Shown here: piece by piece, positions 1 through 64,000 of the stretch
How positions within the stretch are numbered: position 1 is the first letter of the stretch
How the letters are laid out: each line of letters starts with the position of its first letter
Origin: Candidatus Omnitrophota bacterium
GTDB lineage: Bacteria > Omnitrophota > Gorgyraeia > Zapsychrales > Zapsychraceae
DNA: 64,000 bases
Direction: 5' to 3'
NCBI GenBank assembly: GCA_029261055.1
Contig: JAJDCA010000080.1
Location: 8,952 to 72,951, forward strand
The notes under the pieces: model-generated
Seen by the model: the letters and a program-made list of their open reading frames with translations, nothing else
The model's database searches: none
Told to the model about the DNA's origin: nothing
Position numbers and translations under genes: made by a program

Positions 1-421
1 CGCCTGAATGATAGTCATTCTTTGAAGAGTTTAAACAGTCATAATCTTCTCTACAAAAATACGGGTTCTCAAAATAATCAATCTCAGGATATTTCGAAAT
101 AATATCACCTGTCTTACCGTCCATTAACAGTGTTACCCCAAGCTGTTCTTTTCTAGGAGAGACGCATTTTTCACTGACAAAAAATTTAACGACCCAAGCA
201 TCATCAATACAAGTTACCCAACCACTATCACAAGCTCGAACCACTTGATTTTCAACACAACTTTTTAAAATACCTTGATTAAGATTATAAAATGCCTCCA
301 CAACAGTTGTTTCTTTAGCTAAAGCTAAAGCTTCATCAGGCCCAATTGACTGTGCGCACAAATCTGAAATAAAGCTCAATATAAAAAAGATAATTAAATA
401 AAAAGTGAAATTTTTAAACAT
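1..421 (-). CDS. Partial hypothetical secreted protein. Its N-terminus is in the window and the gene runs off the 5' edge.
   Basis: My own translation of the minus strand from an ATG near 419-421 gives MFKNFTFYLIIFFILSFISDLCAQS..., a signal-peptide-like N-terminus. The frame stays open to position 1 and is not in the ORF track because it is incomplete. Confidence 0.3.
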   Translation of the reverse strand, partial: MFKNFTFYLIIFFILSFISDLCAQSIGPDEALALAKETTVVEAFYNLNQGILKSCVENQVVRACDSGWVTCIDDAWVVKFFVSEKCVSPRKEQLGVTLLMDGKTGDIISKYPEIDYFENPYFCREDYDCLNSSKNDYHSG

Positions 422-453
422 TAATATGTGTTGAAATCAATAGCTTCCGTCCA

Positions 454-1341
454 TTATTTATTCTTGCTTTCCAAAATTTTATTAATTTTTTTCTTGAAAC
501 TAGGAACATCCCTGGCATTAGTTTTTCTGCCATTAATATAAAACGTTGGTGTGCCCCTTACATCAACTTGAGATCCTAATGACATATCTTTTTTAATATA
601 GTCTTCCCATTGTGCATCCTTTTTTTTATAATCCTTCAGAAATTTTTCGACATCAAGACCAATATCCTTGGCAATTTCTTCATATTTTGCCTCGCTTAAA
701 TTTTTTCCATTAGCTAATAAAGCATTGGCCATCTCTGCATATTTTCCCTGTTCTCCAGCAGCAAAAGCTGCTTTTGCAGCAGATTTTGCATTGGGATGGA
801 ATGATAATGGAAAATTTTTTATGATATAATTCACTTTATTAGGATAAGCTTTTGCTGCCTCCACCATAGGGGAGTGAAACCGCGCACAAAATGGGCATTG
901 GAAATCAACAAATTCTACTATGGTTACGGGGGCATCCTTTTTACCCATTACAGGTGAATGGGCTACATCAATAGTATATACTTTAGAAAAATCCTCTTGT
1001 GGGGGAATTTGCCCAGGACTCCCTTTAGCTTGAGGACCCTTTAAAACCTGTTGGTACCCTTTCCATTGATTTTCTAGAGCAGACAATCTTCGTTCAAGAT
1101 CTTGCTGTTTGCCCAAGATCTCTGATAAGTCACCATTTCCTGCACTTGATCCTGTTAATTTGCTTTCAATCCTCTTTTGAGTTGAAAGCATCTCTGTTTG
1201 TTTCGTTAATAAATCCCTTAGCAAAGAGTCTTTTGCTTGTTTTGATACAATACCACCTAATAGTATGCCGATAATGATTATGAGAACAATTGTAAAAATT
1301 TTGTTATTCATAATAATTCCTCCTCTAAATTTAGGACTCAA
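454..1341 (-). CDS. DsbA-like periplasmic thiol:disulfide oxidoreductase with N-terminal membrane anchor and coiled-coil region
   Basis: The thioredoxin-fold active-site motif FVDFQCPFCARF is present. An N-terminal hydrophobic helix is followed by a Q/L-rich coiled coil. The real start is probably the internal MNNKIF, about 30 nt downstream of the listed start. Confidence 0.75.
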   Translation of the reverse strand: MSPKFRGGIIMNNKIFTIVLIIIIGILLGGIVSKQAKDSLLRDLLTKQTEMLSTQKRIESKLTGSSAGNGDLSEILGKQQDLERRLSALENQWKGYQQVLKGPQAKGSPGQIPPQEDFSKVYTIDVAHSPVMGKKDAPVTIVEFVDFQCPFCARFHSPMVEAAKAYPNKVNYIIKNFPLSFHPNAKSAAKAAFAAGEQGKYAEMANALLANGKNLSEAKYEEIAKDIGLDVEKFLKDYKKKDAQWEDYIKKDMSLGSQVDVRGTPTFYINGRKTNARDVPSFKKKINKILESKNK

Positions 1342-1689
1342 TTTCCTTTAATTCCTTGAGATCCATACCTACGTCTTTGGCAATGAATTCAAATACTGGC
1401 TTGGCATCAATAAGCTTCTTCCAATTGGCTTGCCCTTTAAATAAGTAATCATGAAAAGACCAGAATTTATTCTGCCGTGCAGCACACTCAGCATAACGGG
1501 CACTTAAAACAGCATGTTTATGCATCTTTAAGGGAAAATATTTTATTTTTAGATGTATTGCGGTTTGATATTCTGCCATCAACTTTTTCAAATCCTTCGC
1601 CCCATGAGCCAAGAAGGACACTGAAAATCCACAAACTCAGTAATTTGGATAGGGGCATTTACGTCATCGTTAAATTCGATCTCAACCAT
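1331..1689 (-). pseudogene. Second DsbA-like paralog, apparently frameshifted. An N-terminal fragment with FVDFQCP and a C-terminal thioredoxin-fold fragment lie in different frames.
   Basis: ORF 1588..1773 contains ITEFVDFQCPSW, matching the active-site region of the neighbouring DsbA. ORF 1331..1621 matches the C-terminal half of DsbA (KYFPL, HP..., FI/AKDVG-D). The two are joined by a 1-nt frame change right after CP, and the second Cys of the CxxC is lost. Confidence 0.4.
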
Positions 1690-2849
1690 AGAGTTTAAAG
1701 CCTGATAAATTTTGAATAGTTGTTTTTTGCTCCATTTCAAGCAACACATTAGGGTCAATATATCTATTTTCAATCAACTTTTTAATATTTTGCTGAAAAG
1801 TATGCATCCGTTCAGCCTTGCCGGTTTGCATATAACCTCGAATCTCTTGTATTCTATTTCTTCTAATAAGATTACGAACAGCCAAAGTTCCGATTAGCAC
1901 TTCTGTGGCAACAATCAGCCCTTGTCCATCAGCACGTGTTAATAATCTTTGAGAACATATCGTTTTGAGTGATTGTGCTAATTGAATACGAATTTGCGAT
2001 TGCCGTCCTGTATCAAAAGCATCTAATACTCGTGTGATAGACTGAACAGCCTCACCCGTATGCATTGTTCCAAGAACAAGGTGGCCTGTTTCAGCAGCTC
2101 GAATGGCTAACGAAATACTTTCTAAATCACGAAGCTCACCTACAACAATAATGTCGGGATTTTCACGGAAGGCGCTGCGTAAACCATCACTAAACGTATG
2201 CGTATGACAACCTACTTCACGCTGATGGATTAATGCACGCTTATTTGGAATAAGATACTCAATAGGGTCTTCAATTGTAACAATGTGCCGCTCATCCCGT
2301 TCATTAATCATATTAATTCAAAGAGGCAAGTGTCGTTGACTTACCACTTCCTGCCGGGCCTGTTACAAGGACTAACCCACGAGCAAGACGGCTTATATCC
2401 TCAAAAATGTCTGGAAGCTTTAATTCTTCAATCGTTGGAATTCTATACGGAAGCGGTCTGATAGCTAACGCTATTCCTTTATGCTGTCTAAATATATTAA
2501 CTCGAAAACGAAAGTCTCCAGGTAAATCTAGCCCAATATCAACCTCATAACCGTTTAGATATCTTTCTTTTTTTTGAGGTGTAATAAATGCTTCGATTAT
2601 TTCAGACAGTTGATTGTCGTTTAATAAATTACTTTCTATCCGTTTAAATGCATCATAAATCTTTAGTGTCGGCTGTTCTCCTACAGAAAGAAATAGATCA
2701 GAAGCATTCTTGTCAACAGCCTCTTGTATCCATGACAAAAGACCGCATTTCTGTAATTGTTCAACCATATTATTAGACTGCATAAGAGGCGGGTCTGTTT
2801 TAGTAAGAATCGGATAAGTTTTTTCTTCACTTGGATCGTAAGTTCCCAT
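1682..2849 (-). pseudogene. pilT: Type IV pilus retraction ATPase PilT/PilU family, split by a 1-nt frameshift at about position 2312
   Basis: The N-terminal ORF 2313..2849 ends at Walker A ...GPAGSGKSTTLASLN-stop. The C-terminal ORF 1682..2311 resumes at MINERDERHIVTIEDPIEY (Asp box, Walker B). An uninterrupted alignment to the intact paralog at 48055..49473 requires a single-nucleotide indel. Confidence 0.6.
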
Positions 2850-2892
2850 CTTAATATCCCCCTTTGCTCAGTTAATGAGCATATTTATCTAT

Positions 2893-3285
2893 TCAAATAT
2901 TTTGTTTTTTTCCAAAATGAAAAATAATTTTCTTTAATTTCACAATATCAAACGGCTTTGTAATCAGATCATTCATTTGTGCATCTAAACAATCTTTAAA
3001 ATCATCATCCGTGACCTCATCTGTCATCGCTATGATAGGTATTTCGCTTTGTTCTTGTTTTCTAATAATATCTGTTGCTTCTAGTCCACCCATCAAAGGC
3101 ATCCGTATGTCCATAAAACAAATGTTATATTCTTTTTCTCCAATTTTCTCTACCGCCTCCATTCCATTCTTTGCAATATCCACACTGCATCCCAAAATTT
3201 CTAAATATGTCTTTAATGAATCTTGATATTCAATGTCATCTTCAGCTACAAGAACCTTTATCCCTCTTCCAATAGTATTTGTCAT
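2893..3285 (-). CDS. Single-domain response regulator (CheY-like receiver, PilH-like)
   Basis: Receiver-domain signature: acidic pocket VLVAEDD, phospho-acceptor Asp in FMDIRMP, conserved T (AMTDE) and K (ITKPF). Confidence 0.8.
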   Translation of the reverse strand: MTNTIGRGIKVLVAEDDIEYQDSLKTYLEILGCSVDIAKNGMEAVEKIGEKEYNICFMDIRMPLMGGLEATDIIRKQEQSEIPIIAMTDEVTDDDFKDCLDAQMNDLITKPFDIVKLKKIIFHFGKKQNI

Positions 3286-3334
3286 ACTTACCTCTATTCC
3301 TAATATACGGCACGGAAATCATTGCTATTTTACG

Positions 3335-3619
3335 TTAAGAGTTTTGAATATTTTTTTTAAGAATATCTCTAATCTCTTTTAAAAGCTTGACGCTCTCTTT
3401 TTCTTCTAGAATTAATTGATTTTTAATGTCTTTCAAAAGTTCGACGGCTTCTTTTTCATAATAAATACTGCGTTTAAAAGTACCAACTGTAGACTCTTGC
3501 TTTGATTTATTAAAATTATTACGGTATTTATTGCTAGCCTCCACAATAGCATTGAAACTGAAACAAAAAATAGTGGTTACTATTACAATTAGTAAACATA
3601 TTGAGAAATTTTTATTCAT
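3335..3619 (-). CDS. Small secreted coiled-coil protein, hypothetical
   Basis: N-terminal signal peptide, then a K/E-rich helical sequence with an internal repeat (ESVKLLKEI / EAVELLKDI). Confidence 0.4.
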   Translation of the reverse strand: MNKNFSICLLIVIVTTIFCFSFNAIVEASNKYRNNFNKSKQESTVGTFKRSIYYEKEAVELLKDIKNQLILEEKESVKLLKEIRDILKKNIQNS

Positions 3620-3790
3620 ATTTATATCCTTTTATTTTTAATAAATTTTTTTATCCTCATCGAGGTTCGCCTAAAAATTTCTGTTTGCACCTTTCATAAC
3701 AAAAGTAATTGATTGTTCCAGCTAATATATTCTTTATATCTGTCTTTTCCCCATCGCGACTACAAATGGGACATGTTTCCACGCCATCTC

Positions 3791-4030
3791 CTATTCTTCT
3801 TTTACCGGACGAAAAAAATATTCTTCGTTCATAATAACCGAATTCACCATTCCTTCTCGAATAAGCCAGCCTAAACTCATGAGGACAACATCTGAAGGTT
3901 CTCCTAGATAAACTTTAATTTCACGCACACATAAAGGGTCTTTCACTTCTGAAAAAAGTGTTAATATTTCTCCTGATACAATACCAAGTTTTAAGTTCAT
4001 TCCACTGTCCATACATCCTCCTTTCTCCAT
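3791..4030 (-). CDS. Small winged-helix-like protein, member of a 3-copy paralog family in this window
   Basis: Shares GIVSGEIL.LF.EVK.PL..REI..YLG......LMSLGWLIREG with 50633..50869 and 58592..58831. Confidence 0.5.
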   Translation of the reverse strand: MEKGGCMDSGMNLKLGIVSGEILTLFSEVKDPLCVREIKVYLGEPSDVVLMSLGWLIREGMVNSVIMNEEYFFRPVKEE

Positions 4031-4485
4031 TTAATTCTTAATTTGCATCGCACAATCTCAGGGCTGTATACCGCTTTGATACTGAAATGCCCTTTTAAAC
4101 CTCTATTCAAATGAGTCGTGCTTAAAATTATTTCTGTAATTTCTTGAGATAAAATCTCATCTTGCTCATTATATAATGTTGCGTTTACATATGCTGTGGA
4201 GAGACTTTGACCTAAAGGCTTTCTTATAGGCCCACGAATATAAAGAATGTCTTCATTTTCTGTTTGCCTGACTCGTTCAAAATAAACATTCATTAAACTG
4301 CCTGCCAAGCCCTCATCTATTTCAACTTTAATGATATTCGTTGGAAGCCCCTGATTGGATGAAATAGCTGTATTAAAAGAATGGGCATGTTTATGGGTCA
4401 GACTTGTTACAGTCTGACAACCAGAAATTAAAAATATCATTATGATTAAAATTAAATAATCTATTTTAATCTTCTTCTTTCCCAC
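3997..4485 (-). CDS. Lipoprotein, hypothetical; tandem paralog of 4466..4924
   Basis: Signal peptide with a lipobox-like LISGCQ. The C-terminal region ends in the ...CKL..W..KED motif shared with the neighbouring gene. Confidence 0.45.
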   Translation of the reverse strand: MGKKKIKIDYLILIIMIFLISGCQTVTSLTHKHAHSFNTAISSNQGLPTNIIKVEIDEGLAGSLMNVYFERVRQTENEDILYIRGPIRKPLGQSLSTAYVNATLYNEQDEILSQEITEIILSTTHLNRGLKGHFSIKAVYSPEIVRCKLRIKWRKEDVWTVE

Positions 4486-4924
4486 TCCAATTGGCTTCTA
4501 ATTTACATAACTTTATTTGAGAATTATATTTTGTTTTAATTGTAAAATAGCCTTTACTCCTTCTATAACGTCGCATTATATTAGGCGTTACAGATTTTCT
4601 TTCGACTGCAATTAAATTCCCCTCGGTATCAAAGAATTTAGCTGTTATAACAGCACCGGCAAGTATTGATTTACTCAAATTCTTTAATGATCCTTTAACA
4701 TATAAGTATTCTTTCTTCCCAGATTTCTTCATCTTTGTTTTATGTTCTAAATAAACATTTCTTATTTTAGCTTCATCATAAGTTTCAGTTTCAACATCGA
4801 TATTACCTTGAAAAGCGAAATTCTTTGTTCTAATCTCTTCTTTTGTAACCATAGAGTAAACATTTTGTATGCCAATAAAACTAAAGCTTAATAACAATAC
4901 AATCAATAATTTTTTAAATTTCAT
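4466..4924 (-). CDS. Secreted protein, hypothetical; tandem paralog of 3997..4485
   Basis: Signal peptide. Shared C-terminal architecture (YFTIKTKY...CKLEANW vs HFSIKAVY...CKLRIKW). Confidence 0.45.
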   Translation of the reverse strand: MKFKKLLIVLLLSFSFIGIQNVYSMVTKEEIRTKNFAFQGNIDVETETYDEAKIRNVYLEHKTKMKKSGKKEYLYVKGSLKNLSKSILAGAVITAKFFDTEGNLIAVERKSVTPNIMRRYRRSKGYFTIKTKYNSQIKLCKLEANWSGKEED

Positions 4925-4961
4925 AATAATTTCTCCTTTTAATTAAATTAGTTGAAGCAGT

Positions 4962-5300
4962 TTAAATTGCATCCCTATCTGTTTCACCAGTTCGTATGCT
5001 AACGACGCTTTCTACAGGATTGACAAATATTTTGCCGTCCCCCTTTCGCCCCGTATGAGCATGTTCCTTAATACATTCGACTATCGCTTCCACTTCTTCG
5101 TCATAACAAGCAATTTCAATCTTAACTTTTGGTGTAAAATCAATCATATCGGCTCTGGAATGATGAGGATACGCCTCATCTTTTTCTTTACCAAAACCTT
5201 TAATGTCATTCATGCTCATTCCTCGCACATGAATTTTGTGCAATGCATCTGTAACTTTTTGAAGCATAAACGGTTGAATGTAAGCTTTGATTTCTTTCAT
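4962..5300 (-). CDS. P-II family signal-transduction protein of the 'new group' (PII-NG) type, last gene of the czc-like operon
   Basis: Near-colinear with GlnB: KAYIQPF...GMS..DIKGFG......VDF.PKVKIEI......GDGKIFV..V...IRTGE.D..AI, but with a divergent T-loop. PII-NG genes are known to accompany heavy-metal efflux genes. Confidence 0.7.
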   Translation of the reverse strand: MKEIKAYIQPFMLQKVTDALHKIHVRGMSMNDIKGFGKEKDEAYPHHSRADMIDFTPKVKIEIACYDEEVEAIVECIKEHAHTGRKGDGKIFVNPVESVVSIRTGETDRDAI

Positions 5301-5314
5301 TGATCTCCCCTTTT

Positions 5315-8300
5315 TTAATATTCAATTTTTTCCTCTTTTACAAACCAACCATAAAATGCTGGTATTGCAAAAAGTGTTAAAAATGTTGATGAAATTAAAC
5401 CCCCTATTACAACAATGGCCAGTGGCCTTTGCACCTCTGATCCCGTACCAGACGAAAGAACAAGAGGCATTAATCCTAAACCCGTCGTCATTGCCGTCAT
5501 TAAAACTGGTCTAAGTCGATCACACGCTCCCTGAATGGATGCCTCTATGACTTCCATCCCTTGTAATCTTAGTTGACCAATATGAGAAACAAGAACTAAC
5601 CCATTACCAACGGCAATACCAAATAAGGCAATAAAACCAACGGATGAAGGAACAGATAAGTTCTCCCCTGTAATTAACAATCCGATTAAACCTCCAACCA
5701 ATGCTAATGGGATATTAAGAACAATAAGTGACGCTTTCTGCATAGAGTTAAAAGAGGAATACAGTAATAAAAAAATTAATCCGATTGTAATCGGTACAAC
5801 AACCGCCAATCTTTTATTTGCCCTTTGTTGCAGCTCATAATCACCACCCCATTCAACAATATACCCTGGAGGAAAATCAATTTTCTCTTTTAAAACCTTT
5901 TGTCCTTCTTCAACGAAACCTCCGGTATCTCGTCCTCGAACATTTGCCTGAACAACAATTAAACGCTGATTATTTTCACGCTTGATTTGACGTGGGCCAA
6001 TGACTTCACGAATAGAAGCTACTTGTGATAAAGGCACTCTGGCTCCATCAGGTGTAGGAAGAAGTAACCGCGCAATATCCTCTTTTGTTGCCCGTTCATT
6101 TTCTCGATAACGAACAAGAATATCAAATCGTTTAACACCTTCAAATACTTGACCAGAAATTTCACCTCCAATTGCCGTGCTTATAGTTGTCTGAACTTCT
6201 TCCATCGACATTCCATAGCGTGCAATTTTATGAGGATCTGGTGTAATAACAAGTTGCGGTACTCCCGTTACTTGATCAGCCTGAACATCAGCAGCACCTT
6301 TAACTTGACTGATAACTTCGACAACCTCATCTGCCAAGAATTTTAATTTATCTAAATCGCTACCGTAAATCTTGATGGCTAAACTTGCTCTAACCCCCTC
6401 TAACATTTCATCAATGGTCATAGCAATGGGTTGAGTAAAACCTAAATTAACACCAGGAAACTTTGCCATCTTTTGACTTATTTTCACAAATAATTCTTCC
6501 TGAGTTTTAGCAGTTGTCCATTCCTTACGTGGTTTTAAGCCAACAAACATCTCCGCACTATTAACTGGATCAGCGTGAGCACCTACTTCACCACGACCAA
6601 CACGACTGACAACACGAGTTACTTCAGGAAATGTTAATAATTGCTTCTCCAACAAAAACGCTGTTTCTTTTGATGCAGTGAGTGAGATGGAAGGGGCCAT
6701 TGTAGCCCGAACTACTAACGTTCCCTCTTGAAGTTCGGGAGTAAACTCTTTTCCTAAGAATGGAAATACTAAAAACCCTACAACTGCAATACCCAAAGTA
6801 ACAAATACTGCTATTTTTCGATGCTTAACAAAAAAGTTTAAAGGGGGTTTATAAAATTTTAACAACCCATTCATTAATTCTTCGCCAAACGATATACGTC
6901 TTTTTTCATTATCGACCTTTTTAAGAATAAACGTACTTAACGCAGGAGCAAAAACCAAAGCATATATAAGTGAACTCAACATGGCTATGATGATTGTTAC
7001 CGCCAATGGTTTGAATGTTTTCCCCTCAACTCCTTGTAAAGAAAGTAATGGCAGAAAAACAATAACAACAATAAGGATAGCAAACATAATTGGTTTGCCC
7101 ATCTCCCGACAAGCTTCCATAATAATTTTTATCTTTGGCTGGTCCACAGATTCAGGTAATTTAAATCGACGGTCACAATTCTCAACCATAACAATAGAAG
7201 CATCCACCATCATCCCTATGGCTATCGCTAACCCACCTAAAGACATCAGGTTGGCTGATATTCCGTAATGTTTCATTAATATAAATGTTAAAAGAACACT
7301 AAAAGCAATCGCCCCAGCAACAATGAGTGATCCACTTAACCCGCCCATAAAGATAAATAGAATTAAAACAACTAATATGACCCCTTGAATAAGAGCGCTT
7401 GTTACGGTTTTAACACAAGCTTCAACGAGTTCTTTTTGATCATAGTAGGGAACAATTTTGATCCCTTCTGGCAAAGCATCGTTTATTGTTTCCAACTTTT
7501 TCTCAACATCTCGAATAACGGTTGAAGTATTTGTTCCAATTAATTTAACTACCATACCTGCGACAACTTCTCGTGTTCCATCTAAAGTCTGTAAACCTCG
7601 ACGAACAGCCCCGCCAATTTTTATATCCGCCAATTCTTTTAAGTAAATTCTGGTATTATCTTCGACTGTCTTAATAACAATATCTTCTAAATACTCGACG
7701 TTTGTTATTAAACCAATAGATCGAATGATATATTCTTCTTGTCCTTTTTCGATAAATTGTGCACCAATGTTCAAATTATTCTTCTTAACAGCTTCAACGA
7801 TTTCAGAAAGTGTAATGTTATAAGCTATTAACTTTTCTGGTTTAACAACAATTTGGTATTGACGTTCATCACCACCAATTCCAAGAACCTCTGTAACGCC
7901 AGTAACAGTTTGTAAATTAAATTTAACCAACCAATCCTGAATGGTACGCATCTCTTCTAATGTCCGTGTTCCTGTTTCATCTTCAAGATAATAGAAAAGA
8001 ATTAACCCTAATCCTGTTGAGATTGGACCCATTTCAGGATCGCCCATACCCTCTGGTATTTGCTCACGTGCTTCCGTAAGCCTCTCTCCAACCAACTGTC
8101 TTGCCCAGTAAATATCAGTGCCATCTTTGAAATAAACATTTACTACCGAAAGTCCAAAGTTGGATACAGATCTAATTTTCTCAACATCAGGTAATCCATT
8201 CATCGCTGTTTCCACTGGGTAGGTTACAAGTTGCTCAACTTCTTCAGGAGCTAACCCTTCGGTTACCGTAAAGACTTGAACAAGTGAAGGTGTAACATCG

Positions 8301-8419
8301 GGAAAAGCATCTATTGGTAATCGATCATAAGACCATTTACCCAAAACACATATCGCTATGAAAGCGATAATAATTAAAAGACGGTTTTTTAATGAAAAAT
8401 CTATAAGCTTATCTGTCAT
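5315..8419 (-). CDS. czcA: Heavy-metal efflux RND permease (CzcA/CusA family), system 1
   Basis: 1034 aa with 12-TM RND topology. Has the HME-RND N-terminus MTDKLIDFSLKNRLLIIIA, and the conserved segments and C-terminus typical of CzcA/CusA. Confidence 0.93.
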   Translation of the reverse strand: MTDKLIDFSLKNRLLIIIAFIAICVLGKWSYDRLPIDAFPDVTPSLVQVFTVTEGLAPEEVEQLVTYPVETAMNGLPDVEKIRSVSNFGLSVVNVYFKDGTDIYWARQLVGERLTEAREQIPEGMGDPEMGPISTGLGLILFYYLEDETGTRTLEEMRTIQDWLVKFNLQTVTGVTEVLGIGGDERQYQIVVKPEKLIAYNITLSEIVEAVKKNNLNIGAQFIEKGQEEYIIRSIGLITNVEYLEDIVIKTVEDNTRIYLKELADIKIGGAVRRGLQTLDGTREVVAGMVVKLIGTNTSTVIRDVEKKLETINDALPEGIKIVPYYDQKELVEACVKTVTSALIQGVILVVLILFIFMGGLSGSLIVAGAIAFSVLLTFILMKHYGISANLMSLGGLAIAIGMMVDASIVMVENCDRRFKLPESVDQPKIKIIMEACREMGKPIMFAILIVVIVFLPLLSLQGVEGKTFKPLAVTIIIAMLSSLIYALVFAPALSTFILKKVDNEKRRISFGEELMNGLLKFYKPPLNFFVKHRKIAVFVTLGIAVVGFLVFPFLGKEFTPELQEGTLVVRATMAPSISLTASKETAFLLEKQLLTFPEVTRVVSRVGRGEVGAHADPVNSAEMFVGLKPRKEWTTAKTQEELFVKISQKMAKFPGVNLGFTQPIAMTIDEMLEGVRASLAIKIYGSDLDKLKFLADEVVEVISQVKGAADVQADQVTGVPQLVITPDPHKIARYGMSMEEVQTTISTAIGGEISGQVFEGVKRFDILVRYRENERATKEDIARLLLPTPDGARVPLSQVASIREVIGPRQIKRENNQRLIVVQANVRGRDTGGFVEEGQKVLKEKIDFPPGYIVEWGGDYELQQRANKRLAVVVPITIGLIFLLLYSSFNSMQKASLIVLNIPLALVGGLIGLLITGENLSVPSSVGFIALFGIAVGNGLVLVSHIGQLRLQGMEVIEASIQGACDRLRPVLMTAMTTGLGLMPLVLSSGTGSEVQRPLAIVVIGGLISSTFLTLFAIPAFYGWFVKEEKIEY

Positions 8420-8438
8420 TATTTATCTCCATATATGA

Positions 8439-9602
8439 TTAATGATTATGTCCATCCCCAAAGGCTTCTTTGGCCTGTTCGCTCTTAAGATAAAAACTTC
8501 CTTGAGTAACAACAATTTCGCCTTCATTTAGACCCTTTGTGACTTCAACATAATCATTTACATTACGACCTAGAACTACTTCTCTTAATTTTAGGTTATT
8601 TCCTTCTTCCGCTACAAAAACGACATTTTCCTCATTTAACTGTTGAACGGCTGATGAGGGAACTGCTACAACTTTCTTACCGGATGCATAGATTAATTCG
8701 CCTGAGACGAACATGCCTAATCTCAAAAGATGATCTGGATTATCAACATCAACCCGAACTTTAATAGCTTGTGTATGTTCATCAACCTGTGGGGAAATAT
8801 AAACGACCTTTCCTTTAAAATTTTTACTAGGATATGCTGCCGTTGTTAAAGTAACTTTCTGCCCTACTTTTACAAGACGAAGATCTCTCTCGTAGATATC
8901 AATCGTTGCTCTTAAAGTATCTACATCAATAATGCTTAATAATGACGTTAAGGAATCAACTCTATCTCCTGGGTTAACAAAGATTGATAATAGAACGCCA
9001 TGTATTTCAGATTTAATATTTTCAAGTGTTCCATCAGCTTTGCGAATTGTAAGAAGATTCGTGCCTTTATTTACAATAATTCCTAAGTCAGCTTTTATTG
9101 ACTTAACGGTTCCTTCACCTTCAAATGTAACGTAGGAATAATTCTCGGTATCCTTGGCTATTTTGCCGTAGACTTTAAGATGCCCACCTAGCTTTCTTTT
9201 TGAAACCTTTTCTGTCTTAAGTTGGATCATGGAACGAGATTCTTCGTCCAAACTAATGACACCTTCTTCTCCATGATCATCGTGCCCTTCATCTGAGTCA
9301 GACTTCTCCTTATGATCGTCGTGACCCTCATGAGAATCAGATTTTTCTTCATGATCATCATGTCCTTTATGCAAATCAGCTTCTTCTTCATCATGATCCT
9401 CTTCACCATGATCATGACCACCATGAGACTCTTTTTTACGTTCAGATTTACGCTCTTTATGACTATCATGGTCATGCCCTGATTCAGCATAAATCAGCTT
9501 AGGCACAACTTGTGCACCTACAAAAGAAACAATAAGAAAACCTAATATTAGATACATTTTTTTTGAATTCATTCTATGATCCCCTCCTTGACAGAGTTTC
9601 AA
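8439..9602 (-). CDS. czcB: RND periplasmic adaptor (CzcB/CusB family) with a His/Asp/Glu-rich N-terminal extension of about 110 aa
   Basis: Membrane-fusion-protein core from VISLDEESRSMIQLKTEKV to the C-terminus. It is preceded by GHDHDSHKE...GHDDHEEKSDSHEGHDDHKEKSDSDEGHDDHGEEG repeats. The true start is likely at MNSKKMYLILG. Confidence 0.88.
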   Translation of the reverse strand: MKLCQGGDHRMNSKKMYLILGFLIVSFVGAQVVPKLIYAESGHDHDSHKERKSERKKESHGGHDHGEEDHDEEEADLHKGHDDHEEKSDSHEGHDDHKEKSDSDEGHDDHGEEGVISLDEESRSMIQLKTEKVSKRKLGGHLKVYGKIAKDTENYSYVTFEGEGTVKSIKADLGIIVNKGTNLLTIRKADGTLENIKSEIHGVLLSIFVNPGDRVDSLTSLLSIIDVDTLRATIDIYERDLRLVKVGQKVTLTTAAYPSKNFKGKVVYISPQVDEHTQAIKVRVDVDNPDHLLRLGMFVSGELIYASGKKVVAVPSSAVQQLNEENVVFVAEEGNNLKLREVVLGRNVNDYVEVTKGLNEGEIVVTQGSFYLKSEQAKEAFGDGHNH

Positions 9603-9642
9603 TTATTTTTTGACAGTATATATTTTATATTCATAACCTGAT

Positions 9643-9960
9643 TTAATCGTGGTCATGCCCTTTATCATCTTCATCATGCCCATCTTCTTTGTGGCCATGA
9701 TCGTCTTCACCATCCTCATGCTCGCCGTGGTCTTTATCATGATCATGTTCTTCATGCTCATCTTCAGACCCTTTGTTATGGTCGTGCCCATCATGGGAAT
9801 CTTCCTCATGTTCTTGTTCTTCTTCCTCATGAGCATGTCCCTTATGACCCTCCTCATCTTCTTGGTAATATTCACCATTTGTAGCTGCTGACACTCCTTG
9901 AACACTTGTGACTGACCACATAAAAAAACTTAATAGTATTGAAAAAATGATAGTTCTCAT
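9643..9960 (-). CDS. Secreted His/Asp/Glu-rich low-complexity periplasmic protein (putative metal-buffering protein) between czcC and czcB
   Basis: Signal peptide, then about 75 aa composed almost entirely of H, D, E, G and K in repeats (GHDHD, HEEHDHDKDHGEHEDGEDDHGHKEDGHDEDDKGHDHD). Confidence 0.55.
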   Translation of the reverse strand: MRTIIFSILLSFFMWSVTSVQGVSAATNGEYYQEDEEGHKGHAHEEEEQEHEEDSHDGHDHNKGSEDEHEEHDHDKDHGEHEDGEDDHGHKEDGHDEDDKGHDHD

Positions 9961-11306
9961 TATTTATTCTCCTTTAATTCAATTTCTCCACCGACGGCTT
10001 GTTCTAACACAGCCAATTTGCCTGCATAGTCAGCCAAAGTTTCTAAATATTCTTGTTTGGTTTCTTTATAAGATGCTAAACCTTCCAAATATATCAAAAA
10101 AGATGCTTCTCCCTCTTGATATTCGATAGTTATAATCCTTAATAATTCATTGGCCTCTTTAATGGCATTCTTCAAGTTAAGGACAGATCGTCGTGCCAAA
10201 TTTGCATTTTGAAATGCTTTATAAACATCCAACTCAACCTCTCGCTTTAACGCATCAAGCATCATCTCTGCTGTTTCCTTTTCAATAGAAGCCTCTTTTA
10301 TATCTTCCTGAAACTGATTCCAAATAGGAAATTCAAATGAAATACCAGCGCCAAGACCCCATAAAGTTTCTTCTCGCTCCGCGAATAATCCAAAGTTTAC
10401 ATCCGGCAGGCGTTGACGTTTGGAAAGTTGCAACTCTTTATCTTTCTTAGTAACCTCTTGTTCCTGATTTAAAATGTCTGCTCTTTCTTGTAAAGCAACG
10501 CTTAAAAGCTTATCAAGATTTTGATCCATGTCTTTGATCGTAAGATTATCTTTTAACGTTACTTCCTCACGCATATTTCTACCTAACAAAATGTTTAAAT
10601 CACTGACAGATACTTTAAAATCATTCTCAACCTTAAGAAGATCGTTGCGAGCCTTGGCCACCGCCAATTTCGCTCTTGCTATTTCATGATTTCTTGCTTT
10701 TCCAGCGTTGTATTTAATGTTTACTTGATCCAACAAACGCTGTGCTCTTTCCATATTATCGCGGGAAAGATCAATGCTCTTTTGGTGTAGAAGGGTTTCG
10801 GTATATCGTTCTTTTACTTCCCGCCCTACCTCTAATAACAGATCCTTAAGCCCTAACTCTGCTTGTATTTTTTCATCTTTGGCTATACTTATTTTAAGCC
10901 CACGTTTGCCAAACGTTTGTATTGGTTGGCTAAAACTAACGCCCCCTTCTGTTGTATCTGAATTGAATGTATTTTCCCCACCTAAATCATTGGGAATTTT
11001 AGCAATTTCAAGTTCCAATTCAGGGTTAGCAAATTTTTTACTCTGCCTATATTTTGCTTCCGAAATCCTAACATTCTGCCGTGCCTCTTGAACACTCGGA
11101 TTGTTTTGATAGGCAATAGAAAGAGCTTCCTCCATTGACAAAGAACTTTCCTTTGGGGAAGCAGCTATTGATGTTGCACAAAAAAGGGCTAATATCATGA
11201 TCGATAAAATCGGCTCACGAATTCTCGTCTTTTGATAAAAAACTATTTTATTTCGCATTTTCATATCTTTATGTCCTCTTTGATAGAATATTGCTCTATT
11301 TAACAA
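9960..11306 (-). CDS. czcC: Outer-membrane efflux protein (CzcC/TolC family)
   Basis: Signal peptide. Two-repeat OEP architecture with long coiled-coil segments. Positioned upstream of the MFP and RND genes. Confidence 0.85.
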   Translation of the reverse strand: MLNRAIFYQRGHKDMKMRNKIVFYQKTRIREPILSIMILALFCATSIAASPKESSLSMEEALSIAYQNNPSVQEARQNVRISEAKYRQSKKFANPELELEIAKIPNDLGGENTFNSDTTEGGVSFSQPIQTFGKRGLKISIAKDEKIQAELGLKDLLLEVGREVKERYTETLLHQKSIDLSRDNMERAQRLLDQVNIKYNAGKARNHEIARAKLAVAKARNDLLKVENDFKVSVSDLNILLGRNMREEVTLKDNLTIKDMDQNLDKLLSVALQERADILNQEQEVTKKDKELQLSKRQRLPDVNFGLFAEREETLWGLGAGISFEFPIWNQFQEDIKEASIEKETAEMMLDALKREVELDVYKAFQNANLARRSVLNLKNAIKEANELLRIITIEYQEGEASFLIYLEGLASYKETKQEYLETLADYAGKLAVLEQAVGGEIELKENK

Positions 11307-11579
11307 TTGTCTCTCCTGTATATGAGCATTTAAAATGCCGTCTACAGAGATCGGATTGCCTATATTTTAGATTCCGAAATACTGGACGTCTATTCCGTGG
11401 TCTACGTTTTCGATAAATGACTGAAACATTATTGAGCATGTTCATTAGATCACCTCACGAATTTAAATTTTATTTTATAACTTGTTGTAAAACAGTAACT
11501 TACGCACCGATAAATATTAACTGATGGTAAAAAAAGGGACCACTCCTATCCAAACAAACAAGATAGAAACAGCTAGGAA

Positions 11580-11852
11580 TTATGAGGAATAAATTGGCGG
11601 TCGATTAACTTTATCTAAGGAAGGACCTTCATAAAGAAATGAAAATGTAGAAAGATACTGCGAGGATGTGTCTGACGTAAAATGATTAGTAGATGACTGA
11701 GTATCTACCGTTGCACTACAAGAGGCATGACATACAATAATGCCATGATGGCACTCTTGAGAGCTTTGCTGATCATTACAGAAAGCTTCATTCGGCATAA
11801 CGGAAAAAAATAGAATACTAAGAAATAAAATTGTGAAAATTTTCTTTAACAT
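11580..11852 (-). CDS. Small secreted Cys-rich protein of the 'HRPPI-tail' family (copy A); first gene of the czcCBA-like operon, a positional analog of CzcI
   Basis: Signal peptide, C-x3-C-x2-SC core (CHHGIIVCHASC) and a C-terminal ...P-LDKVNRPPIYSS. A TTGACA-17-TATACT promoter lies immediately upstream. Confidence 0.5.
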   Translation of the reverse strand: MLKKIFTILFLSILFFSVMPNEAFCNDQQSSQECHHGIIVCHASCSATVDTQSSTNHFTSDTSSQYLSTFSFLYEGPSLDKVNRPPIYSS

Positions 11853-11921
11853 TTTCTAAAGTATAAAATCTAAATTTCTGTTTGTCAAGTTTAATTAACA
11901 ATCTTGTTTATGTTCATGTGA

Positions 11922-12392
11922 TCAAAACCAACATCGAACAGACTTTCTGTAGACTGAATATTTATCACCAAATCTCTGTTCTAAGTATTTTTCCTCGGGA
12001 ATCATGACACCGTACCATACAACAATTAGCGTGGGGATTAACAAAATCACTATCCAAATATTTCCAAATATGAAACCTATCCCCATCTGCAAAAGTGCCC
12101 TCCCAAAATACATTGGATGGCGAGACCGTTTATAGGGTCCTTTCATAATGAAAGATTTTACAGGTTTATACGGGCTTACGGGTGTTTTAGCCTTTTGAAA
12201 ACGATCAACACACAAAACAAGAATTCTTATACCTGCAATGAGAAAAATAATTCCCAAAGGAATATGAATAATCTTCGGTATTCCACGTAAAGGCAGAAAG
12301 AAGTTTATAACAAATCCCAGAGCTATAGATATTATAAAAATATATTCTGCCTGGGTTATAACTTCTGCATGATTTTCTTTTAATGATTTCAT
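11922..12392 (-). CDS. Membrane methyltransferase of the ICMT / phospholipid-methyltransferase family
   Basis: Multi-TM protein with the C-terminal SAM-binding motif RHPMYFG...EE..L...FG. Paralog of 47386..48036. Confidence 0.65.
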   Translation of the reverse strand: MKSLKENHAEVITQAEYIFIISIALGFVINFFLPLRGIPKIIHIPLGIIFLIAGIRILVLCVDRFQKAKTPVSPYKPVKSFIMKGPYKRSRHPMYFGRALLQMGIGFIFGNIWIVILLIPTLIVVWYGVMIPEEKYLEQRFGDKYSVYRKSVRCWF

Positions 12393-12506
12393 ATGTTGTC
12401 GAAATAAATAACTTTCTAAATTTTGATTACATCTTTTTAGTAGACGTTAACATAAACATTAAATATTTTCAAATTATTCAATTTCGGCAAGTCTTTTATC
12501 TTATAA

Positions 12507-13445
12507 TTAATCATCATCGTCCCCTGCAAAGGTTTCTTTATCTAGTTCACTCTTAAGATAAAAACTTCCACGCGTAACAACGATCTCACCTTCATCTAGC
12601 CCCTTTATGATTTCAACGTAATCATCCACAGTAGGACCTAGAACAACTTCCCTTAATTTTAAATTATTACCTTCTTTAGCTACAAAAACGATACTCTCTC
12701 CATTCATTTGCTGAATAGCATCTAAAGGAACAGCCAAGACTTTTTTATCTGATGAGTGAAATAATTTTCCAGAAACAAACATCCCCAAACGCAAAAGATG
12801 TTCAGGATTAGCCACATCAATCCGAACTTTAATAGCTTGGGTGCGCTCATCGACCTGCGGTGAAATATAGACCACTTTTCCATCAAATTTTTTATTTGGA
12901 TATGCAGCAGTCGTTAAGATAACCTTGTGTCCTACTTTGACAAGACGAAGGTCTGTCTCATAGATATCAATCGTTGCACGTAAAGTATCTACATTAATAA
13001 GGCTTAATAATGAGGTTAGAGGATCAACTCTATCTCCTGGTTTCACAAAAATGGACAAAACAGCTCCATGTGCTTCTGAATAGATTTTTTTAATAGTTCC
13101 ATCATCCTTACGAACAGTTAAAAGATGATCTCCTTTATTAACCTCGGAGCCTAATTTTATCTGAATGGTATCAACACCTCCTTCACCATCATATGTGACG
13201 TAGGAATAATCCTCTGTATCCTTAGACACTTTTCCATATATTTTTAAGTACTCATCAAGATTTCTTTTTGAGACTTTCTCCGTTTTAAGCTGAATCATAG
13301 ACCGGGCTTCTTTGTCTAAGTTAATAACACCTTTTTCATGCTCTTCATGCACTTCTTCTAAAGCATAAGCAAGATGAGGATTGATCTGTATAATTGAAAT
13401 ATAAAAAATACTGAAGACAAATAAATATAGTTTAAAGCTTTGCAT
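12507..13445 (-). CDS. Orphan RND periplasmic adaptor (CusB/CzcB paralog) lacking the His-rich extension
   Basis: About 75% aa identity to the core of 8439..9602 (VINLDKEARSMIQLKTEKVSKR...), with clear nucleotide-level similarity. No cognate RND pump is adjacent. Confidence 0.8.
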   Translation of the reverse strand: MQSFKLYLFVFSIFYISIIQINPHLAYALEEVHEEHEKGVINLDKEARSMIQLKTEKVSKRNLDEYLKIYGKVSKDTEDYSYVTYDGEGGVDTIQIKLGSEVNKGDHLLTVRKDDGTIKKIYSEAHGAVLSIFVKPGDRVDPLTSLLSLINVDTLRATIDIYETDLRLVKVGHKVILTTAAYPNKKFDGKVVYISPQVDERTQAIKVRIDVANPEHLLRLGMFVSGKLFHSSDKKVLAVPLDAIQQMNGESIVFVAKEGNNLKLREVVLGPTVDDYVEIIKGLDEGEIVVTRGSFYLKSELDKETFAGDDDD

Positions 13446-13559
13446 TAATGAACCTCCTCATAATTTATACTGACACTGATGGATATCTTTAATTCTTTAA
13501 AAATTAATTGATATATCTCTTGAATGAAGAAAAATTAAAAATAAAACAATTTGGATGTG

Positions 13560-13829
13560 TTAAATAGAAGAAATTGGGGGACGATGAATTTGGTCAAGGA
13601 TGGGTTCTTGATAATGAAATGTGCAATTTAAAGCAATATTTGGGGATTGTCCTATTGATGATTGTATCATCTGGACATCCGGCACGACAACATTATTGCA
13701 GGAAAAACATGCCAAAACACAATGATGCTGATGGCTATTCGCATCAAAGTTATGTTCTTGGCAAAAGGCATCTACTGGAATAGTTAATACCATAATACTA
13801 AGAAGAATTATAATAATTAATCGCTTCAT
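13560..13829 (-). CDS. Small secreted Cys-rich protein of the 'HRPPI-tail' family (copy B)
   Basis: Signal peptide, CVLACFSC core and the C-terminal EPILDQIHRPPISSI. It heads the orphan-MFP/ICMT pair. By my base-by-base reading the start codon sits about 2 nt from the track coordinate, so treat the ends as approximate. Confidence 0.45.
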   Translation of the reverse strand: MKRLIIIILLSIMVLTIPVDAFCQEHNFDANSHQHHCVLACFSCNNVVVPDVQMIQSSIGQSPNIALNCTFHYQEPILDQIHRPPISSI

Positions 13830-13927
13830 AATGATAGAGCCTACCTTTGGAATTCTTGTAGGTCAAAGCTTTTGCTACTGAAACTTTCAAAAGTTGAAAT
13901 GATCATATTGTCAATATTAATTATAAT

Positions 13928-14206
13928 CTAACAATTTCTATATGGTTCTTTTTTTTCTGTAATCATTGGAAGTGTCTTTGATTTTTCAGCGTTAAGTTGA
14001 ATATGGGCTTTCCATTTCTCTGGAACATCTTCTTCAGGAAAAATAGCTTGCACAGGACACTCTGTAACACAAGCCCCGCAATCGATACATACATCAGGAT
14101 CAATAACCAGCATTTCTTCATCTTCATGAAAACAGTCAACAGGGCAGACGACTACACAGTCAGTGTATTTTTGTTTTATACAAGGTTCTGTAACAACATA
14201 GGTCAT
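13928..14206 (-). CDS. Ferredoxin with 7Fe-type / 2x[4Fe-4S]-like motifs
   Basis: Two cysteine clusters, the second being the canonical [12 protein letters not shown]. Confidence 0.7.
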
Positions 14207-14207
14207 T

Positions 14208-14831
14208 TTATCTTTCCTTTTTTTTAAAATAGCAATAAATGAACTTTTGATCGGCTCCCCAGGGAGTTACGTGAGTTTCATTTACACTCTTAATAAACTT
14301 AAAAGATTTACCCAATTCATTCTTCATTTTTTTTGTATCATACTGTTCAATATTCAAGCCACTACATTTTGGTGGTCCAGCAATGGTAAAAGTTGAGATG
14401 ATTATATGAGCGCCTGGATTCAAAGCTTGATTCATACACTTCACATATTTTCTCCTATCTTTTACATCTGTAAGAAAATGAAAAACAGCGCGATCATGCC
14501 ATAAGTCATATTTATTTGAAGGATTATGTTCTGTTACATCAGACTCTATCCAAGTCACATCATCAGCCCGTTTTTTTAATCGTTCTTTAGCATAACCAAT
14601 TGCTTTTGATGAGATATCGAGAACAGTTAAATTTTTGAATCCTTTATCAAAAAGTTTATCTACTAGTACGGAAGCTCCTCCGCCAACATCTATAATATTA
14701 TTGGTGTAATTTATTCCGGTAGATATAATAAAATCCAATGATACCGTTGGCTGTGTTTGATACCAACTAACTTTTGTTGGCATCTTGGTCTCATATACGT
14801 TTTCCCAATGTGCTTTTCGATTAAAATTCAT
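14208..14831 (-). CDS. Class I SAM-dependent methyltransferase (small-molecule type); paralog of 46725..47429
   Basis: Glycine-rich SAM motif [11 protein letters not shown] and an acidic motif (VLDIS). The N-terminal HWENVYETK...VSWYQ motif is shared with the paralog. Confidence 0.75.
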
Positions 14832-14945
14832 AGTTTAACTCCTCCCTTTTATATGCCATTTACGTCCCTCCATACATTATGATATGATAATTTTCGCATT
14901 TTTTTATTTCATCCTGACAAACTATCCCTTTTGATACACAGTACT

Positions 14946-15983
14946 TCAGGAGTTAATCTGCTGGCCTGCTTTTTTCCACGCATCGAAGCCGTCTATAAGA
15001 TGGCAAACACCGGACAAGCCCTTTTCCTTGGCAGTACGCACCGCAAGCGCTGAACGCTCACCAAAGGCGCAGTAAAAAAATATCCGTTTCGCACCTGAAA
15101 ATATTTCTTTGTGCATTGGGTTGTTACGGTCGATATAGGCCTCAAGGTGTGGATAAGGTACATGCACGGAGCCGGGAATAAATCCTTCTTTTTTTCGTTC
15201 CTTATCTTCACGTAGATCGACCCAAATGACACCCGGATTCTTGAGATATCCACTGGCTTGCTCGACTGTGAGCGCCTTGTCTGGCGTTAGGGCTTCGGTT
15301 TGACAATGTCCGATTGAGATGTTGGCTGGCACAGCCACGTCCATCAATTTCGGGTTGGGCAAAGTAAGGTTATTCATAAGTTCGACATATTGCTCGATGG
15401 ATCTCACTTGCAGGCGCGGATTCCGCAGTCGTTCCTCGCCGATTGTTGAGACGGTCTCGCCCTTGTAGTCGTGTGCGGGATAAACCAGCGTCGTATCTGG
15501 CATCCGCAGGAGTTTATTAAACAAAGAGTCATATTGTGCCCGCGGATCACCACTTTGGAAATCCGTGCGTCCCGTACCTCTAATCAATAATGTGTCCCCG
15601 GTGAATATGCAGCCAGGCAAATGGAAACTATAGGAGTCAATCGTATGGCCCGGAGTATAAAGCACATTCAAGCTGAGCCCATCAATGTCGATCGTATCTC
15701 CCTCTTTCACGCGCATGGAGACGACATCGACTGGGCTTTGTTCGCCCATGACGGTGATACAACGCGTCTTATCGCGCAGTTCTCCTAATCCTGTGATGTG
15801 ATCGGCATGAACATGGGTATCTGCCGCCTTAACCAGCTTTAATTCAAGCCGTTCCATTAAATTGAGGTAATTTTGTACATGCTCCAAAACCGGATCAATG
15901 ATAAGTGCCTCACCGCCCTTGCGGCTAGCCAGTATGTATGTGAATGTGCTCGACTCTTGATCGAATAGCTGCTTAAAAATCAT
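14946..15983 (-). CDS. Metallo-beta-lactamase-fold persulfide dioxygenase (ETHE1-like) fused to a C-terminal rhodanese domain (CstB/Blh-like)
   Basis: HVHADH metal-binding motif typical of the MBL fold and ETHE1. The C-terminal rhodanese has an active-site Cys loop (FYCAFGERS). Confidence 0.72.
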   Translation of the reverse strand: MIFKQLFDQESSTFTYILASRKGGEALIIDPVLEHVQNYLNLMERLELKLVKAADTHVHADHITGLGELRDKTRCITVMGEQSPVDVVSMRVKEGDTIDIDGLSLNVLYTPGHTIDSYSFHLPGCIFTGDTLLIRGTGRTDFQSGDPRAQYDSLFNKLLRMPDTTLVYPAHDYKGETVSTIGEERLRNPRLQVRSIEQYVELMNNLTLPNPKLMDVAVPANISIGHCQTEALTPDKALTVEQASGYLKNPGVIWVDLREDKERKKEGFIPGSVHVPYPHLEAYIDRNNPMHKEIFSGAKRIFFYCAFGERSALAVRTAKEKGLSGVCHLIDGFDAWKKAGQQINS

Positions 15984-16033
15984 GCGCTCTCCCCTTCTTC
16001 AACCATTTTTTATTATATGACAGTGAAAAATAC

Positions 16034-16192
16034 AGTTACAAACTATTTCTTCTTAACAGCCTTTGAAATTTTATCTAATTTCACCACGATAAGTATCGTA
16101 AAAACTATAAACCAGATAAAGACTACCCATCCTAACAAATAACCCATTGAACCCATCAAATAACCTTGATTTGAATAAAAAGGACACCACAT
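16034..16192 (-). CDS. Putative small hydrophobic membrane protein (about 52 aa), not in the ORF track; coordinates approximate
   Basis: Strong Shine-Dalgarno AAAGGAGG 7 nt upstream of the ATG. My translation is MWCPFYSNQGYLMGSMGYLLGWVVFIWFIVFTILIVVKLDKFQRLLRRNSL. Confidence 0.3.
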
Positions 16193-16268
16193 TTCAAACC
16201 TCCTTTAGTTTATCTACTAGGGAGAAACATTAAGTCCCTCCCTGTCCTTAACTTACTTAAGTTTTTAT

Positions 16269-16589
16269 TTAACAGCAGGATCCATGAGAACCATGATAAT
16301 AGCCACTGCCTTTTCCCCCTCCCATACAATTCATGGGACATCCACAATCTACATAAGAATCTGAATGCTGGCCATAACCAAAGGAATCTTTATACCAACT
16401 GGCATTGGCCTGAATTTCCTTAATGATTTGCGAGTCATCTGAGGTGACGGTAATTTGAACTCCATTATCAATATTTTTGACCTCAGTATTGACCTGATCC
16501 CTTGAATAATGGGCAGAAACATTGCTTATAGCGATGAAACCACCAAATAAAACGGTTACTGCAAGAATTATAAATATTTTTTTATTCAT
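16269..16589 (-). CDS. Secreted Cys/Gly/His-rich small protein (metallothionein-like periplasmic metal binder?)
   Basis: Signal peptide. The C-terminus reads CGCPMNCMGGGKGSGYYHGSHGSCC. Confidence 0.5.
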   Translation of the reverse strand: MNKKIFIILAVTVLFGGFIAISNVSAHYSRDQVNTEVKNIDNGVQITVTSDDSQIIKEIQANASWYKDSFGYGQHSDSYVDCGCPMNCMGGGKGSGYYHGSHGSCC

Positions 16590-16744
16590 TTTTTACCCCC
16601 ATTTCTTTTCCAATGTTCATTAAAAAATTGTTAATTAACCTTTTGCATATTCGTTCTATTTTTTCCTCACCTCCTTAATTTTTTGGTTTCCATCTGTAAA
16701 GACGAAGAAAATTGCAAAACGTTACGAAAAATTTTTAATTATCT

Positions 16745-17551
16745 TCAGTGATTCCATGAACACCACTCATTAGGAGGCACTCTCTCATATTTCATATCAT
16801 CCATCCATTTCATGCGGCTACCGCACGTCTCAATAGCTTTCTCCAGCGCTTGTTTCTGATGTTGAGGTGCTTTATCTCTAAAATTCTCTAAGATATCCTT
16901 ATTATAAGCATTTAAATGTTGTAATTTTGAGACGTAAACAGTCCTCTGCGGCTTGGGCAGCTTTGAGATATCATGTACGGCTAAAGCTGCTTCATTAAGC
17001 ATGGCTTGAATGAGTTGAGTATCTAACTCTCCATTTTCTTCAAAATATTGGACTAGCTCTTGAGTCCTTTCTTCTGAAAAAGTCAGGCGAAGTTCTGCCT
17101 TTCCTTCGGAATTGGGCGTTAAGTAAAATCTGACTTTCTCTGTAACAATCTTGATAGGATACAGGATATCTCCGGGAAAACTTGCTGCTGAAATATTCAC
17201 TGTCCCCCAAGAAACAAAGATAAGGACTAAAGCAAAAACAACCCCCCTCTGCCAAGCAGGAGAAGGAAAATTGAAAAACCATCGCCATTTAAAAGAAGGA
17301 GATTCTTCAACGTCATCTGAAAATTGTTCCTTTTGACGTTGCAGCTCTTTTCCGACATTAATAAGAGTAGAGGCAAAGGCTTCATCGCGTATCTGCGGTA
17401 ATGTTGAGTCATACATATCTGTCATAATAACAAGGAGTTGCTCTAATTGCTCTTTATGCTCAGGGTAGTCCTTAACTACTTCATCCAGAGCTTCTCCCTG
17501 CATGATCCGGTTAATACAAAGGTCTAAAATGTCTTCAAAAGAGTTAATCAT
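16745..17551 (-). CDS. Putative membrane-spanning anti-sigma factor
   Basis: Immediately downstream of, and translationally coupled to, the ECF sigma gene. Has a central TM segment and a periplasmic C-terminal domain. Confidence 0.5.
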   Translation of the reverse strand: MINSFEDILDLCINRIMQGEALDEVVKDYPEHKEQLEQLLVIMTDMYDSTLPQIRDEAFASTLINVGKELQRQKEQFSDDVEESPSFKWRWFFNFPSPAWQRGVVFALVLIFVSWGTVNISAASFPGDILYPIKIVTEKVRFYLTPNSEGKAELRLTFSEERTQELVQYFEENGELDTQLIQAMLNEAALAVHDISKLPKPQRTVYVSKLQHLNAYNKDILENFRDKAPQHQKQALEKAIETCGSRMKWMDDMKYERVPPNEWCSWNH

Positions 17552-17553
17552 AA

Positions 17554-18123
17554 TTATTTCATCTCTCGTTTTAAAACATCTCTTAAAGTCGTAAGGGCTC
17601 GAAACTGTAGAAGCTTAACTGCCCCGACTGACTTATTAATGCTTCGCGCTATTTCCTCATTAGAATGCCCTTCAATAAACTTGAGTGTGATTACTTCCTT
17701 CTGATCATCTGTTAAAAATTGAAGCATTTTCTTTATATCTTCTGGATAAAGCGAATCTCTATTATTCTTATCTTTTGCCGCTGTAATCTCTTGCACTTCA
17801 TTCAAGGATGTTTCCTTCTTTCCCCCTTTTTTCCTGTAATAATCAATAAGCACATTTTTGGCTATTCGAAAAAGCCACGCTATAAAATTGCCTTTTTGTT
17901 TTTCTATCGCTGAAACCATCCTGACAAAAACATCATTAGTTAAATCTTCAGCATCTTCTTTTAAGTTCGTTCGATAATACAGATATCGAAAAATAAACGG
18001 ATAACTTTCTTTTACCAATGTCGCAAGGGCGTCTTCATCAAGCAATCGTGCTCTTTTAACAACATTTTCTGGAATGTCTAATCTCTTAGTCTTTTCCATA
18101 ATATATAGACGAAAAATAGCCAA
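17554..18123 (-). CDS. ECF-type RNA polymerase sigma-70 family factor
   Basis: Sigma region 2 (FIAWLFRIAKNVLIDYYRKK) and region 4 HTH (EEIARSINKSVGAVKLLQFRALTTLR). Confidence 0.8.
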   Translation of the reverse strand: MAIFRLYIMEKTKRLDIPENVVKRARLLDEDALATLVKESYPFIFRYLYYRTNLKEDAEDLTNDVFVRMVSAIEKQKGNFIAWLFRIAKNVLIDYYRKKGGKKETSLNEVQEITAAKDKNNRDSLYPEDIKKMLQFLTDDQKEVITLKFIEGHSNEEIARSINKSVGAVKLLQFRALTTLRDVLKREMK

Positions 18124-18128
18124 ATAAG

Positions 18129-18992
18129 TTACGCATTTTTTATATTTCGCATCCTATTGTATAATCCTGTTATACCTATTAAAATCATCACGAAACAAAG
18201 AATTTGTCCCATAGAAAAATTACCGAATACAAAGCCCATATGTTCATCTGGTTGTCGCACATATTCTATAAAGAACCTGACGCACCCATAACCTATAAAA
18301 TAAAGAAAAAACAAAAAACCGTCTGGATATTTCTTTTTGCGTATATTCCATAAAATTACAAATAAAATTATCCCTTCAAAAAAAGCTTCGTAGAGTTGTG
18401 ATGGATGCCTTAGTTGACTCAAGGAATCAGTTGGAAAATACATCCCCCAAGGCACGTCAGTAATTCGTCCATAAAGCTCACCGTTAAGAAAATTACCTAT
18501 TCGGCCAAGAGTATATCCTAACGGGATAGTTGGAATAAGTAGATCCGTGAAATTCCAAAAATTAATTTTCTTTTTAGAACAATATATTTTTGTTGCTAAA
18601 AATAAACCTATAACACCTCCGTGATAAGATAATCCAAGAATACCCACATACCGGACTCCATTAGTAAAATCGAATGGAAGAAATATTTCCAACGGGTGAA
18701 AAATAAAGTACCCTAAGTTGTAAAATAAAACATAGCCCAGCCTCCCGCCCAATATGACTCCTAAAATAGCCCATTGAAAATAATCTAATATTGTTTCTTT
18801 CGTATATGCGTATCGATCCCTTTTTATTCTGTATAAAACAAGACAGTAGACCGTAACAATTGCTGCCAAATACATCAACGAATAATAGCGTAATTGAAAC
18901 GAGCCAATTTCAAAAATATTGGGAGTAATATTCTCGGGTAGATGTTGCCAATAATTCATATATTGTCTTCCCATGTCTTTTGCTTTATGCAT
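18129..18992 (-). CDS. lgt: Prolipoprotein diacylglyceryl transferase
   Basis: Multi-TM protein with Lgt signatures (N-terminal F.IG.F..RYY.L.Y, the YHGG motif, GRIGNFLNGELYG). Confidence 0.8.
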   Translation of the reverse strand: MHKAKDMGRQYMNYWQHLPENITPNIFEIGSFQLRYYSLMYLAAIVTVYCLVLYRIKRDRYAYTKETILDYFQWAILGVILGGRLGYVLFYNLGYFIFHPLEIFLPFDFTNGVRYVGILGLSYHGGVIGLFLATKIYCSKKKINFWNFTDLLIPTIPLGYTLGRIGNFLNGELYGRITDVPWGMYFPTDSLSQLRHPSQLYEAFFEGIILFVILWNIRKKKYPDGFLFFLYFIGYGCVRFFIEYVRQPDEHMGFVFGNFSMGQILCFVMILIGITGLYNRMRNIKNA

Positions 18993-19471
18993 CCTATGAC
19001 CATGAAAAAAGCACCAATTGTAATAGCACTGTCAGCGATATTGAATATAGGCCATATTCTAAAATCAATAAAATCAATTACATACCCTAGGTAAATACGG
19101 TTAAGCAAATTGCTAATTGCACCTCCTAGTATTAGAGAAAATGATGTGACGTACAGCCGGTTTAGTTTGCCTTGATTGTTCCAATAATAGTAAATATTAA
19201 ACACCAGAAGAAGAATCGCTACAATCGGAATAATAATCCATACAAAACCGGCATCTTTAAACATTCCAAATGCAATCCCTGTGTTATGGCCAAGAGTAAA
19301 ATGAAACACCTTGGGTATAACGGGAATAGATTCTCCCAATGAAAGAACTTCCGAGAAAAAATTCTTTAAGAACTGATCAATAAAAACAACTAAAAATATC
19401 GTTATAAAAGTTATCAAAATATCAATATTGGATCGACTGTGCTCTTTTATATTCATAATCAAAGTATTCAT
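18956..19471 (-). CDS. lspA: Lipoprotein signal peptidase II
   Basis: LspA motifs NTG.AFG and FNIADSAITIGAFFMV. Four TM segments. Overlaps lgt by 37 nt. Confidence 0.85.
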   Translation of the reverse strand: MNTLIMNIKEHSRSNIDILITFITIFLVVFIDQFLKNFFSEVLSLGESIPVIPKVFHFTLGHNTGIAFGMFKDAGFVWIIIPIVAILLLVFNIYYYWNNQGKLNRLYVTSFSLILGGAISNLLNRIYLGYVIDFIDFRIWPIFNIADSAITIGAFFMVIGCIKQKTWEDNI

Positions 19472-19550
19472 TTTTTAATTTAAAAATAAAAATTTTACTA
19501 AACACAATAAATAATAAATGGATTAATTACTAAGGAAAAAAGGGGTGGAT

Positions 19551-19817
19551 TTAAGAAGAGTGAATCGGTGGGCGATGTGCCTTTTCGAGGATAGGGTCCT
19601 GATGATCAAAAAAGTAACAGAAGACCATCTTTGAATATGGTTTTGTAAATGATGAATGGGTTTGAATATCCGGCAAGGTAGCGTTATGACATGATAAACA
19701 CATAAAAATACAACCCTGTGCAGCATCCTTATCCATACCGTTATCAGAACAATATGCATATAAAGGTAGAGAAAACATAACAATAGATATTAGTATTATA
19801 ACTATCAACCGTTTCAT
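19551..19817 (-). CDS. Small secreted Cys-rich protein of the 'HRPPI-tail' family (copy C), heading the lspA-lgt-sigma operon
   Basis: Signal peptide, CIFMCLSC core and the C-terminal DPILEKAHRPPIHSS. The alternative overlapping frame 19523..19783 has no family support. Confidence 0.5.
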   Translation of the reverse strand: MKRLIVIILISIVMFSLPLYAYCSDNGMDKDAAQGCIFMCLSCHNATLPDIQTHSSFTKPYSKMVFCYFFDHQDPILEKAHRPPIHSS

Positions 19818-19894
19818 AATTTAAAAGTTATCATTTATCTTAGTAGAAGTCAAACATTTTGAAATTGCTATTTGCAACTCCTCCTAAAAATTAT

Positions 19895-20098
19895 TTAACA
19901 ATAATTCTTTTCTTCCTGCCTTGGCAGGCATTTAACAGCACCGTAAGAACAAAAGACGCAACAGTCCCCTTCTTTTGGCTTTAATTTTACTCCACAATTA
20001 GAACAGTTGTAAAAAAACTGGCAAGCAGATGTTGGTATTGTTTCTTCTTTTTCAAAACCACATTCAGGACACTTAATTATTGATTTTAATTTAGCCAT
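19895..20098 (-). CDS. Small Cys-rich protein with double zinc-ribbon-like motifs ('GDCC' mini-protein), copy 1
   Basis: CPECG...CQFFYNCSNCG...KPKEGDCCVFCSYG. 80% identical to 22613..22822. Confidence 0.55.
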   Translation of the reverse strand: MAKLKSIIKCPECGFEKEETIPTSACQFFYNCSNCGVKLKPKEGDCCVFCSYGAVKCLPRQEEKNYC

Positions 20099-20133
20099 TT
20101 GATAGCTTTAGAATGAGTTATTTGTAACAGATA

Positions 20134-21264
20134 TCAAGCCCTATCCTGTTCATACTTAAAAGCATATTTGATCGAAAGCTCTGCTTTTTCTAATTCCTTA
20201 CCGAGATAAGCGGCGTGACTCAACAGAGAAACCCACTTATTATCAACTATCTGCATATATAAACTCTTTGCATTATCTCCCTCTATCGTATGTTGTAGTT
20301 TATTATCATAAGAATAATGCTCGACAATAATCGTTCTTTTTTTATTCTGAGGATAAAGAACAAAATATCCCGCTTTATCCATTTTAACTGGACTGTTTTC
20401 ATTAGCATTTGTTATCGGTTCATCTGATTTACGATTACCTTCATTTACATCATGGCAACCACATTTTGATGACGCACTCCCGTTTGAAACCTCTTTAATT
20501 TTTTCAAGTATTTCATTTACATTTTCACAACCAATCATATCAACAACTTCTATTTGGCTTCTAAATAAATCAATGTCTTTCTTGGTTATGTTTCTTAAAA
20601 CCGGCTTCTTTCCTTTTGCACCAACTATTTTCATGTTTTCATCCACACCATTTTTCCATAAAGATAGAATTGTATTACCAGTTAAATGCCCCTTTGCTTC
20701 CTTCCCTGCTAAAATTAAAGTTTTTATTGTCGGATTTGACACGATATTCTTAATAACTTTATCGATACCTATATTCTCCGTTTCAGTCTTTCCGACTATA
20801 CAAAGCTCACGTGGTCTATTCTTAGCTAATTCTTCGACTAATTCAACGCTCGCCAAAGTGGTCACTGCCACAGGACAAGATGTATCAGTGCCATCACAAA
20901 ACGATGAATAATCAGCCGTAATAACAGGCCATTCTTCTTCACGCACTTCAAAACTGCAACTTAAGTCCTTATTTTCAGTTAACTCAGGAAAGGTTTCATT
21001 TAATACATTCATGACAACTGCAGGATAACAATGCTCACAACCCAGACAAGCATATTTGATTTCTTTCATTTTGTTGAGCCACGATTTACTTTTTTCCTTC
21101 AAAAGGCTAAGCTCTTTAGTCTGGTCACCCGAAGAAATAGTCTCTATAAATTCTAAAGTCTCTTTCATACATCCGCATTTTTGACATTTGGGCAAACTAA
21201 TGCCCTCATGTAATTCAGATTCTATTTTTTTAATCGATTCGTCATTTGACATAATTATGGCCAA
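20134..21264 (-). CDS. Cys-cluster protein with an MtrA-like (tetrahydromethanopterin S-methyltransferase subunit A-like) corrinoid-binding-type domain; function unknown
   Basis: N-terminal CQKCGC...CLGCEHC. The central region is reminiscent of an MtrA fold (IVGKTETENIGIDKV...LILAGKEAKGHLTGN). This is a tentative family call from memory, not a search. Confidence 0.4.
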   Translation of the reverse strand: MAIIMSNDESIKKIESELHEGISLPKCQKCGCMKETLEFIETISSGDQTKELSLLKEKSKSWLNKMKEIKYACLGCEHCYPAVVMNVLNETFPELTENKDLSCSFEVREEEWPVITADYSSFCDGTDTSCPVAVTTLASVELVEELAKNRPRELCIVGKTETENIGIDKVIKNIVSNPTIKTLILAGKEAKGHLTGNTILSLWKNGVDENMKIVGAKGKKPVLRNITKKDIDLFRSQIEVVDMIGCENVNEILEKIKEVSNGSASSKCGCHDVNEGNRKSDEPITNANENSPVKMDKAGYFVLYPQNKKRTIIVEHYSYDNKLQHTIEGDNAKSLYMQIVDNKWVSLLSHAAYLGKELEKAELSIKYAFKYEQDRA

Positions 21265-21740
21265 TTACCTTTTGTAAGATTGCATTTCTTAGGATTTTTT
21301 GCTTTCTTTTTAATCCAAAAATAACCCACTGTAACTGAAATCAATGTAATAACAAACACTAATGGTTTGGTAAAGCCTAATACAGATGAGCCAAAAAATC
21401 CTAAATAAACTACCAGCATAGGAGATCCACAACAGCCAATAAGGAAACATCCCAAGAAATAAAGTAGTCCTGTTAGCGTAATACCCCCTATAACTCCTTC
21501 AACACACTGCTTATTTAAAGCCATGAACTGAAAGAAAGCATACACCGTAAAACTAATGGCTAATGCATATGACAGTCCGATAAAGAAATCTAACTGTTGA
21601 AAATACATTAAAACAAAATTGGCATCCTGCATTTGAGCCCAATTTTTATATATCTGGGTGTTCTTATTAACTGTATAAAATAGATGTAGAAAAAAAACGA
21701 ATACGAGCGAGAAAACAATGTAGAAGTGTTCTTTTTTCAC
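21255..21740 (-). CDS. Integral membrane protein with an intramembrane vicinal Cys pair (MerT-like?)
   Basis: Four predicted TM segments. GCFLIGCCGSPMLV resembles the MerT LCCVGP motif. Confidence 0.45.
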   Translation of the reverse strand: MKKEHFYIVFSLVFVFFLHLFYTVNKNTQIYKNWAQMQDANFVLMYFQQLDFFIGLSYALAISFTVYAFFQFMALNKQCVEGVIGGITLTGLLYFLGCFLIGCCGSPMLVVYLGFFGSSVLGFTKPLVFVITLISVTVGYFWIKKKAKNPKKCNLTKGNWP

Positions 21741-22117
21741 TTTACTTCCACCTTTTGCGATTCAAAGATATAACCTTCCCCCTCAATCTTCTTTAGCTCG
21801 CCAAAAACAGTAACTTCACTATCTTTTTGCGGTATTTCACCACTACATTTAACTGGTAAGATAAGACATCCATCATCACACCCTAAGCCAAACATCGACT
21901 TTGCACTGTCAACCATAGCTACTTTTCCTTCCACAGTAATGTAGCCTGTAAACTGATCCGGATTCATCAACACATTGTCTAGATTTGTAATAATTGTAGG
22001 GTTAATTGCATCACTACTTGACTTACCAACCTCATTAGTCTTTGTTTTGTCTAATTTTCCCATTCCAACAGAAGCACATATTAAAATTGCCGTTAAAATT
22101 AAAATGTTATTTTTCAT
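21737..22117 (-). CDS. Periplasmic protein / lipoprotein, hypothetical
   Basis: Signal peptide with a Cys near the cleavage site (ICASVG). Small beta-rich domain. Confidence 0.45.
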   Translation of the reverse strand: MKNNILILTAILICASVGMGKLDKTKTNEVGKSSSDAINPTIITNLDNVLMNPDQFTGYITVEGKVAMVDSAKSMFGLGCDDGCLILPVKCSGEIPQKDSEVTVFGELKKIEGEGYIFESQKVEVK

Positions 22118-22129
22118 ATTATCTCCAAT

Positions 22130-22504
22130 TTAGACAAATTTCTTATTTTGAATACCCAAATGACATTTTCCATTTTTTCTTAATTCTAGACGTATTTTGA
22201 ATCGTTTCAAATCTTCCGCATATATATTTCCATTAAGTTTTAAGATTGATTGACAAAGAGAGGAGATAAATCCAGGTTGAAAGTTACAAGCAGAATAATT
22301 AACCCATCGTCCCTCTTTTCTGGATTGTATAAGACCAGCATTAATAAGAATATCCTGATGCTTTGTCAGATTATATTGTGGGACTTCTAGGGAATCAACC
22401 AACTCACACCCACAAAGTTCCTTCTTTGTCTTAAGTAAAAGGTACATCACTCGCAATCTTGTTGGTTCACTTATCGCCTTTAGTATTTTTGTCTCATTCA
22501 TCAT
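22130..22504 (-). CDS. arsR: ArsR/SmtB family metal(loid)-responsive transcriptional repressor
   Basis: HTH (ISEPTRLRVMYLL) and an ELCGCEL metal-binding motif equivalent to ELCVCDL of ArsR. Confidence 0.85.
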   Translation of the reverse strand: MMNETKILKAISEPTRLRVMYLLLKTKKELCGCELVDSLEVPQYNLTKHQDILINAGLIQSRKEGRWVNYSACNFQPGFISSLCQSILKLNGNIYAEDLKRFKIRLELRKNGKCHLGIQNKKFV

Positions 22505-22612
22505 TTTTCCTCGCTTTCATACTTGCATTACTATGCAAGTATATATCCAAAAATACACATTGTCAATAATTTTAAGGTTACAGCATCATTTAAACCACTA
22601 TTAAAAAATTAT

Positions 22613-22822
22613 TTAGAAACAATTTTTTTCTTCCTGCTTTGGCGGGCATTTGACCGTGCCAAATGAACAAAATACACAACAATCCCCTTCTTTTGGCTTT
22701 AATCTTGCTCCGCAATTTGTGCAATTATAAAAAAATTGGCAAGAATTCGTCGGCATGGTTTTTTCTTTTTTAAAACCACATTTAGGACATGTAAGGAGAG
22801 AACGCATTAACATTATTTGCAC
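22613..22822 (-). CDS. Small Cys-rich 'GDCC' mini-protein, copy 2
   Basis: CPKCG...CQFFYNCTNCG...KPKEGDCCVFCSFG. Paralog of 19895..20098. Confidence 0.55.
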   Translation of the reverse strand: MQIMLMRSLLTCPKCGFKKEKTMPTNSCQFFYNCTNCGARLKPKEGDCCVFCSFGTVKCPPKQEEKNCF

Positions 22823-23193
22823 CTGCAGGAAATTTTTAGCCTAAAATTGGCGAGAGAAATACCAATCAAAAGGAATGCCCCAGCGTACATCAACAGTTGG
22901 CTGAACCAAATATATCTACCCGCATAGATACCAAAGGCTCCCATCATGCCAACCACTAATATCCACCATTGTTTATGTAAACGGACGGCCCAAGCAAGGG
23001 AAGCGAGAGATATTAAAAGGAGCACAACAAGAAATGGCTGTAGAAATGCAACGCTGACCGCAAATCCCAATCCAATAGAAGCCAGAAATGCCCCTAGAGC
23101 TGGAATACAGAGTGGACAGACAATAGCTACTAGAGCAGAAAGCACTGAGGTTATCTGCGCTACCCATTTTGGTTTTTTTATACTTTTTGCCAT
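22813..23193 (-). CDS. Small membrane protein with a CPLC motif at the first TM and a C-terminal CRC (MerT/MerF-like transporter?)
   Basis: Three or four TM helices. VCPLCIPALGAF sits at the membrane interface. C-terminal KISCRCK. Confidence 0.45.
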   Translation of the reverse strand: MAKSIKKPKWVAQITSVLSALVAIVCPLCIPALGAFLASIGLGFAVSVAFLQPFLVVLLLISLASLAWAVRLHKQWWILVVGMMGAFGIYAGRYIWFSQLLMYAGAFLLIGISLANFRLKISCRCK

Positions 23194-23465
23194 TATGCCT
23201 GTCCGATTCCCGCGGCCATTAATGCTTCCCTATTAGGATTGCCCATTTGGCAACATTCCACAATTTTTCCATCAACAACAACCGTGGACACTGAATTAAT
23301 ACCGTATGCCTTTGACTTCTTAATGCACTCTTTCGTTTTACAGGGATTTGATAGATCGTGCACGGTAACGTCACAATTCGGACACGCCAGTTCCTTTACA
23401 AGCTGCACGGTCTCATCGCAGAGATAGCAGCCGCTTGTAAACACCTCAACATTTCTTTTTGTCAT
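23193..23465 (-). CDS. Small thioredoxin/glutaredoxin-fold protein
   Basis: About 90 aa with CYLC near the N-terminus and additional CxxC pairs. Size and spacing fit an MTH895-like thioredoxin fold. Confidence 0.45.
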   Translation of the reverse strand: MTKRNVEVFTSGCYLCDETVQLVKELACPNCDVTVHDLSNPCKTKECIKKSKAYGINSVSTVVVDGKIVECCQMGNPNREALMAAGIGQA

Positions 23466-23893
23466 TTTCTTTTCCTCCCTTCTGTTTCAATCTGCGGGCA
23501 TACCGAATATTTCATCTTCTTAGCCTGTTTCGGTTTTACCCATTTGTTTAATTTTTCTTCCAATCGTTTTTTAGCTGTGTTAAGTTCCACAATTTTATCT
23601 TCATATTTTTTTATTTTCTTTGTAAATAAATTACGAACCAAATTACAACACGGTTTAAGTCCATCTTCCGCACAATAAATAATTTCTTTAATTTCCGAAA
23701 GTTTTAATCCAAGTTCTTTTGCCTTTTTAATAAACAATAACTTATCAACATCTTTTTGACTATAAAACCGATAATCAGATCTCGTTCTTTTTGGTTTATC
23801 TAATATGCCGAATTCCTCGTAGTAGCGGATCGTTTTTGTGGAAACACCCGTCTCTTCACTTAATTTTCCAATTAATATTTTTTTGTTTTGCAT
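23462..23893 (-). CDS. MerR family transcriptional regulator (metal-responsive type)
   Basis: N-terminal MerR HTH (IGKLSEETGVSTKTIRYYEEFGIL). Coiled-coil dimerisation helix. Cys residues sit in the metal-binding loop region (CAEDGLKPCC). Confidence 0.85.
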   Translation of the reverse strand: MQNKKILIGKLSEETGVSTKTIRYYEEFGILDKPKRTRSDYRFYSQKDVDKLLFIKKAKELGLKLSEIKEIIYCAEDGLKPCCNLVRNLFTKKIKKYEDKIVELNTAKKRLEEKLNKWVKPKQAKKMKYSVCPQIETEGRKRK

Positions 23894-24002
23894 ATTTTAA
23901 CCTCAAATATAGTATACACCTTCCAGTATACTAGAAGGTCAAGAGGTATTAATTAAAACTTTTTAAAGAATTTAATTCAGTGGGTAGGAGAACGAGGGCA
24001 GA

Positions 24003-24737
24003 TTAATTAACCGTTCTTATATTTGTTTCAATATTCCGGACAGCGACAGGGCGGCCTGGCACTAATGTAATATCTGGGTTTTCGCTAAGTCGTCTTATCC
24101 AGTTTTTAGAACCTTTCGGTTTCCAATAAAGAATATATTGACCATAGGGGACATTTTTAAATGTATAAAGGCCAAACTCATCTGTAATCGCTTTGAAAGA
24201 CTCTTCTTCTTCTTTTTCCTCTGAACCAGAAAACATGTTTAGCATTCTATCTTTAACCGAATCAGCAACTTTAAGAACCCGTATTTCACAATTTGAAAGC
24301 GGCTCTCCTTTCATCAATATTTTTCCTTGAATGACACGATCCTGCGACAACATTTCTTGAATGGAATCAGCAAATGGTTGTGACGTTATTGTGGATACTG
24401 TTTGTTGGGCAGGATGATTTTGTCCCAAATTTTTTAGTGATTCAGATCCACTGACTTGAACACTTTGTTTAGGCAGCCGCAAGGTAATGGTTTCACCATC
24501 ATCAATCCAAATCACTTTTTGCAAAGCAGAAGACTGCTTTGAAGGAGGTTTTTCACCAGCTTCAATCCGTTTAATCTCATTTTTTGGGAACCTAATAATT
24601 ATTGAATCAGGATATTCTTCAAGGACTTCTCCCTGGTTTCCTGATTTTTTATTCTGAAGATAAATGGTATCTGCATTAGCCGTTATCCCCATCAAAAATA
24701 AAAAATAAAATATTCCTGCAACAATGTTAATTTTCAT
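24003..24737 (-). CDS. Secreted protein with a carboxypeptidase-regulatory-like (transthyretin-like) beta-sandwich domain
   Basis: Signal peptide. C-terminal G.I..G.P....I.V.....DEFGLYTFKNVPYGQYIL pattern typical of CarboxypepD_reg-like domains. Confidence 0.5.
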   Translation of the reverse strand: MKINIVAGIFYFLFLMGITANADTIYLQNKKSGNQGEVLEEYPDSIIIRFPKNEIKRIEAGEKPPSKQSSALQKVIWIDDGETITLRLPKQSVQVSGSESLKNLGQNHPAQQTVSTITSQPFADSIQEMLSQDRVIQGKILMKGEPLSNCEIRVLKVADSVKDRMLNMFSGSEEKEEEESFKAITDEFGLYTFKNVPYGQYILYWKPKGSKNWIRRLSENPDITLVPGRPVAVRNIETNIRTVN

Positions 24738-24773
24738 AATTTTAAAATATGTTATTATTAATATTTAATTGTA

Positions 24774-25385
24774 TTATTTTTTGATGGTGAAGTCAATTTT
24801 AGATGTATCGCTTGAAGAAACAGTCACCTCTGACTGGGAAGGTCGAAGTTTCTTATGCCAAGTCTTTAAAGTATATGTACCTTCAGGAACATTCTCAATG
24901 GTATAATCTCCATTCTCATCTGTGACAGCAAAATAAGGTGTCGGTAAAACGACAATCCACCCTTCCATTTCCGGATGCAAATTACAAAGAATAACGGCCT
25001 CTCCCAGCTTACTAAAAGTATATGCTCTTTTCTCTCCTTGCCCCCATGAGCCTAAGTTAAACTCGTCTGCTGCTTCATCAGGGGAAAACACATTATGAGT
25101 AAATGCATCGCTGTTTAGGAAATCCACTGTTGTTCCTTTCAGAATTGGAAGAACATGGGGAACAAATTCTTTAGCTAATTGATTACTTAAGACAGGTTCA
25201 ACGGAAGGGTCAAACTCTTTACCTTCAATTGTATCGACATAAACAACTGCATCTTGATTACCTTTTACTCCTTTGGCTTCGAGGTGTCCTGTAATTGTCC
25301 CTGCCCAAACAGACGAAGCCAGACAAAAAACGCCAACATTAATTAATATTAAAGTTGTTTTGAAACTACATTTTCTATATTTCAT
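24774..25385 (-). CDS. Secreted protein with a carboxypeptidase-regulatory-like domain
   Basis: Signal peptide. GTITGHL...VTDENGDYTIENVPEGTYTLK pattern. Confidence 0.5.
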   Translation of the reverse strand: MKYRKCSFKTTLILINVGVFCLASSVWAGTITGHLEAKGVKGNQDAVVYVDTIEGKEFDPSVEPVLSNQLAKEFVPHVLPILKGTTVDFLNSDAFTHNVFSPDEAADEFNLGSWGQGEKRAYTFSKLGEAVILCNLHPEMEGWIVVLPTPYFAVTDENGDYTIENVPEGTYTLKTWHKKLRPSQSEVTVSSSDTSKIDFTIKK

Positions 25386-25482
25386 GGTTTATTCAACCTT
25401 TCATTTTTATACACTATGAGGTCACAAATAAAGCCTTTCTGAACTCAATAATGCTCAATCTATAACCTCATAGAGTTCTATA

Positions 25483-26883
25483 TTAATATGAAAAATCTAG
25501 CCTTAATTTAAAACTGTCAGATGCGTCGCCATCCTTATCTGATAAACCAATAGACGCTTCGGGAATAATACGCAGATTAGGCCGTGCAAAAATTGGCATG
25601 CTCAATGCAAGACGACTTGTATTATCTGCTGGATTAGACGCTCCTAGTACCGAAACGTTTTCGACATTGAGACGGTCATACCGTGCTGCAAGGGCTAACC
25701 ATGGATAAATATAAGCAGTTGCTTCAGTATAAAAGCCCCACGTACTTATATCTTCATCAATGGTGCTGTTAAATTGACCCGCCGCAGCATCATCCTGTTG
25801 ATAAAGATAGACCATGTCGACATTATAACGGTCCCGATTGGCTCTTAAAAATCCCGTGATACGGTAAAATTGAGAATCTGTATCTGTCGCTGCGTCAATC
25901 TGGTTAAAACCCAAATACCCTGTTGTTCCTACCGTAACGGAAGGCCCTTGATCAAAGTAGGAGAATCCGGAAGCAATCTGATCTCCTGTTCCAGAATCGG
26001 CGGCACCTGTAAAGGAGAGGCCTCCAAATTTATGTTCAAGTCTGACATAAACATCTTTTTCTGTATTATTGTCACCAAAAGATTCACTAGCCCCGTCTAC
26101 AGCCTTTCCGTTGAGAACACCTGTAGCATATCGAAATCGTTTGTTAATAGTACCATGCATCTCAATACCTGATTGGCTGTCTCTTACACGCGGCTGGCTG
26201 TCAGAGGAAATCCGAAAATCATAAATAGTCGGCCTTGATGCCAATAGGTTTTGATTATGCGTTGAGAATGGCATAGCCATTGGATCAAAATAACCACCAC
26301 GAATATTAATAAGTCCATTAGGAATACCAAATTTTCCTGCTAAAACATCATTGTACATGAGGAAGACTCTTTCGACGGCAGCTCTTTCACTTTCGTCCTG
26401 AAGAGCAAAACCCAAGTTAAACGCAAGTTTTTCCCCCATTGTTCCTAATGACATGAGTTCTATTTCGTGGGGAAATTCAAACTCAGATTTTGATTCTCCA
26501 GCAGCCGTTGATTTAGACTGATCATAATTATATTGGCTGATAACTCTTAGAGCAATAGGAACATTGCCCGGGATACTCCCAGGCCAAACAGCATCGGGCC
26601 AAACTCTTTTATAGGCTTCTGACCCAAGCCAAACAGGAGGCTCTTTGACAAAAACTTCGTCGTCAGGAAGTCGATAACCATTATTCTTAAAAGAATTCCC
26701 AAAAGCGTTTAATTTCGGAAACCCAGCGTGGCACGTCATACAACTTGTCTGATACTTGCGGGAAAATGTTGGAACGGCATTAGCGTCATCGATATGAATT
26801 ACAAAACTGCAAATGATTACTAAAACCATTGTAACAATTGAAATCAATCCTCGATGAAACAACCTATTAGTTATTTCTTTCAT
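25483..26883 (-). CDS. cyc2: Cyc2-like fused monoheme cytochrome c - outer-membrane beta-barrel porin
   Basis: Signal peptide. A single CXXCH (CMTCH) lies about 13 aa into the mature protein. About 400 aa of alternating amphipathic G/Y/S/T/N-rich sequence follows, with a C-terminal aromatic tail (LRLDFSY) typical of OM barrels. Confidence 0.55.
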   Translation of the reverse strand: MKEITNRLFHRGLISIVTMVLVIICSFVIHIDDANAVPTFSRKYQTSCMTCHAGFPKLNAFGNSFKNNGYRLPDDEVFVKEPPVWLGSEAYKRVWPDAVWPGSIPGNVPIALRVISQYNYDQSKSTAAGESKSEFEFPHEIELMSLGTMGEKLAFNLGFALQDESERAAVERVFLMYNDVLAGKFGIPNGLINIRGGYFDPMAMPFSTHNQNLLASRPTIYDFRISSDSQPRVRDSQSGIEMHGTINKRFRYATGVLNGKAVDGASESFGDNNTEKDVYVRLEHKFGGLSFTGAADSGTGDQIASGFSYFDQGPSVTVGTTGYLGFNQIDAATDTDSQFYRITGFLRANRDRYNVDMVYLYQQDDAAAGQFNSTIDEDISTWGFYTEATAYIYPWLALAARYDRLNVENVSVLGASNPADNTSRLALSMPIFARPNLRIIPEASIGLSDKDGDASDSFKLRLDFSY

Positions 26884-27005
26884 TATTCCCCCTGTTTGTA
26901 GTTACGTGCTGTATGAATTTTATTATTATATTTTCTTTCAAGATATGAATTTATATCACACTGCTTAGCGAAAATCAGTGACATTTGTCACTTTTCGGAG
27001 GTTTT

Positions 27006-28289
27006 TTATTCACTTGTTTCTTCTTGTTCCCATGGATAAAGAGTCAGTAAATAGGCAATGATACTATCAATATCCTTATCGCTTAATCCCTTTGCCCAAC
27101 TCGGCATATGCAAAAGCGGTTCAGGGCCCTCTGGATCAGCTTTCCCTGCCGGGCTCCCCCTTTTTATGACATTGCGAATGGCACGGTACTGGGCTAAAAC
27201 CCTTCCTCTTTTGGGCACATCTAATTTGGGAGACATTTTGGTTATATCCACGCCATTTTTTAATAACTCTGAAACTTTATTCGCATTTTCCGGTTCATCA
27301 AGAAACATTCTTTCCGCTAAAATATTAAGTTCCGGGACTGTTCTCTTTATATAATTGATATTTTTGACACCCCCTTTTGCATCTGTTCCATGACAGGCAA
27401 CGCAATATTTGCGATAAAGCGGCTCTCCATGAACTGTTTCAGGTTGTTTTCCTTCTTGAATTTCTGCAAGATAAGAAATCGGAACCTCTTTTTTTGACAA
27501 ACCTTTCAGAAATACAGTCAGGGCTAGGATTTCTTCTTCTGAGAAATTGAAGTCTGGCATAGCTGTGATTTCCGGTTGGGCCCCTGGTTGTTTTACAGAT
27601 TCATAAATATACGCAATATTAGCATTGTGGTGAAACCTATCGAGCAATTCTTCTGAAACAGGATGCTTAAGATGAATGTTTGCATCTGAAATATTCGTTA
27701 ACTCCGGCGCAAGATTTCCACCTTTTCCTCTAAGTTCATGACATCCTAAACATCCATTACGAAGGAATAAATCTTTTCCTTTTTTCACTAAAGTGAGTTC
27801 CGGGAGAGATTCTACGTTGTGACAACGAACACAGTTGGATTCAAGAAAAGGAGGATACATCAAAGGTTTCTCCCAGAAGGCCACAGACACACCATGTGCC
27901 TCTTTTTTAGTCACTGCGCGCCCCTGACCATCATGACATACCGTACAACCGACTTTTTCTAATTCATGATCCCCCAAGATATCGCCAGGATGAACTTTAA
28001 TGGGTTGTGGAACATTAACCATCCTGGGGTCTTCTATCCCAACATGACAGATAACGCACCTATCAACACGGTTTAATTCAGGCACAACAATTTGACGCAT
28101 TTTTATTTCATAATTATCAGCTAATTTTTGTTCCTTCTTATCAATCGCCTTCTTTTTAAGTTCTTTTTTATAAAGTTTTTGGAATGGTTGCCATTCATTG
28201 TTTATATTTTCACGATATGCTTCAGCTAACAAAACAGCAATAAGTATAAGACTAGAAATTAAAATTATTTTCTCTGTTTTCATGTGCAC
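27006..28289 (-). CDS. Membrane-anchored pentaheme cytochrome c
   Basis: Five CXXCH motifs (CVICH, CTVCH, CVRCH, CLGCH, CVACH). N-terminal TM anchor. Confidence 0.8.
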   Translation of the reverse strand: MHMKTEKIILISSLILIAVLLAEAYRENINNEWQPFQKLYKKELKKKAIDKKEQKLADNYEIKMRQIVVPELNRVDRCVICHVGIEDPRMVNVPQPIKVHPGDILGDHELEKVGCTVCHDGQGRAVTKKEAHGVSVAFWEKPLMYPPFLESNCVRCHNVESLPELTLVKKGKDLFLRNGCLGCHELRGKGGNLAPELTNISDANIHLKHPVSEELLDRFHHNANIAYIYESVKQPGAQPEITAMPDFNFSEEEILALTVFLKGLSKKEVPISYLAEIQEGKQPETVHGEPLYRKYCVACHGTDAKGGVKNINYIKRTVPELNILAERMFLDEPENANKVSELLKNGVDITKMSPKLDVPKRGRVLAQYRAIRNVIKRGSPAGKADPEGPEPLLHMPSWAKGLSDKDIDSIIAYLLTLYPWEQEETSE

Positions 28290-28317
28290 TTTCTAAATAT
28301 ATTACCTGTTATCTAAT

Positions 28318-29868
28318 TTAATGAACAGGCCATTGACTTTTTAACCAGTAAAAATCCCAATTAGGTCCTCGATGATAAGTGGCGAAATAAGTTAAAATGA
28401 CAAAAGCGACCAAGAAACAAGTAAAAAGAGCAATGGCTGCCATACGTGTAGATTTATATTTTGCCATACAATAAAATGACCAAAAGACAAAAAATGTCAC
28501 TAAAACCGTTCCGGGATTAATAAAGGTAATAACAAGCTGTGGTATGTTAGGAACCCAATTCCTTAGCCAACCAAAACTCACTGTGAAAATGAGCATCCCG
28601 ATAACAGTCGCAGCGGAAAAACCAAAAGAAATCCATGCCACACGCCTACTTTCTTTATTTCGAAGCCATCGACCAATTTCTTGTTTTTCTTTGTCTAAAT
28701 AAGGTATCAACGCTAATCCCAACAGAGCGAGTGTGGGGATTCCAACGCCACCCATAAAGGCAGAATATGAAACCAATTCCTGAAGTCCTAAAAAATACCA
28801 AGGTGCTTTTGCGGGATTCTCGGGGACAACAGGATTAGCCATCTCTTTTAACGGGGCATCAACAAAATAGGCATAAACACAAATAAAAGTAAAAGTTATC
28901 ATAAAAAGAGCAGCTATTCTAATCATCATATGCGGCCAACTAGAAACTGTTTGCTCGGGGCCTCTTTCAACAGCATTGGATTCACCTTTAACAATACACA
29001 TAAGCCCGTACGTCTTCTCAGGTGCATAGTTAAATGTTTTATCGGATAAAGGATCTTTAGGTATTCCTTCGAGTTCTTTCTCTTTAATGTTATCCGGCCT
29101 GGCCAAACCACCATCTTTACGGACGCGCCAAATATGAACAGCCAATACCATAACCAAAACAATCGGTAATATAATACAATGCAGCCAATAGAAACGAATC
29201 AAAGCGTCCTCACCAATTTCTTTAGATCCCAATAAAAGAATTTTCATCAAACTACCCGGATCAAAATATTCAGTAATATTTAAGGCATCGGTTAGTTCAT
29301 TAAACGAAGCAGCAATATTTGTTGCAATCGTAACGGCCCAATAGGCAAGTTGATCCCACGGAAGAAGGTATCCTGTGAAACTCATCATCAGTGTAAGTGC
29401 CAAAAGACCAATCCCTAAAACCCAGTTGAATTGACGTGTTCGTTTATAAGCTGCCGTATAAAAAACACGTGCCATATGCAGAAAAACGCTGATAATCATC
29501 ACATTAGTGGCCCAGCGATGAACATTACGAATAAACCGTCCACCAGGGACAATAAATTGAATATCTTTTATCGAATCATAAGCCAATTCAACAGAAGGTT
29601 TATAATAAATCATTAAAAGAACGCCTGTCACGATAAGGATGATAAAGGAAGATGCTGCAATCACTCCCAAACCAAAAGTAAATTTAGGCTTTAATGAGTA
29701 GCGGTGTATTCGTGTGCTGAAAATATGCAAAAATGAATTGCCAAAAATAATTTGACTACGTGCCCGATCAGAAGTCGGTTTGTCATGCCGTATAAAGGAC
29801 TTTTGAAAGGTTTGTGGAAGTTCTTTAAGATTTTCAAAAAACTCTTTTAAACTTTTTGGTAAAGGCAT
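28318..29868 (-). CDS. Cytochrome b of a Rieske/cytochrome b (bc-type) complex; fused cyt b6 plus subunit-IV-like length
   Basis: Heme-ligand helices (RNVHRWATNVMIISVFLHMARVFYTAAY). 516 aa with 8 or more TM segments. Confidence 0.85.
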   Translation of the reverse strand: MPLPKSLKEFFENLKELPQTFQKSFIRHDKPTSDRARSQIIFGNSFLHIFSTRIHRYSLKPKFTFGLGVIAASSFIILIVTGVLLMIYYKPSVELAYDSIKDIQFIVPGGRFIRNVHRWATNVMIISVFLHMARVFYTAAYKRTRQFNWVLGIGLLALTLMMSFTGYLLPWDQLAYWAVTIATNIAASFNELTDALNITEYFDPGSLMKILLLGSKEIGEDALIRFYWLHCIILPIVLVMVLAVHIWRVRKDGGLARPDNIKEKELEGIPKDPLSDKTFNYAPEKTYGLMCIVKGESNAVERGPEQTVSSWPHMMIRIAALFMITFTFICVYAYFVDAPLKEMANPVVPENPAKAPWYFLGLQELVSYSAFMGGVGIPTLALLGLALIPYLDKEKQEIGRWLRNKESRRVAWISFGFSAATVIGMLIFTVSFGWLRNWVPNIPQLVITFINPGTVLVTFFVFWSFYCMAKYKSTRMAAIALFTCFLVAFVILTYFATYHRGPNWDFYWLKSQWPVH

Positions 29869-29895
29869 CGCAATGAATTCCTTTTATTATTTCTC

Positions 29896-30396
29896 TTACA
29901 CAACATATTTTGTACCAGCAGGAACTTTTTTCCCCGCATTAACAACTAATTTTCCGCTCGGGAGTTGACTGACTTCTAACCAGCTTAAGCCACGAGGAGC
30001 TGGCCCAGCAACAACGTCACCTCTTTCATTAAATTTAGAACCATGGCAAGGACACTGGTACCCTTTACTTGTTTTTGACACAATACATCCTAAATGGGTA
30101 CATATAAGTGAAACAGCATAAATGCCATCACCATCTCTAACAATACGCACTTTTTTGTCCTCGATGATTTTTTTGGTCCCAACAGGCATGTCCTCCGGTT
30201 TCCCGATTTTGAAAATATTGGAAACATCGGGTAATAATGCCGGTTTAGGAAATTTTAACAAACCAATCATTGTTAAAGTCCACGCTGTAATAGATGCACC
30301 AATGGTAGATAATTTCAAAAATTTTCTTCGGCTAATCTTATTTTCTGAATCAATTTGGTAATCACGTTTATGGCCTTTTTGATCCGTTGAACTCAT
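29896..30396 (-). CDS. Rieske [2Fe-2S] iron-sulfur protein
   Basis: CTHLGC...CPCHGS boxes. Twin-arginine-like RRKFLK signal followed by a TM anchor. Confidence 0.85.
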   Translation of the reverse strand: MSSTDQKGHKRDYQIDSENKISRRKFLKLSTIGASITAWTLTMIGLLKFPKPALLPDVSNIFKIGKPEDMPVGTKKIIEDKKVRIVRDGDGIYAVSLICTHLGCIVSKTSKGYQCPCHGSKFNERGDVVAGPAPRGLSWLEVSQLPSGKLVVNAGKKVPAGTKYVV

Positions 30397-32255
30397 CTTA
30401 AAATCTCCTTAAAAGTAAATCGCTCCATAGTTATGGCGTCGACGGGACAACGGATCGCGCACAAAGCACACCGAATACACTTTTCTTCATCTTTAATAAT
30501 AGCCGTCAATTTATCTGTTTGTTTTCTCTTTTTCATAAGGTCAAACAATTTAAAAATTGATTTGTCTCCTTGCAGCTTAGCTACGGGGACTAGCTTTAAA
30601 CACAATTCAGGACAGACATCAACACATCCGCCACAAAGGATACATTTATTTCCATCAAAAATAGTATTAACCCCGCAGTCCAGACAACGAGCCCCCTCTA
30701 TTTGGGCCTGCCCAGAGGTAAATCCTTTTTCAATAACAATTTTATGATTAAACATTCTATCTTTAACATCAACTGTTTCAAATACCTGGCGTCGAATTTT
30801 CTCATACCCCATCTCCCGGGAATAATCTTCAATTGGCGTGTGCACTTTTTCTATTTTTGTCTCTATTTTTATACCGCTTACTTTATGATAAATCGACCGT
30901 GCAACTTTTTTACCGCTCGCGATTGCATCAATCATCAAACGGGGGCCATAAGCCAGATCACCGGCCAGAAAAACGCCATCGGCACTTGTTGAAAAAGTTT
31001 CTGGATCACAAACAATATTACCCCGCTCATTTATTTCTAGCCCATCTTTTTTAGGATCAATGAAGGAAACATCCGAACTCTGTCCGACTGCAAACAGGAC
31101 CGTGTCCGCTTCCAGGGTAAGAGTATCGGAAGGGTCATATTGAGGATTAAACCGATTATTTTCATCAAAAACCGAAGTTACTTTGTAAAACAAAACACCT
31201 TTAACTCTTCCCTGCTCTGTTAAAATTTTTTGTGGGCCGTAACCATTGTGGCGCATAACTCCTTCTTCTTCTCCCTCTAAAATTTCGATCTCATCAGCCA
31301 GCATTTCGTTTTCCGATTCAAGACAAACCAAAGAAATATGTATACCTTCCCGCTCATGCAAAGCGGTGTTGACCACATCCACTTGTTGCTGCCGAAGGGC
31401 TGATCGGGCAATGTCATAAGCGACATTCCCGCCGCCAATGACAACAACTTTAGTTCCGATGTCACGAGGTAGATCAAGGGACACGTCTCTCAAGAATTCA
31501 ACGCCGCCTAAAACTCCGGAAGCATCAGCCCCGGGAATTGGTAGAGACCTCGACTTTTTGCAGCCAACAGCAATCACAACAGCATCATGGCGCCTTCGCA
31601 GCTCCTCAAAAGTTACATCTTTACCGACAGTACAACTTGTTATGATTTTAACGCCCAATGATTTAATAACTCCAATTTCCGCATCGATTAATTCTCGCGG
31701 AAGTCGATATGCGGGGATTCCTAAATAAAGCATTCCTGCCGGAATAGGCTCCATTTCGTATATCGTTACTGAAAAACCCATTAAAGCAAGATCATGCGCC
31801 CCAGCAAGGCCTGCCGGTCCTGAACCAATAATTCCGACACTTTTTTCATGCATTTTTTTGAATTTTCCAGATTCCACATTGATTAAGAAAGCTCCCAAAT
31901 CTTCAATATCAATACACTCTCTATTCTCTAAATTTGTACGAATTTTTTTGATAACGTCTAATGGTGTTTTTAGTGCTTCTGAATTTTCTACCGCAGACCG
32001 TTTTAGACCTCTAATAGAAACACTTTTGTCAATACTACCGCGCCGACAGGCAGCTTCACAAGGAGCGCCGCAAACACGGCCACAAATAGAAGCTAAAGGA
32101 TTAGGGGCACGTGCGATCAAATAGGCCTGCTCAAAATTCCCTTCTGCAATAGCCCGGACATATCCGCGTGCATCCGTATGTACAGGGCAGGCATACTGGC
32201 ACTTAATTTGCTTTTTCCAATAATTGGAATTCGGGATTTCGACTTTCAGCTTCAT
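30393..32255 (-). CDS. GltD-like FAD/NAD(P)H-dependent oxidoreductase Fe-S flavoprotein with C-terminal 2x[4Fe-4S] ferredoxin domain
   Basis: N-terminal Fe-S motif C..CP.......C..C....C. Two Rossmann GxGxxG motifs (GIIGSGPAGLAGA, VVIGGGNVAYD). C-terminal CILCGGCVDVCP and CIRCALCAIRCP. Confidence 0.8.
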   Translation of the reverse strand: MKLKVEIPNSNYWKKQIKCQYACPVHTDARGYVRAIAEGNFEQAYLIARAPNPLASICGRVCGAPCEAACRRGSIDKSVSIRGLKRSAVENSEALKTPLDVIKKIRTNLENRECIDIEDLGAFLINVESGKFKKMHEKSVGIIGSGPAGLAGAHDLALMGFSVTIYEMEPIPAGMLYLGIPAYRLPRELIDAEIGVIKSLGVKIITSCTVGKDVTFEELRRRHDAVVIAVGCKKSRSLPIPGADASGVLGGVEFLRDVSLDLPRDIGTKVVVIGGGNVAYDIARSALRQQQVDVVNTALHEREGIHISLVCLESENEMLADEIEILEGEEEGVMRHNGYGPQKILTEQGRVKGVLFYKVTSVFDENNRFNPQYDPSDTLTLEADTVLFAVGQSSDVSFIDPKKDGLEINERGNIVCDPETFSTSADGVFLAGDLAYGPRLMIDAIASGKKVARSIYHKVSGIKIETKIEKVHTPIEDYSREMGYEKIRRQVFETVDVKDRMFNHKIVIEKGFTSGQAQIEGARCLDCGVNTIFDGNKCILCGGCVDVCPELCLKLVPVAKLQGDKSIFKLFDLMKKRKQTDKLTAIIKDEEKCIRCALCAIRCPVDAITMERFTFKEILR

Positions 32256-32257
32256 AG

Positions 32258-33340
32258 TTAAACGGGAATGGAAGATACTTTGTTTATTGAATCAAATTTA
32301 TAGTTATATATTTTTCTTTCTTTCATTTTTCTTAATTGATCATAAAACTCAGATATTTTCTGGGCAATAATCTGTTCTACAAGAATACTGGAATCTTTTC
32401 GTTTCTCCATATTGTCTTCAACAACTTTATCTAAATCATCAATAGAAAACAAAAGAACGTTTTCTATTTTTGCCACATTAGGGTCGATATTGCGTGGCAT
32501 AGAAATATCCAATAACAATAATTTCTTATTCCTTCGTTGTGCCATAACTTTTGTTACTAAATTCCTTTCAACGATTATATGGGGAGCATTGACAGAGCAG
32601 ATGCATACGTCTACTTTTTTTAAAATTTGCTCAATTTCACTAAAGGGAACAATTTTTCCTCCGATTTGTTCCGCTAACTCTGCAGCATGAGCCGTTGTCC
32701 TGTTCATAATGTATAAATCTTTGACGTTTTTGCTTTTTAACTGCCGACCTGTCAGGGTGCTCATCTTTCCTGCCCCGATTATTAAAACAGACTTATTGCT
32801 AAGGGTTTCTATCATGTTTTCGGCCATTGTGACGGCGGCCCAACTCACTGAAGAGCCGCCTGCTCCAATAGACGTTTCATTTTGTGCCTTTTTGCCGCAC
32901 TGAATCACTAAATTAGATAAAATATTAAATAAAGAAGATAACATCCCCTTTTTTCGTGACAAGTTTACGGCAGCTTTTATTTGACCTAATATTTGTTTTT
33001 CTCCTAAAACAAGAGAATCCAATCCGGTGGCAACACGGAAAAAATGATCGACGGCTACTTGATCGGTCAGTGAATAAAAATGTTTTTTTAAAGGCGAAGT
33101 TATATCAAGATGTTTGATTTGAGCTAACAGTCCAATCAATGAGTCAGGCGTAAAGTTTGAAATCGTATTTACATATATCTCGGTACGGTTACAGGTCGAG
33201 ACAACAATTGCTTCAATGATACTTGGATATGATTTAAGTTCACTAAGTAAAAGTTCCTGTTCCAAGTCCCTCAAATAAAATTTTTCCCTGACTTCTATGG
33301 GGGCGGTTTTATGATTAATGCCAACAACCTGTATTTTCAT
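32258..33340 (-). CDS. hemA: Glutamyl-tRNA reductase
   Basis: N-terminal MKIQVVGINHKTAPIEVREKF, catalytic-Cys region TCNRTEIY, NADPH-binding GAGKMS. Confidence 0.9.
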   Translation of the reverse strand: MKIQVVGINHKTAPIEVREKFYLRDLEQELLLSELKSYPSIIEAIVVSTCNRTEIYVNTISNFTPDSLIGLLAQIKHLDITSPLKKHFYSLTDQVAVDHFFRVATGLDSLVLGEKQILGQIKAAVNLSRKKGMLSSLFNILSNLVIQCGKKAQNETSIGAGGSSVSWAAVTMAENMIETLSNKSVLIIGAGKMSTLTGRQLKSKNVKDLYIMNRTTAHAAELAEQIGGKIVPFSEIEQILKKVDVCICSVNAPHIIVERNLVTKVMAQRRNKKLLLLDISMPRNIDPNVAKIENVLLFSIDDLDKVVEDNMEKRKDSSILVEQIIAQKISEFYDQLRKMKERKIYNYKFDSINKVSSIPV

Positions 33341-33900
33341 CGTTTATCTTTCATAATAGATGCGACACTTCCACAGTTATTCAGATTTCTAAAAAGCAAA
33401 CTTTGCTCATCAGAATGCAGCTCTTGGTCAATACACATATAAAGGCTTTTCTTTTCTATCTCAAAATGGCTTTGGATTAAATAATAAAAGAATGCTATTT
33501 TCTCGCCCACACTCTCAATACACAGTTTTTGTTCTTTCGCATTCTCAGCGGAATAAATTGATTTGAGGGTCTGATTGATTTTTCTTAAACTTTTCTTTAT
33601 TTCTTTATTTTCTTCCTGAAATATATGAATCAATGGGCTTAGGCGAGGGATGTGAGCTTCAAAAAAAGGAAAAACGATTTTTTCATCCAATCTTATATAC
33701 AACAATAGTTTGTTTTTAATTTCTTCTGCCATTTTACAAAGTTTTTGTAAATTTACCTCAAGGCAAGCCTTTCCTACATAGGGGAGACTTTGAGAACAAT
33801 TCAAGAGCTGGTTAGCTTTTTGTAGAATTATTACCTGATTTTTTTCAAGAAACACTCTAATTTCACCTGAACGAAACATACTTATTTTCATTTTTGACAT
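33337..33900 (-). CDS. Hypothetical protein, possibly hemerythrin-like (H-x3-E repeats)
   Basis: Overlaps the hemA start by 4 nt (translational coupling). Has HIFQEENKE and HFEIEKK motifs. No confident family assignment. Confidence 0.35.
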   Translation of the reverse strand: MSKMKISMFRSGEIRVFLEKNQVIILQKANQLLNCSQSLPYVGKACLEVNLQKLCKMAEEIKNKLLLYIRLDEKIVFPFFEAHIPRLSPLIHIFQEENKEIKKSLRKINQTLKSIYSAENAKEQKLCIESVGEKIAFFYYLIQSHFEIEKKSLYMCIDQELHSDEQSLLFRNLNNCGSVASIMKDKR

Positions 33901-33980
33901 TGTAGTAATTTATCAGCACTGAACATTCTTTGCTGTGATAAATATCACTTTCTCGAATAAAAATGTTGTTTAAAATATTC

Positions 33981-34679
33981 CTAATCTTCCATAAGGAGTC
34001 TTTGTAATTCCGCTATTTTATTGATTCCTATACGTTTTGATTGGACATCAATTATTTTCTGACGTTTCAGTTGGCTTAAATGTCTGGTGACCGTTTCTCT
34101 TGTCGTTCCGATACGGTGGGCAATTTCTTCACGGGTAAAAAGGAGGTCGAATGTATCGATTTTTTGCCCTTGGACAATCATTTGTTCATACATATCGATA
34201 AGGAATTTGATCAATTTTTTTTTGCTATTATTGAGTGAAATGTCTTCCATAAACGAGCAAAGCTGGCACATTTTTTTTGCAAAAACTTGATTCAAAGCTT
34301 GCGAGACATTCAGATTGTTTTGTACCAATTGGGTATAATGTGTTCGGCCAAGCACCCAGACGCGGCAATCTGTCAGGGCTTGAGCGGAGGAACTACATTG
34401 CCAAGTTACCGCCCCAGGGTTACAGGCACATGTATCACCCGGTTCCAAAATTTCAATAATCTGCTCTCTTCCCGAAGGTGCGGTCCTAAACACTTTTATT
34501 CGTCCTGACATTACGACAGTGATATTCTGGCATTCATCTCCTGACAAATGAAGAACGCGCCCCTTTGTATATGATTTTTCTATCAAACACTTTGAAATAT
34601 GATTCAAGTCTTTTATCGAAAGTTTTGAAAAAAATGGGACGTCCCGTAATTTAATTAACGATTTTGTTTTTTTTGACAT
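33981..34679 (-). CDS. Crp/Fnr family transcriptional regulator
   Basis: cNMP-binding beta-roll followed by the C-terminal HTH RETVTRHLSQLKRQKII. No classic FNR N-terminal Cys cluster, but internal Cys residues are present. Confidence 0.8.
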   Translation of the reverse strand: MSKKTKSLIKLRDVPFFSKLSIKDLNHISKCLIEKSYTKGRVLHLSGDECQNITVVMSGRIKVFRTAPSGREQIIEILEPGDTCACNPGAVTWQCSSSAQALTDCRVWVLGRTHYTQLVQNNLNVSQALNQVFAKKMCQLCSFMEDISLNNSKKKLIKFLIDMYEQMIVQGQKIDTFDLLFTREEIAHRIGTTRETVTRHLSQLKRQKIIDVQSKRIGINKIAELQRLLMED

Positions 34680-34704
34680 AAAGTAAGCCTGATGACTAAA
34701 GTAT

Positions 34705-36093
34705 TTAAAATATTCCGAAAAATTGACCTGCTACGATTAAAAATCCCAAACCACAAGCGCTTGAGATGGCCACCCCGTAGGATTTTTTATTCCAAAAAAT
34801 TAATACAAATCCAAATAAAATGCTGACTAACCCAATGGAAGAAAATATTTCATGATAATTTTCAACAGGTGGACGCGACATAATAATCGTAAATGAAATC
34901 ATTGCCCAGGCGTGAAGGATAAAACCTAAAATCAGCAGAAATAATGAAAAGTATGTAAAAAATGTCCTTTTAAACAAAATGTACAAAATACTCATGAAAA
35001 GGGCTATGCCGTAAAATAATTTAGTCCACAATAAAGGATTTAAATAGTTATTAAAAATTTCTATTTTAAAATGCCATGCATTAAAATTCTTCTCGCCTGA
35101 AAGAACAAGTCTGCTTTTTATCGACCGCTGAAAAGCTCGCACATCCATATCAAATTGTAATTGTTCGCCATTCCAGTAATACACAACAAGATTTCTTAGA
35201 AAATTTATTTCCTTCTCTATTTCCGGATTCTTAAACTCCCTGTTAATTGCCTCCCAAGGACTACTCCAAAATTTGTCTTGAGGATTAAGTGTTGGTATCA
35301 TTGCCACGGAACTACTTTCATAAGACATTGACCAGCGAAGAAGATTCCCCAGCAAACGTAATAACTCCTTTTCCTGGAGAGTTCTCTCTTCAATAGTTTT
35401 TTGATCAACATTTTTTGTAGCTGACATAATGGCTTCAGCTTTTGAAGCGATATCTAAAAAACTGTATAAATTCTTCCCCTGTGATAAATTGAGTAGTTGA
35501 ACAATATCATCGTTATTTACTTGAAAATCTATGTTTGGAATGGCAAAAGAAAAACTATTGGCAAGATTTGTATACAATACAATATTTTGATAAAGACGAA
35601 TGACGTCACTCTCAAAAATATTCCGATTGTTTTCTTTAATCCCCTCCGCTGATTTAGCCAGATCAATTAACTTTTGCAAGCTCGGTTCAATTTGGGCAAA
35701 GCTATATCGTCCCTTTGCTTCAGTCGCAATCTCTAATTTTGAAAGAACCTCAGCATTATTGATTAAAAAAACCTTATCTTTTCGTGTGTTTCCAGGAGAG
35801 AATAAAATTTTTGCAAGCCATTCTATTGCCGGTTTTTGGTTAAAAGAATTCTTCCCGGAAAATTGCACCATAAAACCTCGAGCATACGTATCAAGTGGCT
35901 TTATTCTCCCCTGGTCTAAAATGGCCATTGTCTTAAAATATTCCAAAGAAGATATTCCTTTAGATTTTATATTTTGCGACAAAGGGAAAATTTGCTGAGC
36001 ATAAGTATTAGACAATACGCCCCATGAATTAATAAAAATAAATATAAATATGATGTGCTTAAACATTTTTTTGTAATGTGACAATGTAAACAA
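34705..36093 (-). CDS. Membrane protein with a large periplasmic N-domain and four C-terminal TM helices, hypothetical
   Basis: Signal peptide, about 330 aa of soluble domain, then a C-terminal hydrophobic bundle. It follows the Crp/Fnr regulator. Confidence 0.45.
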   Translation of the reverse strand: MFTLSHYKKMFKHIIFIFIFINSWGVLSNTYAQQIFPLSQNIKSKGISSLEYFKTMAILDQGRIKPLDTYARGFMVQFSGKNSFNQKPAIEWLAKILFSPGNTRKDKVFLINNAEVLSKLEIATEAKGRYSFAQIEPSLQKLIDLAKSAEGIKENNRNIFESDVIRLYQNIVLYTNLANSFSFAIPNIDFQVNNDDIVQLLNLSQGKNLYSFLDIASKAEAIMSATKNVDQKTIEERTLQEKELLRLLGNLLRWSMSYESSSVAMIPTLNPQDKFWSSPWEAINREFKNPEIEKEINFLRNLVVYYWNGEQLQFDMDVRAFQRSIKSRLVLSGEKNFNAWHFKIEIFNNYLNPLLWTKLFYGIALFMSILYILFKRTFFTYFSLFLLILGFILHAWAMISFTIIMSRPPVENYHEIFSSIGLVSILFGFVLIFWNKKSYGVAISSACGLGFLIVAGQFFGIF

Positions 36094-36185
36094 TTAGTCT
36101 TAAGTAAAAAATGAAGAAATGCTATTTGAGGAAATAAGGAATGTAAAATTAGACAAAGATAAAAATATAGAAATTCCCTATAAAC

Positions 36186-36644
36186 CTATATCGTATAGAG
36201 AATAGGAGGAGCATGGGCGGGTGATGTGATAAGAAATACGATTTTAAACCTGTCGGTGCCAGGCGGGTCCAAATAATGGAAGGAATTCCAAATTTCGGAC
36301 AATTGAGAAATTTCAGCAACAACCAAAACAGCAGAATTGTTAAAAAAATCTAAAAAGTTTCTTAAGAAATCAAATGTTAAATTTTGTTTTGATGTGATGC
36401 TGACCGCTTTGATCGTAGAGCAACAAAAAGAGTCTTCTTCATCTTCATGGCTAGACGTTGCATCTTCTGAATGGGTTTCTTCATCGGATTGACTATGTGC
36501 TGCTTCAGCAGAATCGTGATGGGGGCCGCATTCAGAGGAAAGGGCTAAAGACGAAATCCCGCAAAAATTTAGTAATAGCGCAAATGAAAAAATGATAACT
36601 GGGGCAAATTTCCACTTTCTGATTGTAGAATTGATCAATTTCAT
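36186..36644 (-). CDS. Small secreted acidic His/Glu/Asp-rich protein of the 'FCCSTIKA' family (copy 1)
   Basis: Signal peptide. HSQSDEETHSEDATSSHEDEEDSFCCSTIKA. Paralog of 38344..38802. Conserved promoter/operator immediately upstream. Confidence 0.5.
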   Translation of the reverse strand: MKLINSTIRKWKFAPVIIFSFALLLNFCGISSLALSSECGPHHDSAEAAHSQSDEETHSEDATSSHEDEEDSFCCSTIKAVSITSKQNLTFDFLRNFLDFFNNSAVLVVAEISQLSEIWNSFHYLDPPGTDRFKIVFLITSPAHAPPILYTI

Positions 36645-36662
36645 CTTACTCCCTTTACAATT

Positions 36663-36706
36663 AATTATATACTAAACCCTACTGCAGTCAAGGATTTTGA
36701 AAAACA
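36663..36706 (-). promoter_or_regulatory. Sigma-70-like promoter (TTGACT-16-TATAAT) with an upstream partially palindromic element conserved with 38829..38871
   Basis: Reading the minus strand gives GTGTTTTTCAAAATCCTTGACTGCAGT...TATAAT, ending about 11 nt before the ATG. Confidence 0.4.
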
Positions 36707-36964
36707 CTGGCGACTTCCTTTTACACCGTTTTTCTATTTTCAATCCTTTGTTCTACTTAATCTTAAATCTCTGATAGTTATCATTCCTGAGAAATTTCGC
36801 CCAAATGCTCAACGAGATGATGAAGATCCTCTGCATCGGGAGGAGATTCTATACAGCTGCTTTGTTCACTTTAACCTTACTCTCTAAGGCAATAATTACA
36901 TACCCAATTACAAAAATTATGATCATCAACATGCTTATAAGGCTTCATTCTCGTTATGGTGGCC

Positions 36965-38212
36965 TTATTTTGCAAAGACCTCATGTTTTTGAAATATGGA
37001 AATCAAGGCTTCTACATTCTTATCAATATCAAATTTCTTTATCACCATTTTACGGCCATTCTGCCTAAAATTATCTGCAGGGAATTGCCCAATAAGCATT
37101 CTTGAAATGGCCGTAGACAGCGCCGACTCATTGCGGGGTTCAACTAAAATGCCGGTTTTATTATGAATAATCACCTCAGGAATACCTGAAACCTTTGTCG
37201 CAATAACAGGGGCTCCCATCGCTAAGGCCTCCAAAAGCACATTAGGGATACCATCACGGTCTCCATTGCGTGCAATGACACTAGGAACTACAAAAACCGC
37301 TGTCTTCTTAAAGTATTTCTTGATTTGCTCCTGATCAACGGAACCAGGCATTTGGATATACTGCTTAAGTCCTAATTTATTCCGTAAATTTTCCAATTCC
37401 TTTCTTAAGGGGCCTTCACCAACAAGGATACATTGAAAATTAACATTTTTACGGTTCAATATGTCACAAGCCTTAATCAAATACTCAAAACCCTTTTGTT
37501 CAACAAGGCGTCCTATGGCTAAAATTATTTTTACTTTATTCTTATTCACATTATCTAAATGAATCGGTGAAGGTATCGAAATCGAGTCTTCGGTAAAATT
37601 AAATTTTTTTATGTCAAGACCATGATAGTTCACTTCTAGTTTATTTCTTTGAATGTTATCTAAATAATTTTTATTTGCTTGCGTACACGTTACGGCAAAT
37701 GTCGCCTTTTTTAATTTTTCCCCTAAATCAATTTTAGTGCTTAAATAAATATCCCAAGCATGAGCCGTAAAACTAAAAGGAATCCCGAGTAATTCGTTAA
37801 TAATCTCGGCTCCTGTTGTTGGCATAGTTGCCCAATGAGCATGAAGGTGATGGATATTGTGTTTGTGCATTAATCGCGCAAAATACAATGATTTTAAAAA
37901 AACACATGAGGTTTTTAAAAATTTCTCAGCAGGCCATAAATTTCTTAGTACCTTAAAATATAAAATTTTGCATAATACTCTGGGCTTTTTCTTTAACCAA
38001 TACAAAAAAGAACTAAACTCTAGATTAGAGGCATAATATGTTTGTCCCAATAAGTTTTTAGCCTCAGGATGAATAATTTTATCTTTGCATTTTTTCAGAG
38101 AATAAATGTAAAAATTTATTTCTTTTTTTTTCAGTGCGGTAAATTCTCTCAAGATAAAAGTTTCATGCATTTCCGGAAATTGAGATATTAAGAATCCAAT
38201 TTTTCGCATCAT
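36965..38212 (-). CDS. Family 1 (GT4-type) glycosyltransferase
   Basis: C-terminal E.FG.P..EA.A.G.PVIATKVSGIPEVI motif of retaining GT-B glycosyltransferases. Confidence 0.85.
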   Translation of the reverse strand: MMRKIGFLISQFPEMHETFILREFTALKKKEINFYIYSLKKCKDKIIHPEAKNLLGQTYYASNLEFSSFLYWLKKKPRVLCKILYFKVLRNLWPAEKFLKTSCVFLKSLYFARLMHKHNIHHLHAHWATMPTTGAEIINELLGIPFSFTAHAWDIYLSTKIDLGEKLKKATFAVTCTQANKNYLDNIQRNKLEVNYHGLDIKKFNFTEDSISIPSPIHLDNVNKNKVKIILAIGRLVEQKGFEYLIKACDILNRKNVNFQCILVGEGPLRKELENLRNKLGLKQYIQMPGSVDQEQIKKYFKKTAVFVVPSVIARNGDRDGIPNVLLEALAMGAPVIATKVSGIPEVIIHNKTGILVEPRNESALSTAISRMLIGQFPADNFRQNGRKMVIKKFDIDKNVEALISIFQKHEVFAK

Positions 38213-38343
38213 TTTATTATCCTCGTTCTCTCTTTTTATTATCGGTTAAAATGGCGTTACTACGCCGTGATTCTAGAAAGCTGTCCGACAAATGAATATC
38301 AATGACAAACTAACTAGATAGAATTTAAAGGAAGTACTTATGC

Positions 38344-38802
38344 TTATATGGAATAAGCAAGAGGAGGTGCGTGGGAAGGTGTAGCTTTAAGAAAAATAGA
38401 TTTGAATAAAATACTGCCTGGTGGTCCGGGATCATGCGTGGAACCCCAAACAAAAAGAATCTGAGGGGTTTTTTCTATAAAAACAAATTGGGAGTGATAT
38501 GAAAATCGAGAGGAATTCCCCCGACTATCGGAAAATAATATTTTCTGAGGTGAAATACCGATGGCTTTAATAGTAGAACAGCAAAATTGGTCTTCTTCAT
38601 CCTCATGAGAATTGGCTGGATCTTCTGAATGGGTTTCCCCATGACACTGGCCATGTTCTTCCGTAGCTGCCTCTTGATGATGTTCAAATTCATCGGGATA
38701 TGCAAAGGCATCAATGCTGCAAAAATTGAGCAGCAGTAAAAAAACAAAGATGAAAACAGCAGTTATTTTACTTTTTTTAAGTATTTTCCTTATTAACTTC
38801 AT
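38344..38802 (-). CDS. Small secreted acidic protein of the 'FCCSTIKA' family (copy 2)
   Basis: Signal peptide. HGQCHGETHSEDPANSHEDEEDQFCCSTIKA. Conserved upstream promoter/operator. Confidence 0.5.
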   Translation of the reverse strand: MKLIRKILKKSKITAVFIFVFLLLLNFCSIDAFAYPDEFEHHQEAATEEHGQCHGETHSEDPANSHEDEEDQFCCSTIKAIGISPQKILFSDSRGNSSRFSYHSQFVFIEKTPQILFVWGSTHDPGPPGSILFKSIFLKATPSHAPPLAYSI

Positions 38803-38828
38803 CTTTATTGTCTTCCATTTTTTAAAAA

Positions 38829-38871
38829 ATTATACACTTAATGTACTGAAATCAAGGAGTTTTTAAACTCC
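38829..38871 (-). promoter_or_regulatory. Sigma-70-like promoter (TTGATT-15-TATAAT) overlapping a perfect 7-2-7 palindrome, GGAGTTT-TT-AAACTCC
   Basis: The motif ACTGAAATCAAGGAGTTTTTAAACTCC is conserved with 36680..36706 upstream of the paralog. Confidence 0.4.
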
Positions 38872-38885
38872 CTGATCTTTTATAT

Positions 38886-39233
38886 TCAATCTTTGACTTC
38901 TAATAACTTGAACAATCTTTTTCTGAGATTTTCACGGCAACCAAGAACATTACAAGATTCACCTGACATCTTCTCTTTGATCATAATTTCAGCAACAACA
39001 TCGTCTAAATCAAGCATAGAAACGACGCTAATAAGTTCTTTTTCTCTTGCCGTTTTTGCGGTTTCTATTAGTTTAACCGTTGGAACCCTCTGAATAAGCT
39101 TTTTATATCCAATATCCCTTAGTTCATGTTCATCATATTTACAGAAACATTTTTGGGGACATCTGCAATGTTTTTTAAATTCTATTTTATCGTTCATTGT
39201 AATTTTATATTTATAACGAATACGACAAATCAC
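38886..39233 (-). CDS. Small Cys-containing protein, hypothetical, immediately downstream of the HD-GYP gene
   Basis: HCRCPQKCFC and CNVLGC motifs. A more likely start is the internal MNDKIEF. Confidence 0.35.
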   Translation of the reverse strand: MICRIRYKYKITMNDKIEFKKHCRCPQKCFCKYDEHELRDIGYKKLIQRVPTVKLIETAKTAREKELISVVSMLDLDDVVAEIMIKEKMSGESCNVLGCRENLRKRLFKLLEVKD

Positions 39234-39237
39234 GCCA

Positions 39238-40071
39238 TTAAAGTTTTAAATTTAAAAATGTAGTTACCACATCTTTATTTAAATATTTCCCGGAGGCCTC
39301 CTTTAATTCGGAAGTAATGACCTCCTTCGTCAATGGATCTCTATATGATCTAGCCGTATTCATGGCATCAAAGGCATCAGCAACGGCTATAATTTGAGAT
39401 CCTAGAGGAATTAATTTTTTTTTGAGGCCATCTGGATACCCACTTCCATCACATTTTTCATGATGATGAAGAATAATTTCTTTTTCTTTAGATAAGAACT
39501 TTAAAGGTTTGAGTATTTGAACACCTCTTCTGGGATGATCTTTCATGATTTTCCACTCTTCATCATTAAGCGTATCCTCTTTTCTTAAGATATTATCATC
39601 GATGCCAATTTTACCAAGATCATGTAAGATGGCTGCTCGTTCAATTAATTTTTGATCTTCAACCGGCAGCTTCATTGCTTTGGCAATAGCTAAAGTATAT
39701 TCTGCAACTCTTTTTGAATGACCATGTGTATAAGGGTCTTTTGCTTCCGCCGTTAAGATTAAAGTTGAAATCATATCAATTTCAGCACGTTCCAGTTTGC
39801 TTTGAGCATTAATTAAATTTTTATTTAACAATTGAAGCCTTCGTTTATCTTTTAATTCTTGAATCCAAATATAAAACATCAAGCCTAAGACTACAATTAA
39901 AATTATCTTGTTTGCCAAAAAACTACTCGGGAATACAGCCATGCAAAAGAAATGCATGAAAACTAAAAAAAGAGCAAGCACTACGATTAAGGATTTATAT
40001 TTTTGGTGCAAGAAAAAAGTTTTGTTCAGCCGGACTATTTTATCTTTGTGTATTTTCTTGGTTACCTTCAT
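39238..40071 (-). CDS. Membrane-anchored HD-GYP domain cyclic-di-GMP phosphodiesterase-like protein
   Basis: Two N-terminal TM helices. HD motif (HDLGKIGI) and HHHEKCDGSGYPDGL (GYP). Confidence 0.85.
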   Translation of the reverse strand: MKVTKKIHKDKIVRLNKTFFLHQKYKSLIVVLALFLVFMHFFCMAVFPSSFLANKIILIVVLGLMFYIWIQELKDKRRLQLLNKNLINAQSKLERAEIDMISTLILTAEAKDPYTHGHSKRVAEYTLAIAKAMKLPVEDQKLIERAAILHDLGKIGIDDNILRKEDTLNDEEWKIMKDHPRRGVQILKPLKFLSKEKEIILHHHEKCDGSGYPDGLKKKLIPLGSQIIAVADAFDAMNTARSYRDPLTKEVITSELKEASGKYLNKDVVTTFLNLKL

Positions 40072-40162
40072 TTAACTAATCCTTTTCTTTTCTGTTCGAT
40101 TGCTGCAATGTTCCCGTCAGAATCGTAAATTTAGCGGTTATATTAGGAACAGATAACATTAT

Positions 40163-40597
40163 TTATTCCTCATTTAATGGCATCATCACAATACTACCAT
40201 CTTCAAAATTAAACTCACCGCTAAAATTAGCAGAAAAATGTTTTTTATCCTCAGTAAATAAAATATATAATGTTTTATTATCATTCATATTTTTTAAAGT
40301 CGCCCCGTATAATCCATCCTTATTTTTATAAATTCTTTTATCACTAATTGATAACCAATGTACATCTAGAATTTCTCCATCAATGGGCAAGTTATAAAGG
40401 TATATTATTAATAAAGCATTGTCGACTAGTTCCACTACCCGTAGAACTTCGGCTTGCTCCTTTAATTCTTGATTGTAATTAATCAATCCGAAACTAAAAT
40501 CAGGTATAAAAAATGATACGCTGACAAAGAATATAGTAATAACCACAATCGAATGCCAATTAGCCATCTTAACCAGCGAACATCTATTCTTAAACAT
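40163..40597 (-). CDS. Membrane-anchored hypothetical protein
   Basis: N-terminal TM, otherwise no recognisable motifs. Last gene of the CopA operon. Confidence 0.35.
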   Translation of the reverse strand: MFKNRCSLVKMANWHSIVVITIFFVSVSFFIPDFSFGLINYNQELKEQAEVLRVVELVDNALLIIYLYNLPIDGEILDVHWLSISDKRIYKNKDGLYGATLKNMNDNKTLYILFTEDKKHFSANFSGEFNFEDGSIVMMPLNEE

Positions 40598-40610
40598 GAC
40601 AGATCTCCTG

Positions 40611-42887
40611 TCATAATTTTAAGTTCCGTAATCTTAACGAATTTCCAATAACCGACACCGAACTAAAGCTCATCGCTGCTCCTGCAATTATCGGACTTAA
40701 AAGCAAACCAAAAAATGGATAAAGAACTCCGGCAGCTATCGGAACGCCCAGAGTGTTGTATATAAAAGCGAAAAATAAATTTTGCCGAATATTTTTCATC
40801 ACAGTCCTGCTTAAATACAATGCTTTAACAATCCCATTTAAATCTCCCTTAACTAAGGTTATTTCGGCACTTTCGATGGCAACATCGGTTCCGGTGCCCA
40901 TGGCAACGCCAATTTGAGCTTCAGCTAATGCCGGGGCATCGTTTATGCCATCACCAGCCATCATCACAACAGCTTCTTCATTCTTAAATTGTTTAACAAT
41001 GTCTTGTTTATCTTTCGGTTCTAGTTCAGCACGAATATCATCAATTCCCAATTCTTTAGCTATAGTTTGAGCTGTTCCTTGATTATCCCCTGTTAACATG
41101 ACTACTTTTAGTCCCATCTTGTGTAGTGCTCGAATGGCCTTTGGGGTCGTTTCTTTAATAGGATCAGCAATGCCTATAAGTCCTGCCATATATCCATCAA
41201 CAGCTACCCAAACTACTGTTTGCGCTTGTGCGTGTAGACGTGACGCTTCATTCTTCAAGTCTTCCGGTATGTCAATACCAGCCTTTTGAATAAATTTCTT
41301 TTTACCAAGCAAGATATTCTTTGCATTGACTTTTCCTTTTACTCCTCCACCGGTTACAGAGTCAAAATCCTTAACAGGGTTAAGACTCCAGTTGTGTTTT
41401 TTTGCATAATCAACTACGGCTCTGGCTAAGGGATGCTCACTACTGTTTTCTAATGAAGCTGCTAGCGTCATAAAGGCACTATCATTCCAGCCTTTTACCG
41501 CGATACAAGAAACAACTTTAGGTTTTCCCTCGGTCAGAGTACCTGTTTTGTCTATCAGAAGGTGTGTCACCTTTTCTGCTTTTTCAATAGCTTCGGCATT
41601 CTTAATTAAAATACCGCTTTGTGCTCCTCTTCCGACACCAACCATGATTGACATCGGGGTAGCCAAACCGAGAGCACAAGGACATGCAATAATTAAAACA
41701 GCAACAGCATTAACTAATGCATAAGCAAGCGCTGGCGCCGGCCCCCATATTGACCAAGTAATAAATGTAGCAATAGCACATAAAATAACGGCAGGAACAA
41801 AATACCCCGATACTTGATCAGCAAGTTTCTGAATAGGGGCACGGCTTCGTTGAGCTTCGGCAACCATATGGACAATTTGTGATAACAATGTTTCTGAACC
41901 GATTTTTTCAGTTTTCATCACAAAAGTTCCAGTTTGGTTAACAGTTGCTCCGATAACTATATCCCCTTCTTTTTTAACAACGGGGATGGGCTCTCCCGAT
42001 ATCATGGATTCATCAACCGTACTTTTTCCTTCAGTAAGCACACCATCCAGAGGGATTTTTTCTCCGGGACGGACACGCAGTAAATCTCCTTTCTGCACAT
42101 CATCAATAGCAACTTCTTCCTCTTCTCCATTTTTAAGACGATGAGCATTTTTAGCGGCAAGACCTAAAAGCGCTTTAATGGCATGACCTGTTCGATTGCG
42201 TGCTTTTGCTTCCAACAATTGTCCTAAAAGAACCAAAATCGTAATAACGGCCGCGGCTTCAAAATAAATACCGATTTCACCATGTTTTTTTAATGACTCA
42301 GGGAAAATATCCGGAAATAACACAGCCACAGCACTATAAACGTAGGCGGTGCCAACACCCATACTGATCAAAGTAAACATATTCAAGCTTTTGTTTAAAA
42401 TAGACTTCCAACCCCGAACAAAGAATATTCCACCAGCCCAAAAAACGACGGGTGTTGCTAAAATAAGTTGTATCCAATTTGAAACTTTTTGTGAAATAAT
42501 TGATTTCAAATCTAGTCCCGGGATCATCTCGCCCATCGCTAGAAGAAAAACAGGGATGCTAAAGGTAACACCCGTCCAAAATTTAAGTAATAGTGCTCGA
42601 AGTTCACGATTATTCTTTTCCTCCTCTCCATCTGTTATACTTTTTGGCTCGAGAGGCATGCCGCATTTAGGGCAATCTCCAGGCTTGTTTTGTTCTATTT
42701 CAGGGTGCATCGGACAGGTGTAAATGCTTTTTCCCGAAGTATCAAAAAAATGAGGATCGGTTTTCTGACCAGAGATAAATTTCTTTCTGCAAGCTTCACT
42801 GCAAAAATAATAGGTCTCAACATCTTGCAAAAGCTTGATAGCTTTTTTTTCGTCAATCTCCATTCCACAAATTGGATCTTTCACCAT
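40611..42887 (-). CDS. copA: Heavy-metal (Cu+/Ag+-type) P1B-type ATPase with N-terminal TRASH/YHS-type metal-binding domains instead of HMA domains
   Basis: Transmembrane CPC motif. DKTGTLT phosphorylation site, GDGINDAP hinge. The N-terminus has DPICGMEID...[12 protein letters not shown] plus a CPMHPEI...CPKCGMPL zinc-ribbon. Confidence 0.9.
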
Positions 42888-42901
42888 ACTACCCCTCGTA
42901 A

Positions 42902-43228
42902 TTAAATGGATTTCCCTGTTCTGATACTTGTCGCTTCTTCAACCGGAGATACGACAACTATACCATCGCCTTTATACTCTGTTTGAGCATTTTTAATGAT
43001 GGCCTTTTTAATTTCCTGGACTTCATTATCATCACATATTAATTCAATCTTTATCATTTCTGTATAATCAGACCCTATAGCACTATCAAAATGGTCGTAC
43101 TCTTTAAAAGCACCATGACCGACCTCTTCCACATGAACAGCCATCAGCCGCTGAATTTTTAATTTTTCCAGGACATCCAAAACATTACTGGATTTGTAGG
43201 TTCTGACATATGCTTTGATTAACTTCAT
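42902..43228 (-). CDS. P-II family (PII-NG-like) protein adjacent to the P-type ATPase
   Basis: Colinear with 4962..5300 and GlnB over the beta-alpha-beta core (KAYV...[19 protein letters not shown]). Confidence 0.65.
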
Positions 43229-43260
43229 TTTGACACCCCCCTTTAAGTGTTATTAACCAT

Positions 43261-43797
43261 CTATGAAAATTCACATTTTTTTATTTCGTTAAAAAGCTCT
43301 TTACCTTTTGAAGAGTTAATTATTGTATAACGTTCCAGAATTCTTAACTTAAGCCCATAAATAAGGACATATTCAAAATCGAAATAGTGTCCCGACACCA
43401 ATTCATCTAAATACTCCCAACGCGTTTTATCCAACAATTTTTCTGCTTCAATTAAATTTGTCATCTTGCCTGCTTCATTAATAATTTCTACTAAATAAGG
43501 CGTACTGCCCATACCCCCTCTCATATGATCCTGTGGATCTTTATTTGCTTTTTCAGCTCTATACCGGGCAATTTCGTTTCGAAATTCTTGTTCAAACTTT
43601 ATCCAAGCATTTATCACATTATTGTTAGACTGAACGCCTTCCCCATTTTCAATTATCAATTGATAGACATGTGCATAATCTTTTTCCCATAAAAGCCTCT
43701 GACAATCTTCCATAAATTTTCTTATGGTCATAGGAGGCATATCTTCAAAACAAATCGACGGTAAACTTGTTGAAAAATAATAATATGCTTTTCTCAT
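43261..43797 (-). CDS. Hypothetical cytoplasmic protein
   Basis: No recognised motifs. Co-directional within the CopA operon. Confidence 0.4.
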   Translation of the reverse strand: MRKAYYYFSTSLPSICFEDMPPMTIRKFMEDCQRLLWEKDYAHVYQLIIENGEGVQSNNNVINAWIKFEQEFRNEIARYRAEKANKDPQDHMRGGMGSTPYLVEIINEAGKMTNLIEAEKLLDKTRWEYLDELVSGHYFDFEYVLIYGLKLRILERYTIINSSKGKELFNEIKKCEFS

Positions 43798-43833
43798 TTA
43801 GAATTTTAGAAAAACTTTCCATTATAATATTTA

Positions 43834-44106
43834 TTATTCAAAAAATGAAAGCGTTTCCTCTCTTTTCTTTACTTCTTTCTCGTATTTTTCATTTAATTGC
43901 TGCATTTTTTCTTTATACTCGGCATAAGTACACGTGCCTCTAATATGCTCAAGTTCCAGGGCATCACGAGTTTGCTTATATTCAGAAAAATGCGAATCTA
44001 CTAACCATGTTCTTGGGATATGTAAATAATTATGCCAAGGTTCTTTTCCTGCATAACTGCATCCAATTAAAAATAAAGCTAGAAACAACATAAATAAATT
44101 TTTCAT
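43834..44106 (-). CDS. Small lipoprotein, hypothetical
   Basis: Signal peptide with lipobox LIGCS. Confidence 0.45.
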   Translation of the reverse strand: MKNLFMLFLALFLIGCSYAGKEPWHNYLHIPRTWLVDSHFSEYKQTRDALELEHIRGTCTYAEYKEKMQQLNEKYEKEVKKREETLSFFE

Positions 44107-46061
44107 TATCCTCCCTCTTTCTTTAAAGAAATTGTTTTGTTAAGCTCTTCTATGAATTTATCTCGACATAATAAACAACAAAAAAAATATTCTTTACCAT
44201 CCTGTTTAACCATAAAAGGATTGTCCTTTGTATGCACAATCATTTTACAAATAGGGTCTATCGACTCATCATTATGCGTTATATTTGATAGTTTTTTGGA
44301 ATAATGGGCTGAGCTGTGCTGTTGAATAACCTCCGGCATTTCTTTATGACTTTTTATTTTCAGATACATCTCAACCATTTTTTTGCACTCAGAAATATCT
44401 AAAGAATAGAAATGTTTTTTTACAGAACTCAAAACATGAAAATCCATACTTAAATTCTTAAAGCCTAATCCAATCAACACTGATAAAGCGTGTATATCTG
44501 AGGAAATCTCTCCACAAATATTTAAAGGTTTATCTATTTCATCCGATATATCTACCATAGATTTTAACATTTGAAGCGCGACAGGATCGTCTAAGGGGCG
44601 TTCTACATAGACATTGGCATTGTTTCGATCCTTTGCATAAAAATATTGAAATAAATCATTTGTCCCTATGCTGGCAAAATCAATATAATTTAATAACTCT
44701 CTAAACCCCCATACCGCTGAAGGAACTTCAATTAAAACACCTTGTTGAAAATCATTGCAATACTTCCTATTTTCCTTTTTAAGCGTGTTAATAGCCTCTT
44801 CCAATAAATTTTGCACAAACAATAATTCATCCACACCTTCAATCATCGGATATAAAATACGAAGATTTTTGGTATGTACGCCTGCTCTTAAAATGGCTTT
44901 TAATTGCGTTTTAAGAATCTCGGGATGAAAGTGATAAATTCTATGAGCTCTTAAACCTAAAGCAGGGTTATCTTGTGGGCCTAAAGAAAAGTAAGGTAAT
45001 TCTTTGTCGCTCCCAACATCTAGAGTTCGAATTGTGATAGAATACCCTTCGCATTTCGCAAAAAGCTCCGAATAAACAGCAAACTGATCATCTTCTGAAG
45101 GAAAATCCTTTCGATTGTGCATAAAAAGAAATTCTGTCCGATATAAACCGATTCCCTTTGTGCCTTTTAAGTCATTTTTATGCAGTTGTTTTGGATCAAC
45201 AATATTAAGCCATATATTCACAGGTAATAAAATTTCATTGTCTTTAATGCATTTCTCTGAAATATTTCCTTGTGTTTCTAAGAAATCTTTATCTTCGGGG
45301 TTAATGATCACTTGTGTGTTTATGGCATCAACTAGAACATGTTGAAAATTTTTTAATTGTTTAGCACTGTAAGAATTCACCTTTAACACAGGCAAACCAA
45401 AAGATCTGCTTAAAATAGCCGCATGCGAAAAAGACGTACCTTTTTCCACAATAAATCCTTTAACTCCACAATCTTTTAATTCTAAAACTAAAAATGGCGT
45501 TAATTGTTTTGCAACGACAATAGGATTTTCAACATTTTTTAATAGTTCAGAAAAAATAATTCCATTTTCTTTAGTAAGCCGATTACGGAGTCGCAGCCCA
45601 ATATCCTGAAAATCAACACTTCGCTCACGGAAAGTAATATCCTCAATTTTTTCAAATATTGAAATAATTTCTTTTAAGACATGTTCAAGGGCAACTTCGG
45701 CAGAAAATAAATCTGTACGAATTTTTTCTTGAATCTTTTTACGAAATTCTGAATCATTCAAAATGCTTACATGCGTTTGAATGATTTCAGCTTCATCAAT
45801 AAAAGAATTGCATTTTAGATCTTTTATGGTTTTATTTAAATCGTCAATAACATCAATAACTTCTTTATTAAATCGATGGATTTCATCATCAATATCCTTT
45901 TCAAGTATAGTTTTCTTGGATATTTTATGATTATCAAAGGAATTAATAAAACAGACCTGCCCCTGAACAAATCCAGAAGTGATCATTTCCCCATGAATAA
46001 TTTGTCGTTTTAGATTCTCCATTATTCTTTTCCTAATGACATCCGTGTTTTTTATCATCAA
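44106..46061 (-). CDS. PTS Enzyme I-like PEP-utilising phosphotransferase fused to a C-terminal TRASH/YHS metal-binding domain
   Basis: EI N-terminal helical domain, phospho-His mobile domain (KGTSFSHAAILSRSFGLPV) and PEP-binding TIM barrel (GTNDLFQY). The terminal 60 aa read DPICKMIVHTKDNPFMVKQDGKEYFFCCLLCRDKF. Confidence 0.72.
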   Translation of the reverse strand: MMIKNTDVIRKRIMENLKRQIIHGEMITSGFVQGQVCFINSFDNHKISKKTILEKDIDDEIHRFNKEVIDVIDDLNKTIKDLKCNSFIDEAEIIQTHVSILNDSEFRKKIQEKIRTDLFSAEVALEHVLKEIISIFEKIEDITFRERSVDFQDIGLRLRNRLTKENGIIFSELLKNVENPIVVAKQLTPFLVLELKDCGVKGFIVEKGTSFSHAAILSRSFGLPVLKVNSYSAKQLKNFQHVLVDAINTQVIINPEDKDFLETQGNISEKCIKDNEILLPVNIWLNIVDPKQLHKNDLKGTKGIGLYRTEFLFMHNRKDFPSEDDQFAVYSELFAKCEGYSITIRTLDVGSDKELPYFSLGPQDNPALGLRAHRIYHFHPEILKTQLKAILRAGVHTKNLRILYPMIEGVDELLFVQNLLEEAINTLKKENRKYCNDFQQGVLIEVPSAVWGFRELLNYIDFASIGTNDLFQYFYAKDRNNANVYVERPLDDPVALQMLKSMVDISDEIDKPLNICGEISSDIHALSVLIGLGFKNLSMDFHVLSSVKKHFYSLDISECKKMVEMYLKIKSHKEMPEVIQQHSSAHYSKKLSNITHNDESIDPICKMIVHTKDNPFMVKQDGKEYFFCCLLCRDKFIEELNKTISLKKEGG

Positions 46062-46233
46062 AATAACTTCTATCTTCCTCGGGAAAGCTTGTCATCAATA
46101 AATATCCTCCAAACATAAAAACCATATAGAAAAATAAGGCAATGCTCGTTTTAATATTAAGAAACGGAAATAAAGAAATAGAAATTAATGGAATTATGCA
46201 TCCAATCAATATATTTATTTTATATTTCTTCAT
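46033..46233 (-). CDS. Small 2-TM membrane protein (DUF2933-like?), paralog of 46501..46728
   Basis: GCIIPLISI...FMFGGYLLM. Translationally coupled to the neighbouring genes. Confidence 0.4.
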   Translation of the reverse strand: MKKYKINILIGCIIPLISISLFPFLNIKTSIALFFYMVFMFGGYLLMTSFPEEDRSYFDDKKHGCH

Positions 46234-46514
46234 TTTTTAACTCCTACCTTAAGCTGAAAATTATAAATACTGGCGACTGTTGAACCAATAAGAGTTCCTA
46301 AGATAAATGTTTGAAATATTCCTAAAATCATATCTCCTAATGGAACGTTCATTTTAATAATGGCCGAAACATCAACCCCATGCATCATACTATTAAACAA
46401 AAATATAGACGCCTCTTTACCGGCAACCGCCATAACAAAAGCGCAACCTAAATATAAAATGGCTCCGGTTAATCCAAAAGCAAAACCAAACTTCTTAACA
46501 TTAATGACCCCCAT
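46230..46514 (-). CDS. Small 2-TM membrane protein, hypothetical
   Basis: Hydrophobic. Overlaps both flanking small genes (4 nt and 14 nt). Confidence 0.4.
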   Translation of the reverse strand: MGVINVKKFGFAFGLTGAILYLGCAFVMAVAGKEASIFLFNSMMHGVDVSAIIKMNVPLGDMILGIFQTFILGTLIGSTVASIYNFQLKVGVKK

Positions 46515-46728
46515 GATTTTCCCCTCCCTTCTCTAAAGAATGTTTTTCCTCAGGCCCATGTTCCTCCCCATGACCATGTCCTTTTAACATCATCAAATGA
46601 CAGCCAAACATAAGGACAATAAAGATGAAATATGTGACATTACTGCTAACCCCAAAAGAGGGCAGAATCATAATTAATAAAAGTGGGATCATGCATCCCA
46701 GCATATGCATTAAGGCATGATTTTTCAT
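46501..46728 (-). CDS. Small membrane protein with a His-rich C-terminal tail (DUF2933/CbtB-like metal-binding mini-protein?)
   Basis: MHMLGCMIPLLLIMILP...FMFGCHLMM followed by KGHGHGEEHGPEEKHSLEKGGENHGGH. Confidence 0.45.
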   Translation of the reverse strand: MKNHALMHMLGCMIPLLLIMILPSFGVSSNVTYFIFIVLMFGCHLMMLKGHGHGEEHGPEEKHSLEKGGENHGGH

Positions 46729-47429
46729 ATCCTTACCTCCTGAGTATGTTTTTGAAAAACAGTATATAAAAAGTTTTGGTTCGTTTGAAACGGAGTTATA
46801 TGGTTTTCCTTTAGACTTTTAATCAGGCTAAAGTCATCTAAGAATACGTTCTTTATAGATTCTTCTGAATATTGTGTGACCTTTAACCTGCTGCACTTCT
46901 TAGGTCCTTCCGTCGAAAATGTCGCTATAATCATATAGCCACAAGGTTTAATCAACTTACCTGCCACTTTGACATACTCTTTAATGTCTTGCTTGGAAGT
47001 TAAAAAATGAAAAGTGGCCCAGTCATGCCAAATATCGAATCGCTTCTCTGTATCAAAATCTAATATATCCGAAACAATCCATTCTACATTTCGGGAATAT
47101 TCTCCAAGTCTTTGCTGAGATTGTTCCAATGCTTTGACAGATATGTCTAAAACGGCGATATCCTTAAAATTTAATTCGATGAGTTTATCCACAAAGACAG
47201 AATTTCCGCCTCCTACATCAATAATAGAAGCATTCTGATCAGGGTTAAACGACAGAATCAAATCTATAGAAACTTGGAGATTCTGCTTATACCAACTAAC
47301 TTCATTGAATTTCTTTGTTTGATAAACATCTTCCCAATGTTTTTGCCTCGATTGTTTTTTAAATTTAAAGATGTTTTGCATTGCTTTATCTCCGAATACC
47401 GAACTTTGGTATAAATGCCGGAACGCCAT
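46725..47429 (-). CDS. Class I SAM-dependent methyltransferase, paralog of 14208..14831
   Basis: IIDVGGGNSVFVDKL. The likely real start is the internal MQNIFKF (about 47381), which gives a 5-nt overlap with the upstream ICMT-like gene rather than 44 nt. Confidence 0.75.
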   Translation of the reverse strand: MAFRHLYQSSVFGDKAMQNIFKFKKQSRQKHWEDVYQTKKFNEVSWYKQNLQVSIDLILSFNPDQNASIIDVGGGNSVFVDKLIELNFKDIAVLDISVKALEQSQQRLGEYSRNVEWIVSDILDFDTEKRFDIWHDWATFHFLTSKQDIKEYVKVAGKLIKPCGYMIIATFSTEGPKKCSRLKVTQYSEESIKNVFLDDFSLIKSLKENHITPFQTNQNFLYTVFQKHTQEVRI

Positions 47430-48036
47430 TTTTATAAATCAAATATTCTTCCCCAAATTGCTTTTCGACAGCGCTTTCTTCTCTCATCGCTAATTTAGAA
47501 TAAGCAAACATTAAGATTGGCCACATAACAATTGTTGTTAATGAGGGCCATTGAATAAGAAATCCTACTGTAATTAAAAATAGCCCTGTATATTGAGGAT
47601 GTCGTACATGTGAATACACACCTCCTGTTACTAATTTTTCTCCCTTAGATTCATGGATTAATTTCCAGCCTAAGTGTAAAAGTATAAAACCTCCAAAAAT
47701 AATCAGATTACTTATAATATGAAGAATTGTCATTGCTATATTAGAATCCGCCAAGCCAAGAAATACCAACCATAAATGCCCGTGATGATGAGAAAATGGA
47801 TCAAGAACAGGGTAAGTTTGTCCCATCCACGAGGATAGAAAATAAATCGTTAGGGGGAACCCATACATCTCTGTAAATAATGCAACTATAAATCCAATGA
47901 AGACCCCCATCGTTCTCCATTCGAATTTCTTTTTCGGTCCAATAAAACTGATAACGAAGAATACCAGAAGAAAACTATTAAATATCACCACCGGCCACAT
48001 ACCGTAAGCGTAATTGCCCAAGTGTTGTCCGTGCAT
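47386..48036 (-). CDS. Membrane methyltransferase of the ICMT / phospholipid-methyltransferase family, paralog of 11922..12392
   Basis: Multi-TM. SHVRHPQYTGLFLITVGFLIQWPS and the C-terminal REE..L...FGEEY motif. Confidence 0.68.
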   Translation of the reverse strand: MHGQHLGNYAYGMWPVVIFNSFLLVFFVISFIGPKKKFEWRTMGVFIGFIVALFTEMYGFPLTIYFLSSWMGQTYPVLDPFSHHHGHLWLVFLGLADSNIAMTILHIISNLIIFGGFILLHLGWKLIHESKGEKLVTGGVYSHVRHPQYTGLFLITVGFLIQWPSLTTIVMWPILMFAYSKLAMREESAVEKQFGEEYLIYKNGVPAFIPKFGIRR

Positions 48037-48054
48037 TTTTTTATACCTCCTCTT

Positions 48055-49473
48055 TTAAATTGTTAAAATATCTTCCTTAACTTCATCTAGCGCATCTTGT
48101 GAAACATGTCCTGCTTCGATTAAAGCTTTTATACTCTGTTGTAATGTATGCATTTTTTCACGCATTCCTGTCTGTATATAACTACGAATTTCTTGAATAC
48201 GATTCTGACGAATAATATTACGCAAAGCCAATGTAGCAACCATAACCTCCGTAGCAACGATCATACCAGTTCCATCCATTCGATTAATCAAACGCTGTGA
48301 ACAGATCGCCTGTAAAGATTGAGCTAATTGCGTACGAATGAGTGCTTGCCGCTCTGAATCAAAAGCATCCAATATACGCGTAATGCTCTGTGTAGCTGTA
48401 CCGCTATGCAATGTCCCTAAAACAAGATGTCCTGTTTCTGCCGCTTGTATGGCTAAAGAAATGCTTTCAAAATCTCTTAATTCTCCTATAACGATAATGT
48501 CAGGATTCTCACGTAATGAGCTTCTTAAACCATCAGCAAAAGAATTCGTATGCCAACCAACTTCTCTTTGATGTATGAGTGATCGTTGATTTGGAATAAT
48601 ATATTCGATAGGATCTTCAATAGTAATAATATGTCTTTCTTCATTTTGGTTAATCGTATTAATAAATGAAGCCAAAGTTGTCGTTTTACCGCTTCCCGCG
48701 GGCCCGGTAATTAATACCATACCGTGTCTAATACGAATAAGATCTTCAAAAACATCTGGTAAATTTAACTCTTTTATAGTAGGTATTTTGTAAGGTAACG
48801 GTCTGATGGCAACAGCGATACCATTCTGTTGCCGAAAAATATTGATACGAAATCGCGAAAGTCCTTTTATATCTAAACCAATATCTACGTCATGTCCTTG
48901 TTGAAATTGTGCCTCCTTTTTTTCCGGCATTATTTCTTTAATAAATTTATCTATCATTTGTTTATTTAATGGCTTCTCGTTAATCTGTTTGAATACACCA
49001 TAAATTTTAAGCATTGGAGTTTCTCCAACCGAAAGAAATAAATCCGATGCGTTTTGTTTAACCGCTTCTTCAAACCATCGAATTATTATTGAATCGTTTG
49101 CCGGTTCAATTTCATGAAAGGCAGAGCTATCAGTTTGCTTATCTAACGTTTCTTTTTTTAAAAATGTACTTGCGCACGTGGAACAACAAAATTTAAATAG
49201 TTTTCCGTGAATATTCATTTCAGAATATTCTTCTCCTTCTTTAATCTTCTTAGAGCAAAGTTCACAAATACCGATTTCACAAACTGTTTTATTTAAACCG
49301 GCAAATCTTTTTGGATTCATTTGAAAAGACTGCATACAAGACAAAGAACAAAATACATATTTTTTCCCCTCATAATCTTGAAGTAAAGCATTCGATTCTG
49401 CCGCTTTATCTAATACTTCCATATTGCATACAGGATCCCGTGCCATTTTATTCTCCTTAGACAAACCAAACAA
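48055..49473 (-). CDS. pilT: PilT-family type IV pilus retraction ATPase with an N-terminal extension of about 130 aa containing two TRASH/zinc-ribbon metal-binding motifs
   Basis: Intact Walker A GPAGSGKTTTLAS, ITIEDPIEY, His box and the C-terminal PilT region. The N-terminus has DPVCNMEVL...KYVFCSLSCMQSF (C-x24-C-x3-C) and CELCSKKI...KFCCSTCASTF. Confidence 0.85.
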   Translation of the reverse strand: MFGLSKENKMARDPVCNMEVLDKAAESNALLQDYEGKKYVFCSLSCMQSFQMNPKRFAGLNKTVCEIGICELCSKKIKEGEEYSEMNIHGKLFKFCCSTCASTFLKKETLDKQTDSSAFHEIEPANDSIIIRWFEEAVKQNASDLFLSVGETPMLKIYGVFKQINEKPLNKQMIDKFIKEIMPEKKEAQFQQGHDVDIGLDIKGLSRFRINIFRQQNGIAVAIRPLPYKIPTIKELNLPDVFEDLIRIRHGMVLITGPAGSGKTTTLASFINTINQNEERHIITIEDPIEYIIPNQRSLIHQREVGWHTNSFADGLRSSLRENPDIIVIGELRDFESISLAIQAAETGHLVLGTLHSGTATQSITRILDAFDSERQALIRTQLAQSLQAICSQRLINRMDGTGMIVATEVMVATLALRNIIRQNRIQEIRSYIQTGMREKMHTLQQSIKALIEAGHVSQDALDEVKEDILTI

Positions 49474-49521
49474 ACTTTCGGTTTGGTCAAACTTCTTGAT
49501 TTGACGATTATATTTTGTTAA

Positions 49522-49899
49522 TTACGATCTCAGTATCTTTTCGGCTTCAAACCAATCATCACTATCCTTTCCGTGACAACATCCTCTCTTCTCATAAAGT
49601 TCGTACGCCTTTGCTTGAATTTCTTTGTTTAAGTCAATCGGACAATTCAAAGTTACCTTCTTGAAATCTTTTATTTTATTTTTTTTAGTTTTTACAGTTT
49701 TTTTGACCATTTTAATATCCTTTCTTTTATTGTTATTTCCTTTTGCGGGAAGATAATCACAGCAATTAGCATATTTTCTTGGTTCAGATAAAAAATTCCT
49801 TCTACAGGTTTTACAACAAAAATAATAAATAATACCGTCGATAACGCCGCTGATATGTTTTTTTGAAGACTCTTTGATGCAAACTGGACACATTTCCAT
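49522..49899 (-). CDS. Small TRASH/zinc-ribbon protein with a basic linker and a C-terminal DUF2934-like tail
   Basis: CPVCIKE...YYFCCKTCRRNF. K-rich middle. C-terminal W.EAE.IL. Confidence 0.5.
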   Translation of the reverse strand: MEMCPVCIKESSKKHISGVIDGIIYYFCCKTCRRNFLSEPRKYANCCDYLPAKGNNNKRKDIKMVKKTVKTKKNKIKDFKKVTLNCPIDLNKEIQAKAYELYEKRGCCHGKDSDDWFEAEKILRS

Positions 49900-49933
49900 T
49901 TTTAATCTCCATATTTTTTAAAATCCTATTTTC

Positions 49934-50501
49934 TCATTTAACCCGATTAGGTTTTTGTCTTCTCTGATATCTTCTACTATTTGAGAAATTTCTTACTCTA
50001 ATTCCATTATTAATAGCCCCGCGCATAAGCCTTTGATTAGACATCCTTTTTTGATTGGGAAATTTTCGAGTTGTAATATTATTAGAAATACGTTTTTGAT
50101 TCGGATTTTTTTTCGCAGTAGTTCTATTACTAGAACTGTTGCCTCCTCCTGTCGTTGGTTTTGAAGAAGTAGTGTGTAAGCTGGGCGTAAACCCTGATTT
50201 AGAAAACCGCAAAGACCCTCCCGAATATTTCCCCTTCATCCCATCAACACGCATAACCAAACGATGAGATTTATATAATAAAAAATCATCCGGCATACTT
50301 TTTTTCATATACTCCATCGCATCATCATTCGCCCATAATTTCATCCAAGCAGCATGAATCTTATCCTGATCCTTTTCAAAAACAGCTTCTCTAAAATCTT
50401 TAATAATACGTATTTCAAAACTTTTTTGAGCATATCCGAAAGAGGAGAAATATAAAAAACTAAATAAAGCGATCAGTAAGATTTTCATCATGCCCCCTTT
50501 G
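49934..50501 (-). CDS. Secreted basic protein, hypothetical
   Basis: Signal peptide beginning MMKILLIALF, with a GGGGG SD-like element just upstream. The low-complexity N/R/T-rich C-terminus suggests a shorter start than the ORF-track call. Confidence 0.4.
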
Positions 50502-50632
50502 AAGGATACTAAACTGAAACAATTTATATACCATTCCCAACACATTCCATCCTGATAAGCCTACGTTTAAATTCTTTTATTTAAATCAACTAAGTTTTCT
50601 ATAATTTGTCTTTTTGTATTTTCTTTCCAATC

Positions 50633-50869
50633 TTAATGAAGATGTACGCCTTGCTCCTTTACAATATTTTTCTTACTTATAAAAAAAATATTCTCTCCCA
50701 TTTCTTCCATCGTTATAAGTCTTTCCCTTATTAACCATCCTAAGCTCATAAGAATATCCTCTTTACTGTACCCGAGATAAGCCCCAATTTCCCTGTCTGT
50801 TAATGGACCTTTGACTTCATCAAACAATTCTAAAATTTCTCCTGAAACGATACCAATGTTTATCATCAT
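50633..50869 (-). CDS. Small winged-helix-like protein (paralog family copy 2)
   Basis: GIVSGEILELFDEVKGPLTDREIGAYLG...LMSLGWLIRE. Confidence 0.5.
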   Translation of the reverse strand: MMINIGIVSGEILELFDEVKGPLTDREIGAYLGYSKEDILMSLGWLIRERLITMEEMGENIFFISKKNIVKEQGVHLH

Positions 50870-50941
50870 TTCACACCTCCTAATTGATAGTTTATAATTC
50901 CAATCACCTAATTTTCTGTTTGTTTTACCACCGTTTTGTCC

Positions 50942-51646
50942 TTAACTATTTTCTCCTACTAATATATAAATAAATCCTCCGTGAAATTCAGTCATTGAAA
51001 CTTTATTAAAACACTTCTTAAACGAATGCTGAGTCCGATGTGATAAATATTCCTTATCTACCCCAAAAGTTCGCGTGATGCTTAAAAACAAAGGCGTAAA
51101 AAATGAAAACAAATTGGAGGGTTCCTTACAATCAATAATCACAAATCGTTTTAACGGGTTTAACGCCAGAGCTACTTTTTTAATCACCTCATCGTACTTA
51201 AGAATATACCCAAATACACCAGTCGAGATGACAGCATCGACATTTGGAGGAAATTGGTATTGAACAACATCCGAGTGGATTAATTCCACATTATTCCAGC
51301 TGTTAAGTTGTATTCTCATTTTTGCTTGGGCTAACATTCTATCAGTAACATCCACACCAATAATTTTCCCGCTTGAACCAATCACGTTCTCAATGAGTTC
51401 AAAATTTAAACCTGTACCGCAACCGAGATCAACAACCGTATCTCCTTCCTTCAGCTCTAAAGCATCAATTGCCATTTTTCTGTACTTCTTTATATCTATA
51501 CCAACGAGACAGTATAACTTGGCTGTGAAATCATAATTTTGAGCTCTCCGACGGTATATTTCGATAACTTTATCTTTTCCCGCAGATGTAGTTTTTTTAT
51601 CTTTAACTAACACGAGGGGCTCCTTTTTAATGGAAGACTCTTCCAT
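50942..51646 (-). CDS. Class I SAM-dependent methyltransferase (UbiE/Methyltransf_11-like), first product of RND operon 2 by overlap
   Basis: VVDLGCGTGLN motif I and the acidic post-I motif. Overlaps the RND gene by 40 nt. Confidence 0.78.
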   Translation of the reverse strand: MEESSIKKEPLVLVKDKKTTSAGKDKVIEIYRRRAQNYDFTAKLYCLVGIDIKKYRKMAIDALELKEGDTVVDLGCGTGLNFELIENVIGSSGKIIGVDVTDRMLAQAKMRIQLNSWNNVELIHSDVVQYQFPPNVDAVISTGVFGYILKYDEVIKKVALALNPLKRFVIIDCKEPSNLFSFFTPLFLSITRTFGVDKEYLSHRTQHSFKKCFNKVSMTEFHGGFIYILVGENS

Positions 51647-54600
51647 ATGGCAAAGATAACAGGAATAACAATTAAGGTTAAAATAGTTGATGTAACAAGT
51701 CCTCCAATCATTGGAGCAGCGATTCTCTGCATAACCTGAGAACCGGCACCATGCATAAACATAACAGGCATTAACCCTATCATCGTTGTTCCCACTGTCA
51801 TAGAAACAGCTCGAACACGTAAAACCGCCGCATCAATGACCGCTTTGTTAACATCATCAGCGCTCTTAATTTCGCCCTTCTTCAATCGTTCTTCATAAAC
51901 TAATTTAAGATAAACAAGCATGACCATCCCTGTTTCTGCCGCCAAACCAAAGAGTGCTATAAACCCAATTCCAACAGCAACACTCATGTTATAGCCAAGC
52001 GCATAGATATACCAAATCCCACCTACTAATGAAAATGGCAATGCGAGCATAACAAGCAGACTTTCTTTAAAGTCCTTGAAATAAAAATATAAAAGAAGAA
52101 AGATGATGGCCAATGTTAATGGAACCGCAATGGCAAGACGCTTGTTTGCTCTTTCCATATATTCATACTGCCCGCTCCAGATAATAGAATATCCTGCTGG
52201 AAATTTAATATTGTCCAAAACAGCTTTTTTTGCATTTTCGACATAAGTTCCTACATCTGAAGTTGTTAAATCTACATAGATCCAGGCGTTAAGTTTCGCA
52301 TTCTCACTTTTAACAACAGGTGGTCCTTTGACAACTTCTATCCTGGCTAATTGCATCAAAGGAACCTGTTCTTTTCGAGGAGTTGGTACTAGCACTCTCT
52401 TGATACTTTCAATATCATCCCTTAACTCCCTGGCATACCGAATATTAACCGGATACCGTTCCAATCCTTCAACGGTGGTTGTAATATTCATTCCGCCAAT
52501 GGCTGTTTTAATAACGTCCTGCACGTCACCTACCGTCAATCCATAACGGGCTGCTGCCAGACGATCAATGTCAATATCCAGAAAGTTCCCCCCTACAACT
52601 CTTTCAGAATAGACACTTAACGTCCCAGGAACTTTACGAACGACGGCTTCGATCTTTTTTCCTAAACTTTGCAATACATTTAAGTCTGGTCCGGCAACCT
52701 TTATCCCAACAGGTGTTTTAATTCCTGTCGATAACATATCCACCCGTGTTTTAATCGGCATAGTCCAGGCATTCGTTACACCGGGAAACTTAATAGCCTG
52801 ATCCAATTCATTAATAAGTTTTTTAACTGTCATTCCCTTACGCCATTCTTTTTCAGGTTTCAATTGAATGATTGATTCCATCATGCTTAAAGGAGAGGCA
52901 TCCGTGGCACTCTCAATACGCCCGACTTTACCAAGGACATGATGTACTTCCGGAAATGTTTTAATGATTTTGTCTGTTTGTTGTAAGATCTGTTTAGCTT
53001 TTGTAATCGATATGCCAGGTAAAGTTGTCGGCATATATAGAAGATCTCCTTCATATAACGGAGGCATAAACTCTGAACCTAATTGTTTATACGGGAAAAT
53101 TGACAACGCAGCCAGAATGACACTGACAAGCAACACTGTTTTCTTTTTCTTTAGGAAAAGATTCATAATTGGTTTATAAATCGCAATTTCGCGCTTAACA
53201 ACAGGATTATCGTCTTCACTCCTAATTTTTCCACGAACAAAATATCCAATAAGAATAGGAATAATTGTAACTGCTATTAGACTGGACGCACCAAGCGCAA
53301 AGACCCATGTATAGGCTAATGGCCTGAATAATCGCCCCTCTTGTCCCGTTAAAGCAAAAATAGGAAGAAAGGATACTGTAATAATGACAAGGGCAAAAGC
53401 CAGAGCAGGACCTACCTCTTTACTGGATTTAATAACCAAATCCCAATGGTCGTCTCCTTCTTTTTTGTTCTGCAAATATTTATGGAAATTTTCAACTAAT
53501 ACAACGGCAGCATCAACCATAACACCGATTGCAATCGCAATTCCTCCTAGCGACATAATATTGGCATTCACTCCTTTCGCATTCATGATAATAAAGGAAA
53601 TCAGAATACCGACCGGTAGAGTAAATACAGCGACCATTGCACTTGGAAAATGCAGAAGAAAGATAATGCATACAAGCGTAACAATGACTATCTCGATAAG
53701 CAGCGTATTCTTTAAAGTATCAATGGAACGATTGATGAGTCCTGATCGGTCGTACGCAGGTTCTATGGTGACACCTTCCGGCAGGCCGGGTTTCAGCTCT
53801 TCGATCTTCTTCTTAACATTTTCAATCGTTTTAAGAGCATTTTCTCCAAAACGCATTACAACAACTCCTCCAACAACTTCCCCTTCACCATCCATTTCGA
53901 TAAGTCCTCGTCGAATGTCAGGCCCTGTATGAACAGTGCCCAACTCTTTAACAAGAATAGGAGTTCCGTCAGCGCTAACATCAACAACAATATTGCGTAT
54001 ATCATCAAGCGATTTGATATACCCTAATCCTCGTATCATGAACTCTGTTTCCGCCATTTCGATCAGACGTCCTCCTACATCATTATTAGAGCGTTTAATC
54101 GCCATATGGATTTTCTTAAGAGGAATGTTATAAGCAAGTAATGAATTAGGATCGATATCAACCTGATACTGTTTAACAAAACCTCCAACACTTGCCACTT
54201 CAGATACCCCAGGAACGCTAATCAACTCATATTTTAAAAACCAATCCTGAATAGATCTGAGTTCAGATAAATCATGTTTTTTGGACTTCAATACATATTG
54301 ATAAACCCACCCGACTCCTGTTGCATCGGGTCCCAAGGTCGGAGTGACCCCGTCCGGCAACTGATTGGAAACAAAATTTAAATACTCCAATACACGACTC
54401 CGCGCCCAATACATATCTGTCCCATCTTCAAATATGATATAAACAAATGAAAATCCAAAGAAAGAATACCCCCGTACAATCTTGGCTTTAGGCACAGAAA
54501 GCATTGTGGTTGTTAAAGGATAGGTCACTTGGTCTTCAACAACTTGAGGAGCCTGTCCAGGATATTTTGTAAAAACAATGACCTGGACATCACTCAAGTC

Positions 54601-54720
54601 AGGAATAGCATCAAGAGGGATCGTCCTCATAGCATTAATGCCAAAGACAAAAATAATGGCTGTGAGAATCAGTACGATCATCCTGTTTTTCACGGAATAT
54701 TCGATGAGTTTATCAAACAT
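51607..54720 (-). CDS. cusA: Heavy-metal efflux RND permease (CusA/CzcA family), system 2
   Basis: 1037 aa. MFDKLIEYSVKNRMIVLILT N-terminus and 12-TM topology colinear with system 1. Confidence 0.93.
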   Translation of the reverse strand: MFDKLIEYSVKNRMIVLILTAIIFVFGINAMRTIPLDAIPDLSDVQVIVFTKYPGQAPQVVEDQVTYPLTTTMLSVPKAKIVRGYSFFGFSFVYIIFEDGTDMYWARSRVLEYLNFVSNQLPDGVTPTLGPDATGVGWVYQYVLKSKKHDLSELRSIQDWFLKYELISVPGVSEVASVGGFVKQYQVDIDPNSLLAYNIPLKKIHMAIKRSNNDVGGRLIEMAETEFMIRGLGYIKSLDDIRNIVVDVSADGTPILVKELGTVHTGPDIRRGLIEMDGEGEVVGGVVVMRFGENALKTIENVKKKIEELKPGLPEGVTIEPAYDRSGLINRSIDTLKNTLLIEIVIVTLVCIIFLLHFPSAMVAVFTLPVGILISFIIMNAKGVNANIMSLGGIAIAIGVMVDAAVVLVENFHKYLQNKKEGDDHWDLVIKSSKEVGPALAFALVIITVSFLPIFALTGQEGRLFRPLAYTWVFALGASSLIAVTIIPILIGYFVRGKIRSEDDNPVVKREIAIYKPIMNLFLKKKKTVLLVSVILAALSIFPYKQLGSEFMPPLYEGDLLYMPTTLPGISITKAKQILQQTDKIIKTFPEVHHVLGKVGRIESATDASPLSMMESIIQLKPEKEWRKGMTVKKLINELDQAIKFPGVTNAWTMPIKTRVDMLSTGIKTPVGIKVAGPDLNVLQSLGKKIEAVVRKVPGTLSVYSERVVGGNFLDIDIDRLAAARYGLTVGDVQDVIKTAIGGMNITTTVEGLERYPVNIRYARELRDDIESIKRVLVPTPRKEQVPLMQLARIEVVKGPPVVKSENAKLNAWIYVDLTTSDVGTYVENAKKAVLDNIKFPAGYSIIWSGQYEYMERANKRLAIAVPLTLAIIFLLLYFYFKDFKESLLVMLALPFSLVGGIWYIYALGYNMSVAVGIGFIALFGLAAETGMVMLVYLKLVYEERLKKGEIKSADDVNKAVIDAAVLRVRAVSMTVGTTMIGLMPVMFMHGAGSQVMQRIAAPMIGGLVTSTILTLIVIPVIFAIWKSLPLKRSPSC

Positions 54721-54755
54721 ATTTTTTTGCTCCTTTCATAAGAGGACTTTTATCG

Positions 54756-56495
54756 TTAATAATCATCTCGTGCTCCGCAAAACGCAATCTTGGCACTAAC
54801 GTATGGGTTACCAACTTCCTCTTCTTTTTGAACCCAGGATTTCTTTTCCATCCCACAAAAGAAAAGTTTATACCCTTTTTCCTTGGCAGCGTCTTTTGTA
54901 TAACTCTTCATATACTGAATCATAGAATCACTTAAATCTAAAAATGCAGAACGCACTTTTACAATATCTTTCTCAACCAATCCGTCTGTCGTATTCAAGA
55001 TCTTCTCGACAATAGCTTTGGCATTTTGCTTTTCATCAGATTGTAATATGGCAGAAGCTCGATTCTTTATTAATGACGCTTTTTGAGCCATGTCAGCCAA
55101 CGAATCTTGTGCCAACTGTTTTCGAATAAAAAAGTAAGCTTCCCAAATATCATCCATGGCTTTTTGAGTACTTTCCTTAACGCTCATTATCATACCTTCA
55201 GGCATATCCATTTTCATTGTCTGGCTATCCGCTTTTTTGGCTTTTAGTATTTTACTGATTGCTTCCGTCAATTGACTTTCAGAATCAATAAGGAACTGAG
55301 CGGAGGTTACTACAAGCTCGCCTTCCTTTGCGCCATGGAGAATTTCATAAAAATCTTTTGTTTCCATTCCTATTAAAACATCTCTTGGCTCAAATAACCC
55401 TTCCCCTTTGTCAATAATCAGCACTTTTCTTTGCCCTGAATGAATAATGGATTCTTTGGGAACAGCAACAACAGACCGACTAGGTGCTGTATTAATTTTG
55501 ACATCGGCATACATATCCGGCTTTAACTCTCCTTCAATATTATTAAGCTCAATTCTGATTTTAGCCGTTCGTGTTTTACTTTCTAAATAAGGATAAACAT
55601 AGGTTATGGTTCCTGAAAAACTTTTCCCAGGTAGGTAAGACAGGGTCACCTCAGCCTCCTGCCCTACTTTGACCCAAGGTAATTCATATTCATATACATC
55701 TCCATAGACCCAAATTGTTGAAAGGTCAGCAATACGGTAAAGATTTTCACCTGGTTTAATATATTCTCCCTCCAAAGCAGTCTTATGAATAATTACACCT
55801 GTTGCCGGAGAGTGGATCATGAGTGTCTTACGGACTTCTCCTGATTGTTCTAATTCTTTAATATGAACTTCCGGAACATCCCAATATTCGAGTCTCTTTC
55901 GTGACGAATCAACCAAAGTCTGTGAACGATTACTTATTTCCTTAATATTGCCTTCTTTCATTTTTTGGTTGTATTCCAAAGCTAGTAGATATTCTTGTTG
56001 TGTCGAAACCAATTCCGGGCTATATATTTCTAGAAGAGGATCATCTTTTTTTACGTCTTGGCCTTCATAATCAACATAAAGCTTTTCAATCCATCCCCCC
56101 ACTTTTGTATTGATGTAGGCCACTTTCTTCTCATCATAAGTCACCCGCCCAACAGCTCTGATATCTCTCTTTAAAACTCTTTTGGCGATCACCTCTGTTC
56201 GCACACCAATATTTTGTACTGTCGCCGGATCAATTCTAATTCCCCCTTCAATAGGTTCCTCTCCTTCATACACAGGAACCATATCCATACCCATATTATC
56301 TTTCCCTGGCTTCTCTGATATAAATGTAGGGTCCATTGGAGATTGATAATACGAAATTTTTTTACCCCCTTTATCTTTTTGGGTAGAAGTTGTCTCGTGC
56401 TGATGTGCTGGTTTATCGCCTTTAGATTTTAAAAGAAAAATACTTAAGACCCCAACGGCAACTATAATTAGGACTAAAAACTTTTTATTCTTCAT
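54756..56495 (-). CDS. cusB: RND periplasmic adaptor (CusB family) with a C-terminal extension of about 170 aa
   Basis: Lipoyl/beta-barrel MFP core (residues about 90-400), followed by an extra helical C-terminal domain ending in a Cys-containing tail (FFCGME...FCGARDDY). Confidence 0.85.
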   Translation of the reverse strand: MKNKKFLVLIIVAVGVLSIFLLKSKGDKPAHQHETTSTQKDKGGKKISYYQSPMDPTFISEKPGKDNMGMDMVPVYEGEEPIEGGIRIDPATVQNIGVRTEVIAKRVLKRDIRAVGRVTYDEKKVAYINTKVGGWIEKLYVDYEGQDVKKDDPLLEIYSPELVSTQQEYLLALEYNQKMKEGNIKEISNRSQTLVDSSRKRLEYWDVPEVHIKELEQSGEVRKTLMIHSPATGVIIHKTALEGEYIKPGENLYRIADLSTIWVYGDVYEYELPWVKVGQEAEVTLSYLPGKSFSGTITYVYPYLESKTRTAKIRIELNNIEGELKPDMYADVKINTAPSRSVVAVPKESIIHSGQRKVLIIDKGEGLFEPRDVLIGMETKDFYEILHGAKEGELVVTSAQFLIDSESQLTEAISKILKAKKADSQTMKMDMPEGMIMSVKESTQKAMDDIWEAYFFIRKQLAQDSLADMAQKASLIKNRASAILQSDEKQNAKAIVEKILNTTDGLVEKDIVKVRSAFLDLSDSMIQYMKSYTKDAAKEKGYKLFFCGMEKKSWVQKEEEVGNPYVSAKIAFCGARDDY

Positions 56496-56524
56496 TCGAT
56501 CCCCCCCTATTTAATTTAAGAATA

Positions 56525-57811
56525 TTACTTTCCAAATTTTTCAACATTTATACCAACAGCTCTTTCAAGATTGGCAACAGATTTTTCGTAATCGGCAACT
56601 GCCCGATAGTAAGCAATTTTAAAATTCAAAAGAACCCGCTCAGAATCGATTAAGTTAAGGAAATCCGTCTTGCCGGTTTCATATCCAGCCTGCGAAGCCT
56701 TTAAAGATTCTTCTGCTTGAGGAATTAAAGCACCTTTATATAATTTCACTAAATCCTCTGCTGTCTTCATTTGAAAATGCGCATCTTTTAACTGAAAAGA
56801 AACACTGTTCTTAACATTTTGATAAATATTTTCGCTAGAGGATAAGTTATTTTTTGCTTCGTTCACGCTGGCTTTAATTCGTCCTTGCCAAATAGGAACA
56901 TTCACGGCAACCTTTCCCATCCATGCGTCTTGGCCATCATTAAAAGCTGAAGTATGTCCAGAGCCGACATCAATAAAATCCACGCCCAATGTAAAATCCG
57001 GGAAGTAATCCTTCTTCTTTAATGCAACCATGTCGGTATGCTTATCAATATTAATGGAAGCTGCCTTTAATTCCTGTCGATATTCTTCTGATAAAGCTGA
57101 AAGTTTTTCCAATGAATAGGGAAACTCTGTTAACGTAAAATTATCAATCTGTCCAATAGGGGTTTCAATGGGTCTACTTAATAAGGTATTAATTTTTTCC
57201 TGGAGGGTAACTTCCCGCTCTGCAAGCTTATAAAGTTTGGCTATAAGTTTAGAAATCTCAACCTGCGCCTTCATGACATCCTGCTGAGACGCTATTCCAG
57301 TAGAATATTTGCTTTCAGCAACCTTTTCTAGTTCGTCCAAAAGATCTTTAATTTCTTCTGTCATTGCGGTAGATTTTCTAATCCAATAAAGCTCATAATA
57401 GCTGTGCTTTAAATTCTTAATAACTTCCTGCACAACAGTTTCATATCTTTGATAGGCAATGTCTCTGTCCTTTTCTGCAACTTTACCCTTTAATGTCAGT
57501 TTGCCGAAAAAGGGAAATTTTTGAGCAATACCATATTTACCTATCTGCGGACCAACGCGTGTTTCAGGATTTTCTACAAAATAACCGGCACTTAACATCG
57601 GGTCCTGTAAAGAAACAGCTTGTTTAATCTTTTGTTCAGAAGCTCGAAATGCGTCATGCATCGCTTTAATTTCAGGGTTGTTCTCAACGGCTTCCTGAAT
57701 CAAATCATCTAAATTCACGCCATCCGTTTTTTGTGCGTATACAGCGGGTGTTGATATCGCAAAAAAACTTATGACAAAGCATGTTGCAAAAACAGTTCGC
57801 AAATGGTTCAT
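56525..57811 (-). CDS. cusC: Outer-membrane efflux protein (CusC/TolC family)
   Basis: Signal peptide. Duplicated OEP repeat with coiled coils. Confidence 0.85.
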   Translation of the reverse strand: MNHLRTVFATCFVISFFAISTPAVYAQKTDGVNLDDLIQEAVENNPEIKAMHDAFRASEQKIKQAVSLQDPMLSAGYFVENPETRVGPQIGKYGIAQKFPFFGKLTLKGKVAEKDRDIAYQRYETVVQEVIKNLKHSYYELYWIRKSTAMTEEIKDLLDELEKVAESKYSTGIASQQDVMKAQVEISKLIAKLYKLAEREVTLQEKINTLLSRPIETPIGQIDNFTLTEFPYSLEKLSALSEEYRQELKAASINIDKHTDMVALKKKDYFPDFTLGVDFIDVGSGHTSAFNDGQDAWMGKVAVNVPIWQGRIKASVNEAKNNLSSSENIYQNVKNSVSFQLKDAHFQMKTAEDLVKLYKGALIPQAEESLKASQAGYETGKTDFLNLIDSERVLLNFKIAYYRAVADYEKSVANLERAVGINVEKFGK

Positions 57812-57812
57812 T

Positions 57813-58115
57813 TTAATGCCTCCCCCGGGTTCTTTTTAATAAAACTAATATTTCATCGATTTTTTTTAATCTTTCTTTCTCATCTTTTTTTATAAATGAT
57901 TCTGTAACACATGTCCCTAAATGGCGGTCAAGAATTTTGTCCTCAACGCTCAAAATAGCTCCGACAACCGCATGTAATTGCGTTATGATATCCACACAAT
58001 ATTCACCTTTCTCAATCATCTTCTTTATTCCACCGATTTGGCCTTCGATTCGATTGAGCGCGATGATCTGTTTCTTTTGTGACAAATACTTTTTTTGTTT
58101 TAACATCTTAGTCAC
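57813..58115 (-). CDS. csoR: CsoR/RcnR family metal-sensing transcriptional repressor
   Basis: DUF156 fold. Conserved Cys in YCVDIITQLHAV (the C-H-C W-X-Y-Z fingerprint) and C-terminal LGTCV. Confidence 0.8.
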   Translation of the reverse strand: MTKMLKQKKYLSQKKQIIALNRIEGQIGGIKKMIEKGEYCVDIITQLHAVVGAILSVEDKILDRHLGTCVTESFIKKDEKERLKKIDEILVLLKRTRGRH

Positions 58116-58167
58116 CTTCTTTCCAACTAGGAATATACCATACCCCCCTACCCCTTGTCAAGCATTT

Positions 58168-58560
58168 TTATAAATTATTAATAACCTTGCCTATTTTGCC
58201 TTTAACTTCCTTGGCAATATTTATCAATGCAGGGTTGTCGATAGCCTGCATGGAGACAACAGGGTCAATAGCAGCTACTTCGCTTTTACCTTCCGTTACT
58301 TCTTTCACAATGAAATTACAAGGTAACATGAGGCCTATATTTTCCTCTGCCTGCAATGCCTGATAAGCTAGTGCTGGATTACATGCTCCCAGAATTTTGT
58401 ATTTTTTGAAATCAACATCGAGTTTTTGTTTAAGTTTTTCCTTTATATCTATTTCAGTCAGAACACCAAACTCTTCTTTCTCAAGTTCTTTAATTAATTT
58501 ATTAATTGTTTCATCAAAAGTTAAATCTAAGTATTTATGGAAATAATAGTCCTCTGCCAT
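58168..58560 (-). CDS. DUF302-domain protein
   Basis: Size and composition match the TT1751-like DUF302 fold, which is commonly linked to metal-resistance loci. Tentative call. Confidence 0.55.
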   Translation of the reverse strand: MAEDYYFHKYLDLTFDETINKLIKELEKEEFGVLTEIDIKEKLKQKLDVDFKKYKILGACNPALAYQALQAEENIGLMLPCNFIVKEVTEGKSEVAAIDPVVSMQAIDNPALINIAKEVKGKIGKVINNL

Positions 58561-58591
58561 GCCCCCACCTTCTTTCCTGAAACTTTAAAAT

Positions 58592-58831
58592 TTATTTTTT
58601 CCCTTTATTTTTTAGACGATAAAACGCTGTGCCATTTGTCAAATCAGCTTCCAACAATCCTTCTCTAATAAGGCATCCAATGCTCATTAGAATAATATCT
58701 TTCTCTTCACCTAAATAAACCTCGATTTCCTTAACAGTCAAAGGGCCTTTAATTTCTTCCAGGAGAGTTATGATTTCACCTGATGTAACGCCGATTTTTT
58801 TGATCATTTTTAATACCTTTTTTATAATCAT
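58592..58831 (-). CDS. Small winged-helix-like protein (paralog family copy 3), first gene of RND operon 2
   Basis: GVTSGEIITLLEEIKGPLTVKEIEVYLG...LMSIGCLIREG. Confidence 0.5.
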   Translation of the reverse strand: MIIKKVLKMIKKIGVTSGEIITLLEEIKGPLTVKEIEVYLGEEKDIILMSIGCLIREGLLEADLTNGTAFYRLKNKGKK

Positions 58832-58845
58832 TTAACTTTATCTTC

Positions 58846-59271
58846 TTACTCTTCTATACCAACACCATATTCATAGACCATAGTTCCTCCGTTATGGCCA
58901 GCTAAAGAAACGGCACTGACAACCCCTATAAGAAATATCAAGAACACTGCTCTGAAAAGTTTCGAGAACTCCTGCTTGACAAACCATAGTACAGGCAGTG
59001 ACATTAATGAGCCCCACATTGCCCAAAGCGCAAATTTTTTATGGGTATCCAATACCGGGTGGTTCAAATTCAATCGTTCAGCTTCCCAGATACCTGTTCT
59101 AACGACTAACGGTGTTATTAAAGCCGCTAAAACGTACATATTTAAAGCAGTTTTATGTAATCCTTCTTTTTTAAAAAGAAAGCTTACTACATCAAATCCC
59201 AATGCCCCTACAAATAGAGCAATAGGAAAATGAACTAATTTTGGATGTAAGGGTGTTAATAGCTCAAACAT
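58846..59271 (-). CDS. Membrane protein, DUF2231-like
   Basis: Four TM helices. The N-terminal HPKLVHFPIALFV motif is characteristic of DUF2231. Confidence 0.5.
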   Translation of the reverse strand: MFELLTPLHPKLVHFPIALFVGALGFDVVSFLFKKEGLHKTALNMYVLAALITPLVVRTGIWEAERLNLNHPVLDTHKKFALWAMWGSLMSLPVLWFVKQEFSKLFRAVFLIFLIGVVSAVSLAGHNGGTMVYEYGVGIEE

Positions 59272-59629
59272 TGCCTTCTCCTTTTAATTTTAAATTGTCT
59301 TTTAAATAAACGGAAGCACATGTAGGGCAGCAAAATTTATGCATTTCTCCTTTGATCATAGCCGTAGCGATGTCTTCTCCTGTACGCATCTCTTTACCGC
59401 ATAGTTCACACACTCCGGCCATTTCACCGTATATTTCTTCCGAAACATATCGATGGGGGTCATTTTCAAAATCGTTAAAACACTCAGAAGAGCAAAAAAT
59501 ATACTCCTTGTGGCCATAGATATGAAATAAGTGTTTAGTTAATGCTTTTTCTAAAGAAACATCCATCCCGCAGACCGGATCTGAACGTGTTATTTCAATA
59601 TCAAAATTTTTAATAGTATCGATAGACAT
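59264..59629 (-). CDS. Tandem TRASH/zinc-ribbon cytoplasmic metal-binding protein
   Basis: DPVCGMDVS...YIFCSSECFNDF followed by GVCELCGKEM...KFCCPTCASVYL. Confidence 0.6.
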   Translation of the reverse strand: MSIDTIKNFDIEITRSDPVCGMDVSLEKALTKHLFHIYGHKEYIFCSSECFNDFENDPHRYVSEEIYGEMAGVCELCGKEMRTGEDIATAMIKGEMHKFCCPTCASVYLKDNLKLKGEGNV

Positions 59630-59659
59630 AATTCACCTCCTCAGTTTAAAACCAATTAA

Positions 59660-59812
59660 TTAATGTTGGTGTTCTCCACTTTCCATATGTGTTTCGTGAT
59701 GCTCTGTTTCTCCACCGTGTTTAGAATGATCATGTCCTGCGGTTGAGAGAAAATAACCGATAATGAACAACACAATGGCCATTCCAATTGCTATTAAGAT
59801 TGATTTTTTCAT
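59660..59812 (-). CDS. Putative 50-aa secreted/membrane His-rich peptide, not in the ORF track; coordinates approximate (about +/-3 nt)
   Basis: My translation is MKKSILIAIGMAIVLFIIGYFLSTAGHDHSKHGGETEHHETHMESGEHQH. A GGGAG SD lies about 8 nt upstream. Confidence 0.35.
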   Translation of the reverse strand: MKKSILIAIGMAIVLFIIGYFLSTAGHDHSKHGGETEHHETHMESGEHQH

Positions 59813-59829
59813 TTTATACTCCCGTCTTT

Positions 59830-60333
59830 TTATTCAGCACATCCTGCCCCTTCACATTCATGTGCATGTTCTCCATGACTCTCCCCTTCATCGTTTTCGT
59901 GTTGAGAATGATCATGACCAGTTGACCCTTTTTCATGAGTTGATCCATGCTCTTTAAGCATTAATTCCTCAGCTATCTTGGAGAATTTCTCAGGATTTTT
60001 TTTAAAATCTTTGGCGCACATCTTGCAGCAAAGATTGTAAATTTTACCTTCATACTCATATTCAACTTCATCCCCTTCTGGAATAAACTGATTACTAACA
60101 GGGCATATTCTATTGCCAACTTTCATAGCATCAGAATGAACTTCTTCACCTTCTTCATGTCCTTCATGTCCTTCATGAATCGAACCTTTAGATCCTTTAT
60201 GCTCCATCATAGAGCCTTTATCTTTCGAACCTGTTTCGTTGTGCTCTCCATGATCGTGCCCTCCTCCTGCGAATACCTGACTCGCAGAAAACATCAGCAC
60301 AACTGCACTTAAAATAATTAACTTTGATTTCAT
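59830..60333 (-). CDS. Secreted His-rich protein with a C-terminal YHS-type metal-binding domain
   Basis: The true start is likely MKSKLIILSAVV, with an AGGAG SD upstream. GGGHDHGEH...HEGHEGHEEGEE. YHS-like NRICPVS...YNLCCKMCAKDFKKNP. C-terminal HGEHAHECEGAGCAE. Confidence 0.6.
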   Translation of the reverse strand: MKSKLIILSAVVLMFSASQVFAGGGHDHGEHNETGSKDKGSMMEHKGSKGSIHEGHEGHEEGEEVHSDAMKVGNRICPVSNQFIPEGDEVEYEYEGKIYNLCCKMCAKDFKKNPEKFSKIAEELMLKEHGSTHEKGSTGHDHSQHENDEGESHGEHAHECEGAGCAE

Positions 60334-60358
60334 TTTGTTTTCTCCTGTTTTAATGAAC

Positions 60359-60700
60359 TTAATTTGTTTTAATTTTACTGATATAATCATCAGGATTTTC
60401 CTTAAACGACTTTATGCATCCTGCACAACATAATTTATAAGTCTTGCCGTTATAGGTATGCGAAACACCCTCTCCCATCGAGCCGATTGGTTTACCGCTT
60501 ACCGGACAAAGGGTATTGTTGACTTCTTCAGCATCACCCACAACCTCATTCGCAACGGAACCACAGCTCTCAGAACTGCATTGACAAGACATAGTATTCG
60601 TATCTTTCTTTGCCTTACCGCAGTTACAAGCCATGGCTGCTGATACCCAGAAACCAGATATTATTACTGCCACCAACAAAATAAATATATTTTTTTTCAT
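60359..60700 (-). CDS. Secreted Cys-rich protein with a YHS-type domain
   Basis: Signal peptide. MACNCGKAKKD..SCQCSSESCGS. YHS-like NTLCPVSGKPI...YKLCCAGCIKSFKENP. Confidence 0.6.
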   Translation of the reverse strand: MKKNIFILLVAVIISGFWVSAAMACNCGKAKKDTNTMSCQCSSESCGSVANEVVGDAEEVNNTLCPVSGKPIGSMGEGVSHTYNGKTYKLCCAGCIKSFKENPDDYISKIKTN

Positions 60701-60718
60701 TGGCTTTTCCTCCTTTAC

Positions 60719-63700
60719 TTAAAGTTTTGTTTGATCTGTTTGTAAATTTTTATTCTTCAGAAGTTCCTTCTCTTTCAACCACGAATAACCCACTGGCACA
60801 ACAAAAAGTGTAATGAGTGCTATCATCATACCTCCCACTGATGGAAGAGCCATCGGGATCATCACATCAGATCCTCTACCCATAGATGTCAATATTGGTA
60901 ACAAAGCTAGAATCGTTGTTGCAGTTGTCATCAAACAAGGTCTAACACGACGTATACCAGCTTCGAGAGTGGCCGCTCTAATTCCCTTGATTGTAGTAGG
61001 TTTATGTTCATGAAAGCTTTGATCAAGATAGGTTGCCACCACTACACCATCATCACTGGCAATCCCAAAAAGAGCTAAAAACCCAATCCAGACAGCCACA
61101 CTTAAGTTGTAAGATTGCATATTAAATAAATCACGGAAATAATCGCCAAAGAATGGTAGTTTTAAAAACCAGCCCTGTGAATAAAGCCAAATCAATATAA
61201 ATCCGCCACAAAATGCTACTAAAATACCGCTAAAAACAAGAAGCGTTGTTGAGACTCTTTTAAATTGAAAGTACAAAATTAAAAAAATCACGAATAAACT
61301 TAACGGTAGAACAACAGATAAGGTTTTCTCACTCCTAACCTGATTCTCATAACTTCCGGCAAATTTGTAACTTGTTCCCGGAGGAAGTTCAAACTCACCT
61401 GTGTCAATCTTATCTTTCAAATATTTCTGGGCTGCATTAACTACATCGACTTCAGCCATACCAGAAACCTTATCGAATAAAACATACCCGACTAAAAATG
61501 TGTCTTCACTTTTAATTACTTGAGGCCCACGTGTAAATTTCAAGGTTGCAACTTGAGACAATGGTATTTGGGCCCCATCCTTAGTTGACACCAAAACTTC
61601 TTGCAATTCTTCGAGAGAATCGCGCAATTCTCTTAAGTAACGAATACGGACAGGATACCTTTCCCGTCCTTCGACTGTTGTTGTCAGCTTCATACCACCA
61701 ATAGCCATTTCAATGACATTCTGCACATCTCGGATATTAACTCCATACCTGGCAATCTTTTCCCTATCAATAAAGAACTCCAGATAAGGTTTCCCGACAA
61801 TACGATCAGCAATAACAGCACTAGGTTCAACTCCCGGTACTTCTTTTAAATACTTCTCAATCTGATAACCAACTTTCTCAAGCTCCTCTAAATTTTGTCC
61901 CAAGACCTTAACACCCATAGGGGCACGCATACCCGACTGTAACATGACGATTCTTGCAGCAATCGGTTGCAGCTTAGGAGCTGATGTCGTTCCGGGAATT
62001 TCAGCGGCTTTAACAATTTCAGTCCAAATATCATCAGGTGTCTTAATATGATCTCTCCACTGTCTTTTTCTTTTCCCAGTTTCAGGATCTTTTTCAGCAA
62101 ATTCAGGAAGATAATTAATGACGGTCTCAATCATGGAAATAGGCGCCGGGTCTAAAGGAGAGTCTGCTCTACCTAATTTTCCTACGACTGAAGATACTTC
62201 CGGTATTTGACTGATCATGATATTCTGTTTTGTTAAAACATCCAATACTTCGCCTATAGATGCATGTGGCATGGTCGTAGGCATATATAAAAAAGAGCCT
62301 TCATCCAAAGGCGGCATGAATTCTTTACCGATTCCTGGAAAAGCCCGATTAAGGGCACTGATTGGCCATATTTTATAGACAGCATCTTGTTTTAACCCAA
62401 CTCTAGCAAGATTATTTGTAACAGGTGAAATGATTTTAGCGAAACCTAACCAGCTAGCCATTCCAAATACAACAATAGTGATTGGAATACTCAAAAACAG
62501 GCGTTTATTATTAAGAAAAAACATTAAAATTTTAGGGTAATAATCTATAAATTTAAAGAAACAATAAATAAGGCCAAAAATGAGGATGGCGACAAATATA
62601 ATGTTTAATATAAAACCTTTACCAAGCCCTAAAGGCATCCATTCCTTAGTTAAATAGATCATGACAATCCCAATAGCAATCCAATTAACATATTTTGCAA
62701 TAAAACCTTTAACCCGAACCGGAATTTTATTTTCAAAAAGTACATATGACCCATAAGCCAATATTCCTAAAGCCAACACAAAATTAATTTTCCACGCAAA
62801 GTAAATTCCCAAGGCTATAAGAATCAGCTTTATTTTTATTTTGACTCCCTCAAACAATTTCTTTTTTCTTTTAACAAAAAACAAATGGGATAAGGCCGGA
62901 ACAATAAAAAGAGCAATAAGAACCGAAGCCAGTAAAGCAAATGTTTTTGTAAACGCTAAAGGTTTAAACAGCTTCCCTTCCGCCCCGGTCATTGTAAATA
63001 CTGCCAAAAATGACACAATCGTTGTCGCTATTGCTGTTAATATCGCCCCTCCTACTTCCGAAGAGGCATTATAAATTGTTCGTATCGAACTTTCTTCATC
63101 CGGTGTTTCTTTTAAATGTTTCAGAATGTTCTCGCACATAATGATCCCCATATCCACAATTGTTCCAATCGCAATGGCGATTCCAGCCAAAGACATAATA
63201 TTGGCATCAACTTTAAAAATTCTCATCATGGTAAACGACAACAAAACGGCAAGTGGTAACATAAGTGAAACAACTATAGAACTTCGAAGATGCATTAAAA
63301 ATAATAGAATTACGATAATTGTAATTAAGATTTCTTGAGTTAGCGTGTCTCTCAAGGTTCCAAGTGTCTCATTGATCAATTGCGTACGATCATAAAAAGG
63401 AACGATTTTAACTTTTGAAACTGTTCCATCTGCTAAAGTCTTTGTCGGAAGCCCCGGTTCAATCTGTTTTATTTTTTCCTTGAGCTTTTTAATAATTGCC
63501 ATAGGATTCTCACCATAACGGACAACGGCGACCCCTCCAACAACCTCTGCCCCTTCCTTATTAAGCGCACCACGCCGAAGAGCCGGTCCTAAATTAACCT
63601 TTGCGACATTCTTAAGATATATAGGAACATTCTCGGTAACTTTAACAACAACATTCTCAACATCTGTTAAGGTCTTAATAAAACCAATGCCACGAACAAC

Positions 63701-64000
63701 ATATTCAACTCTGTTGAACTCAACTGTCTTAGCCCCTACATCAATATTTGCATTTCTGACAGCGCCCATAATGTCATTCAATGTAACGCTATAAGCACGC
63801 ATAGCATCGGGATCAACGTCAATTTGATATTCTTTAACATACCCGCCGACAGAAGCAACCTCGCTGACACCTTCAGTCGATTGGAGTGCATATTTAACAT
63901 ACCAATCTTGAATCGATCTTAATTCCTCTAGCCCAAAACCCTCCCCTTCTAACGTGTACCAGAATATTTGTCCCAACGCCGTGGCATCAGGACCTAACGC
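60719..64000 (-). CDS. Heavy-metal efflux RND permease, system 3, with a cytoplasmic-loop insertion of about 150 aa carrying extra TM helices; 5' end lies beyond the window
   Basis: Colinear with systems 1 and 2 from about residue 130 onward (LRSIQDW...). The frame is open to the window end. Extra hydrophobic segments sit between FFVKRKKK and EFMPPLDEGSFLYMPTT. Confidence 0.9.
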   Translation of the reverse strand, partial: ALGPDATALGQIFWYTLEGEGFGLEELRSIQDWYVKYALQSTEGVSEVASVGGYVKEYQIDVDPDAMRAYSVTLNDIMGAVRNANIDVGAKTVEFNRVEYVVRGIGFIKTLTDVENVVVKVTENVPIYLKNVAKVNLGPALRRGALNKEGAEVVGGVAVVRYGENPMAIIKKLKEKIKQIEPGLPTKTLADGTVSKVKIVPFYDRTQLINETLGTLRDTLTQEILITIIVILLFLMHLRSSIVVSLMLPLAVLLSFTMMRIFKVDANIMSLAGIAIAIGTIVDMGIIMCENILKHLKETPDEESSIRTIYNASSEVGGAILTAIATTIVSFLAVFTMTGAEGKLFKPLAFTKTFALLASVLIALFIVPALSHLFFVKRKKKLFEGVKIKIKLILIALGIYFAWKINFVLALGILAYGSYVLFENKIPVRVKGFIAKYVNWIAIGIVMIYLTKEWMPLGLGKGFILNIIFVAILIFGLIYCFFKFIDYYPKILMFFLNNKRLFLSIPITIVVFGMASWLGFAKIISPVTNNLARVGLKQDAVYKIWPISALNRAFPGIGKEFMPPLDEGSFLYMPTTMPHASIGEVLDVLTKQNIMISQIPEVSSVVGKLGRADSPLDPAPISMIETVINYLPEFAEKDPETGKRKRQWRDHIKTPDDIWTEIVKAAEIPGTTSAPKLQPIAARIVMLQSGMRAPMGVKVLGQNLEELEKVGYQIEKYLKEVPGVEPSAVIADRIVGKPYLEFFIDREKIARYGVNIRDVQNVIEMAIGGMKLTTTVEGRERYPVRIRYLRELRDSLEELQEVLVSTKDGAQIPLSQVATLKFTRGPQVIKSEDTFLVGYVLFDKVSGMAEVDVVNAAQKYLKDKIDTGEFELPPGTSYKFAGSYENQVRSEKTLSVVLPLSLFVIFLILYFQFKRVSTTLLVFSGILVAFCGGFILIWLYSQGWFLKLPFFGDYFRDLFNMQSYNLSVAVWIGFLALFGIASDDGVVVATYLDQSFHEHKPTTIKGIRAATLEAGIRRVRPCLMTTATTILALLPILTSMGRGSDVMIPMALPSVGGMMIALITLFVVPVGYSWLKEKELLKNKNLQTDQTKL

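What the first reader, a model, noticed from the sequence alone, without database searches (positions are those of the whole stretch)
36186..38885. Paralogous secreted acidic 'FCCSTIKA' proteins flanking a GT4 glycosyltransferase, each behind a conserved promoter with a palindromic operator
36186..36644 and 38344..38802 share this plan: signal peptide, H/E/D/S-rich stretch (..HSEDATSSHEDEEDSFCCSTIKA.. / ..HSEDPANSHEDEEDQFCCSTIKA..), then a divergent C-terminus.
- Their upstream regions share a 27-nt motif containing the -35 box. In copy 2 this is a perfect 7-2-7 palindrome, GGAGTTT-TT-AAACTCC, overlapping -35. A TATAAT lies 15-16 nt downstream in both.
- Conserved non-coding sequence of this kind suggests a dedicated repressor site.
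- The FCCST motif echoes the FCC(S/P)TCAS core of the TRASH-like domains elsewhere in the window.
Basis: seen in the sequence. Interest (0 to 1): 0.55.

Follow-up and report, generated by a model that had tools for sequence, protein, structure and literature searches.

The report
Paralogous CutF-like exported metal-sensor proteins
Two related genes in a metal-resistance island encode small exported cysteine/histidine-rich proteins of the "CutF-like" type, each with its own conserved strong promoter; the palindrome proposed as a repressor site occurs at only one copy and is not conserved in relatives.

Summary
The two 152-aa minus-strand ORFs (36186..36644, 38344..38802) are real, old paralogs: 45% amino-acid identity with no gaps, and third codon positions are saturated. 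They belong to a rare family with no curated model, about 25 metagenomic members.

- **Family signature:** an N-terminal signal or anchor helix ending in an invariant Cys, a His/Asp/Glu tract, an invariant CC, a PP(G) motif 51-55 residues later, and a C-terminal HAPP 2-5 codons before the stop.
- **Classification:** these features, plus neighbours such as CopA, CsoR, OEP and DUF3347, meet the published rule-based definition of CutF-like (DUF2946-type) copper-sensing leader proteins. HMM hits to HYC_CC_PP, CopL, LpqS and DUF2946 are all below threshold.
- **Promoter:** a 41-nt block (TTGAYT, 15-16 nt, TATAAT, with partly conserved spacer and upstream bases) is conserved across nine loci. It shows 70% identity against 34% in the flanks, so that part of the finding holds.
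- **Palindrome:** it is really 12-2-12 with one mismatch (38851..38876). It is absent from copy 1 and from all seven related promoters. It lies 10 nt after the upstream ORF's stop and folds as a -16.5 kcal/mol RNA hairpin.
- **GT4:** it is not a conserved partner.
- **TRASH:** the resemblance is not homology (hhalign probability 2%).

The stalling-sensor mechanism is inferred, not shown.

The parts
36186..36644 (-). Copy 1 CDS (152 aa). Layout: signal/anchor helix ending LLLNFC28, His/acidic tract 36-73, CC74-75, PPG127-129, HAPP144-147, stop 5 codons after PP.
   Evidence: the closest relative P0002 (L001) is 58% identical by BLASTP
38344..38802 (-). Copy 2 CDS (152 aa), paralog of copy 1 with the same motif plan.
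   Evidence: relatives P0004 and P0024-P0027 are 64-75% identical to it
36664..36705 (-). Conserved promoter block of copy 1: -35 TTGACT at 36686..36691, 16-nt spacer, -10 TATAAT at 36664..36669.
   Evidence: 11/12 match, the best in 9 kb; PWM from foreign loci scores it 27.1 bits, the top hit in the window
38829..38869 (-). Conserved promoter block of copy 2: -35 TTGATT at 38850..38855, 15-nt spacer, -10 TATAAT at 38829..38834.
38851..38876 (.). 12-2-12 inverted repeat ATCAGGGAGTTT-aa-AAACTCCTTGAT with one mismatch. It starts 10 nt after the stop of ORF 38886..39233. It is specific to this locus.
   Evidence: repeat; RNA hairpin -16.5 kcal/mol, z=-4.1, G.U at the mismatch; absent elsewhere
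38289..38343 (-). Conserved 3' flank of copy 2 (GCAUAAGUACUUCCUUUAAAUUCUAUCUAGUUAGUUUGUCAUUGAUAUUCAUUUG), including an anti-SD-like CUUCCUUU at 38327..38334.
   Evidence: conserved in L128, L130-L134; predicted to pair with the downstream Shine-Dalgarno; weak, no covariation
38246..38266 (-). Terminator-like hairpin GGCGU-agua-ACGCC followed by AUUUUAA, between copy 2 and the GT4 gene. It lies where the relatives instead continue into an FMN_bind gene.
   Evidence: the T-run is too short to pass the scanner's threshold
36066..36185 (-). Conserved CU-rich intergenic leader between copy 1 and the downstream membrane-protein gene.
   Evidence: 76% identity to L001 over 119 aligned nt; most conserved over roughly the first 80 nt
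34705..36093 (-). Membrane protein of 453-462 aa with no family hit. It is the conserved downstream neighbour of the copy-1 type. The likely start is the ATG at 36066.
   Evidence: (the same gene starts downstream in L001)
36965..38212 (-). GT4 glycosyltransferase between the paralogs. It is a neighbour only and is not conserved with the family.
   Evidence: Glycos_transf_1; EpsE-like below cutoff; no homologue next to relatives
38886..39233 (-). Upstream Cys-rich ORF (103-115 aa, no family hit), the last gene of the CopA-DUF6488-HD run. Its stop precedes the hairpin.
40611..42887 (-). Gene that I read as a CopA-type P-type copper ATPase. I did not run a family search on this ORF. In L001 the copy-1 relative directly follows the end of this gene.
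   Evidence: Read from the translation and the N-terminal DPICGM..YYFC motif; for L001

Best explanation
**What it is.** The two ORFs are paralogous genes of a rare family with no curated model. The family encodes small exported Cys/His-rich proteins built like CutF-like (DUF2946/CopL/HYC_CC_PP-type) metal-sensing leader proteins. Each gene is a self-contained unit: a conserved near-consensus sigma-70 promoter, the CDS, and a conserved 3' leader.

**Proposed working (inferred by analogy to Rhodobacter CutF).**
1. The protein is exported co-translationally through its N-terminal signal or anchor helix.
2. The invariant CC, possibly together with the invariant Cys at the outer end of the helix and the His-rich tract, binds Cu(I) or another thiophilic metal on the periplasmic side.
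3. This modulates ribosome pausing at the invariant PP(G) and C-terminal APP motifs.
4. The pause then alters expression of the gene immediately downstream through the conserved CU-rich leader. That gene is the 453-aa membrane protein for copy 1, and ancestrally an FMN_bind protein for copy 2.

**The palindrome.** The copy-2 palindrome is not the conserved regulatory site. It is a lineage-specific hairpin at the junction with the upstream operon.

**Shown:** paralogy, family motifs and spacings, metal-gene neighbourhoods, and promoter and 3'-flank conservation.
**Inferred:** export, metal binding, stalling and cis-control.
For: **Family and motifs**
- The profile search of 1.84 billion representatives finds only 18 proteins, all 138-164 aa except one 773-aa protein (P0012, matched only over the N-terminal segment).
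- Invariant residues are C28, C74, C75, P127, P128 and P147. A145 and P146 are conserved in at least 90% of members, and H144 is the consensus residue.
- The distance from CC to the first PP is 51-55 residues in 25 of 25 members that have both motifs, although the sequence between them is largely unconserved (family members are about 21-35% identical overall). The C-terminal PP is 2-5 residues from the stop in 23 of 26 members.
- AF2 finds only the N-terminal helix 11-32; almost all of the rest has pLDDT below 50. This fits a non-globular peptide.

**Match to the CutF-like rules**
- The rules in PMC8456105 and PMC9973294 are: a small protein, a signal peptide, a central Cys motif, PP within the last 15 residues, and a same-strand downstream gene. 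All are met.
- APP and PPG are documented EF-P-dependent pause motifs (PMC4176338; PMC4140641).

**Weak HMM echoes**
- HYC_CC_PP: E=4e-4 over profile positions 1-122 of 131 for P0019.
- CopL_fam: E=0.009. LpqS: E=0.003. DUF2946: E=0.12.

**Genomic context**
- L001: the relative directly follows CopA.
- L004/L005: CsoR, then the family member, then OEP.
- L002: adjacent to CsoR.
- L003/L006: next to DUF3347 proteins.
- The window itself is a metal island with CsoR-OEP-MFP-RND, YHS/TRASH proteins and MerR. It also holds three further small CutF-like ORFs upstream of OEP, a CusB-like MFP and LspA.

**Conserved non-coding parts**
- Promoter block.
- 3' leader.
- Predicted anti-SD to SD pairing.
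Against: - No curated model reaches its cutoff. The two window proteins themselves hit nothing.
- hhalign between this family and the window's short CutF-like ORFs gives only 17% probability. Relatedness to CutF-type proteins therefore rests on architecture, not on demonstrated homology.
- The metal motif is a vicinal CC rather than CxxxC or CxxC. The proteins are 152 aa, just over the 150-aa filter of PMC9973294.
- Intergenic folds are not better than shuffles (z from -2.0 to +0.9). The consensus anti-SD/SD helix is weak at -4.3 kcal/mol and has no compensatory changes.
- The downstream gene of copy 1 lacks an obvious Shine-Dalgarno sequence.
- In the window, a hairpin separates copy 2 from the GT4 gene, so cis-control there is doubtful.
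- The fixed CC-to-PP spacing could equally reflect a small fold that AF2 missed with a 26-sequence alignment.
- Export and metal binding were not tested.
Confidence: 0.5

Rival explanations
1. The proteins are stable periplasmic or membrane-anchored metal-binding proteins, acting as a copper or thiophilic-metal buffer or chaperone that serves the nearby CopA and RND systems. They do not act as cis-regulatory leaders. The His/Asp/Glu tract and the three Cys residues bind metal in the mature protein.
For: - The 38-residue tract with 13-14 acidic residues and 5-6 His looks like a metal sponge.
- Each gene has its own strong promoter, which suggests abundant product.
- Length and motif spacing are conserved, as in a small domain.
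- There are weak hits to LpqS, a putative copper-homeostasis lipoprotein.
- The metal-gene context is consistent.
Against: - AF2 predicts no fold beyond the N-terminal helix.
- No solved-structure relative was found.
- An invariant APP placed 2-5 codons before the stop, together with conserved 3' leaders, is not explained by a binding-protein role.
Confidence: 0.3
2. A dedicated metal-responsive repressor, for example CsoR, ArsR or MerR, binds a palindromic operator overlapping the -35 of both promoters.
For: - Copy 2 has a 12-2-12 dyad over its -35, an arrangement typical of ArsR/SmtB-type operators by my own recollection.
- The promoter spacer and the 14 nt upstream of -35 are conserved above background, which leaves room for some bound factor.
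- L130 has a divergent MerR gene and L003 a divergent XRE-type HTH gene.
- L002 and L003 have a different 8-bp dyad around their -35.
Against: - The dyad is absent from copy 1 and from seven related promoters.
- No second copy exists in the window even at 3 mismatches.
- The frequency of such dyads is near chance for this AT-rich DNA.
- The spacer of 15-16 nt does not fit a MerR-type promoter with a 19-20 nt spacer.
- No G/C-rich CsoR-like box is present (by my own recollection of CsoR sites).
- The PWM of the conserved block finds no further sites in front of other metal genes in the window.
Confidence: 0.12
3. The copy-2 palindrome acts at the RNA level. It is an intrinsic terminator or insulator hairpin ending the CopA-DUF6488-HD-ORF115 transcript, and it happens to overlap the -35 of the next promoter.
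For: - It starts 10 nt after the ORF115 stop.
- It folds into a 12-bp stem of -16.5 kcal/mol with z=-4.1, and 0 of 200 shuffles fold as well.
- The single DNA mismatch becomes a G.U pair on the sense strand.
- The scanner lists the core as terminator-like.
- It is lineage-specific, as expected where a new upstream operon was joined.
Against: - The U-tract is poor. UUGAUUUC follows the short stem, and only UU follows the full stem.
- The scanner reported it on the plus strand only.
- There is a single instance, so no comparative support.
Confidence: 0.3
4. The FCCST motif marks a degenerate TRASH/YHS metal-binding domain related to those elsewhere in the window.
For: There is a local FCC(S/P)T identity with the TRASH cores FCCSTCAS and FCCPTCAS.
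Against: - hhalign gives probability 2.2% over 13 columns.
- The family lacks the third Cys of the CxxC pair and the upstream CxxC.
- No Pfam YHS or TRASH hit appears for any of 19 members.
Confidence: 0.03

Closest known systems
CutF of Rhodobacter capsulatus and the 'CutF-like' proteins (DUF2946 superfamily; PMC8456105, PMC9973294, bioRxiv 10.1101/2025.02.05.636593)
   Same: - Small exported protein with an N-terminal Sec-type signal, a central cysteine metal motif and a highly conserved PP motif a few residues before the stop.
- Located in metal-homeostasis loci, typically upstream of OEP, CusB-type or other metal genes, with a same-strand downstream gene after a short intergenic region.
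- No predicted stable fold.
   Different: - The metal motif is a vicinal CC plus a third Cys at the end of the signal helix, rather than CxxxC.
- A long His/Asp/Glu tract is present.
- There are two PP motifs: PPG at about +52 residues from CC, and APP at about +70.
- The proteins are 152 aa against 118 aa for CutF.
- Each gene has its own conserved promoter.
- Downstream genes are not multicopper oxidases.
- No significant stem-loop over the downstream SD was demonstrated.
- Homology is not statistically established.
NCBIfam NF047658 'HYC_CC_PP family protein'
   Same: - The model's name lists three motifs, aromatic-Cys, CC and PP. The window family has them in the same order: N[FY]C, CC, then PP.
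- Family member P0019 aligns to profile positions 1-122 of 131 at E=4e-4.
   Different: - The best score is 20.8 bits against a cutoff of 28.
- Only 2 of 19 members hit, and the two window proteins do not hit at all.
- I could not obtain member sequences for a profile-profile test.
- No paper mentioning the family was found.
CopL (Xanthomonas/Stenotrophomonas; NF033807) and CruR of Bordetella (DUF2946 uORF, PMC9426467)
   Same: - Cys/His-rich small ORFs that control a downstream copper gene in cis, according to PMC9973294.
- Weak CopL_fam hits for P0002, P0005 and the short ORF 13560..13829.
   Different: - The scores of 14-17 bits fall well below the 40-bit cutoff.
- CruR works independently of a signal sequence and acts through Rho termination, according to PMC9973294.
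- The Cys motifs differ.
LpqS of Mycobacterium (NF052429, putative copper-homeostasis lipoprotein)
   Same: - N-terminal signal followed by a His-rich segment, with weak hits for 4 of 19 members.
- Some window-family members are encoded next to CsoR-family regulators (Trns_repr_metal).
   Different: - All hits are below cutoff: at most 17.7 bits against 35.
- The hits cover only the N-terminal part of the profile.
- The window family has no lipobox (L-N-F-C).

Membership tests
CutF-like proteins (rule-based definition, PMC8456105 / PMC9973294) | Small protein: under 170 aa in the 2021 rules, under 150 aa in the 2023 filter. | tested here: met
   152 aa. The family ranges from 138 to 182 aa, mostly 138-164. 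This meets the 2021 limit and exceeds the 2023 filter by 2 residues.
CutF-like proteins (rule-based definition, PMC8456105 / PMC9973294) | N-terminal Sec signal peptide. | tested here: inconclusive
   Heuristics only. There are 4-6 K/R in the n-region, a hydrophobic 15-mer at residues 16-30 (mean hydropathy 2.5-2.8), and an AxA-like SLA|LS or AFA|YP site. AF2 gives a helix at 11-32. No SignalP was available. The invariant C28 inside the helix raises the possibility of an uncleaved anchor.
CutF-like proteins (rule-based definition, PMC8456105 / PMC9973294) | Central Cys-containing putative metal-binding motif. | tested here: met
   CC74-75 is invariant in 26 of 26 members. It is a vicinal CC rather than CxxxC, but the papers accept Cys-containing variants.
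CutF-like proteins (rule-based definition, PMC8456105 / PMC9973294) | [quoted passage not shown] | tested here: met
   HAPP lies at 144-147 of 152. The PP is 2-5 residues before the stop in 23 of 26 members.
CutF-like proteins (rule-based definition, PMC8456105 / PMC9973294) | Same-strand downstream gene within 1000 nt, typically in a metal-homeostasis neighbourhood. | tested here: met
   The gaps are 131 nt (copy 2 to GT4) and 92-119 nt (copy 1 to the membrane protein). Relatives lie next to CopA, CsoR, OEP and DUF3347. The immediate downstream genes here are not known metal genes.
CutF-like proteins (mechanism as shown for R. capsulatus CutF) | An intergenic stem-loop masks the downstream SD and is melted by a ribosome stalled at the C-terminal PP. 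| tested here: inconclusive
   An anti-SD-like CUUCCUUU after the stop is predicted to pair with the downstream GAGGA(G) in the window and in four related loci. However, the consensus energy is only -4.3 kcal/mol, there are no compensatory changes, and z-scores are not significant.
CutF-like proteins (mechanism as shown for R. capsulatus CutF) | Cu-dependent, EF-P-sensitive translational stalling during co-translational export. | not testable with these tools
   This needs pulse-labelling, toeprinting and efp mutants. Only the motif types APP and PPG are known pause motifs.
Pfam DUF2946 (PF11162) | HMM score at or above the gathering threshold. | tested here: not met
   The best hit is E=0.12 for 1 of 19 members. 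The window proteins have no hit.
NCBIfam HYC_CC_PP (NF047658) | HMM score of at least 28 bits. | tested here: not met
   The best scores are 20.8 bits (P0019) and 15.6 bits (P0014). The window proteins have no hit.
TRASH / YHS metal-binding domain | Profile similarity to the TRASH/YHS domains, including their conserved Cys pattern. | tested here: not met
   hhalign against the window's seven TRASH/YHS segments gives probability 2.2%. No Pfam YHS or TRASH hit appears in 19 members.
   The dyad occurs only at copy 2. It is absent in L001 and L129-L134.

The most novel reading that the evidence does not exclude
The family is a new class of co-translational, transmembrane metal sensor. A three-cysteine site would form between the outer end of the signal-anchor helix (C28) and a vicinal CC held exactly 51-55 residues upstream of a PPG pause site, with a second APP pause 2-5 codons before the stop. 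Metal capture at the SecY exit would then set ribosome dwell time and, through the conserved CU-rich 3' leader, control the downstream gene. The gene would travel as a portable promoter-sensor-leader cassette that can be placed in front of different genes: an FMN_bind protein, a membrane protein, or OEP.
Probability: 0.22. Interest if true: 0.6.

Novelty: new variant of a known kind. Interest (0 to 1): 0.38.

Why it matters
CutF-type nascent-chain copper sensing has so far been worked out experimentally only in Rhodobacter, with a related case in Bordetella. This family would extend it in several ways:
- to an uncultured low-GC lineage;
- to a different cysteine chemistry, with a vicinal CC plus a helix-end Cys;
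- to a two-pause-site architecture with ruler-like spacing.

That would give a clean natural variant for testing how the distance between the metal site and the stall site encodes sensing.

The work also corrects the annotation picture. These are not TRASH relatives, the GT4 is not a partner, and the palindrome should not be annotated as an operator. If the proteins instead prove to be ordinary periplasmic metal binders, the finding is a routine addition to a metal-resistance island.

Tried and rejected
- **Curated models.** Pfam and NCBIfam scans of the window proteins found no hit.
- **GTDB genome scans.** The family alignment found no relatives. A scan with HemA, meant to give taxonomy, returned only a 34%-identical Bacillota MAG, so the source organism remains unknown.
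- **Metagenome pattern scan.** A degenerate FCCSTIK DNA pattern gave 120 stretches, all chance matches when screened with the family HMM.
- **Lookup of the window protein's own contig.** It is not on record.
- **Plasmid tblastn.** No match for P0019 or copy 2.
- **PDB profile search.** Only a spurious hit at E=0.035.
- **Rfam.** No match on 35900..39300 at E up to 1.
- **AF2.** No fold was predicted, so no fold search was run.
- **Homology to the short CutF-like ORFs.** Not demonstrable: hhalign 17%.
- **Conserved dyads in the promoter block.** Only a weak CTTGA-N11-TTAAG dyad (4/5 match) recurs. I considered CopY-type TACAnnTGTA, FNR TTGAT-N4-ATCAA, MerR-type long spacers and CsoR G/C-rich boxes by eye and rejected each for lack of fit. 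This rests on my own recollection of those consensus sites.
- **Flanking genes of copy-2 relatives.** None is homologous to ORF115 or the GT4.
- **Literature.** No paper mentions HYC_CC_PP.

Full report
**1. What is in the sequence**

Both ORFs lie on the minus strand, copy 1 at 36186..36644 and copy 2 at 38344..38802. Each encodes 152 aa.
- They align without gaps at 45% identity, E=1e-44.
- Nucleotide identity is 57.5%: 59%, 71% and 42.5% at codon positions 1, 2 and 3. This is an old duplication under protein-level constraint, not a recent segmental copy.
- A tblastn of both proteins against the window finds no third copy.
- The gene between them (36965..38212) is a GT4 glycosyltransferase, matching Glycos_transf_1 at 1e-40. 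It is EpsE-like but below that model's cutoff.
- The N-termini have 4-6 K/R, a strongly hydrophobic segment at residues 16-30 and an AxA-like site. Residues 36-73 have 13-14 D/E, 5-6 His, no K/R and pI about 4.1-4.2.
- Contrary to the finding, the C-terminal halves share PPG at 127-129, FK..FL, and the ending HAPPxxY(T/S)I.

**2. The family**

- A word-indexed search of 5.8 billion proteins found only the two paralogs and one relative, P0002, 58% identical by BLASTP.
- A full HMMER profile search of 1.84 billion representatives found 18 proteins at E up to 1e-3. All but one (a 773-aa protein matched only over the N-terminal segment) are 138-164 aa. Further searches brought the set to 26.
- Invariant residues are C28 at the outer end of the N-terminal helix, C74-C75, P127-P128 and P147. 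A145 and P146 are nearly invariant.
- The distance from CC to the first PP is 51-55 residues in all 25 members that have both motifs, although the intervening sequence is largely unconserved (family members are about 21-35% identical overall).
- The C-terminal PP lies 2-5 residues before the stop in 23 of 26 members.
- AlphaFold2 with the 26-sequence alignment predicts only helix 11-32. Almost all of the rest has pLDDT below 50, with a mean of 49.9.
- There is no solved-structure relative.

**3. Relation to known families**

- No Pfam or NCBIfam model reaches its cutoff, and the window proteins hit nothing.
- Sub-threshold hits among family members point in one direction:
  - HYC_CC_PP: P0019 at E=4e-4 and 20.8 bits against a cutoff of 28, over profile positions 1-122 of 131; P0014 at E=0.017.
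  - LpqS: four members, best E=0.003.
  - CopL_fam: two members, best E=0.009.
  - DUF2946: one member, E=0.12.
- The literature describes CutF-like proteins, whose closest Pfam model is DUF2946. They are small exported proteins with a central Cys motif and a highly conserved C-terminal PP motif, usually upstream of metal genes such as OEP, CusA/B, CusF, TonB-like proteins and PCuAC. CopL, CruR and CzcI belong to the same network (PMC8456105; PMC9973294).
- In Rhodobacter, nascent CutF senses periplasmic Cu during co-translational export. It stalls at its proline motif, which melts a stem-loop over the cutO ribosome-binding site (bioRxiv 10.1101/2025.02.05.636593).
- The window proteins satisfy every rule of that definition except the 150-aa cap of the later paper.
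- APP and PPG are documented EF-P-dependent pause motifs.
- The idea that FCCST echoes the TRASH core fails. hhalign between the family and the window's seven YHS/TRASH segments gives 2.2% probability over 13 columns.

**4. Genomic context**

- The window is a heavy-metal island. It holds what I read as a CopA-type ATPase (40611..42887; identified from its translation, not from a family search), a CsoR-OEP-MFP(DUF3347)-RND run (51607..58115), a second OEP-MFP run, a MerR gene and many YHS/TRASH proteins.
- Context of relatives:
  - L001: the copy-1 relative sits directly after the end of CopA and before the counterpart of the 453-aa membrane protein.
  - L004/L005: CsoR, then the family member, then a 38-aa ORF, then OEP.
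  - L002: next to CsoR.
  - L003 and L006: next to DUF3347 proteins.
- Relatives of copy 2 (L128-L134, 64-75% identical) have no ORF115 or GT4 homologue beside them. They are followed by an FMN_bind/RnfG-like gene in L128, L132, L133 and L134. L128 then has a GT2, and L130 has a divergent MerR.
- The GT4 is therefore not a conserved partner.
- Compared with L001, the window carries about 4 kb between CopA and copy 1: DUF6488, an HD-domain protein, ORF115, copy 2 and GT4.
- A scan for small ORFs with Cys residues and a C-terminal PP found three more CutF-like genes:
  - 11580..11852, upstream of an OEP gene;
  - 13560..13829, upstream of a CusB-like MFP gene;
  - 19551..19817, upstream of LspA-Lgt.
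  - Each has a signal peptide ending A[FY]C, a Cys cluster and a C-terminal [HN]RPPIxS[SI].
  - Profile comparison with the long family is not significant at 17%.

**5. The promoters**

- Copy 1 has TTGACT-16-TATAAT at 36691..36664, the best sigma-70 match in 9 kb. Copy 2 has TTGATT-15-TATAAT at 38855..38829.
- Aligning nine upstream regions (two from the window, seven from foreign loci) reveals a 41-nt conserved block with consensus roughly GATTTAAAGAnTTC-TTGATT-GCAGTAnAGTTAAGTG-TATAAT.
- Mean pairwise identity is 70% in the block, 34% further upstream and 53% in the 5' UTR. Between copy 1 and copy 2 the block is 72% identical against 50% at fourfold sites.
- By segment:
  - -10 hexamer: 100% in all nine.
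  - -35 hexamer: 81-90%.
  - Spacer: 53% between lineages, 72% within the copy-2 lineage.
  - The 14 nt upstream of -35: 55-65%.
  - The 12 nt after -10: 25-50%.
- A PWM built only from the foreign loci ranks copy 1's promoter first in the window at 27.1 bits. Copy 2's promoter scores 13.5 bits, lowered by a 1-nt spacer deletion, and ties with an unrelated plus-strand site at 13506..13546. No comparable site lies in front of another gene.
The promoter is under selection.
- One caveat applies. The sharp drop upstream partly reflects the end of homology, because the upstream genes differ between loci. The comparison with saturated synonymous sites is the more telling control.

**6. The palindrome**

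- The 7-2-7 core extends to ATCAGGGAGTTT-aa-AAACTCCTTGAT, a 12-2-12 repeat with 11/12 matches at 38851..38876.
- It is absent from copy 1 and from all seven related promoters. Their right-arm bases are conserved as plain sequence, but the left arm is not complementary.
- No similar site exists in the window at up to 3 mismatches.
- Dyads of this quality occur 3 times in the window against 2.3 expected.
- It begins 10 nt after the stop of ORF 38886..39233. As sense RNA it forms a 12-bp stem of -16.5 kcal/mol, z=-4.1, with the lone mismatch becoming a G.U pair. The equivalent regions of copy 1, L132 and L133 do not fold.
- I conclude that it is not the conserved regulatory element. A terminator or insulator for the upstream operon is plausible despite the poor U-tract. 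A lineage-specific operator cannot be excluded.

**7. The 3' flanks**

- About 55 nt after the stop of copy 2 are conserved in L128 and L130-L134. In the window they are retained even though the sequence then diverges into a GGCGU/ACGCC hairpin with AUUUUAA (38246..38266) and the GT4 gene.
- This flank contains CUUCCUUU. RNAfold and RNAalifold pair it with the downstream Shine-Dalgarno sequence in the window and in four related loci. The consensus helix is weak at -4.3 kcal/mol, shows no compensatory changes, and the folds are not better than shuffles.
- The leader between copy 1 and the membrane-protein gene is 76% identical to L001 over 119 nt and is CU-rich.
- Rfam finds nothing in the region.
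- In the short ORF 13560..13829, the codons just after PP are predicted to pair with the SD of the CusB-like gene. That fold is also not significant.

**8. Verdict**

- The operator, TRASH and GT4 interpretations do not hold.
- The best reading is a rare branch of CutF-like exported metal-sensing leader proteins with no curated model, each carried as a promoter-ORF-leader cassette. The stalling mechanism is inferred by analogy and from motif geometry.
- A stable periplasmic metal-binding role is the main rival.
- Interest is moderate. CutF-like proteins are widespread and already described, but this variant's cysteine arrangement and ruler-like double-PP architecture are distinctive.

Noticed in passing
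window 11580..11852, 13560..13829, 19551..19817 (all minus strand): Three further small CutF-like ORFs of 88-90 aa. Each has a signal peptide ending A[FY]C, a Cys cluster and a C-terminal [HN]RPPIxS[SI]. They lie immediately upstream of an OEP gene, a CusB-like MFP gene and LspA-Lgt respectively. They give weak hits to CopL_fam and a CzcI-like model.
   Followed up: partly
window 23918..23939: A near-perfect dyad, ACCTTCCAGTATACTAGAAGGT, lies just upstream of the MerR-family gene 23462..23893. By my own recollection it resembles a CueR/MerR-type operator.
   Followed up: no
window 44106..46061 and 48055..49473: YHS/TRASH metal-binding domains are fused to unusual partners. A PEP-utilising enzyme carries a C-terminal YHS domain, and a T2SSE/PilB-like ATPase carries N-terminal YHS plus TRASH.
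   Followed up: no
window 1..64000: Every ORF that gave a family hit lies on the minus strand across the whole 64 kb.
   Followed up: no
L002 and L003, about 60-110 nt upstream of the gene start at 8001: In these distant family members an 8-bp inverted repeat, AAACTCGT ... ACGAGTTT (7/8 in L002), brackets the -35 TTGACT of a near-consensus promoter. L003 also has a divergent XRE-type HTH gene. This may be a lineage-specific operator, different from the window's dyad.
   Followed up: no
L130 3..242 (minus strand): A MerR-family regulator gene is transcribed divergently from a copy-2-type gene. Its counterpart in the window (46% identical over 70 aa) is the MerR gene at 23462..23893, far from the paralogs.
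   Followed up: partly
L128 819..1094 versus window 36965..38212: A GT2 glycosyltransferase follows the copy-2-type gene in L128, after a short FMN_bind remnant, where the window has a GT4. These are different GT families, so this may be coincidence.
   Followed up: no
window 13436..13580 (minus strand): In the short CutF-like ORF, the codons directly after the PP motif (AAUUUCUUC) are predicted to pair with the GAGGAGGUU Shine-Dalgarno of the downstream CusB-like gene. The geometry resembles CutF, but the fold is not better than shuffles (z=0.22).
   Followed up: partly
window 38886..39233: A Cys-rich ORF (HCRCPQKCFC..., 103-115 aa) with no Pfam or NCBIfam hit follows an HD-domain protein and a DUF6488 protein downstream of CopA.
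   Followed up: partly

Follow-up and report, generated by a model that had tools for sequence, protein, structure and literature searches.

The genes between positions 39238 and 49899 of the window (the whole 64-kb stretch of DNA that was analysed) are all co-directional on the minus strand (Table 1). They include the gene for a paralogue of PTS Enzyme I (EI) with a C-terminal YHS/TRASH module, here called EI-YHS. The sequence-only reading had made this the first gene of its string, which does not hold: seven co-directional genes precede it, from 49899 down to 46033, with tiny gaps or overlaps. Downstream, the lipoprotein, hypothetical, PII and CopA genes are co-directional as it described. 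The EI stop codon TAA runs into the lipoprotein start codon ATG (TAATG, preceded by GAGGGAGGA), an overlap by which the lipoprotein gene is translationally coupled to EI; the lipoprotein itself matched no Pfam family. Gaps of 36 nt to the 178-aa gene, 32 nt to the PII gene, 14 nt to CopA, 13 nt to the DUF6488 gene and 91 nt to the HD-GYP-type gene follow. The 178-aa gene, called hypothetical in that reading, encodes a DUF2764 homologue by Pfam. Only six homologues of the protein were found, in V-ATPase operons; in V/A-type ATPase operons such a gene normally lies between those for subunits E and A. The other EI-YHS loci and the related islands described below have no homologue, and the gene is a stray copy from this operon family. 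CopA carries the CPC, YN(x)4P and MxxSS motifs, and its N-terminus combines a sub-threshold YHS match (aa 2-37, 27 bits) with HMBD PF19335 (aa 56-82, 42.8 bits) and gives no HMA match in Pfam, which bears out the proposal of a TRASH rather than HMA N-domain.

Table 1. Coordinates of the island genes, of two features within EI-YHS and of the second PII gene of the window
Feature	Position	Strand	Details
TRASH + DUF2934 small protein	49522..49899	-	Pfam; probable first gene of co-directional string
PilT-family ATPase, two N-terminal TRASH/YHS modules	48055..49473	-	Pfam; TIGR01420 422 bits
ICMT/PEMT-family membrane methyltransferase (CzcN-like)	47386..48036	-	family-profile matches
Soluble SAM-dependent methyltransferase	46725..47429	-	
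75-aa small membrane protein, His-rich tail	46501..46728	-	ORF
DUF5676 two-TM protein	46230..46514	-	77.5 bits
66-aa small membrane protein, immediately before EI	46033..46233	-	ORF
EI-YHS (Enzyme I paralogue)	44106..46022	-	638 aa from ATG 46022
Predicted phospho-histidine H213 codon	45423..45425	-	TSFSHAAIL (H is H213); equivalent to E. coli EI His189 (2HWG/2KX9 alignment); translation checked
YHS/TRASH module of EI	44139..44261	-	aa 601-641: IDPICKMIVHTKDNPFMVKQDGKEYFFCCLLCRDKFIEELN
90-aa predicted lipoprotein, lipobox LFLIGC	43834..44106	-	
178-aa DUF2764 homologue	43261..43797	-	Pfam DUF2764 66.9 bits
PII-family protein, divergent T-loop (PII-NG-like)	42902..43228	-	Pfam P-II 53.7 bits
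P1B-1 (CopA-type) Cu(I) ATPase	40611..42887	-	TIGR01511 607 bits vs cutoff 397
DUF6488 protein, N-terminal membrane anchor	40163..40597	-	30 bits vs cutoff 27
Membrane-anchored HD-GYP-type (HD_5) protein	39238..40071	-	last conserved gene of island backbone
Second PII of window	4962..5300		directly after RND pump

The EI reading frame spans 44106..46061 (-) and would encode 651 aa if TTG 46061 were the start. We favour ATG 46022, the start called in the database (P0001, 638 aa). The sequence context agrees: the small ORF upstream ends 10 nt before this ATG, an AGGA lies 9 nt upstream of it, and a start at TTG 46061 would run into that ORF. Residues are numbered in the 651-aa frame throughout. 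Pfam places PEP-utilisers_N at aa 24-147 (69 bits), the mobile phospho-His domain at aa 179-246 (43 bits) and PEP-utilizers_C at aa 281-551 (250 bits), the protein passes the TIGR01417 PTS_I_fam model (410.9 vs a cutoff of 341.7), and E. coli EI structures align with aa 23-574 (E = 1.8e-80). The N-terminal helical domain that binds HPr is kept, with conservation as in ordinary EI. Residues H213, R308, R345, R371, E445, N468, D469 and C516 correspond to H189, R296, R332, R358, E431, N454, D455 and C502 of E. coli EI, and all eight are invariant in an alignment of 30 diverse members. The protein is thus a complete and apparently catalytically competent PTS Enzyme I, and the claim of full EI architecture followed by a TRASH tail in one ORF stands.

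The tail shows the pattern D-P-x-C…F-C-x3-C behind a variable linker of ∼25 residues (aa ∼575-600). Its Pfam scores are low: YHS matches at aa 601-638 with 27.3 bits (gathering score 30.3), and Arc_trans_TRASH, at 22.3 bits, also falls short of its cutoff. The low YHS score would fit a chance similarity, or a frame error that fused EI to a small ORF of its own, possibilities to which we attach practically no weight. The EI frame is unbroken into the tail, and the same fusion recurs independently in 108 of the 120 top-ranking clusters (90% identity, many assemblies), so it is not a frame error. Among the 30 aligned members D602, P603, C605, F627 and C628 are invariant, and at least 90% of them retain M607 and C632. 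AlphaFold models an EI fold followed by a disordered linker (583-597, pLDDT <50) and a tail that folds separately into beta hairpins and a helix. The TRASH tail is thus genuine despite its score.

Proteins of this kind form a discrete, small, monophyletic and uncharacterised EI subfamily. An exhaustive profile search returned ∼24 full-length EI-YHS clusters (50% identity) at 650-912 bits; ordinary full-length EIs scored at most 540 bits in the same search, and shorter fragments also fell below the EI-YHS band. In a tree with 78 ordinary EIs, the 31 YHS-EIs form a single clade, which has signature motifs of its own, e.g., GPQENPYLGLRAHRIYRFHPEI. By source name, the members come from Deferrisoma, Rhodothermia, Planctomycetota/Phycisphaerae and delta or other Proteobacteria. 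The sequence-only reading had called its regulatory chain undescribed. For the fusion itself we found no paper, but the databases already contain it as an auto-annotated protein.

The remark that no HPr or EIIA genes lie nearby agrees with our searches: a six-frame translation of the window contains no homologue of HPr, EIIA-Ntr or EIIA-Glc. Of 79 ordinary EI genes 63 have HPr next to them and of 49 EI-YHS genes none does, which places EI-YHS outside the sugar PTS; EIIA is likewise beside EI-YHS at 0 loci, compared with 8-25 controls.

To define the genomic setting, neighbours were counted at 30 distinct EI-YHS loci and 79 ordinary-EI control loci. Copper P1B-ATPases are significantly associated with the subfamily, occurring near 14/30 EI-YHS genes vs 0/79 controls (p = 9e-10, Fisher, a value that overstates the significance because of phylogenetic dependence among the 30 loci and the use of controls from other taxa). 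In two loci (L106 and L112) the ATPase gene follows EI-YHS at +26 and -31 nt. The neighbouring ATPases comprise eight groups with CPC (CopA-type) and seven with CPH and His-rich N-termini (CopB-like), and the metal link of EI-YHS is therefore to copper. The commonest neighbour is an ICMT/CzcN-like methyltransferase (16/30 vs 0/79 controls), on the same strand in 13 cases and typically ∼20 nt directly upstream. DUF5676 (8/30) and CsoR (4/30) are also found near EI-YHS and near none of the 79 controls. With the 75-aa protein as a phmmer query, small-membrane-protein homologues are matched in 9/30 loci; clustering unites the 75-aa and 66-aa proteins in one family, present in 7/30 distinct loci, and the 66-aa protein family follows EI-YHS in other lineages. 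A 359-aa PilT-like ATPase is also encoded near the Deferrisoma EI-YHS; it has only T2SSE and lacks the N-terminal TRASH region.

These surveys bear on the simplest alternative, that EI-YHS is an ordinary housekeeping EI with a structural zinc ribbon for a tail and only an incidental place in a metal island. The protein does pass the PTS_I_fam model with its catalytic and HPr-binding domains intact, and domains of the TRASH fold may have a structural role, as in ribosomal L24e, just as YHS domains are sometimes ligand-free or structural, as in Toluene-4-hydroxylase (PMC4626032). However, the copper neighbourhood recurs across phyla and is absent from all the ordinary-EI loci, linked HPr is missing, the clade is separate with its own motifs, and the closest island relatives do without an EI gene. 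We regard this explanation as rather improbable.

A second alternative concerns what the tail does. It could serve in metal exchange or recruitment by pairing with other YHS/TRASH proteins of the island (the CopA N-terminus, small YHS proteins, TRASH-PilT), so that EI is drawn to the membrane machinery and there directly phosphorylates an island component (e.g., ICMT, the small TM protein or DUF5676) without HPr. The close upstream ICMT gene, the overlapping small TM and DUF5676 genes downstream of EI-YHS in several lineages, the small YHS proteins encoded at 16/30 loci and the lack of linked HPr would all fit. On the other hand, EI-YHS retains the conserved HPr-binding domain, and the neighbouring ATPases often have HMA or His-rich N-termini and no YHS, so YHS-YHS pairing is not obligatory. 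We know of no precedent for an EI that phosphorylates membrane methyltransferases. On balance we consider this docking role unlikely, if worth keeping in view.

The sequence-only reading had further proposed a relay in which metal-gated EI phosphorylates PII-NG, directly or via a carrier, and PII-NG gates CopA. The three genes are co-directional with short gaps in the window, 6/30 distinct EI-YHS loci vs 0/79 controls have a PII gene within 10 kb, and PII directly adjoins EI-YHS in loci L087 and L125. Against this, 24/30 EI-YHS loci have no PII, and three close relative islands (L133, L135 and L136, probably from Omnitrophota) lack both the EI and DUF2764 genes while keeping the lipoprotein (73-79% identity), PII (77-81%), CopA (66-80%) and HD-GYP (68-73%) genes in the same order. 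In the related islands the TRASH-PilT ATPase is 64-66% identical, the DUF6488 copy of L135 is 31% identical, and in the EI-less relatives the 66-aa small membrane protein gene abuts the lipoprotein gene. EI is thus an accessory insertion in a backbone of TRASH-PilT, ICMT, small TM, DUF5676, lipoprotein, PII, CopA and HD-GYP, and any role it has is auxiliary, as the nearest relatives do without the gene. The island PII has lost the RQKG motif and Tyr51, keeps GDG and (R)IRTG, and is 37% identical to the second PII of the window; an alignment of EI-linked PII T-loops reveals no shared conserved His, Ser or Tyr acceptor. We know of no EI-to-PII phosphotransfer. PII-NG beside metal efflux pumps is a general, known association (Sant'Anna 2009, as cited in PMC7726332) that recurs at the RND pump of the window, and the pairing of PII with CopA is a separate case of this type, independent of EI. 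The relay therefore lacks support, and we hold it to be very improbable.

What survives of the proposal is its PtsP-like, metal-gated regulatory EI, for which the copper linkage and the missing HPr speak, detached from the chain to PII and CopA. Given the P1B-ATPase link, it is most reasonable to see in it a PtsP-like regulatory enzyme connected with metal status, and we tentatively propose, with confidence somewhat short of even, that EI-YHS is a copper-gated regulatory EI within copper-homeostasis islands. EI-YHS would autophosphorylate from PEP on His213, its activity depending on dimerisation of the C-terminal barrel. The YHS module, tethered to the end of the dimerisation domain by the flexible ∼25-residue linker, would switch this activity by binding a metal, most likely copper, through Asp and three Cys (plus Met). 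An HPr/NPr-type carrier from another part of the genome would then accept the phosphoryl group, and copper status would thereby be coupled to PEP-dependent phosphotransfer. Metal gating, the metal's identity, the direction of regulation and the phospho-acceptor are parts of this scheme that we infer.

Several known systems share features with this arrangement. Like EI-YHS as read here, EI-Ntr (PtsP) joins an EI core to a small-ligand sensor domain, is regulatory and has no sugar-permease genes alongside. Its sensor, however, is an N-terminal GAF domain (glutamine/2-oxoglutarate), whereas the candidate sensor of EI-YHS is the C-terminal metal module; its context is rpoN/ptsN/ptsO rather than copper genes, and EI-YHS scores 307 bits on the PtsP model NF008283 (cutoff 583). 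Canonical PtsI (E. coli 2HWG/2KX9) has the same three-domain architecture and every catalytic residue, but is only ∼30% identical, lacks the linker and YHS tail, falls outside the clade and typically has ptsH/crr adjacent (63/79 vs 0/49); on the PtsI equivalog NF008382 EI-YHS scores 345 bits vs a cutoff of 824. The PII proteins of the window resemble PII-NG of czc-type efflux operons (Sant'Anna 2009; GSU2134, both as given in PMC7726332) in their non-canonical T-loop and adjacent metal pump, although the partner is an RND pump in those systems and a P1B-ATPase for the island PII. TRASH/YHS copper P1B-ATPases and the archaeal CopT/CopR regulators use the same metal module in copper trafficking or sensing within a single gene neighbourhood, but these are pumps or transcription factors, and none is a phosphotransferase. 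A precedent for switching by such a tail is the dimeric class III adenylyl cyclase of Mycobacterium phlei, which is made copper-activated by a C-terminal YHS domain that, as in EI-YHS, presents Asp and three Cys and follows a dimerising catalytic domain through a short linker (PMC4626032); there the copper-switched output is cAMP, whereas in EI-YHS the predicted metal regulation would act on PEP-dependent phosphotransfer.

EI-YHS, the Enzyme I (EI) paralogue with a C-terminal YHS/TRASH tail, contains PF05524, PF00391, and PF02896 in EI order, all above the Pfam cutoffs, giving the familiar succession of HPr-binding helical N-domain, mobile phospho-His domain, and PEP-binding TIM barrel; TIGR01417 scores 410.9 against a cutoff of 341.7. 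In the 651-aa frame, residues 23-574 align to E. coli EI structures (E=1.8e-80), which places H213, R308, R345, R371, E445, N468, D469, and C516 at E. coli H189, R296, R332, R358, E431, N454, D455, and C502. The phospho-histidine, all PEP/Mg ligands, and C516 are invariant in 30 diverse family members, and the AlphaFold model (mean pLDDT 77) has the EI fold. By these sequence comparisons, the EI core is intact and looks active. Behind a linker modeled as disordered (583-597), residues 599-640 fold as a small beta-hairpin-plus-helix module. This module of ∼40 residues reads IDPICKM…YFFCCLLCRDKF in the window protein, with the ligand pattern D-P-x-C ... (Y/F)-F-C-x3-C. Run on the single window sequence, Pfam stays below threshold (YHS 27.3 bits against a gathering score of 30.3, with TRASH also sub-threshold at 22.3); PF04945 is assigned to most homologues in precomputed Pfam. 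Across the family, Asp-Pro-x-Cys and Phe-Cys never vary, and conservation of the Met and the final Cys is 90% or more. These data show a conserved module of one Asp and three Cys (plus Met), flexibly tethered behind the dimerisation/PEP-binding domain, that constitutes a putative metal site. The objection that the tail is a separate ORF joined by a frame error fails because 108 clusters among the 120 best matches in the database have the same tail. The fusion, first noticed in a sequence-only reading, is therefore genuine, and an artefactual EI-TRASH fusion has become a negligible explanation.

A profile search that exhaustively covered 1.84 billion representatives returned 8,096 EI-like clusters at E<=1e-30. 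Some 24 full-length clusters (50% identity) score 650-912 bits with matches reaching through the tail positions; fragments fall just under this range, and ordinary full-length EIs score no higher than 540. In a neighbor-joining tree, 31 tail-bearing EIs are monophyletic relative to 78 ordinary EIs, with identity of at least 36% inside the clade and a median of 30% to the ordinary enzymes. The clade has its own barrel signature, LPYFSLGPQENPYLGLRAHRIYRFHPEI, and a search of metagenomes with this signature yielded 42 further family loci. By source name, members come from Deferrisoma camini, Rhodothermia, Planctomycetota/Phycisphaerae/Sedimentisphaerales, and delta/other Proteobacteria. Our literature search on EI with YHS/TRASH found no paper discussing these proteins, and a search on DUF5676, a recurrent neighbor, found nothing relevant. 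In a 2008 survey of PTS phosphoryl-transfer proteins, the word "metal" is absent and the fusions described are of the HPr/IIA type only. The proteins are, on the other hand, already in databases, with automatic annotations such as "phosphoenolpyruvate-protein phosphotransferase", "putative PEP-binding protein", and "YHS domain-containing protein". EI-YHS is a discrete, uncharacterised subfamily of EIs fused to a probable sensor.

Window features and their positions
Feature	Position	Strand
EI-like protein (EI-YHS), 651 aa from TTG	44106..46061	-
90-aa protein with lipobox	43834..44106	-
178-aa protein (DUF2764 homologue)	43261..43797	-
PII protein	42902..43228	-
P1B-ATPase	40611..42887	-
DUF6488 protein	40163..40597	-
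TRASH-PilT (PilT-family hexameric ATPase)	48055..49473	-
Second PII protein	4962..5300	-
RND pump beside second PII	5315..8419	
OMF-MFP-RND set	~5315..11306	
OMF-MFP-RND set	~51607..57811	
OMF-MFP-RND set (RND pump)	60719..63976	
CsoR	57813..58115	
Three small YHS/TRASH proteins	59264..60700	-
ArsR	22130..22504	
MerC	22813..23193	
MerR	23462..23893	
Plastocyanin-like protein	24774..25385	
MtrA-like/DUF4346 protein	20134..21264	-
152-aa paralogue	36186..36644	-
152-aa paralogue	38344..38802	-
Glycosyltransferase-like ORF (putative)	36965..38212	
Split PilT/T2SSE-like ATPase, two ORFs	1682..2311, 2313..2849	-
Response regulator	2893..3285	

The minus strand carries every gene-like ORF of at least 100 aa in the window. 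In the database gene call (P0001), EI-YHS is a 638-aa protein beginning with ATG 46022. We favor this start because the upstream 66-aa ORF stops 10 nt before it and an AGGA is found 9 nt 5′ of the ATG. The EI stop overlaps the start of the 90-aa gene in a TAATG preceded by the Shine-Dalgarno sequence GAGGGAGGA, and the other gaps down to the DUF6488 gene are 13-36 nt. EI had been taken as the first gene of this string, which it is not: seven co-directional genes precede it with overlaps or gaps <50 nt, encoding, in order toward EI, TRASH-DUF2934, a PilT-family ATPase with two TRASH modules (TRASH-PilT), an ICMT/PEMT membrane methyltransferase, a soluble methyltransferase, a His-rich small membrane protein, DUF5676, and a 66-aa membrane protein. 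No convincing intergenic terminator was found on the coding strand from 49899 to 39238. A promoter/terminator scan of 38800..51000 gave background counts, likewise with no intergenic terminator on the coding strand; the result is compatible with one long transcription unit and otherwise uninformative. Two identities considered for the 90-aa lipoprotein, a SHOCT-like protein (an impression by eye) and a V-ATPase subunit E remnant, were rejected: Pfam gives no support even at E<=10, and the lipoprotein has no similarity to the upstream protein of L129, a locus with a DUF2764 homologue.

To see EI-YHS in context, we grouped 49 loci by EI identity (90%), which left 30 distinct groups, and counted neighbors within 10 kb of EI, with 79 ordinary-EI loci as controls (a generic-EI-motif scan of genome contigs returned 80, the remaining one being the family member L044). 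An ICMT/PEMT methyltransferase is present in 16/30 EI-YHS groups, a copper P1B-ATPase in 14, small membrane proteins found with the HisTM75 query in nine, DUF5676 in eight, PII in six, and CsoR in four, each against 0/79 for ordinary EIs; since the loci are phylogenetically non-independent and the controls come from different taxa, p-values for this comparison are merely indicative. In 13 groups, the ICMT gene shares the strand of EI-YHS and usually lies ∼20 nt directly 5′ of it; the copper ATPase gene shares the strand in 11, lying 3′ of EI-YHS at +26 nt in one locus (L106) and −31 nt in another (L112). Small stand-alone YHS proteins occur in 16/30 groups, and other recurrent neighbors are YHS-fused thioredoxin-reductase-like, SHOCT, DUF302, RseC-like, and Rieske proteins. 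The neighboring ATPases have CPC motifs (CopA-type) in eight groups and CPH motifs with His-rich N-termini (CopB-like) in seven, so the link of EI-YHS is specifically to copper. HPr is found in 0/49 EI-YHS loci, the window included, vs 63/79 controls by the same method; EIIA-Ntr in 0/49 vs 10/79; and EIIA-Glc in 0/49 vs 25/79. The reported absence of HPr and EIIA genes near the window EI is thereby confirmed, and there is no sugar PTS beside EI-YHS. These counts show that EI-YHS resides exclusively in copper islands, without linked PTS partners. A housekeeping EI whose tail is a structural zinc ribbon would share the intact core and the Cys module; set beside the copper neighbors and the missing HPr, we consider it quite unlikely.

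The sequence-only reading had proposed that a metal-gated EI signals to PII-NG and thence to the CopA pump. The components are there. The window PII (Pfam P-II, 53.7 bits), encoded 14 nt 5′ of the CopA gene, has lost RQKG and Tyr51 from its T-loop in the alignment and kept GDG and IRTG; by sequence, it fits PII-NG in its non-canonical T-loop and its linkage to metal efflux. The adjacency of PII-NG to metal efflux pumps is already established (Sant'Anna 2009, cited in PMC7726332). The ATPase is P1B-1 (CopA-type) by its TM motifs CPC, YN(x)4P, and M(x)2SS (here MSFSS), and by TIGR01511 (607 vs a cutoff of 397). The chain itself fares poorly: PII is near EI-YHS in only 6/30 groups, and the T-loops of the EI-linked PII proteins, when aligned, lack both the canonical RQKG/Tyr51 and any common His, Ser, or Tyr able to accept phosphate. 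Most tellingly, three closely related islands located via the window PII protein (L133, L135, and L136; the nearest named relative of this PII, at 77% identity, is from Candidatus Omnitrophica) keep PII and CopA without any EI. They share the window's backbone in the same order, namely RND pump (87-95% identity to the window protein), TRASH-DUF2934 (55-60%), TRASH-PilT (64-66%), ICMT (76%, missing in L136), His-rich small membrane protein (74-79%), DUF5676 (63-82%), 66-aa membrane protein (52-76%), 90-aa lipoprotein (73-79%), PII (77-81%), CopA (66-80%), and HD-GYP (68-73%). The EI and DUF2764 genes are both absent from all three, in which the 66-aa and lipoprotein genes are direct neighbors. 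EI-YHS is thus accessory cargo of the island, and PII and CopA occur as a pair where it is missing. Base composition gives no pointer to gain of EI in the window versus loss from the relatives, as its GC (0.318) and GC3 (0.246) are inside the range of neighboring genes. We thus regard a chain via PII as very unlikely. Overall, the genuine fusion and the lack of a sugar PTS stand from the earlier interpretation, and the EI-to-PII-NG-to-CopA chain is not supported.

The slot between the lipoprotein and PII genes accommodates cargo that varies among these islands. In L133 (8953..9678) and L135 (8950..9675), a K+-channel gene (Ion_trans_2 + TrkA_N) occupies it together with a 94-aa ORF; it is empty in L136, and in the window it is occupied by the gene that had been called hypothetical, which is present as described and proves to encode a DUF2764 homologue. 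Its 178-aa product matches PF10962 at 66.9 bits, limited to profile positions 192-263; a search of 5.8 billion clusters found only six homologues of it. The nearest, at 34-45% identity, belong to V/A-type ATPase operons, where their genes separate subunit E from subunit A (L129 7767..8342; L131 2777..3268). The window copy adjoins the PII and P-type ATPase genes, outside such an operon, with no V-ATPase genes in the 64 kb, and no other EI-YHS locus has a DUF2764 gene; it is a stray paralogue.

The window as a whole (1..64000) is a one-strand metal island with negative GC skew throughout and no tRNA genes found. Besides three OMF-MFP-RND sets, it holds CsoR, DUF302, DUF2231, MerR, MerC, ArsR, and plastocyanin-like genes, two ICMT genes, and a DsbA-like gene. 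The second PII, which scores 88 bits in Pfam and shares 37% identity with the first, is encoded directly 3′ of an RND pump, the classical PII-NG/czc arrangement. TRASH-PilT (TIGR01420, 422 bits) has two N-terminal TRASH/YHS modules and is kept in the related copper islands (in L133 at 4978..6387, also in L135 and L136), with no pilus genes among the flanking island genes. At the Deferrisoma camini locus (L001), a 359-aa PilT-like ATPase near EI-YHS has T2SSE only, without the N-terminal TRASH region; the sole PII-fold gene near there encodes CutA1 (PII-like fold, divalent-cation tolerance; 7914..8231), two genes 5′ of EI-YHS on the other strand and separated from it by a hemerythrin/PAS gene. 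The window's split PilT/T2SSE-like ATPase, possibly a frameshift or a pseudogene, comprises adjacent ORFs in different frames, with the P-loop in the N-terminal part and the C-terminal part separate; a response-regulator gene adjoins it. Three small YHS/TRASH proteins in a row (121, 186, and 113 aa), one with two modules including a zf-FCS-like one, are encoded directly 3′ of the last RND pump. The 152-aa paralogues that flank the glycosyltransferase-like ORF are 45% identical (E=1e-44), secreted or anchored, and without a Pfam family; with a His/Glu/Asp-rich stretch and a conserved HEDEEDxFCCSTIKA motif, they are likely metal-binding. Just 3′ of the ArsR/MerC/MerR genes, one protein combines an MtrA-like (tetrahydromethanopterin S-methyltransferase subunit A) domain with a pterin-binding DUF4346, conceivably tied to metal(loid) methylation.

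EI activity needs dimerisation of the C-terminal domain, and regulation of EI-Ntr works through a fused sensor domain. A C-terminal YHS domain is known to render a dimeric adenylyl cyclase copper-activated (PMC4626032). In the reading that we tentatively prefer, copper bound by the EI-YHS tail would switch PEP-dependent autophosphorylation, and the phosphate would pass to a carrier of the HPr/NPr type with its gene at another site in the genome. Alternatively, EI-YHS could be a docking or direct-acting enzyme that works on island components, likewise among copper genes and without linked PTS partners; we hold this unlikely, though appreciable.

A broader and more doubtful proposal is that EI-YHS could represent a third regulatory PTS branch, additional to the sugar PTS and PTS-Ntr: a phosphorelay driven by PEP and gated by copper, with a phosphorylation state that would report cytoplasmic copper versus metabolic state (PEP/pyruvate). 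Across several phyla, mostly uncultured anaerobes, the relay would tune the machinery for copper efflux or homeostasis (CopA/CopB, the ICMT/DUF5676 membrane module, and perhaps PII-NG). If so, PTS phosphorelay logic would have been recruited to metal homeostasis and central carbon status (PEP) tied to copper handling. The system, of moderate interest for PTS and metal-homeostasis specialists, offers an entry point for experiment: one soluble enzyme, a simple assay, and a named, sequenced host, Deferrisoma camini (GCA_000526155.1; 4.2-Mb assembled contig). The loci also point to unstudied conserved accessory genes of copper islands, namely ICMT/CzcN-like, DUF5676, small His-rich membrane proteins, and TRASH-PilT. 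Enzyme I is among the best-studied bacterial signalling enzymes; to the best of our knowledge, the only sensor-fused regulatory EI understood so far is EI-Ntr, with its GAF domain. EI-YHS differs from EI-Ntr/PtsP in having no GAF match in Pfam, and against the PtsP equivalog NF008283 it scores 307.5 bits (cutoff 583), with the match confined to the EI core.

Follow-up and report, generated by a model that had tools for sequence, protein, structure and literature searches.

A PilT-family ATPase with an N-terminal YHS-TRASH module, encoded in a copper-efflux island of an Omnitrophota bacterium

We have found a gene of Candidatus Omnitrophota in which a Cys-rich YHS-TRASH module is fused to the N-terminus of a PilT-family ATPase. 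The gene occupies 48055..49446 (minus strand) of a 64,000-nucleotide stretch of DNA, hereafter the window, and lies inside a CsoR-CusCBA...CopA island. We confirm the fusion: its start codon and ribosome-binding site predict that it is translated, its sequence is constrained, and it is found again in many genomes. It may link pilus behavior directly to copper stress. The gene first drew attention in a sequence-only reading of the window, which knew of no earlier account of such a fusion; likewise, our literature search found no paper describing a YHS/TRASH-PilT fusion.

The open reading frame in the window extends over 48055..49473 (minus strand) from a TTG start and encodes 472 aa. The gene itself is likely 48055..49446, starting at ATG 49446 in preference to TTG 49473 and encoding 463 aa plus a stop codon. 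This call draws on the reading frame, the start and its ribosome-binding site, Pfam and TIGR01420 matches, and 25 aligned homologues (49-77% identical to the fusion protein). The ribosome-binding site read from the sequence, AAGGAG, is at 49453..49458 (minus strand), 6 nt before the ATG. Canonical PilT is about 345 aa long and the start is shifted in one database entry (P0007), so that one could suppose a real start near residue 120 preceded by an untranslated, Cys-rich leader. The probability of such an annotation artefact is negligible: no in-frame ATG, GTG or TTG lies between M76, inside the TRASH domain, and M145, inside the conserved PilT N-domain, a strong ribosome-binding site precedes ATG 49446, and the 25 homologues share the extension as protein sequence, with its Cys invariant. 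A mis-called start, one of the doubts attached to the sequence-only reading, is thereby ruled out, and the extension is genuine.

Judged from its motifs and from relatives of solved structure, residues 121-463 (48055..49086, minus strand) are a full PilT. The Walker A (GPAGSGKTT), Asp box (ERHIITIEDPIEY), Walker B (DIIVIGELRD) and His box (TGHLVLGTLHS) columns are invariant in 26 sequences and align to P. aeruginosa PilT (3JVU), and ALRNIIRQ aligns with the PilT-type AIRNLIRE motif. The T2SSE domain (PF00437) was detected at residues 130-403 of the 472-aa numbering (E = 9.8e-51), and the NCBIfam pilT_fam model TIGR01420 scored 422.3 bits against a cut-off of 319.1 (residues 123-453, profile positions 4-335 of 343). 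The best solved relatives of the core are P. aeruginosa PilT (301 bits) and Aquifex PilT (299 bits), followed by PilU (232 bits), DotB (149), GspE (120) and PilB (108). PilTs of canonical length (354-360 aa) fall in the same clade as the fusion protein at 61-67% identity. The protein is not itself a canonical two-domain PilT of about 345 aa lacking an accessory N-terminal domain, as it has 463 aa, of which residues 1-120 are extra.

The extra region consists of two Cys-rich domains and a linker. The first is a YHS domain at residues 3-50 (49297..49440, minus strand), with a PF04945 score of 52.4 bits against a cut-off of 30.3 (profile positions 2-45 of 47; residues 12-59 of the 472-aa numbering) and AF2 pLDDT of 87-95. 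Its putative ligands, D4, C7, C33 and C37, are the Asp and three Cys proposed as the metal-binding set of YHS domains (Linder 2015, PMC4626032); in the homologue alignment, D4 and C7 are at least 90% conserved and C33 and C37 are invariant. The second domain, at residues 59-98 (49153..49272, minus strand), is of TRASH type and marginally passes PF24273 (TRASH_HVO_1752_C; 30.8 bits against a cut-off of 27; residues 70-107 of the 472-aa numbering). All five of its cysteines (C61, C64, C87, C88 and C91) are invariant or nearly so, and their arrangement, C61-x2-C64-x22-C87-C88-x2-C91, contains the classic TRASH signature C-x22-C-x3-C because C64-x22-C87-x3-C91 is present, with C61 and C88 in addition. 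The signature was taken as C-x19-22-C-x3-C after Ettema 2003, and PF24273 and PF08394 were the families considered. The fold of the module matches YHS/TRASH structures, including NosL. Residues 99-120 (49087..49152, minus strand) form a poorly conserved linker of varying length with low pLDDT (below 50 at residues 101-111 and 114-117), and a predicted disordered linker of 20 aa fits a tethered input domain. The sequence-only reading had described an extension of about 130 aa with a tandem module of TRASH/YHS-type Cys motifs, the first being C-x24-C-x3-C. Pfam and the homologues bear out the extension, although its length is about 120 aa, and both Cys domains exceed their Pfam cut-offs in the domain search that had been proposed; the first is a YHS domain, and its motif is C7-x25-C33-x3-C37.

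The closest relatives of the module, as identified by profile search, are in copper proteins of the CusB, HMBD and P1B-ATPase types. Among 44 matches longer than 300 aa, CusB-type HlyD_D23 domains were found in 19, HMBD in 17 and P1B-ATPase domains in four, and NosL, HMA and ArsP domains also appeared; this search was dominated by multi-YHS repeat proteins and informs kinship rather than the number of PilT fusions. The nearest paralogue of the module in the window is a free tandem YHS-TRASH protein (59264..59629, minus strand; Pfam), to which it is 40% identical over 94 aa (E = 1e-25). The gene for this protein is followed by one for a DUF2231 membrane protein, and the same pair occurs at related locus L001. 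When the 99-aa module alone was searched against an index of 5.8 billion proteins, no candidate shared enough 5-residue words. Genomic context and this kinship are what point to copper as the putative ligand of the YHS domain. The second domain resembles a Cys4 zinc ribbon, and the two domains might instead hold constitutive Zn that stabilizes or oligomerizes the ATPase in the manner of the PilB/GspE tetracysteine motif, their location in a copper island being historical. The YHS/TRASH-type fold of phenol hydroxylase holds Zn in a purely structural role. Another such fold with a structural metal is eL24, in which the crystal structure of the H. marismortui 50S subunit shows Cd, and the T4mo YHS domain was without metal in its solved structure (PMC4626032). 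We consider structural zinc improbable here, since the distal domain is a true YHS domain, whose putative ligand set is Asp and three Cys and not Cys4, the nearest relatives of the module are copper-transport proteins, and the copper context is conserved at eight of ten loci, as described below. If the domains were structural zinc sites, the finding would shrink to a lineage-specific decoration of an ordinary PilT.

The genes surrounding the fusion gene, all on the minus strand, make up the copper-efflux island. An ICMT/PEMT-family membrane methyltransferase (47386..48036; Pfam) is separated from the 3' end of pilT by 18 nt; its counterparts in L001, L004 and L009 are 76% identical, and in L001 and L009 they too directly follow PilT. 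It is followed by three small membrane proteins (46033..46728), namely one with a His-rich tail, a DUF5676 protein (77.5 bits) and one of 66 aa, which are 51-85% identical in L001, L004, L009, L091 and L093. Beyond these are PTS Enzyme I (PtsI; 44106..46061; TIGR01417, 411 bits), with a C-terminal YHS/TRASH domain that scores 27.3 bits for YHS, below the cut-off, and carries the signature CKMIVH..YFFCCLLC, and a CopA-type YHS-HMBD-P1B ATPase (40611..42887; Pfam E1-E2_ATPase and HMBD, with YHS at 27 bits, below the cut-off). On the other side are a DUF2582 winged-helix protein (50633..50869; Pfam), a recurrent island member with homologues in L001, L004, L009 and L091, and a block spanning 51607..57811 that encodes CusA (51607..54720; TIGR00914, 1174 bits), CusB (54756..56495; HlyD_D23) and an outer-membrane factor (56525..57811; OEP). 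A CsoR/RcnR-type metal repressor follows (57813..58115; 78% identical to a PF02583-bearing gene of L001). A promoter and terminator scan of 43800..52000 was uninformative, with counts at or below the shuffled expectation, so spacing and orientation are the grounds on which the fusion gene is probably co-expressed with the island. The window contains about nine YHS/TRASH-bearing open reading frames, a pattern that the sequence-only reading overlooked.

Immediately upstream of the fusion gene, a mini-protein (49522..49899, minus strand; Pfam) combines a TRASH-type N-terminus (CPVC..FCCKTC), a Lys-rich linker and a DUF2934 domain with an RGCCHG motif. It had been described as a free TRASH-like protein with a basic tail. 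The N-terminus does carry the signature CPVC-x22-CC-x2-C, although its scores are below the cut-offs for both YHS (27.0 bits; cut-off 30.3) and PF24273 (24.5; cut-off 27). The tail proved to be the Lys-rich linker followed by DUF2934 (PF11154; 41.4 bits against a cut-off of 22; residues 92-124), which had been overlooked. This DUF2934 aligns with stand-alone DUF2934 genes that precede PilT in L001, L002 and L009, and TRASH mini-ORFs paralogous to the N-terminus were found in L001 and at 3657..3782 of the window. In L001 the TRASH and DUF2934 parts are separate adjacent open reading frames, and a word-index search returned no homologue in which the two are fused as they are here.

The window carries a second pilT of the same clade (1682..2849, minus strand), disrupted by a single extra A (TTGAATTAAT). 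Removal of this A gives a 388-aa open reading frame that is 86.6% identical to an intact homologue, and the core is 65% identical to the fusion protein. This gene had been thought to be frameshifted and to lack the extension of the fusion protein; it is frameshifted, and its own extension is Cys-free and 48 aa long. It sits behind a receiver-domain protein, and a 41-aa TRASH mini-ORF of the parallel cassette (3657..3782, minus strand) adjoins a DUF2582 gene (3791..4030).

The YHS+TRASH-PilT fusion is common to about 23 protein clusters at 49-77% identity, and the named clusters are mostly Candidatus Omnitrophica metagenome-assembled genomes (MAGs). Taxonomic spread, taken from source names only, covers three Candidatus Omnitrophica MAGs, one hydrothermal-vent metagenome and one Thermodesulfobacteriota MAG; examples of MAGs carrying the fusion gene are GCA_020632495.1, on contig JACKFL010000005.1, GCA_016209275.1 and GCA_041643235.1. 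When residues 1-230 were aligned and used, with the pattern [GED][LFC][SA]RFR[VI]N[IV]F, to search GTDB genomes, the matches listed were generic PilTs, and none of those listed spanned the N-terminal module. Some close relatives of the fusion protein are without one or both Cys domains, and the module is therefore dispensable for core function. Domain architectures were intermixed in a neighbor-joining tree, a crude one in which YHS labels were over-called, some of them falling on TRASH-only proteins.

The association with copper efflux extends to related loci. CusA and/or a CopA-type ATPase is encoded within 10 kb at 8 of the 10 YHS-PilT loci (the window, L001, L002, L003, L004, L009, L091 and L093), and CsoR is encoded at four of these (the window, L001, L002 and L009). 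A ninth YHS-PilT locus, L092, has ICMT and DUF5676 only, and YHS-PilT locus L090 and TRASH-only locus L008 lie outside metal islands. Recurrent neighbors of the fusion gene are DUF2934, the ICMT-like methyltransferase and DUF5676. HD_5 (HD-GYP type) proteins also recur in the islands and, together with the receiver-domain neighbor of the paralogous PilT, fit a behavioral output. Genes for pilin, PilB, PilC and PilMNOPQ were found neither in the 64-kb window nor within 10 kb in 11 related loci, and the prepilin motif, looked for alongside them, was not found either. The link of the fusion protein to a pilus is therefore one of homology. A search of the literature on type IV pili in Omnitrophota returned nothing usable.

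With no pilus genes nearby, the module could alternatively be a protein-protein adaptor that recruits the ATPase to YHS/HMBD/TRASH proteins of the island (such as CopA, CusB partners, the TRASH mini-protein or DUF2934), the hexamer powering, in place of pilus retraction, some island-specific process on envelope or efflux components (their assembly, extraction or turnover, for instance). The window has two parallel Cus cassettes, each with a PilT paralogue as a fixed member, and in one of the two PilT lacks a fused module; TRASH-mini and DUF2934 genes are always just upstream of PilT and are fused together in the window; and the neighboring membrane proteins are more conserved than PilT itself, all of which would suit an adaptor. 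We nevertheless regard this role as unlikely. The core keeps its AIRNLIRE-type motif and its 61-67% identity to canonical-length PilTs, pilT often lies apart from the other pil genes, and PilT acting on efflux systems is without known precedent.

YHS domains are also borne by other, unrelated enzymes of housekeeping type in the islands: PtsI in the window, PfkB in L002 and L003, a phosphorylase and Pyr_redox_2 in L003, and a cupredoxin in L006. These may be copper-hardened stress copies (PilT, PtsI, PfkB, phosphorylase and the TrxR-like enzyme), in which the YHS tags soak up copper locally and so protect the enzyme, or add to the buffering capacity of the cytoplasm, and do not regulate activity. 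We think this quite unlikely, since one or two sites per protein would buffer little, the module is on a long flexible tether distant from the active site, and the sole enzyme-YHS fusion tested showed activation rather than protection (PMC4626032). The same enzymes prompt a broader and rather doubtful possibility, that YHS/TRASH serves this lineage as an all-purpose copper switch, added to a range of unrelated cytoplasmic enzymes of one CsoR-controlled island (PilT, PTS Enzyme I, PfkB kinase, glycogen phosphorylase, TrxR-like reductase and cupredoxin). Were this so, copper would rewire pilus retraction or attachment, and carbon flux, at the protein level, and no retraction motor before the PilT fusion would be known to be under the direct control of a metal ion.

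Our own reading, held tentatively and at somewhat less than an even chance, is that the fusion protein is a metal-responsive, probably Cu(I)-responsive, PilT paralogue; its domain layout, conservation, families and genomic setting are observed, and we infer its metal binding, the identity of the metal, the allosteric coupling and the action on the pilus. The protein is a PilT-family hexameric ATPase with a flexibly tethered N-terminal module, YHS then TRASH, that putatively binds metal and may have been derived from the free YHS-TRASH protein of the same island. The conserved island order is CsoR, CusCBA, DUF2582, TRASH-mini, DUF2934, fusion PilT, ICMT, small membrane proteins and CopA. As cytoplasmic Cu(I) rises, the YHS site (Asp and three Cys) would become occupied, and the second Cys-rich domain may fill as well. 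Occupancy of the module would alter the activity or conformational state of the PilT hexamer, and type IV pilus retraction, and with it attachment, twitching or uptake, would respond directly to metal stress.

To our knowledge, few direct ligand inputs to PilT are known, and control of pilus dynamics is usually attributed to the extension ATPase and to signaling by c-di-GMP or Chp. If PilT had a built-in metal-binding input, it would offer a simple and testable example of a small ion acting directly on the retraction motor. The PilT paralogue is also a regular component of the copper-efflux island in a little-studied phylum whose bacteria are very small and possibly host-attached, and it points to a broader tendency of these genomes to attach YHS domains to metabolic enzymes.

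Among known systems, the canonical PilTs of P. aeruginosa (3JVU), Aquifex aeolicus (2EWV) and Geobacter metallireducens (PilT4, 6OJX) align end to end with residues 121-463 at 284-301 bits. The fusion protein differs from them in its additional 120-aa N-terminal YHS-TRASH module and linker, and its gene belongs to a copper-efflux island and not to a pilT-pilU or pil locus, with no pilus genes in view. The direct precedent for YHS as a sensor input is the class III adenylyl cyclase of Mycobacterium phlei, in which a C-terminal YHS with Asp and three Cys is joined by a short linker to a nucleotide-using enzyme and copper switches the enzyme on (Linder 2015, PMC4626032). That cyclase has a different catalytic partner and a single, C-terminal YHS, whereas the PilT fusion, known from sequence, has YHS and TRASH at its N-terminus. 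Closest in sequence to the module are the YHS/HMBD domains at the N-terminus of P1B copper ATPases and the repeated YHS domains of CusB-type proteins, and the island's own CopA carries YHS-HMBD; in those proteins the domains feed or regulate a transporter, whereas the module is joined to a cytoplasmic motor ATPase. In T2SSE-family extension ATPases (MshE, PilB2), MshEN and other N-terminal input domains bind c-di-GMP and gate activity. Compared by description, they are alike in principle, each a small ligand-binding domain tethered N-terminally to a secretion-family hexameric ATPase, and they differ in fold, ligand and ATPase subfamily (extension versus retraction). In archaea, TRASH proteins (Lrp-TRASH regulators such as CopR, and metallochaperones) are a copper-linked module within cop clusters, where small free TRASH proteins adjoin the effector. 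There the hosts are archaea and the output is transcription or chaperoning, in contrast to the motor ATPase of the Omnitrophota island.

The minus-strand ORF at 48055..49473 encodes 472 aa when read from a TTG. The likely start codon, an ATG at 49446, sits 6 nt 3' of an AAGGAG sequence (49453..49458), and its 463-aa product (MARDPVC...) is identical to the public database entry P0001. With residues counted along the 472-aa ORF, Pfam matched YHS (PF04945) at residues 12-59 (52.4 bits vs a gathering score of 30.3), TRASH_HVO_1752_C (PF24273) at residues 70-107 (30.8 bits vs 27) and T2SSE at residues 130-403 (E = 1e-50). The PilT/PilU family model TIGR01420 of NCBIfam scored 422 bits (cut-off 319) over residues 123-453. 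The protein keeps the Walker A, Asp box, Walker B and His box motifs as well as an AIRNLIRE-type motif, here ALRNIIRQ. Among solved structures it comes closest to the PilTs of P. aeruginosa (3jvu, 301 bits) and Aquifex (299) and to Geobacter PilT4 (284), with PilU (232), DotB (149), GspE (120) and PilB (108) scoring lower. The sequence-only reading, a PilT with an N-terminal extension holding two Cys motifs, was thus right in substance, and the domain search that it proposed placed both YHS and TRASH above the Pfam cut-offs. The extension is real, although it measures about 120 aa from ATG 49446 rather than about 130 aa. Its first Cys motif is C-x25-C-x3-C and not C-x24-C-x3-C as had been read, while the second, C61-x2-C64-x22-C87-C88-x2-C91, does contain the classic TRASH signature.

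No in-frame ATG, GTG or TTG occurs between M76, in the TRASH domain, and M145, so an intact PilT cannot start 3' of the YHS-TRASH module; M145 itself falls within the conserved PilT N-domain, past ASDLFLSVGE. A search of 5.8 billion proteins returned homologues matching over the whole length at 49-77% identity. A mis-called start is effectively refuted, since no usable start lies past the module and the extension is conserved in homologues. In an alignment of 26 sequences, D4 and C7 are kept in at least 90% and F32, C33 and C37 are invariant; C61, C64, C87, C88 and C91 are invariant in 19/19 aligned sequences having the second domain. One Asp with three Cys is the YHS ligand set proposed by Linder 2015 (PMC4626032). 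AlphaFold2 gave the whole protein a mean pLDDT of 79.6 and, as the earlier reading had suggested checking, folded both small N-terminal domains; residues 101-117 fell below 50, and the module modelled alone reached 86. Together, the conserved Cys/Asp columns and the models indicate a tethered pair of predicted YHS/TRASH-fold domains, neither a leader sequence nor a chance Cys pattern.

A free YHS-TRASH protein (59264..59629, minus strand) matches the module at 40% identity across 94 residues (E = 1e-25) and, by sequence similarity, is its likely source. A two-sequence profile built from the pair retrieved 3403 matches at E <=0.001 from 1.84 billion representatives. Among the 44 top matches longer than 300 aa, the CusB/HlyD barrel-sandwich domain is found in 19, HMBD in 17 and a P1B ATPase in four, and the rest include carriers of ArsP, HMA or NosL. 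Judged by these domains, the nearest kin of the module are dedicated metal-transport proteins. A zinc that serves only structure and has nothing to do with metal status would suit the second domain, which resembles a Cys4 ribbon, and a purely structural metal is possible in YHS/TRASH folds; both points count against a metal-input function, and beside the transporter kinship we consider such a zinc rather improbable.

Read along the minus strand from about 60700 down to 40611, the copper island begins with two secreted His-rich YHS proteins (60359..60700 and 59830..60390), which lie upstream of the Cus genes and probably bind metal in the periplasm; each combines low-complexity stretches rich in His and Glu with a YHS/TRASH signature at its C-terminus, CPVS..LCC..C. 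The free YHS-TRASH protein follows, then DUF2231, DUF2582, DUF302, a CsoR-type repressor (57813..58115), an outer-membrane factor, CusB, CusA (51607..54720), a methyltransferase, another DUF2582 (50633..50869), a 203-aa basic secreted protein and a mini-protein with a TRASH-type N-terminus and a DUF2934 domain (49522..49899) immediately before YHS-TRASH-PilT. An ICMT/PEMT-family membrane methyltransferase lies 18 nt downstream of the fusion gene, succeeded by a second methyltransferase and three small membrane proteins (46033..46728), one with a His-rich tail, one DUF5676 and one of 66 aa. The order closes with a PTS Enzyme I bearing a C-terminal YHS/TRASH-type domain (44106..46061; TIGR01417, 411 bits; signature CKMIVH..YFFCCLLC), a lipoprotein, DUF2764 and a YHS-HMBD P1B ATPase (40611..42887). 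Neither HPr nor EII genes turned up among the window ORFs scanned. Across the whole window, a pattern scan picked up ten TRASH/YHS signatures. Copper islands repeatedly encode HD_5 (HD-GYP type) proteins (window 39238..40071, minus strand; L003, L004 and L091), which may tie these islands to c-di-GMP signalling.

Ten YHS-PilT loci were read, the window included, and in eight of them CusA and/or a CopA-type ATPase lies <=10 kb from the PilT gene. By PilT identity these eight are the window, L001 and L009 (65-66%), L093 (64%), L003 (60%), L091 and L004 (56%) and L002 (53%). L092, on a short contig, has just ICMT and DUF5676, and L090 has no metal genes near. Of two loci with TRASH-only PilTs, L006 is inside a Cus-CopA island and L008 outside any such island. 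CsoR stands ahead of the Cus genes in L001, L002 and L009, DUF2934 is the immediate upstream neighbour of PilT in the window, L001, L009 and L091, and ICMT its immediate downstream neighbour in the window, L001 and L009; P-II and DUF2582 are also recurrent. Across five loci, identities are 51-85% for the membrane-protein trio and 56-66% for PilT, making the trio the most conserved part of the island. In L001 a 57-aa TRASH mini-ORF (9580..9753), missing from public gene calls, and DUF2934 are separate adjacent ORFs, and a word-index search found no homologue with the two joined as in the window mini-protein. The true start of the L001 PilT (9977..11368) lies 8 codons further upstream than the database has it, restoring MVRDPVC; the late database start of P0007 (455 aa vs 463 aa for the ORF) removes the DPVC motif of YHS. 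Island DUF2934 copies (window 49528..49626, minus strand; L001 9777..9965; L009 9802..9981) have in common an RGCCHG motif (Cys-Cys-His), which is located in the conserved core of the family and may be another metal site. YHS also occurs on other island enzymes, namely PfkB kinase (L002, L003), glycogen phosphorylase and Pyr_redox_2 (L003) and cupredoxin (L006). Such tagging could mark copper-protected stress isoenzymes, PilT among them, which we doubt. Untagged pyruvate kinase and PEPCK are encoded in the related islands as well (set L002, L003, L004, L006).

The window holds a second, Cys-free pilT on the minus strand, and the earlier description of it as frameshifted and lacking the extension was borne out. 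ORFs 2313..2849 and 1682..2311 together make up a single PilT from the clade of the fusion protein, to which its core is 65% identical; one extra A (TTGAATTAAT) splits it at the junction near 2311..2320 (TCTTTGAATTAATATG). Deleting one A yields a 388-aa ORF that is 86.6% identical full-length to the intact homologue P0053; either the gene became a pseudogene very recently or the assembly is wrong at this point. In a parallel minus-strand cassette it comes after CusA (5315..8419), P-II, DUF2582 (3791..4030), a 41-aa TRASH mini-ORF (3657..3782; METCPICSRDG...NYFCYERCKQKF), too short for ordinary ORF lists and paralogous to the N-terminus of the 125-aa mini-protein at 49522..49899, and a receiver-domain protein (2893..3285). 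The two cassettes (1682..8419 and 48055..54720) have the common order CusA ... DUF2582 ... TRASH mini-ORF ... PilT, with a receiver-domain protein before the Cys-free PilT in one vs a YHS-TRASH module fused to PilT in the other. A PilT paralogue is thus part of the cassette even without the fused Cys module.

On inspection, the N-termini of the 120 best matches to the fusion protein fall into four types within a single PilT clade. About 23 clusters of 455-491 aa have both YHS and TRASH; P0015, P0030, P0035 and P0055 have YHS alone; P0014, P0017, P0024, P0027, P0029, P0032, P0034 and P0048 have TRASH alone, a domain unflagged in the precomputed Pfam list; and the Cys-free forms comprise proteins with extensions of ~40-85 aa and a few of canonical length (354-360 aa). 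These forms are intermixed in a rough neighbour-joining tree whose YHS labels over-call, the pattern having also matched TRASH-only proteins. The module is dispensable in close relatives, which speaks against a metal-input role. Among the homologues with a named source, P0007, P0018 and P0023 come from Candidatus Omnitrophica MAGs, P0015 from a hydrothermal-vent metagenome and the cluster of P0103 from a Thermodesulfobacteriota MAG, which makes Omnitrophota the probable origin of the window. Many of the proteins retrieved are 720-790 aa long (P0031, P0036, P0058 and P0063, for instance) and appear to be two PilT cores in tandem, from MAGs named Lentisphaeria and Byssovorax.

No other pilus gene, and no prepilin leader motif in any frame, was found within the window. 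This too weighs against metal control of a pilus, and would agree with the module serving as a docking tag, holding the ATPase to other proteins of the island for work unrelated to pili, a reading that we regard as unlikely. Other window ORFs include a second Cus system, a cytochrome bc-type complex, haem and lipoprotein genes and, on the minus strand, an MtrA-like protein with a pterin-binding DUF4346 domain (20134..21264), ArsR (22130..22504), MerC (22813..23193) and MerR (23462..23893), which make the window a broad metal-resistance region. A third RND pump ORF (60719..63976, minus strand, 1085 aa) probably runs past the window end, because its ACR_tran match does not begin until profile position 136; this match is in three separate pieces, which suggests a large insertion. 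The window has 35% G+C and nearly all genes on one strand: the minus strand carries 59/63 ORFs >=110 aa, each of the four plus-strand ones falls within a larger minus-strand ORF, and GC skew is negative in every 2-kb bin (cumulative -5.1).

The best-supported interpretation is a PilT-family ATPase of a copper-stress gene set with a tethered, predicted metal-binding input module. Metal occupancy of the module would modulate the PilT hexamer and hence pilus retraction, a proposal that we hold tentatively, as a close call, inferring the steps from metal binding onward by analogy with the sole tested enzyme-YHS fusion, an adenylyl cyclase activated by copper (PMC4626032). Database entries name the protein "PilT/PilU family type 4a pilus ATPase" and nothing more, and full-text literature searches (YHS/TRASH with pili, pilT with copper, Omnitrophota) found no description of a YHS/TRASH-PilT fusion, in keeping with the sequence-only reading. 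The parts are familiar, and the weight comes from the conserved island context and the wider YHS-tagging of enzymes in these genomes. The motor is known and the metal domain is known; what is new is their conserved, undescribed combination in a telling genomic context.
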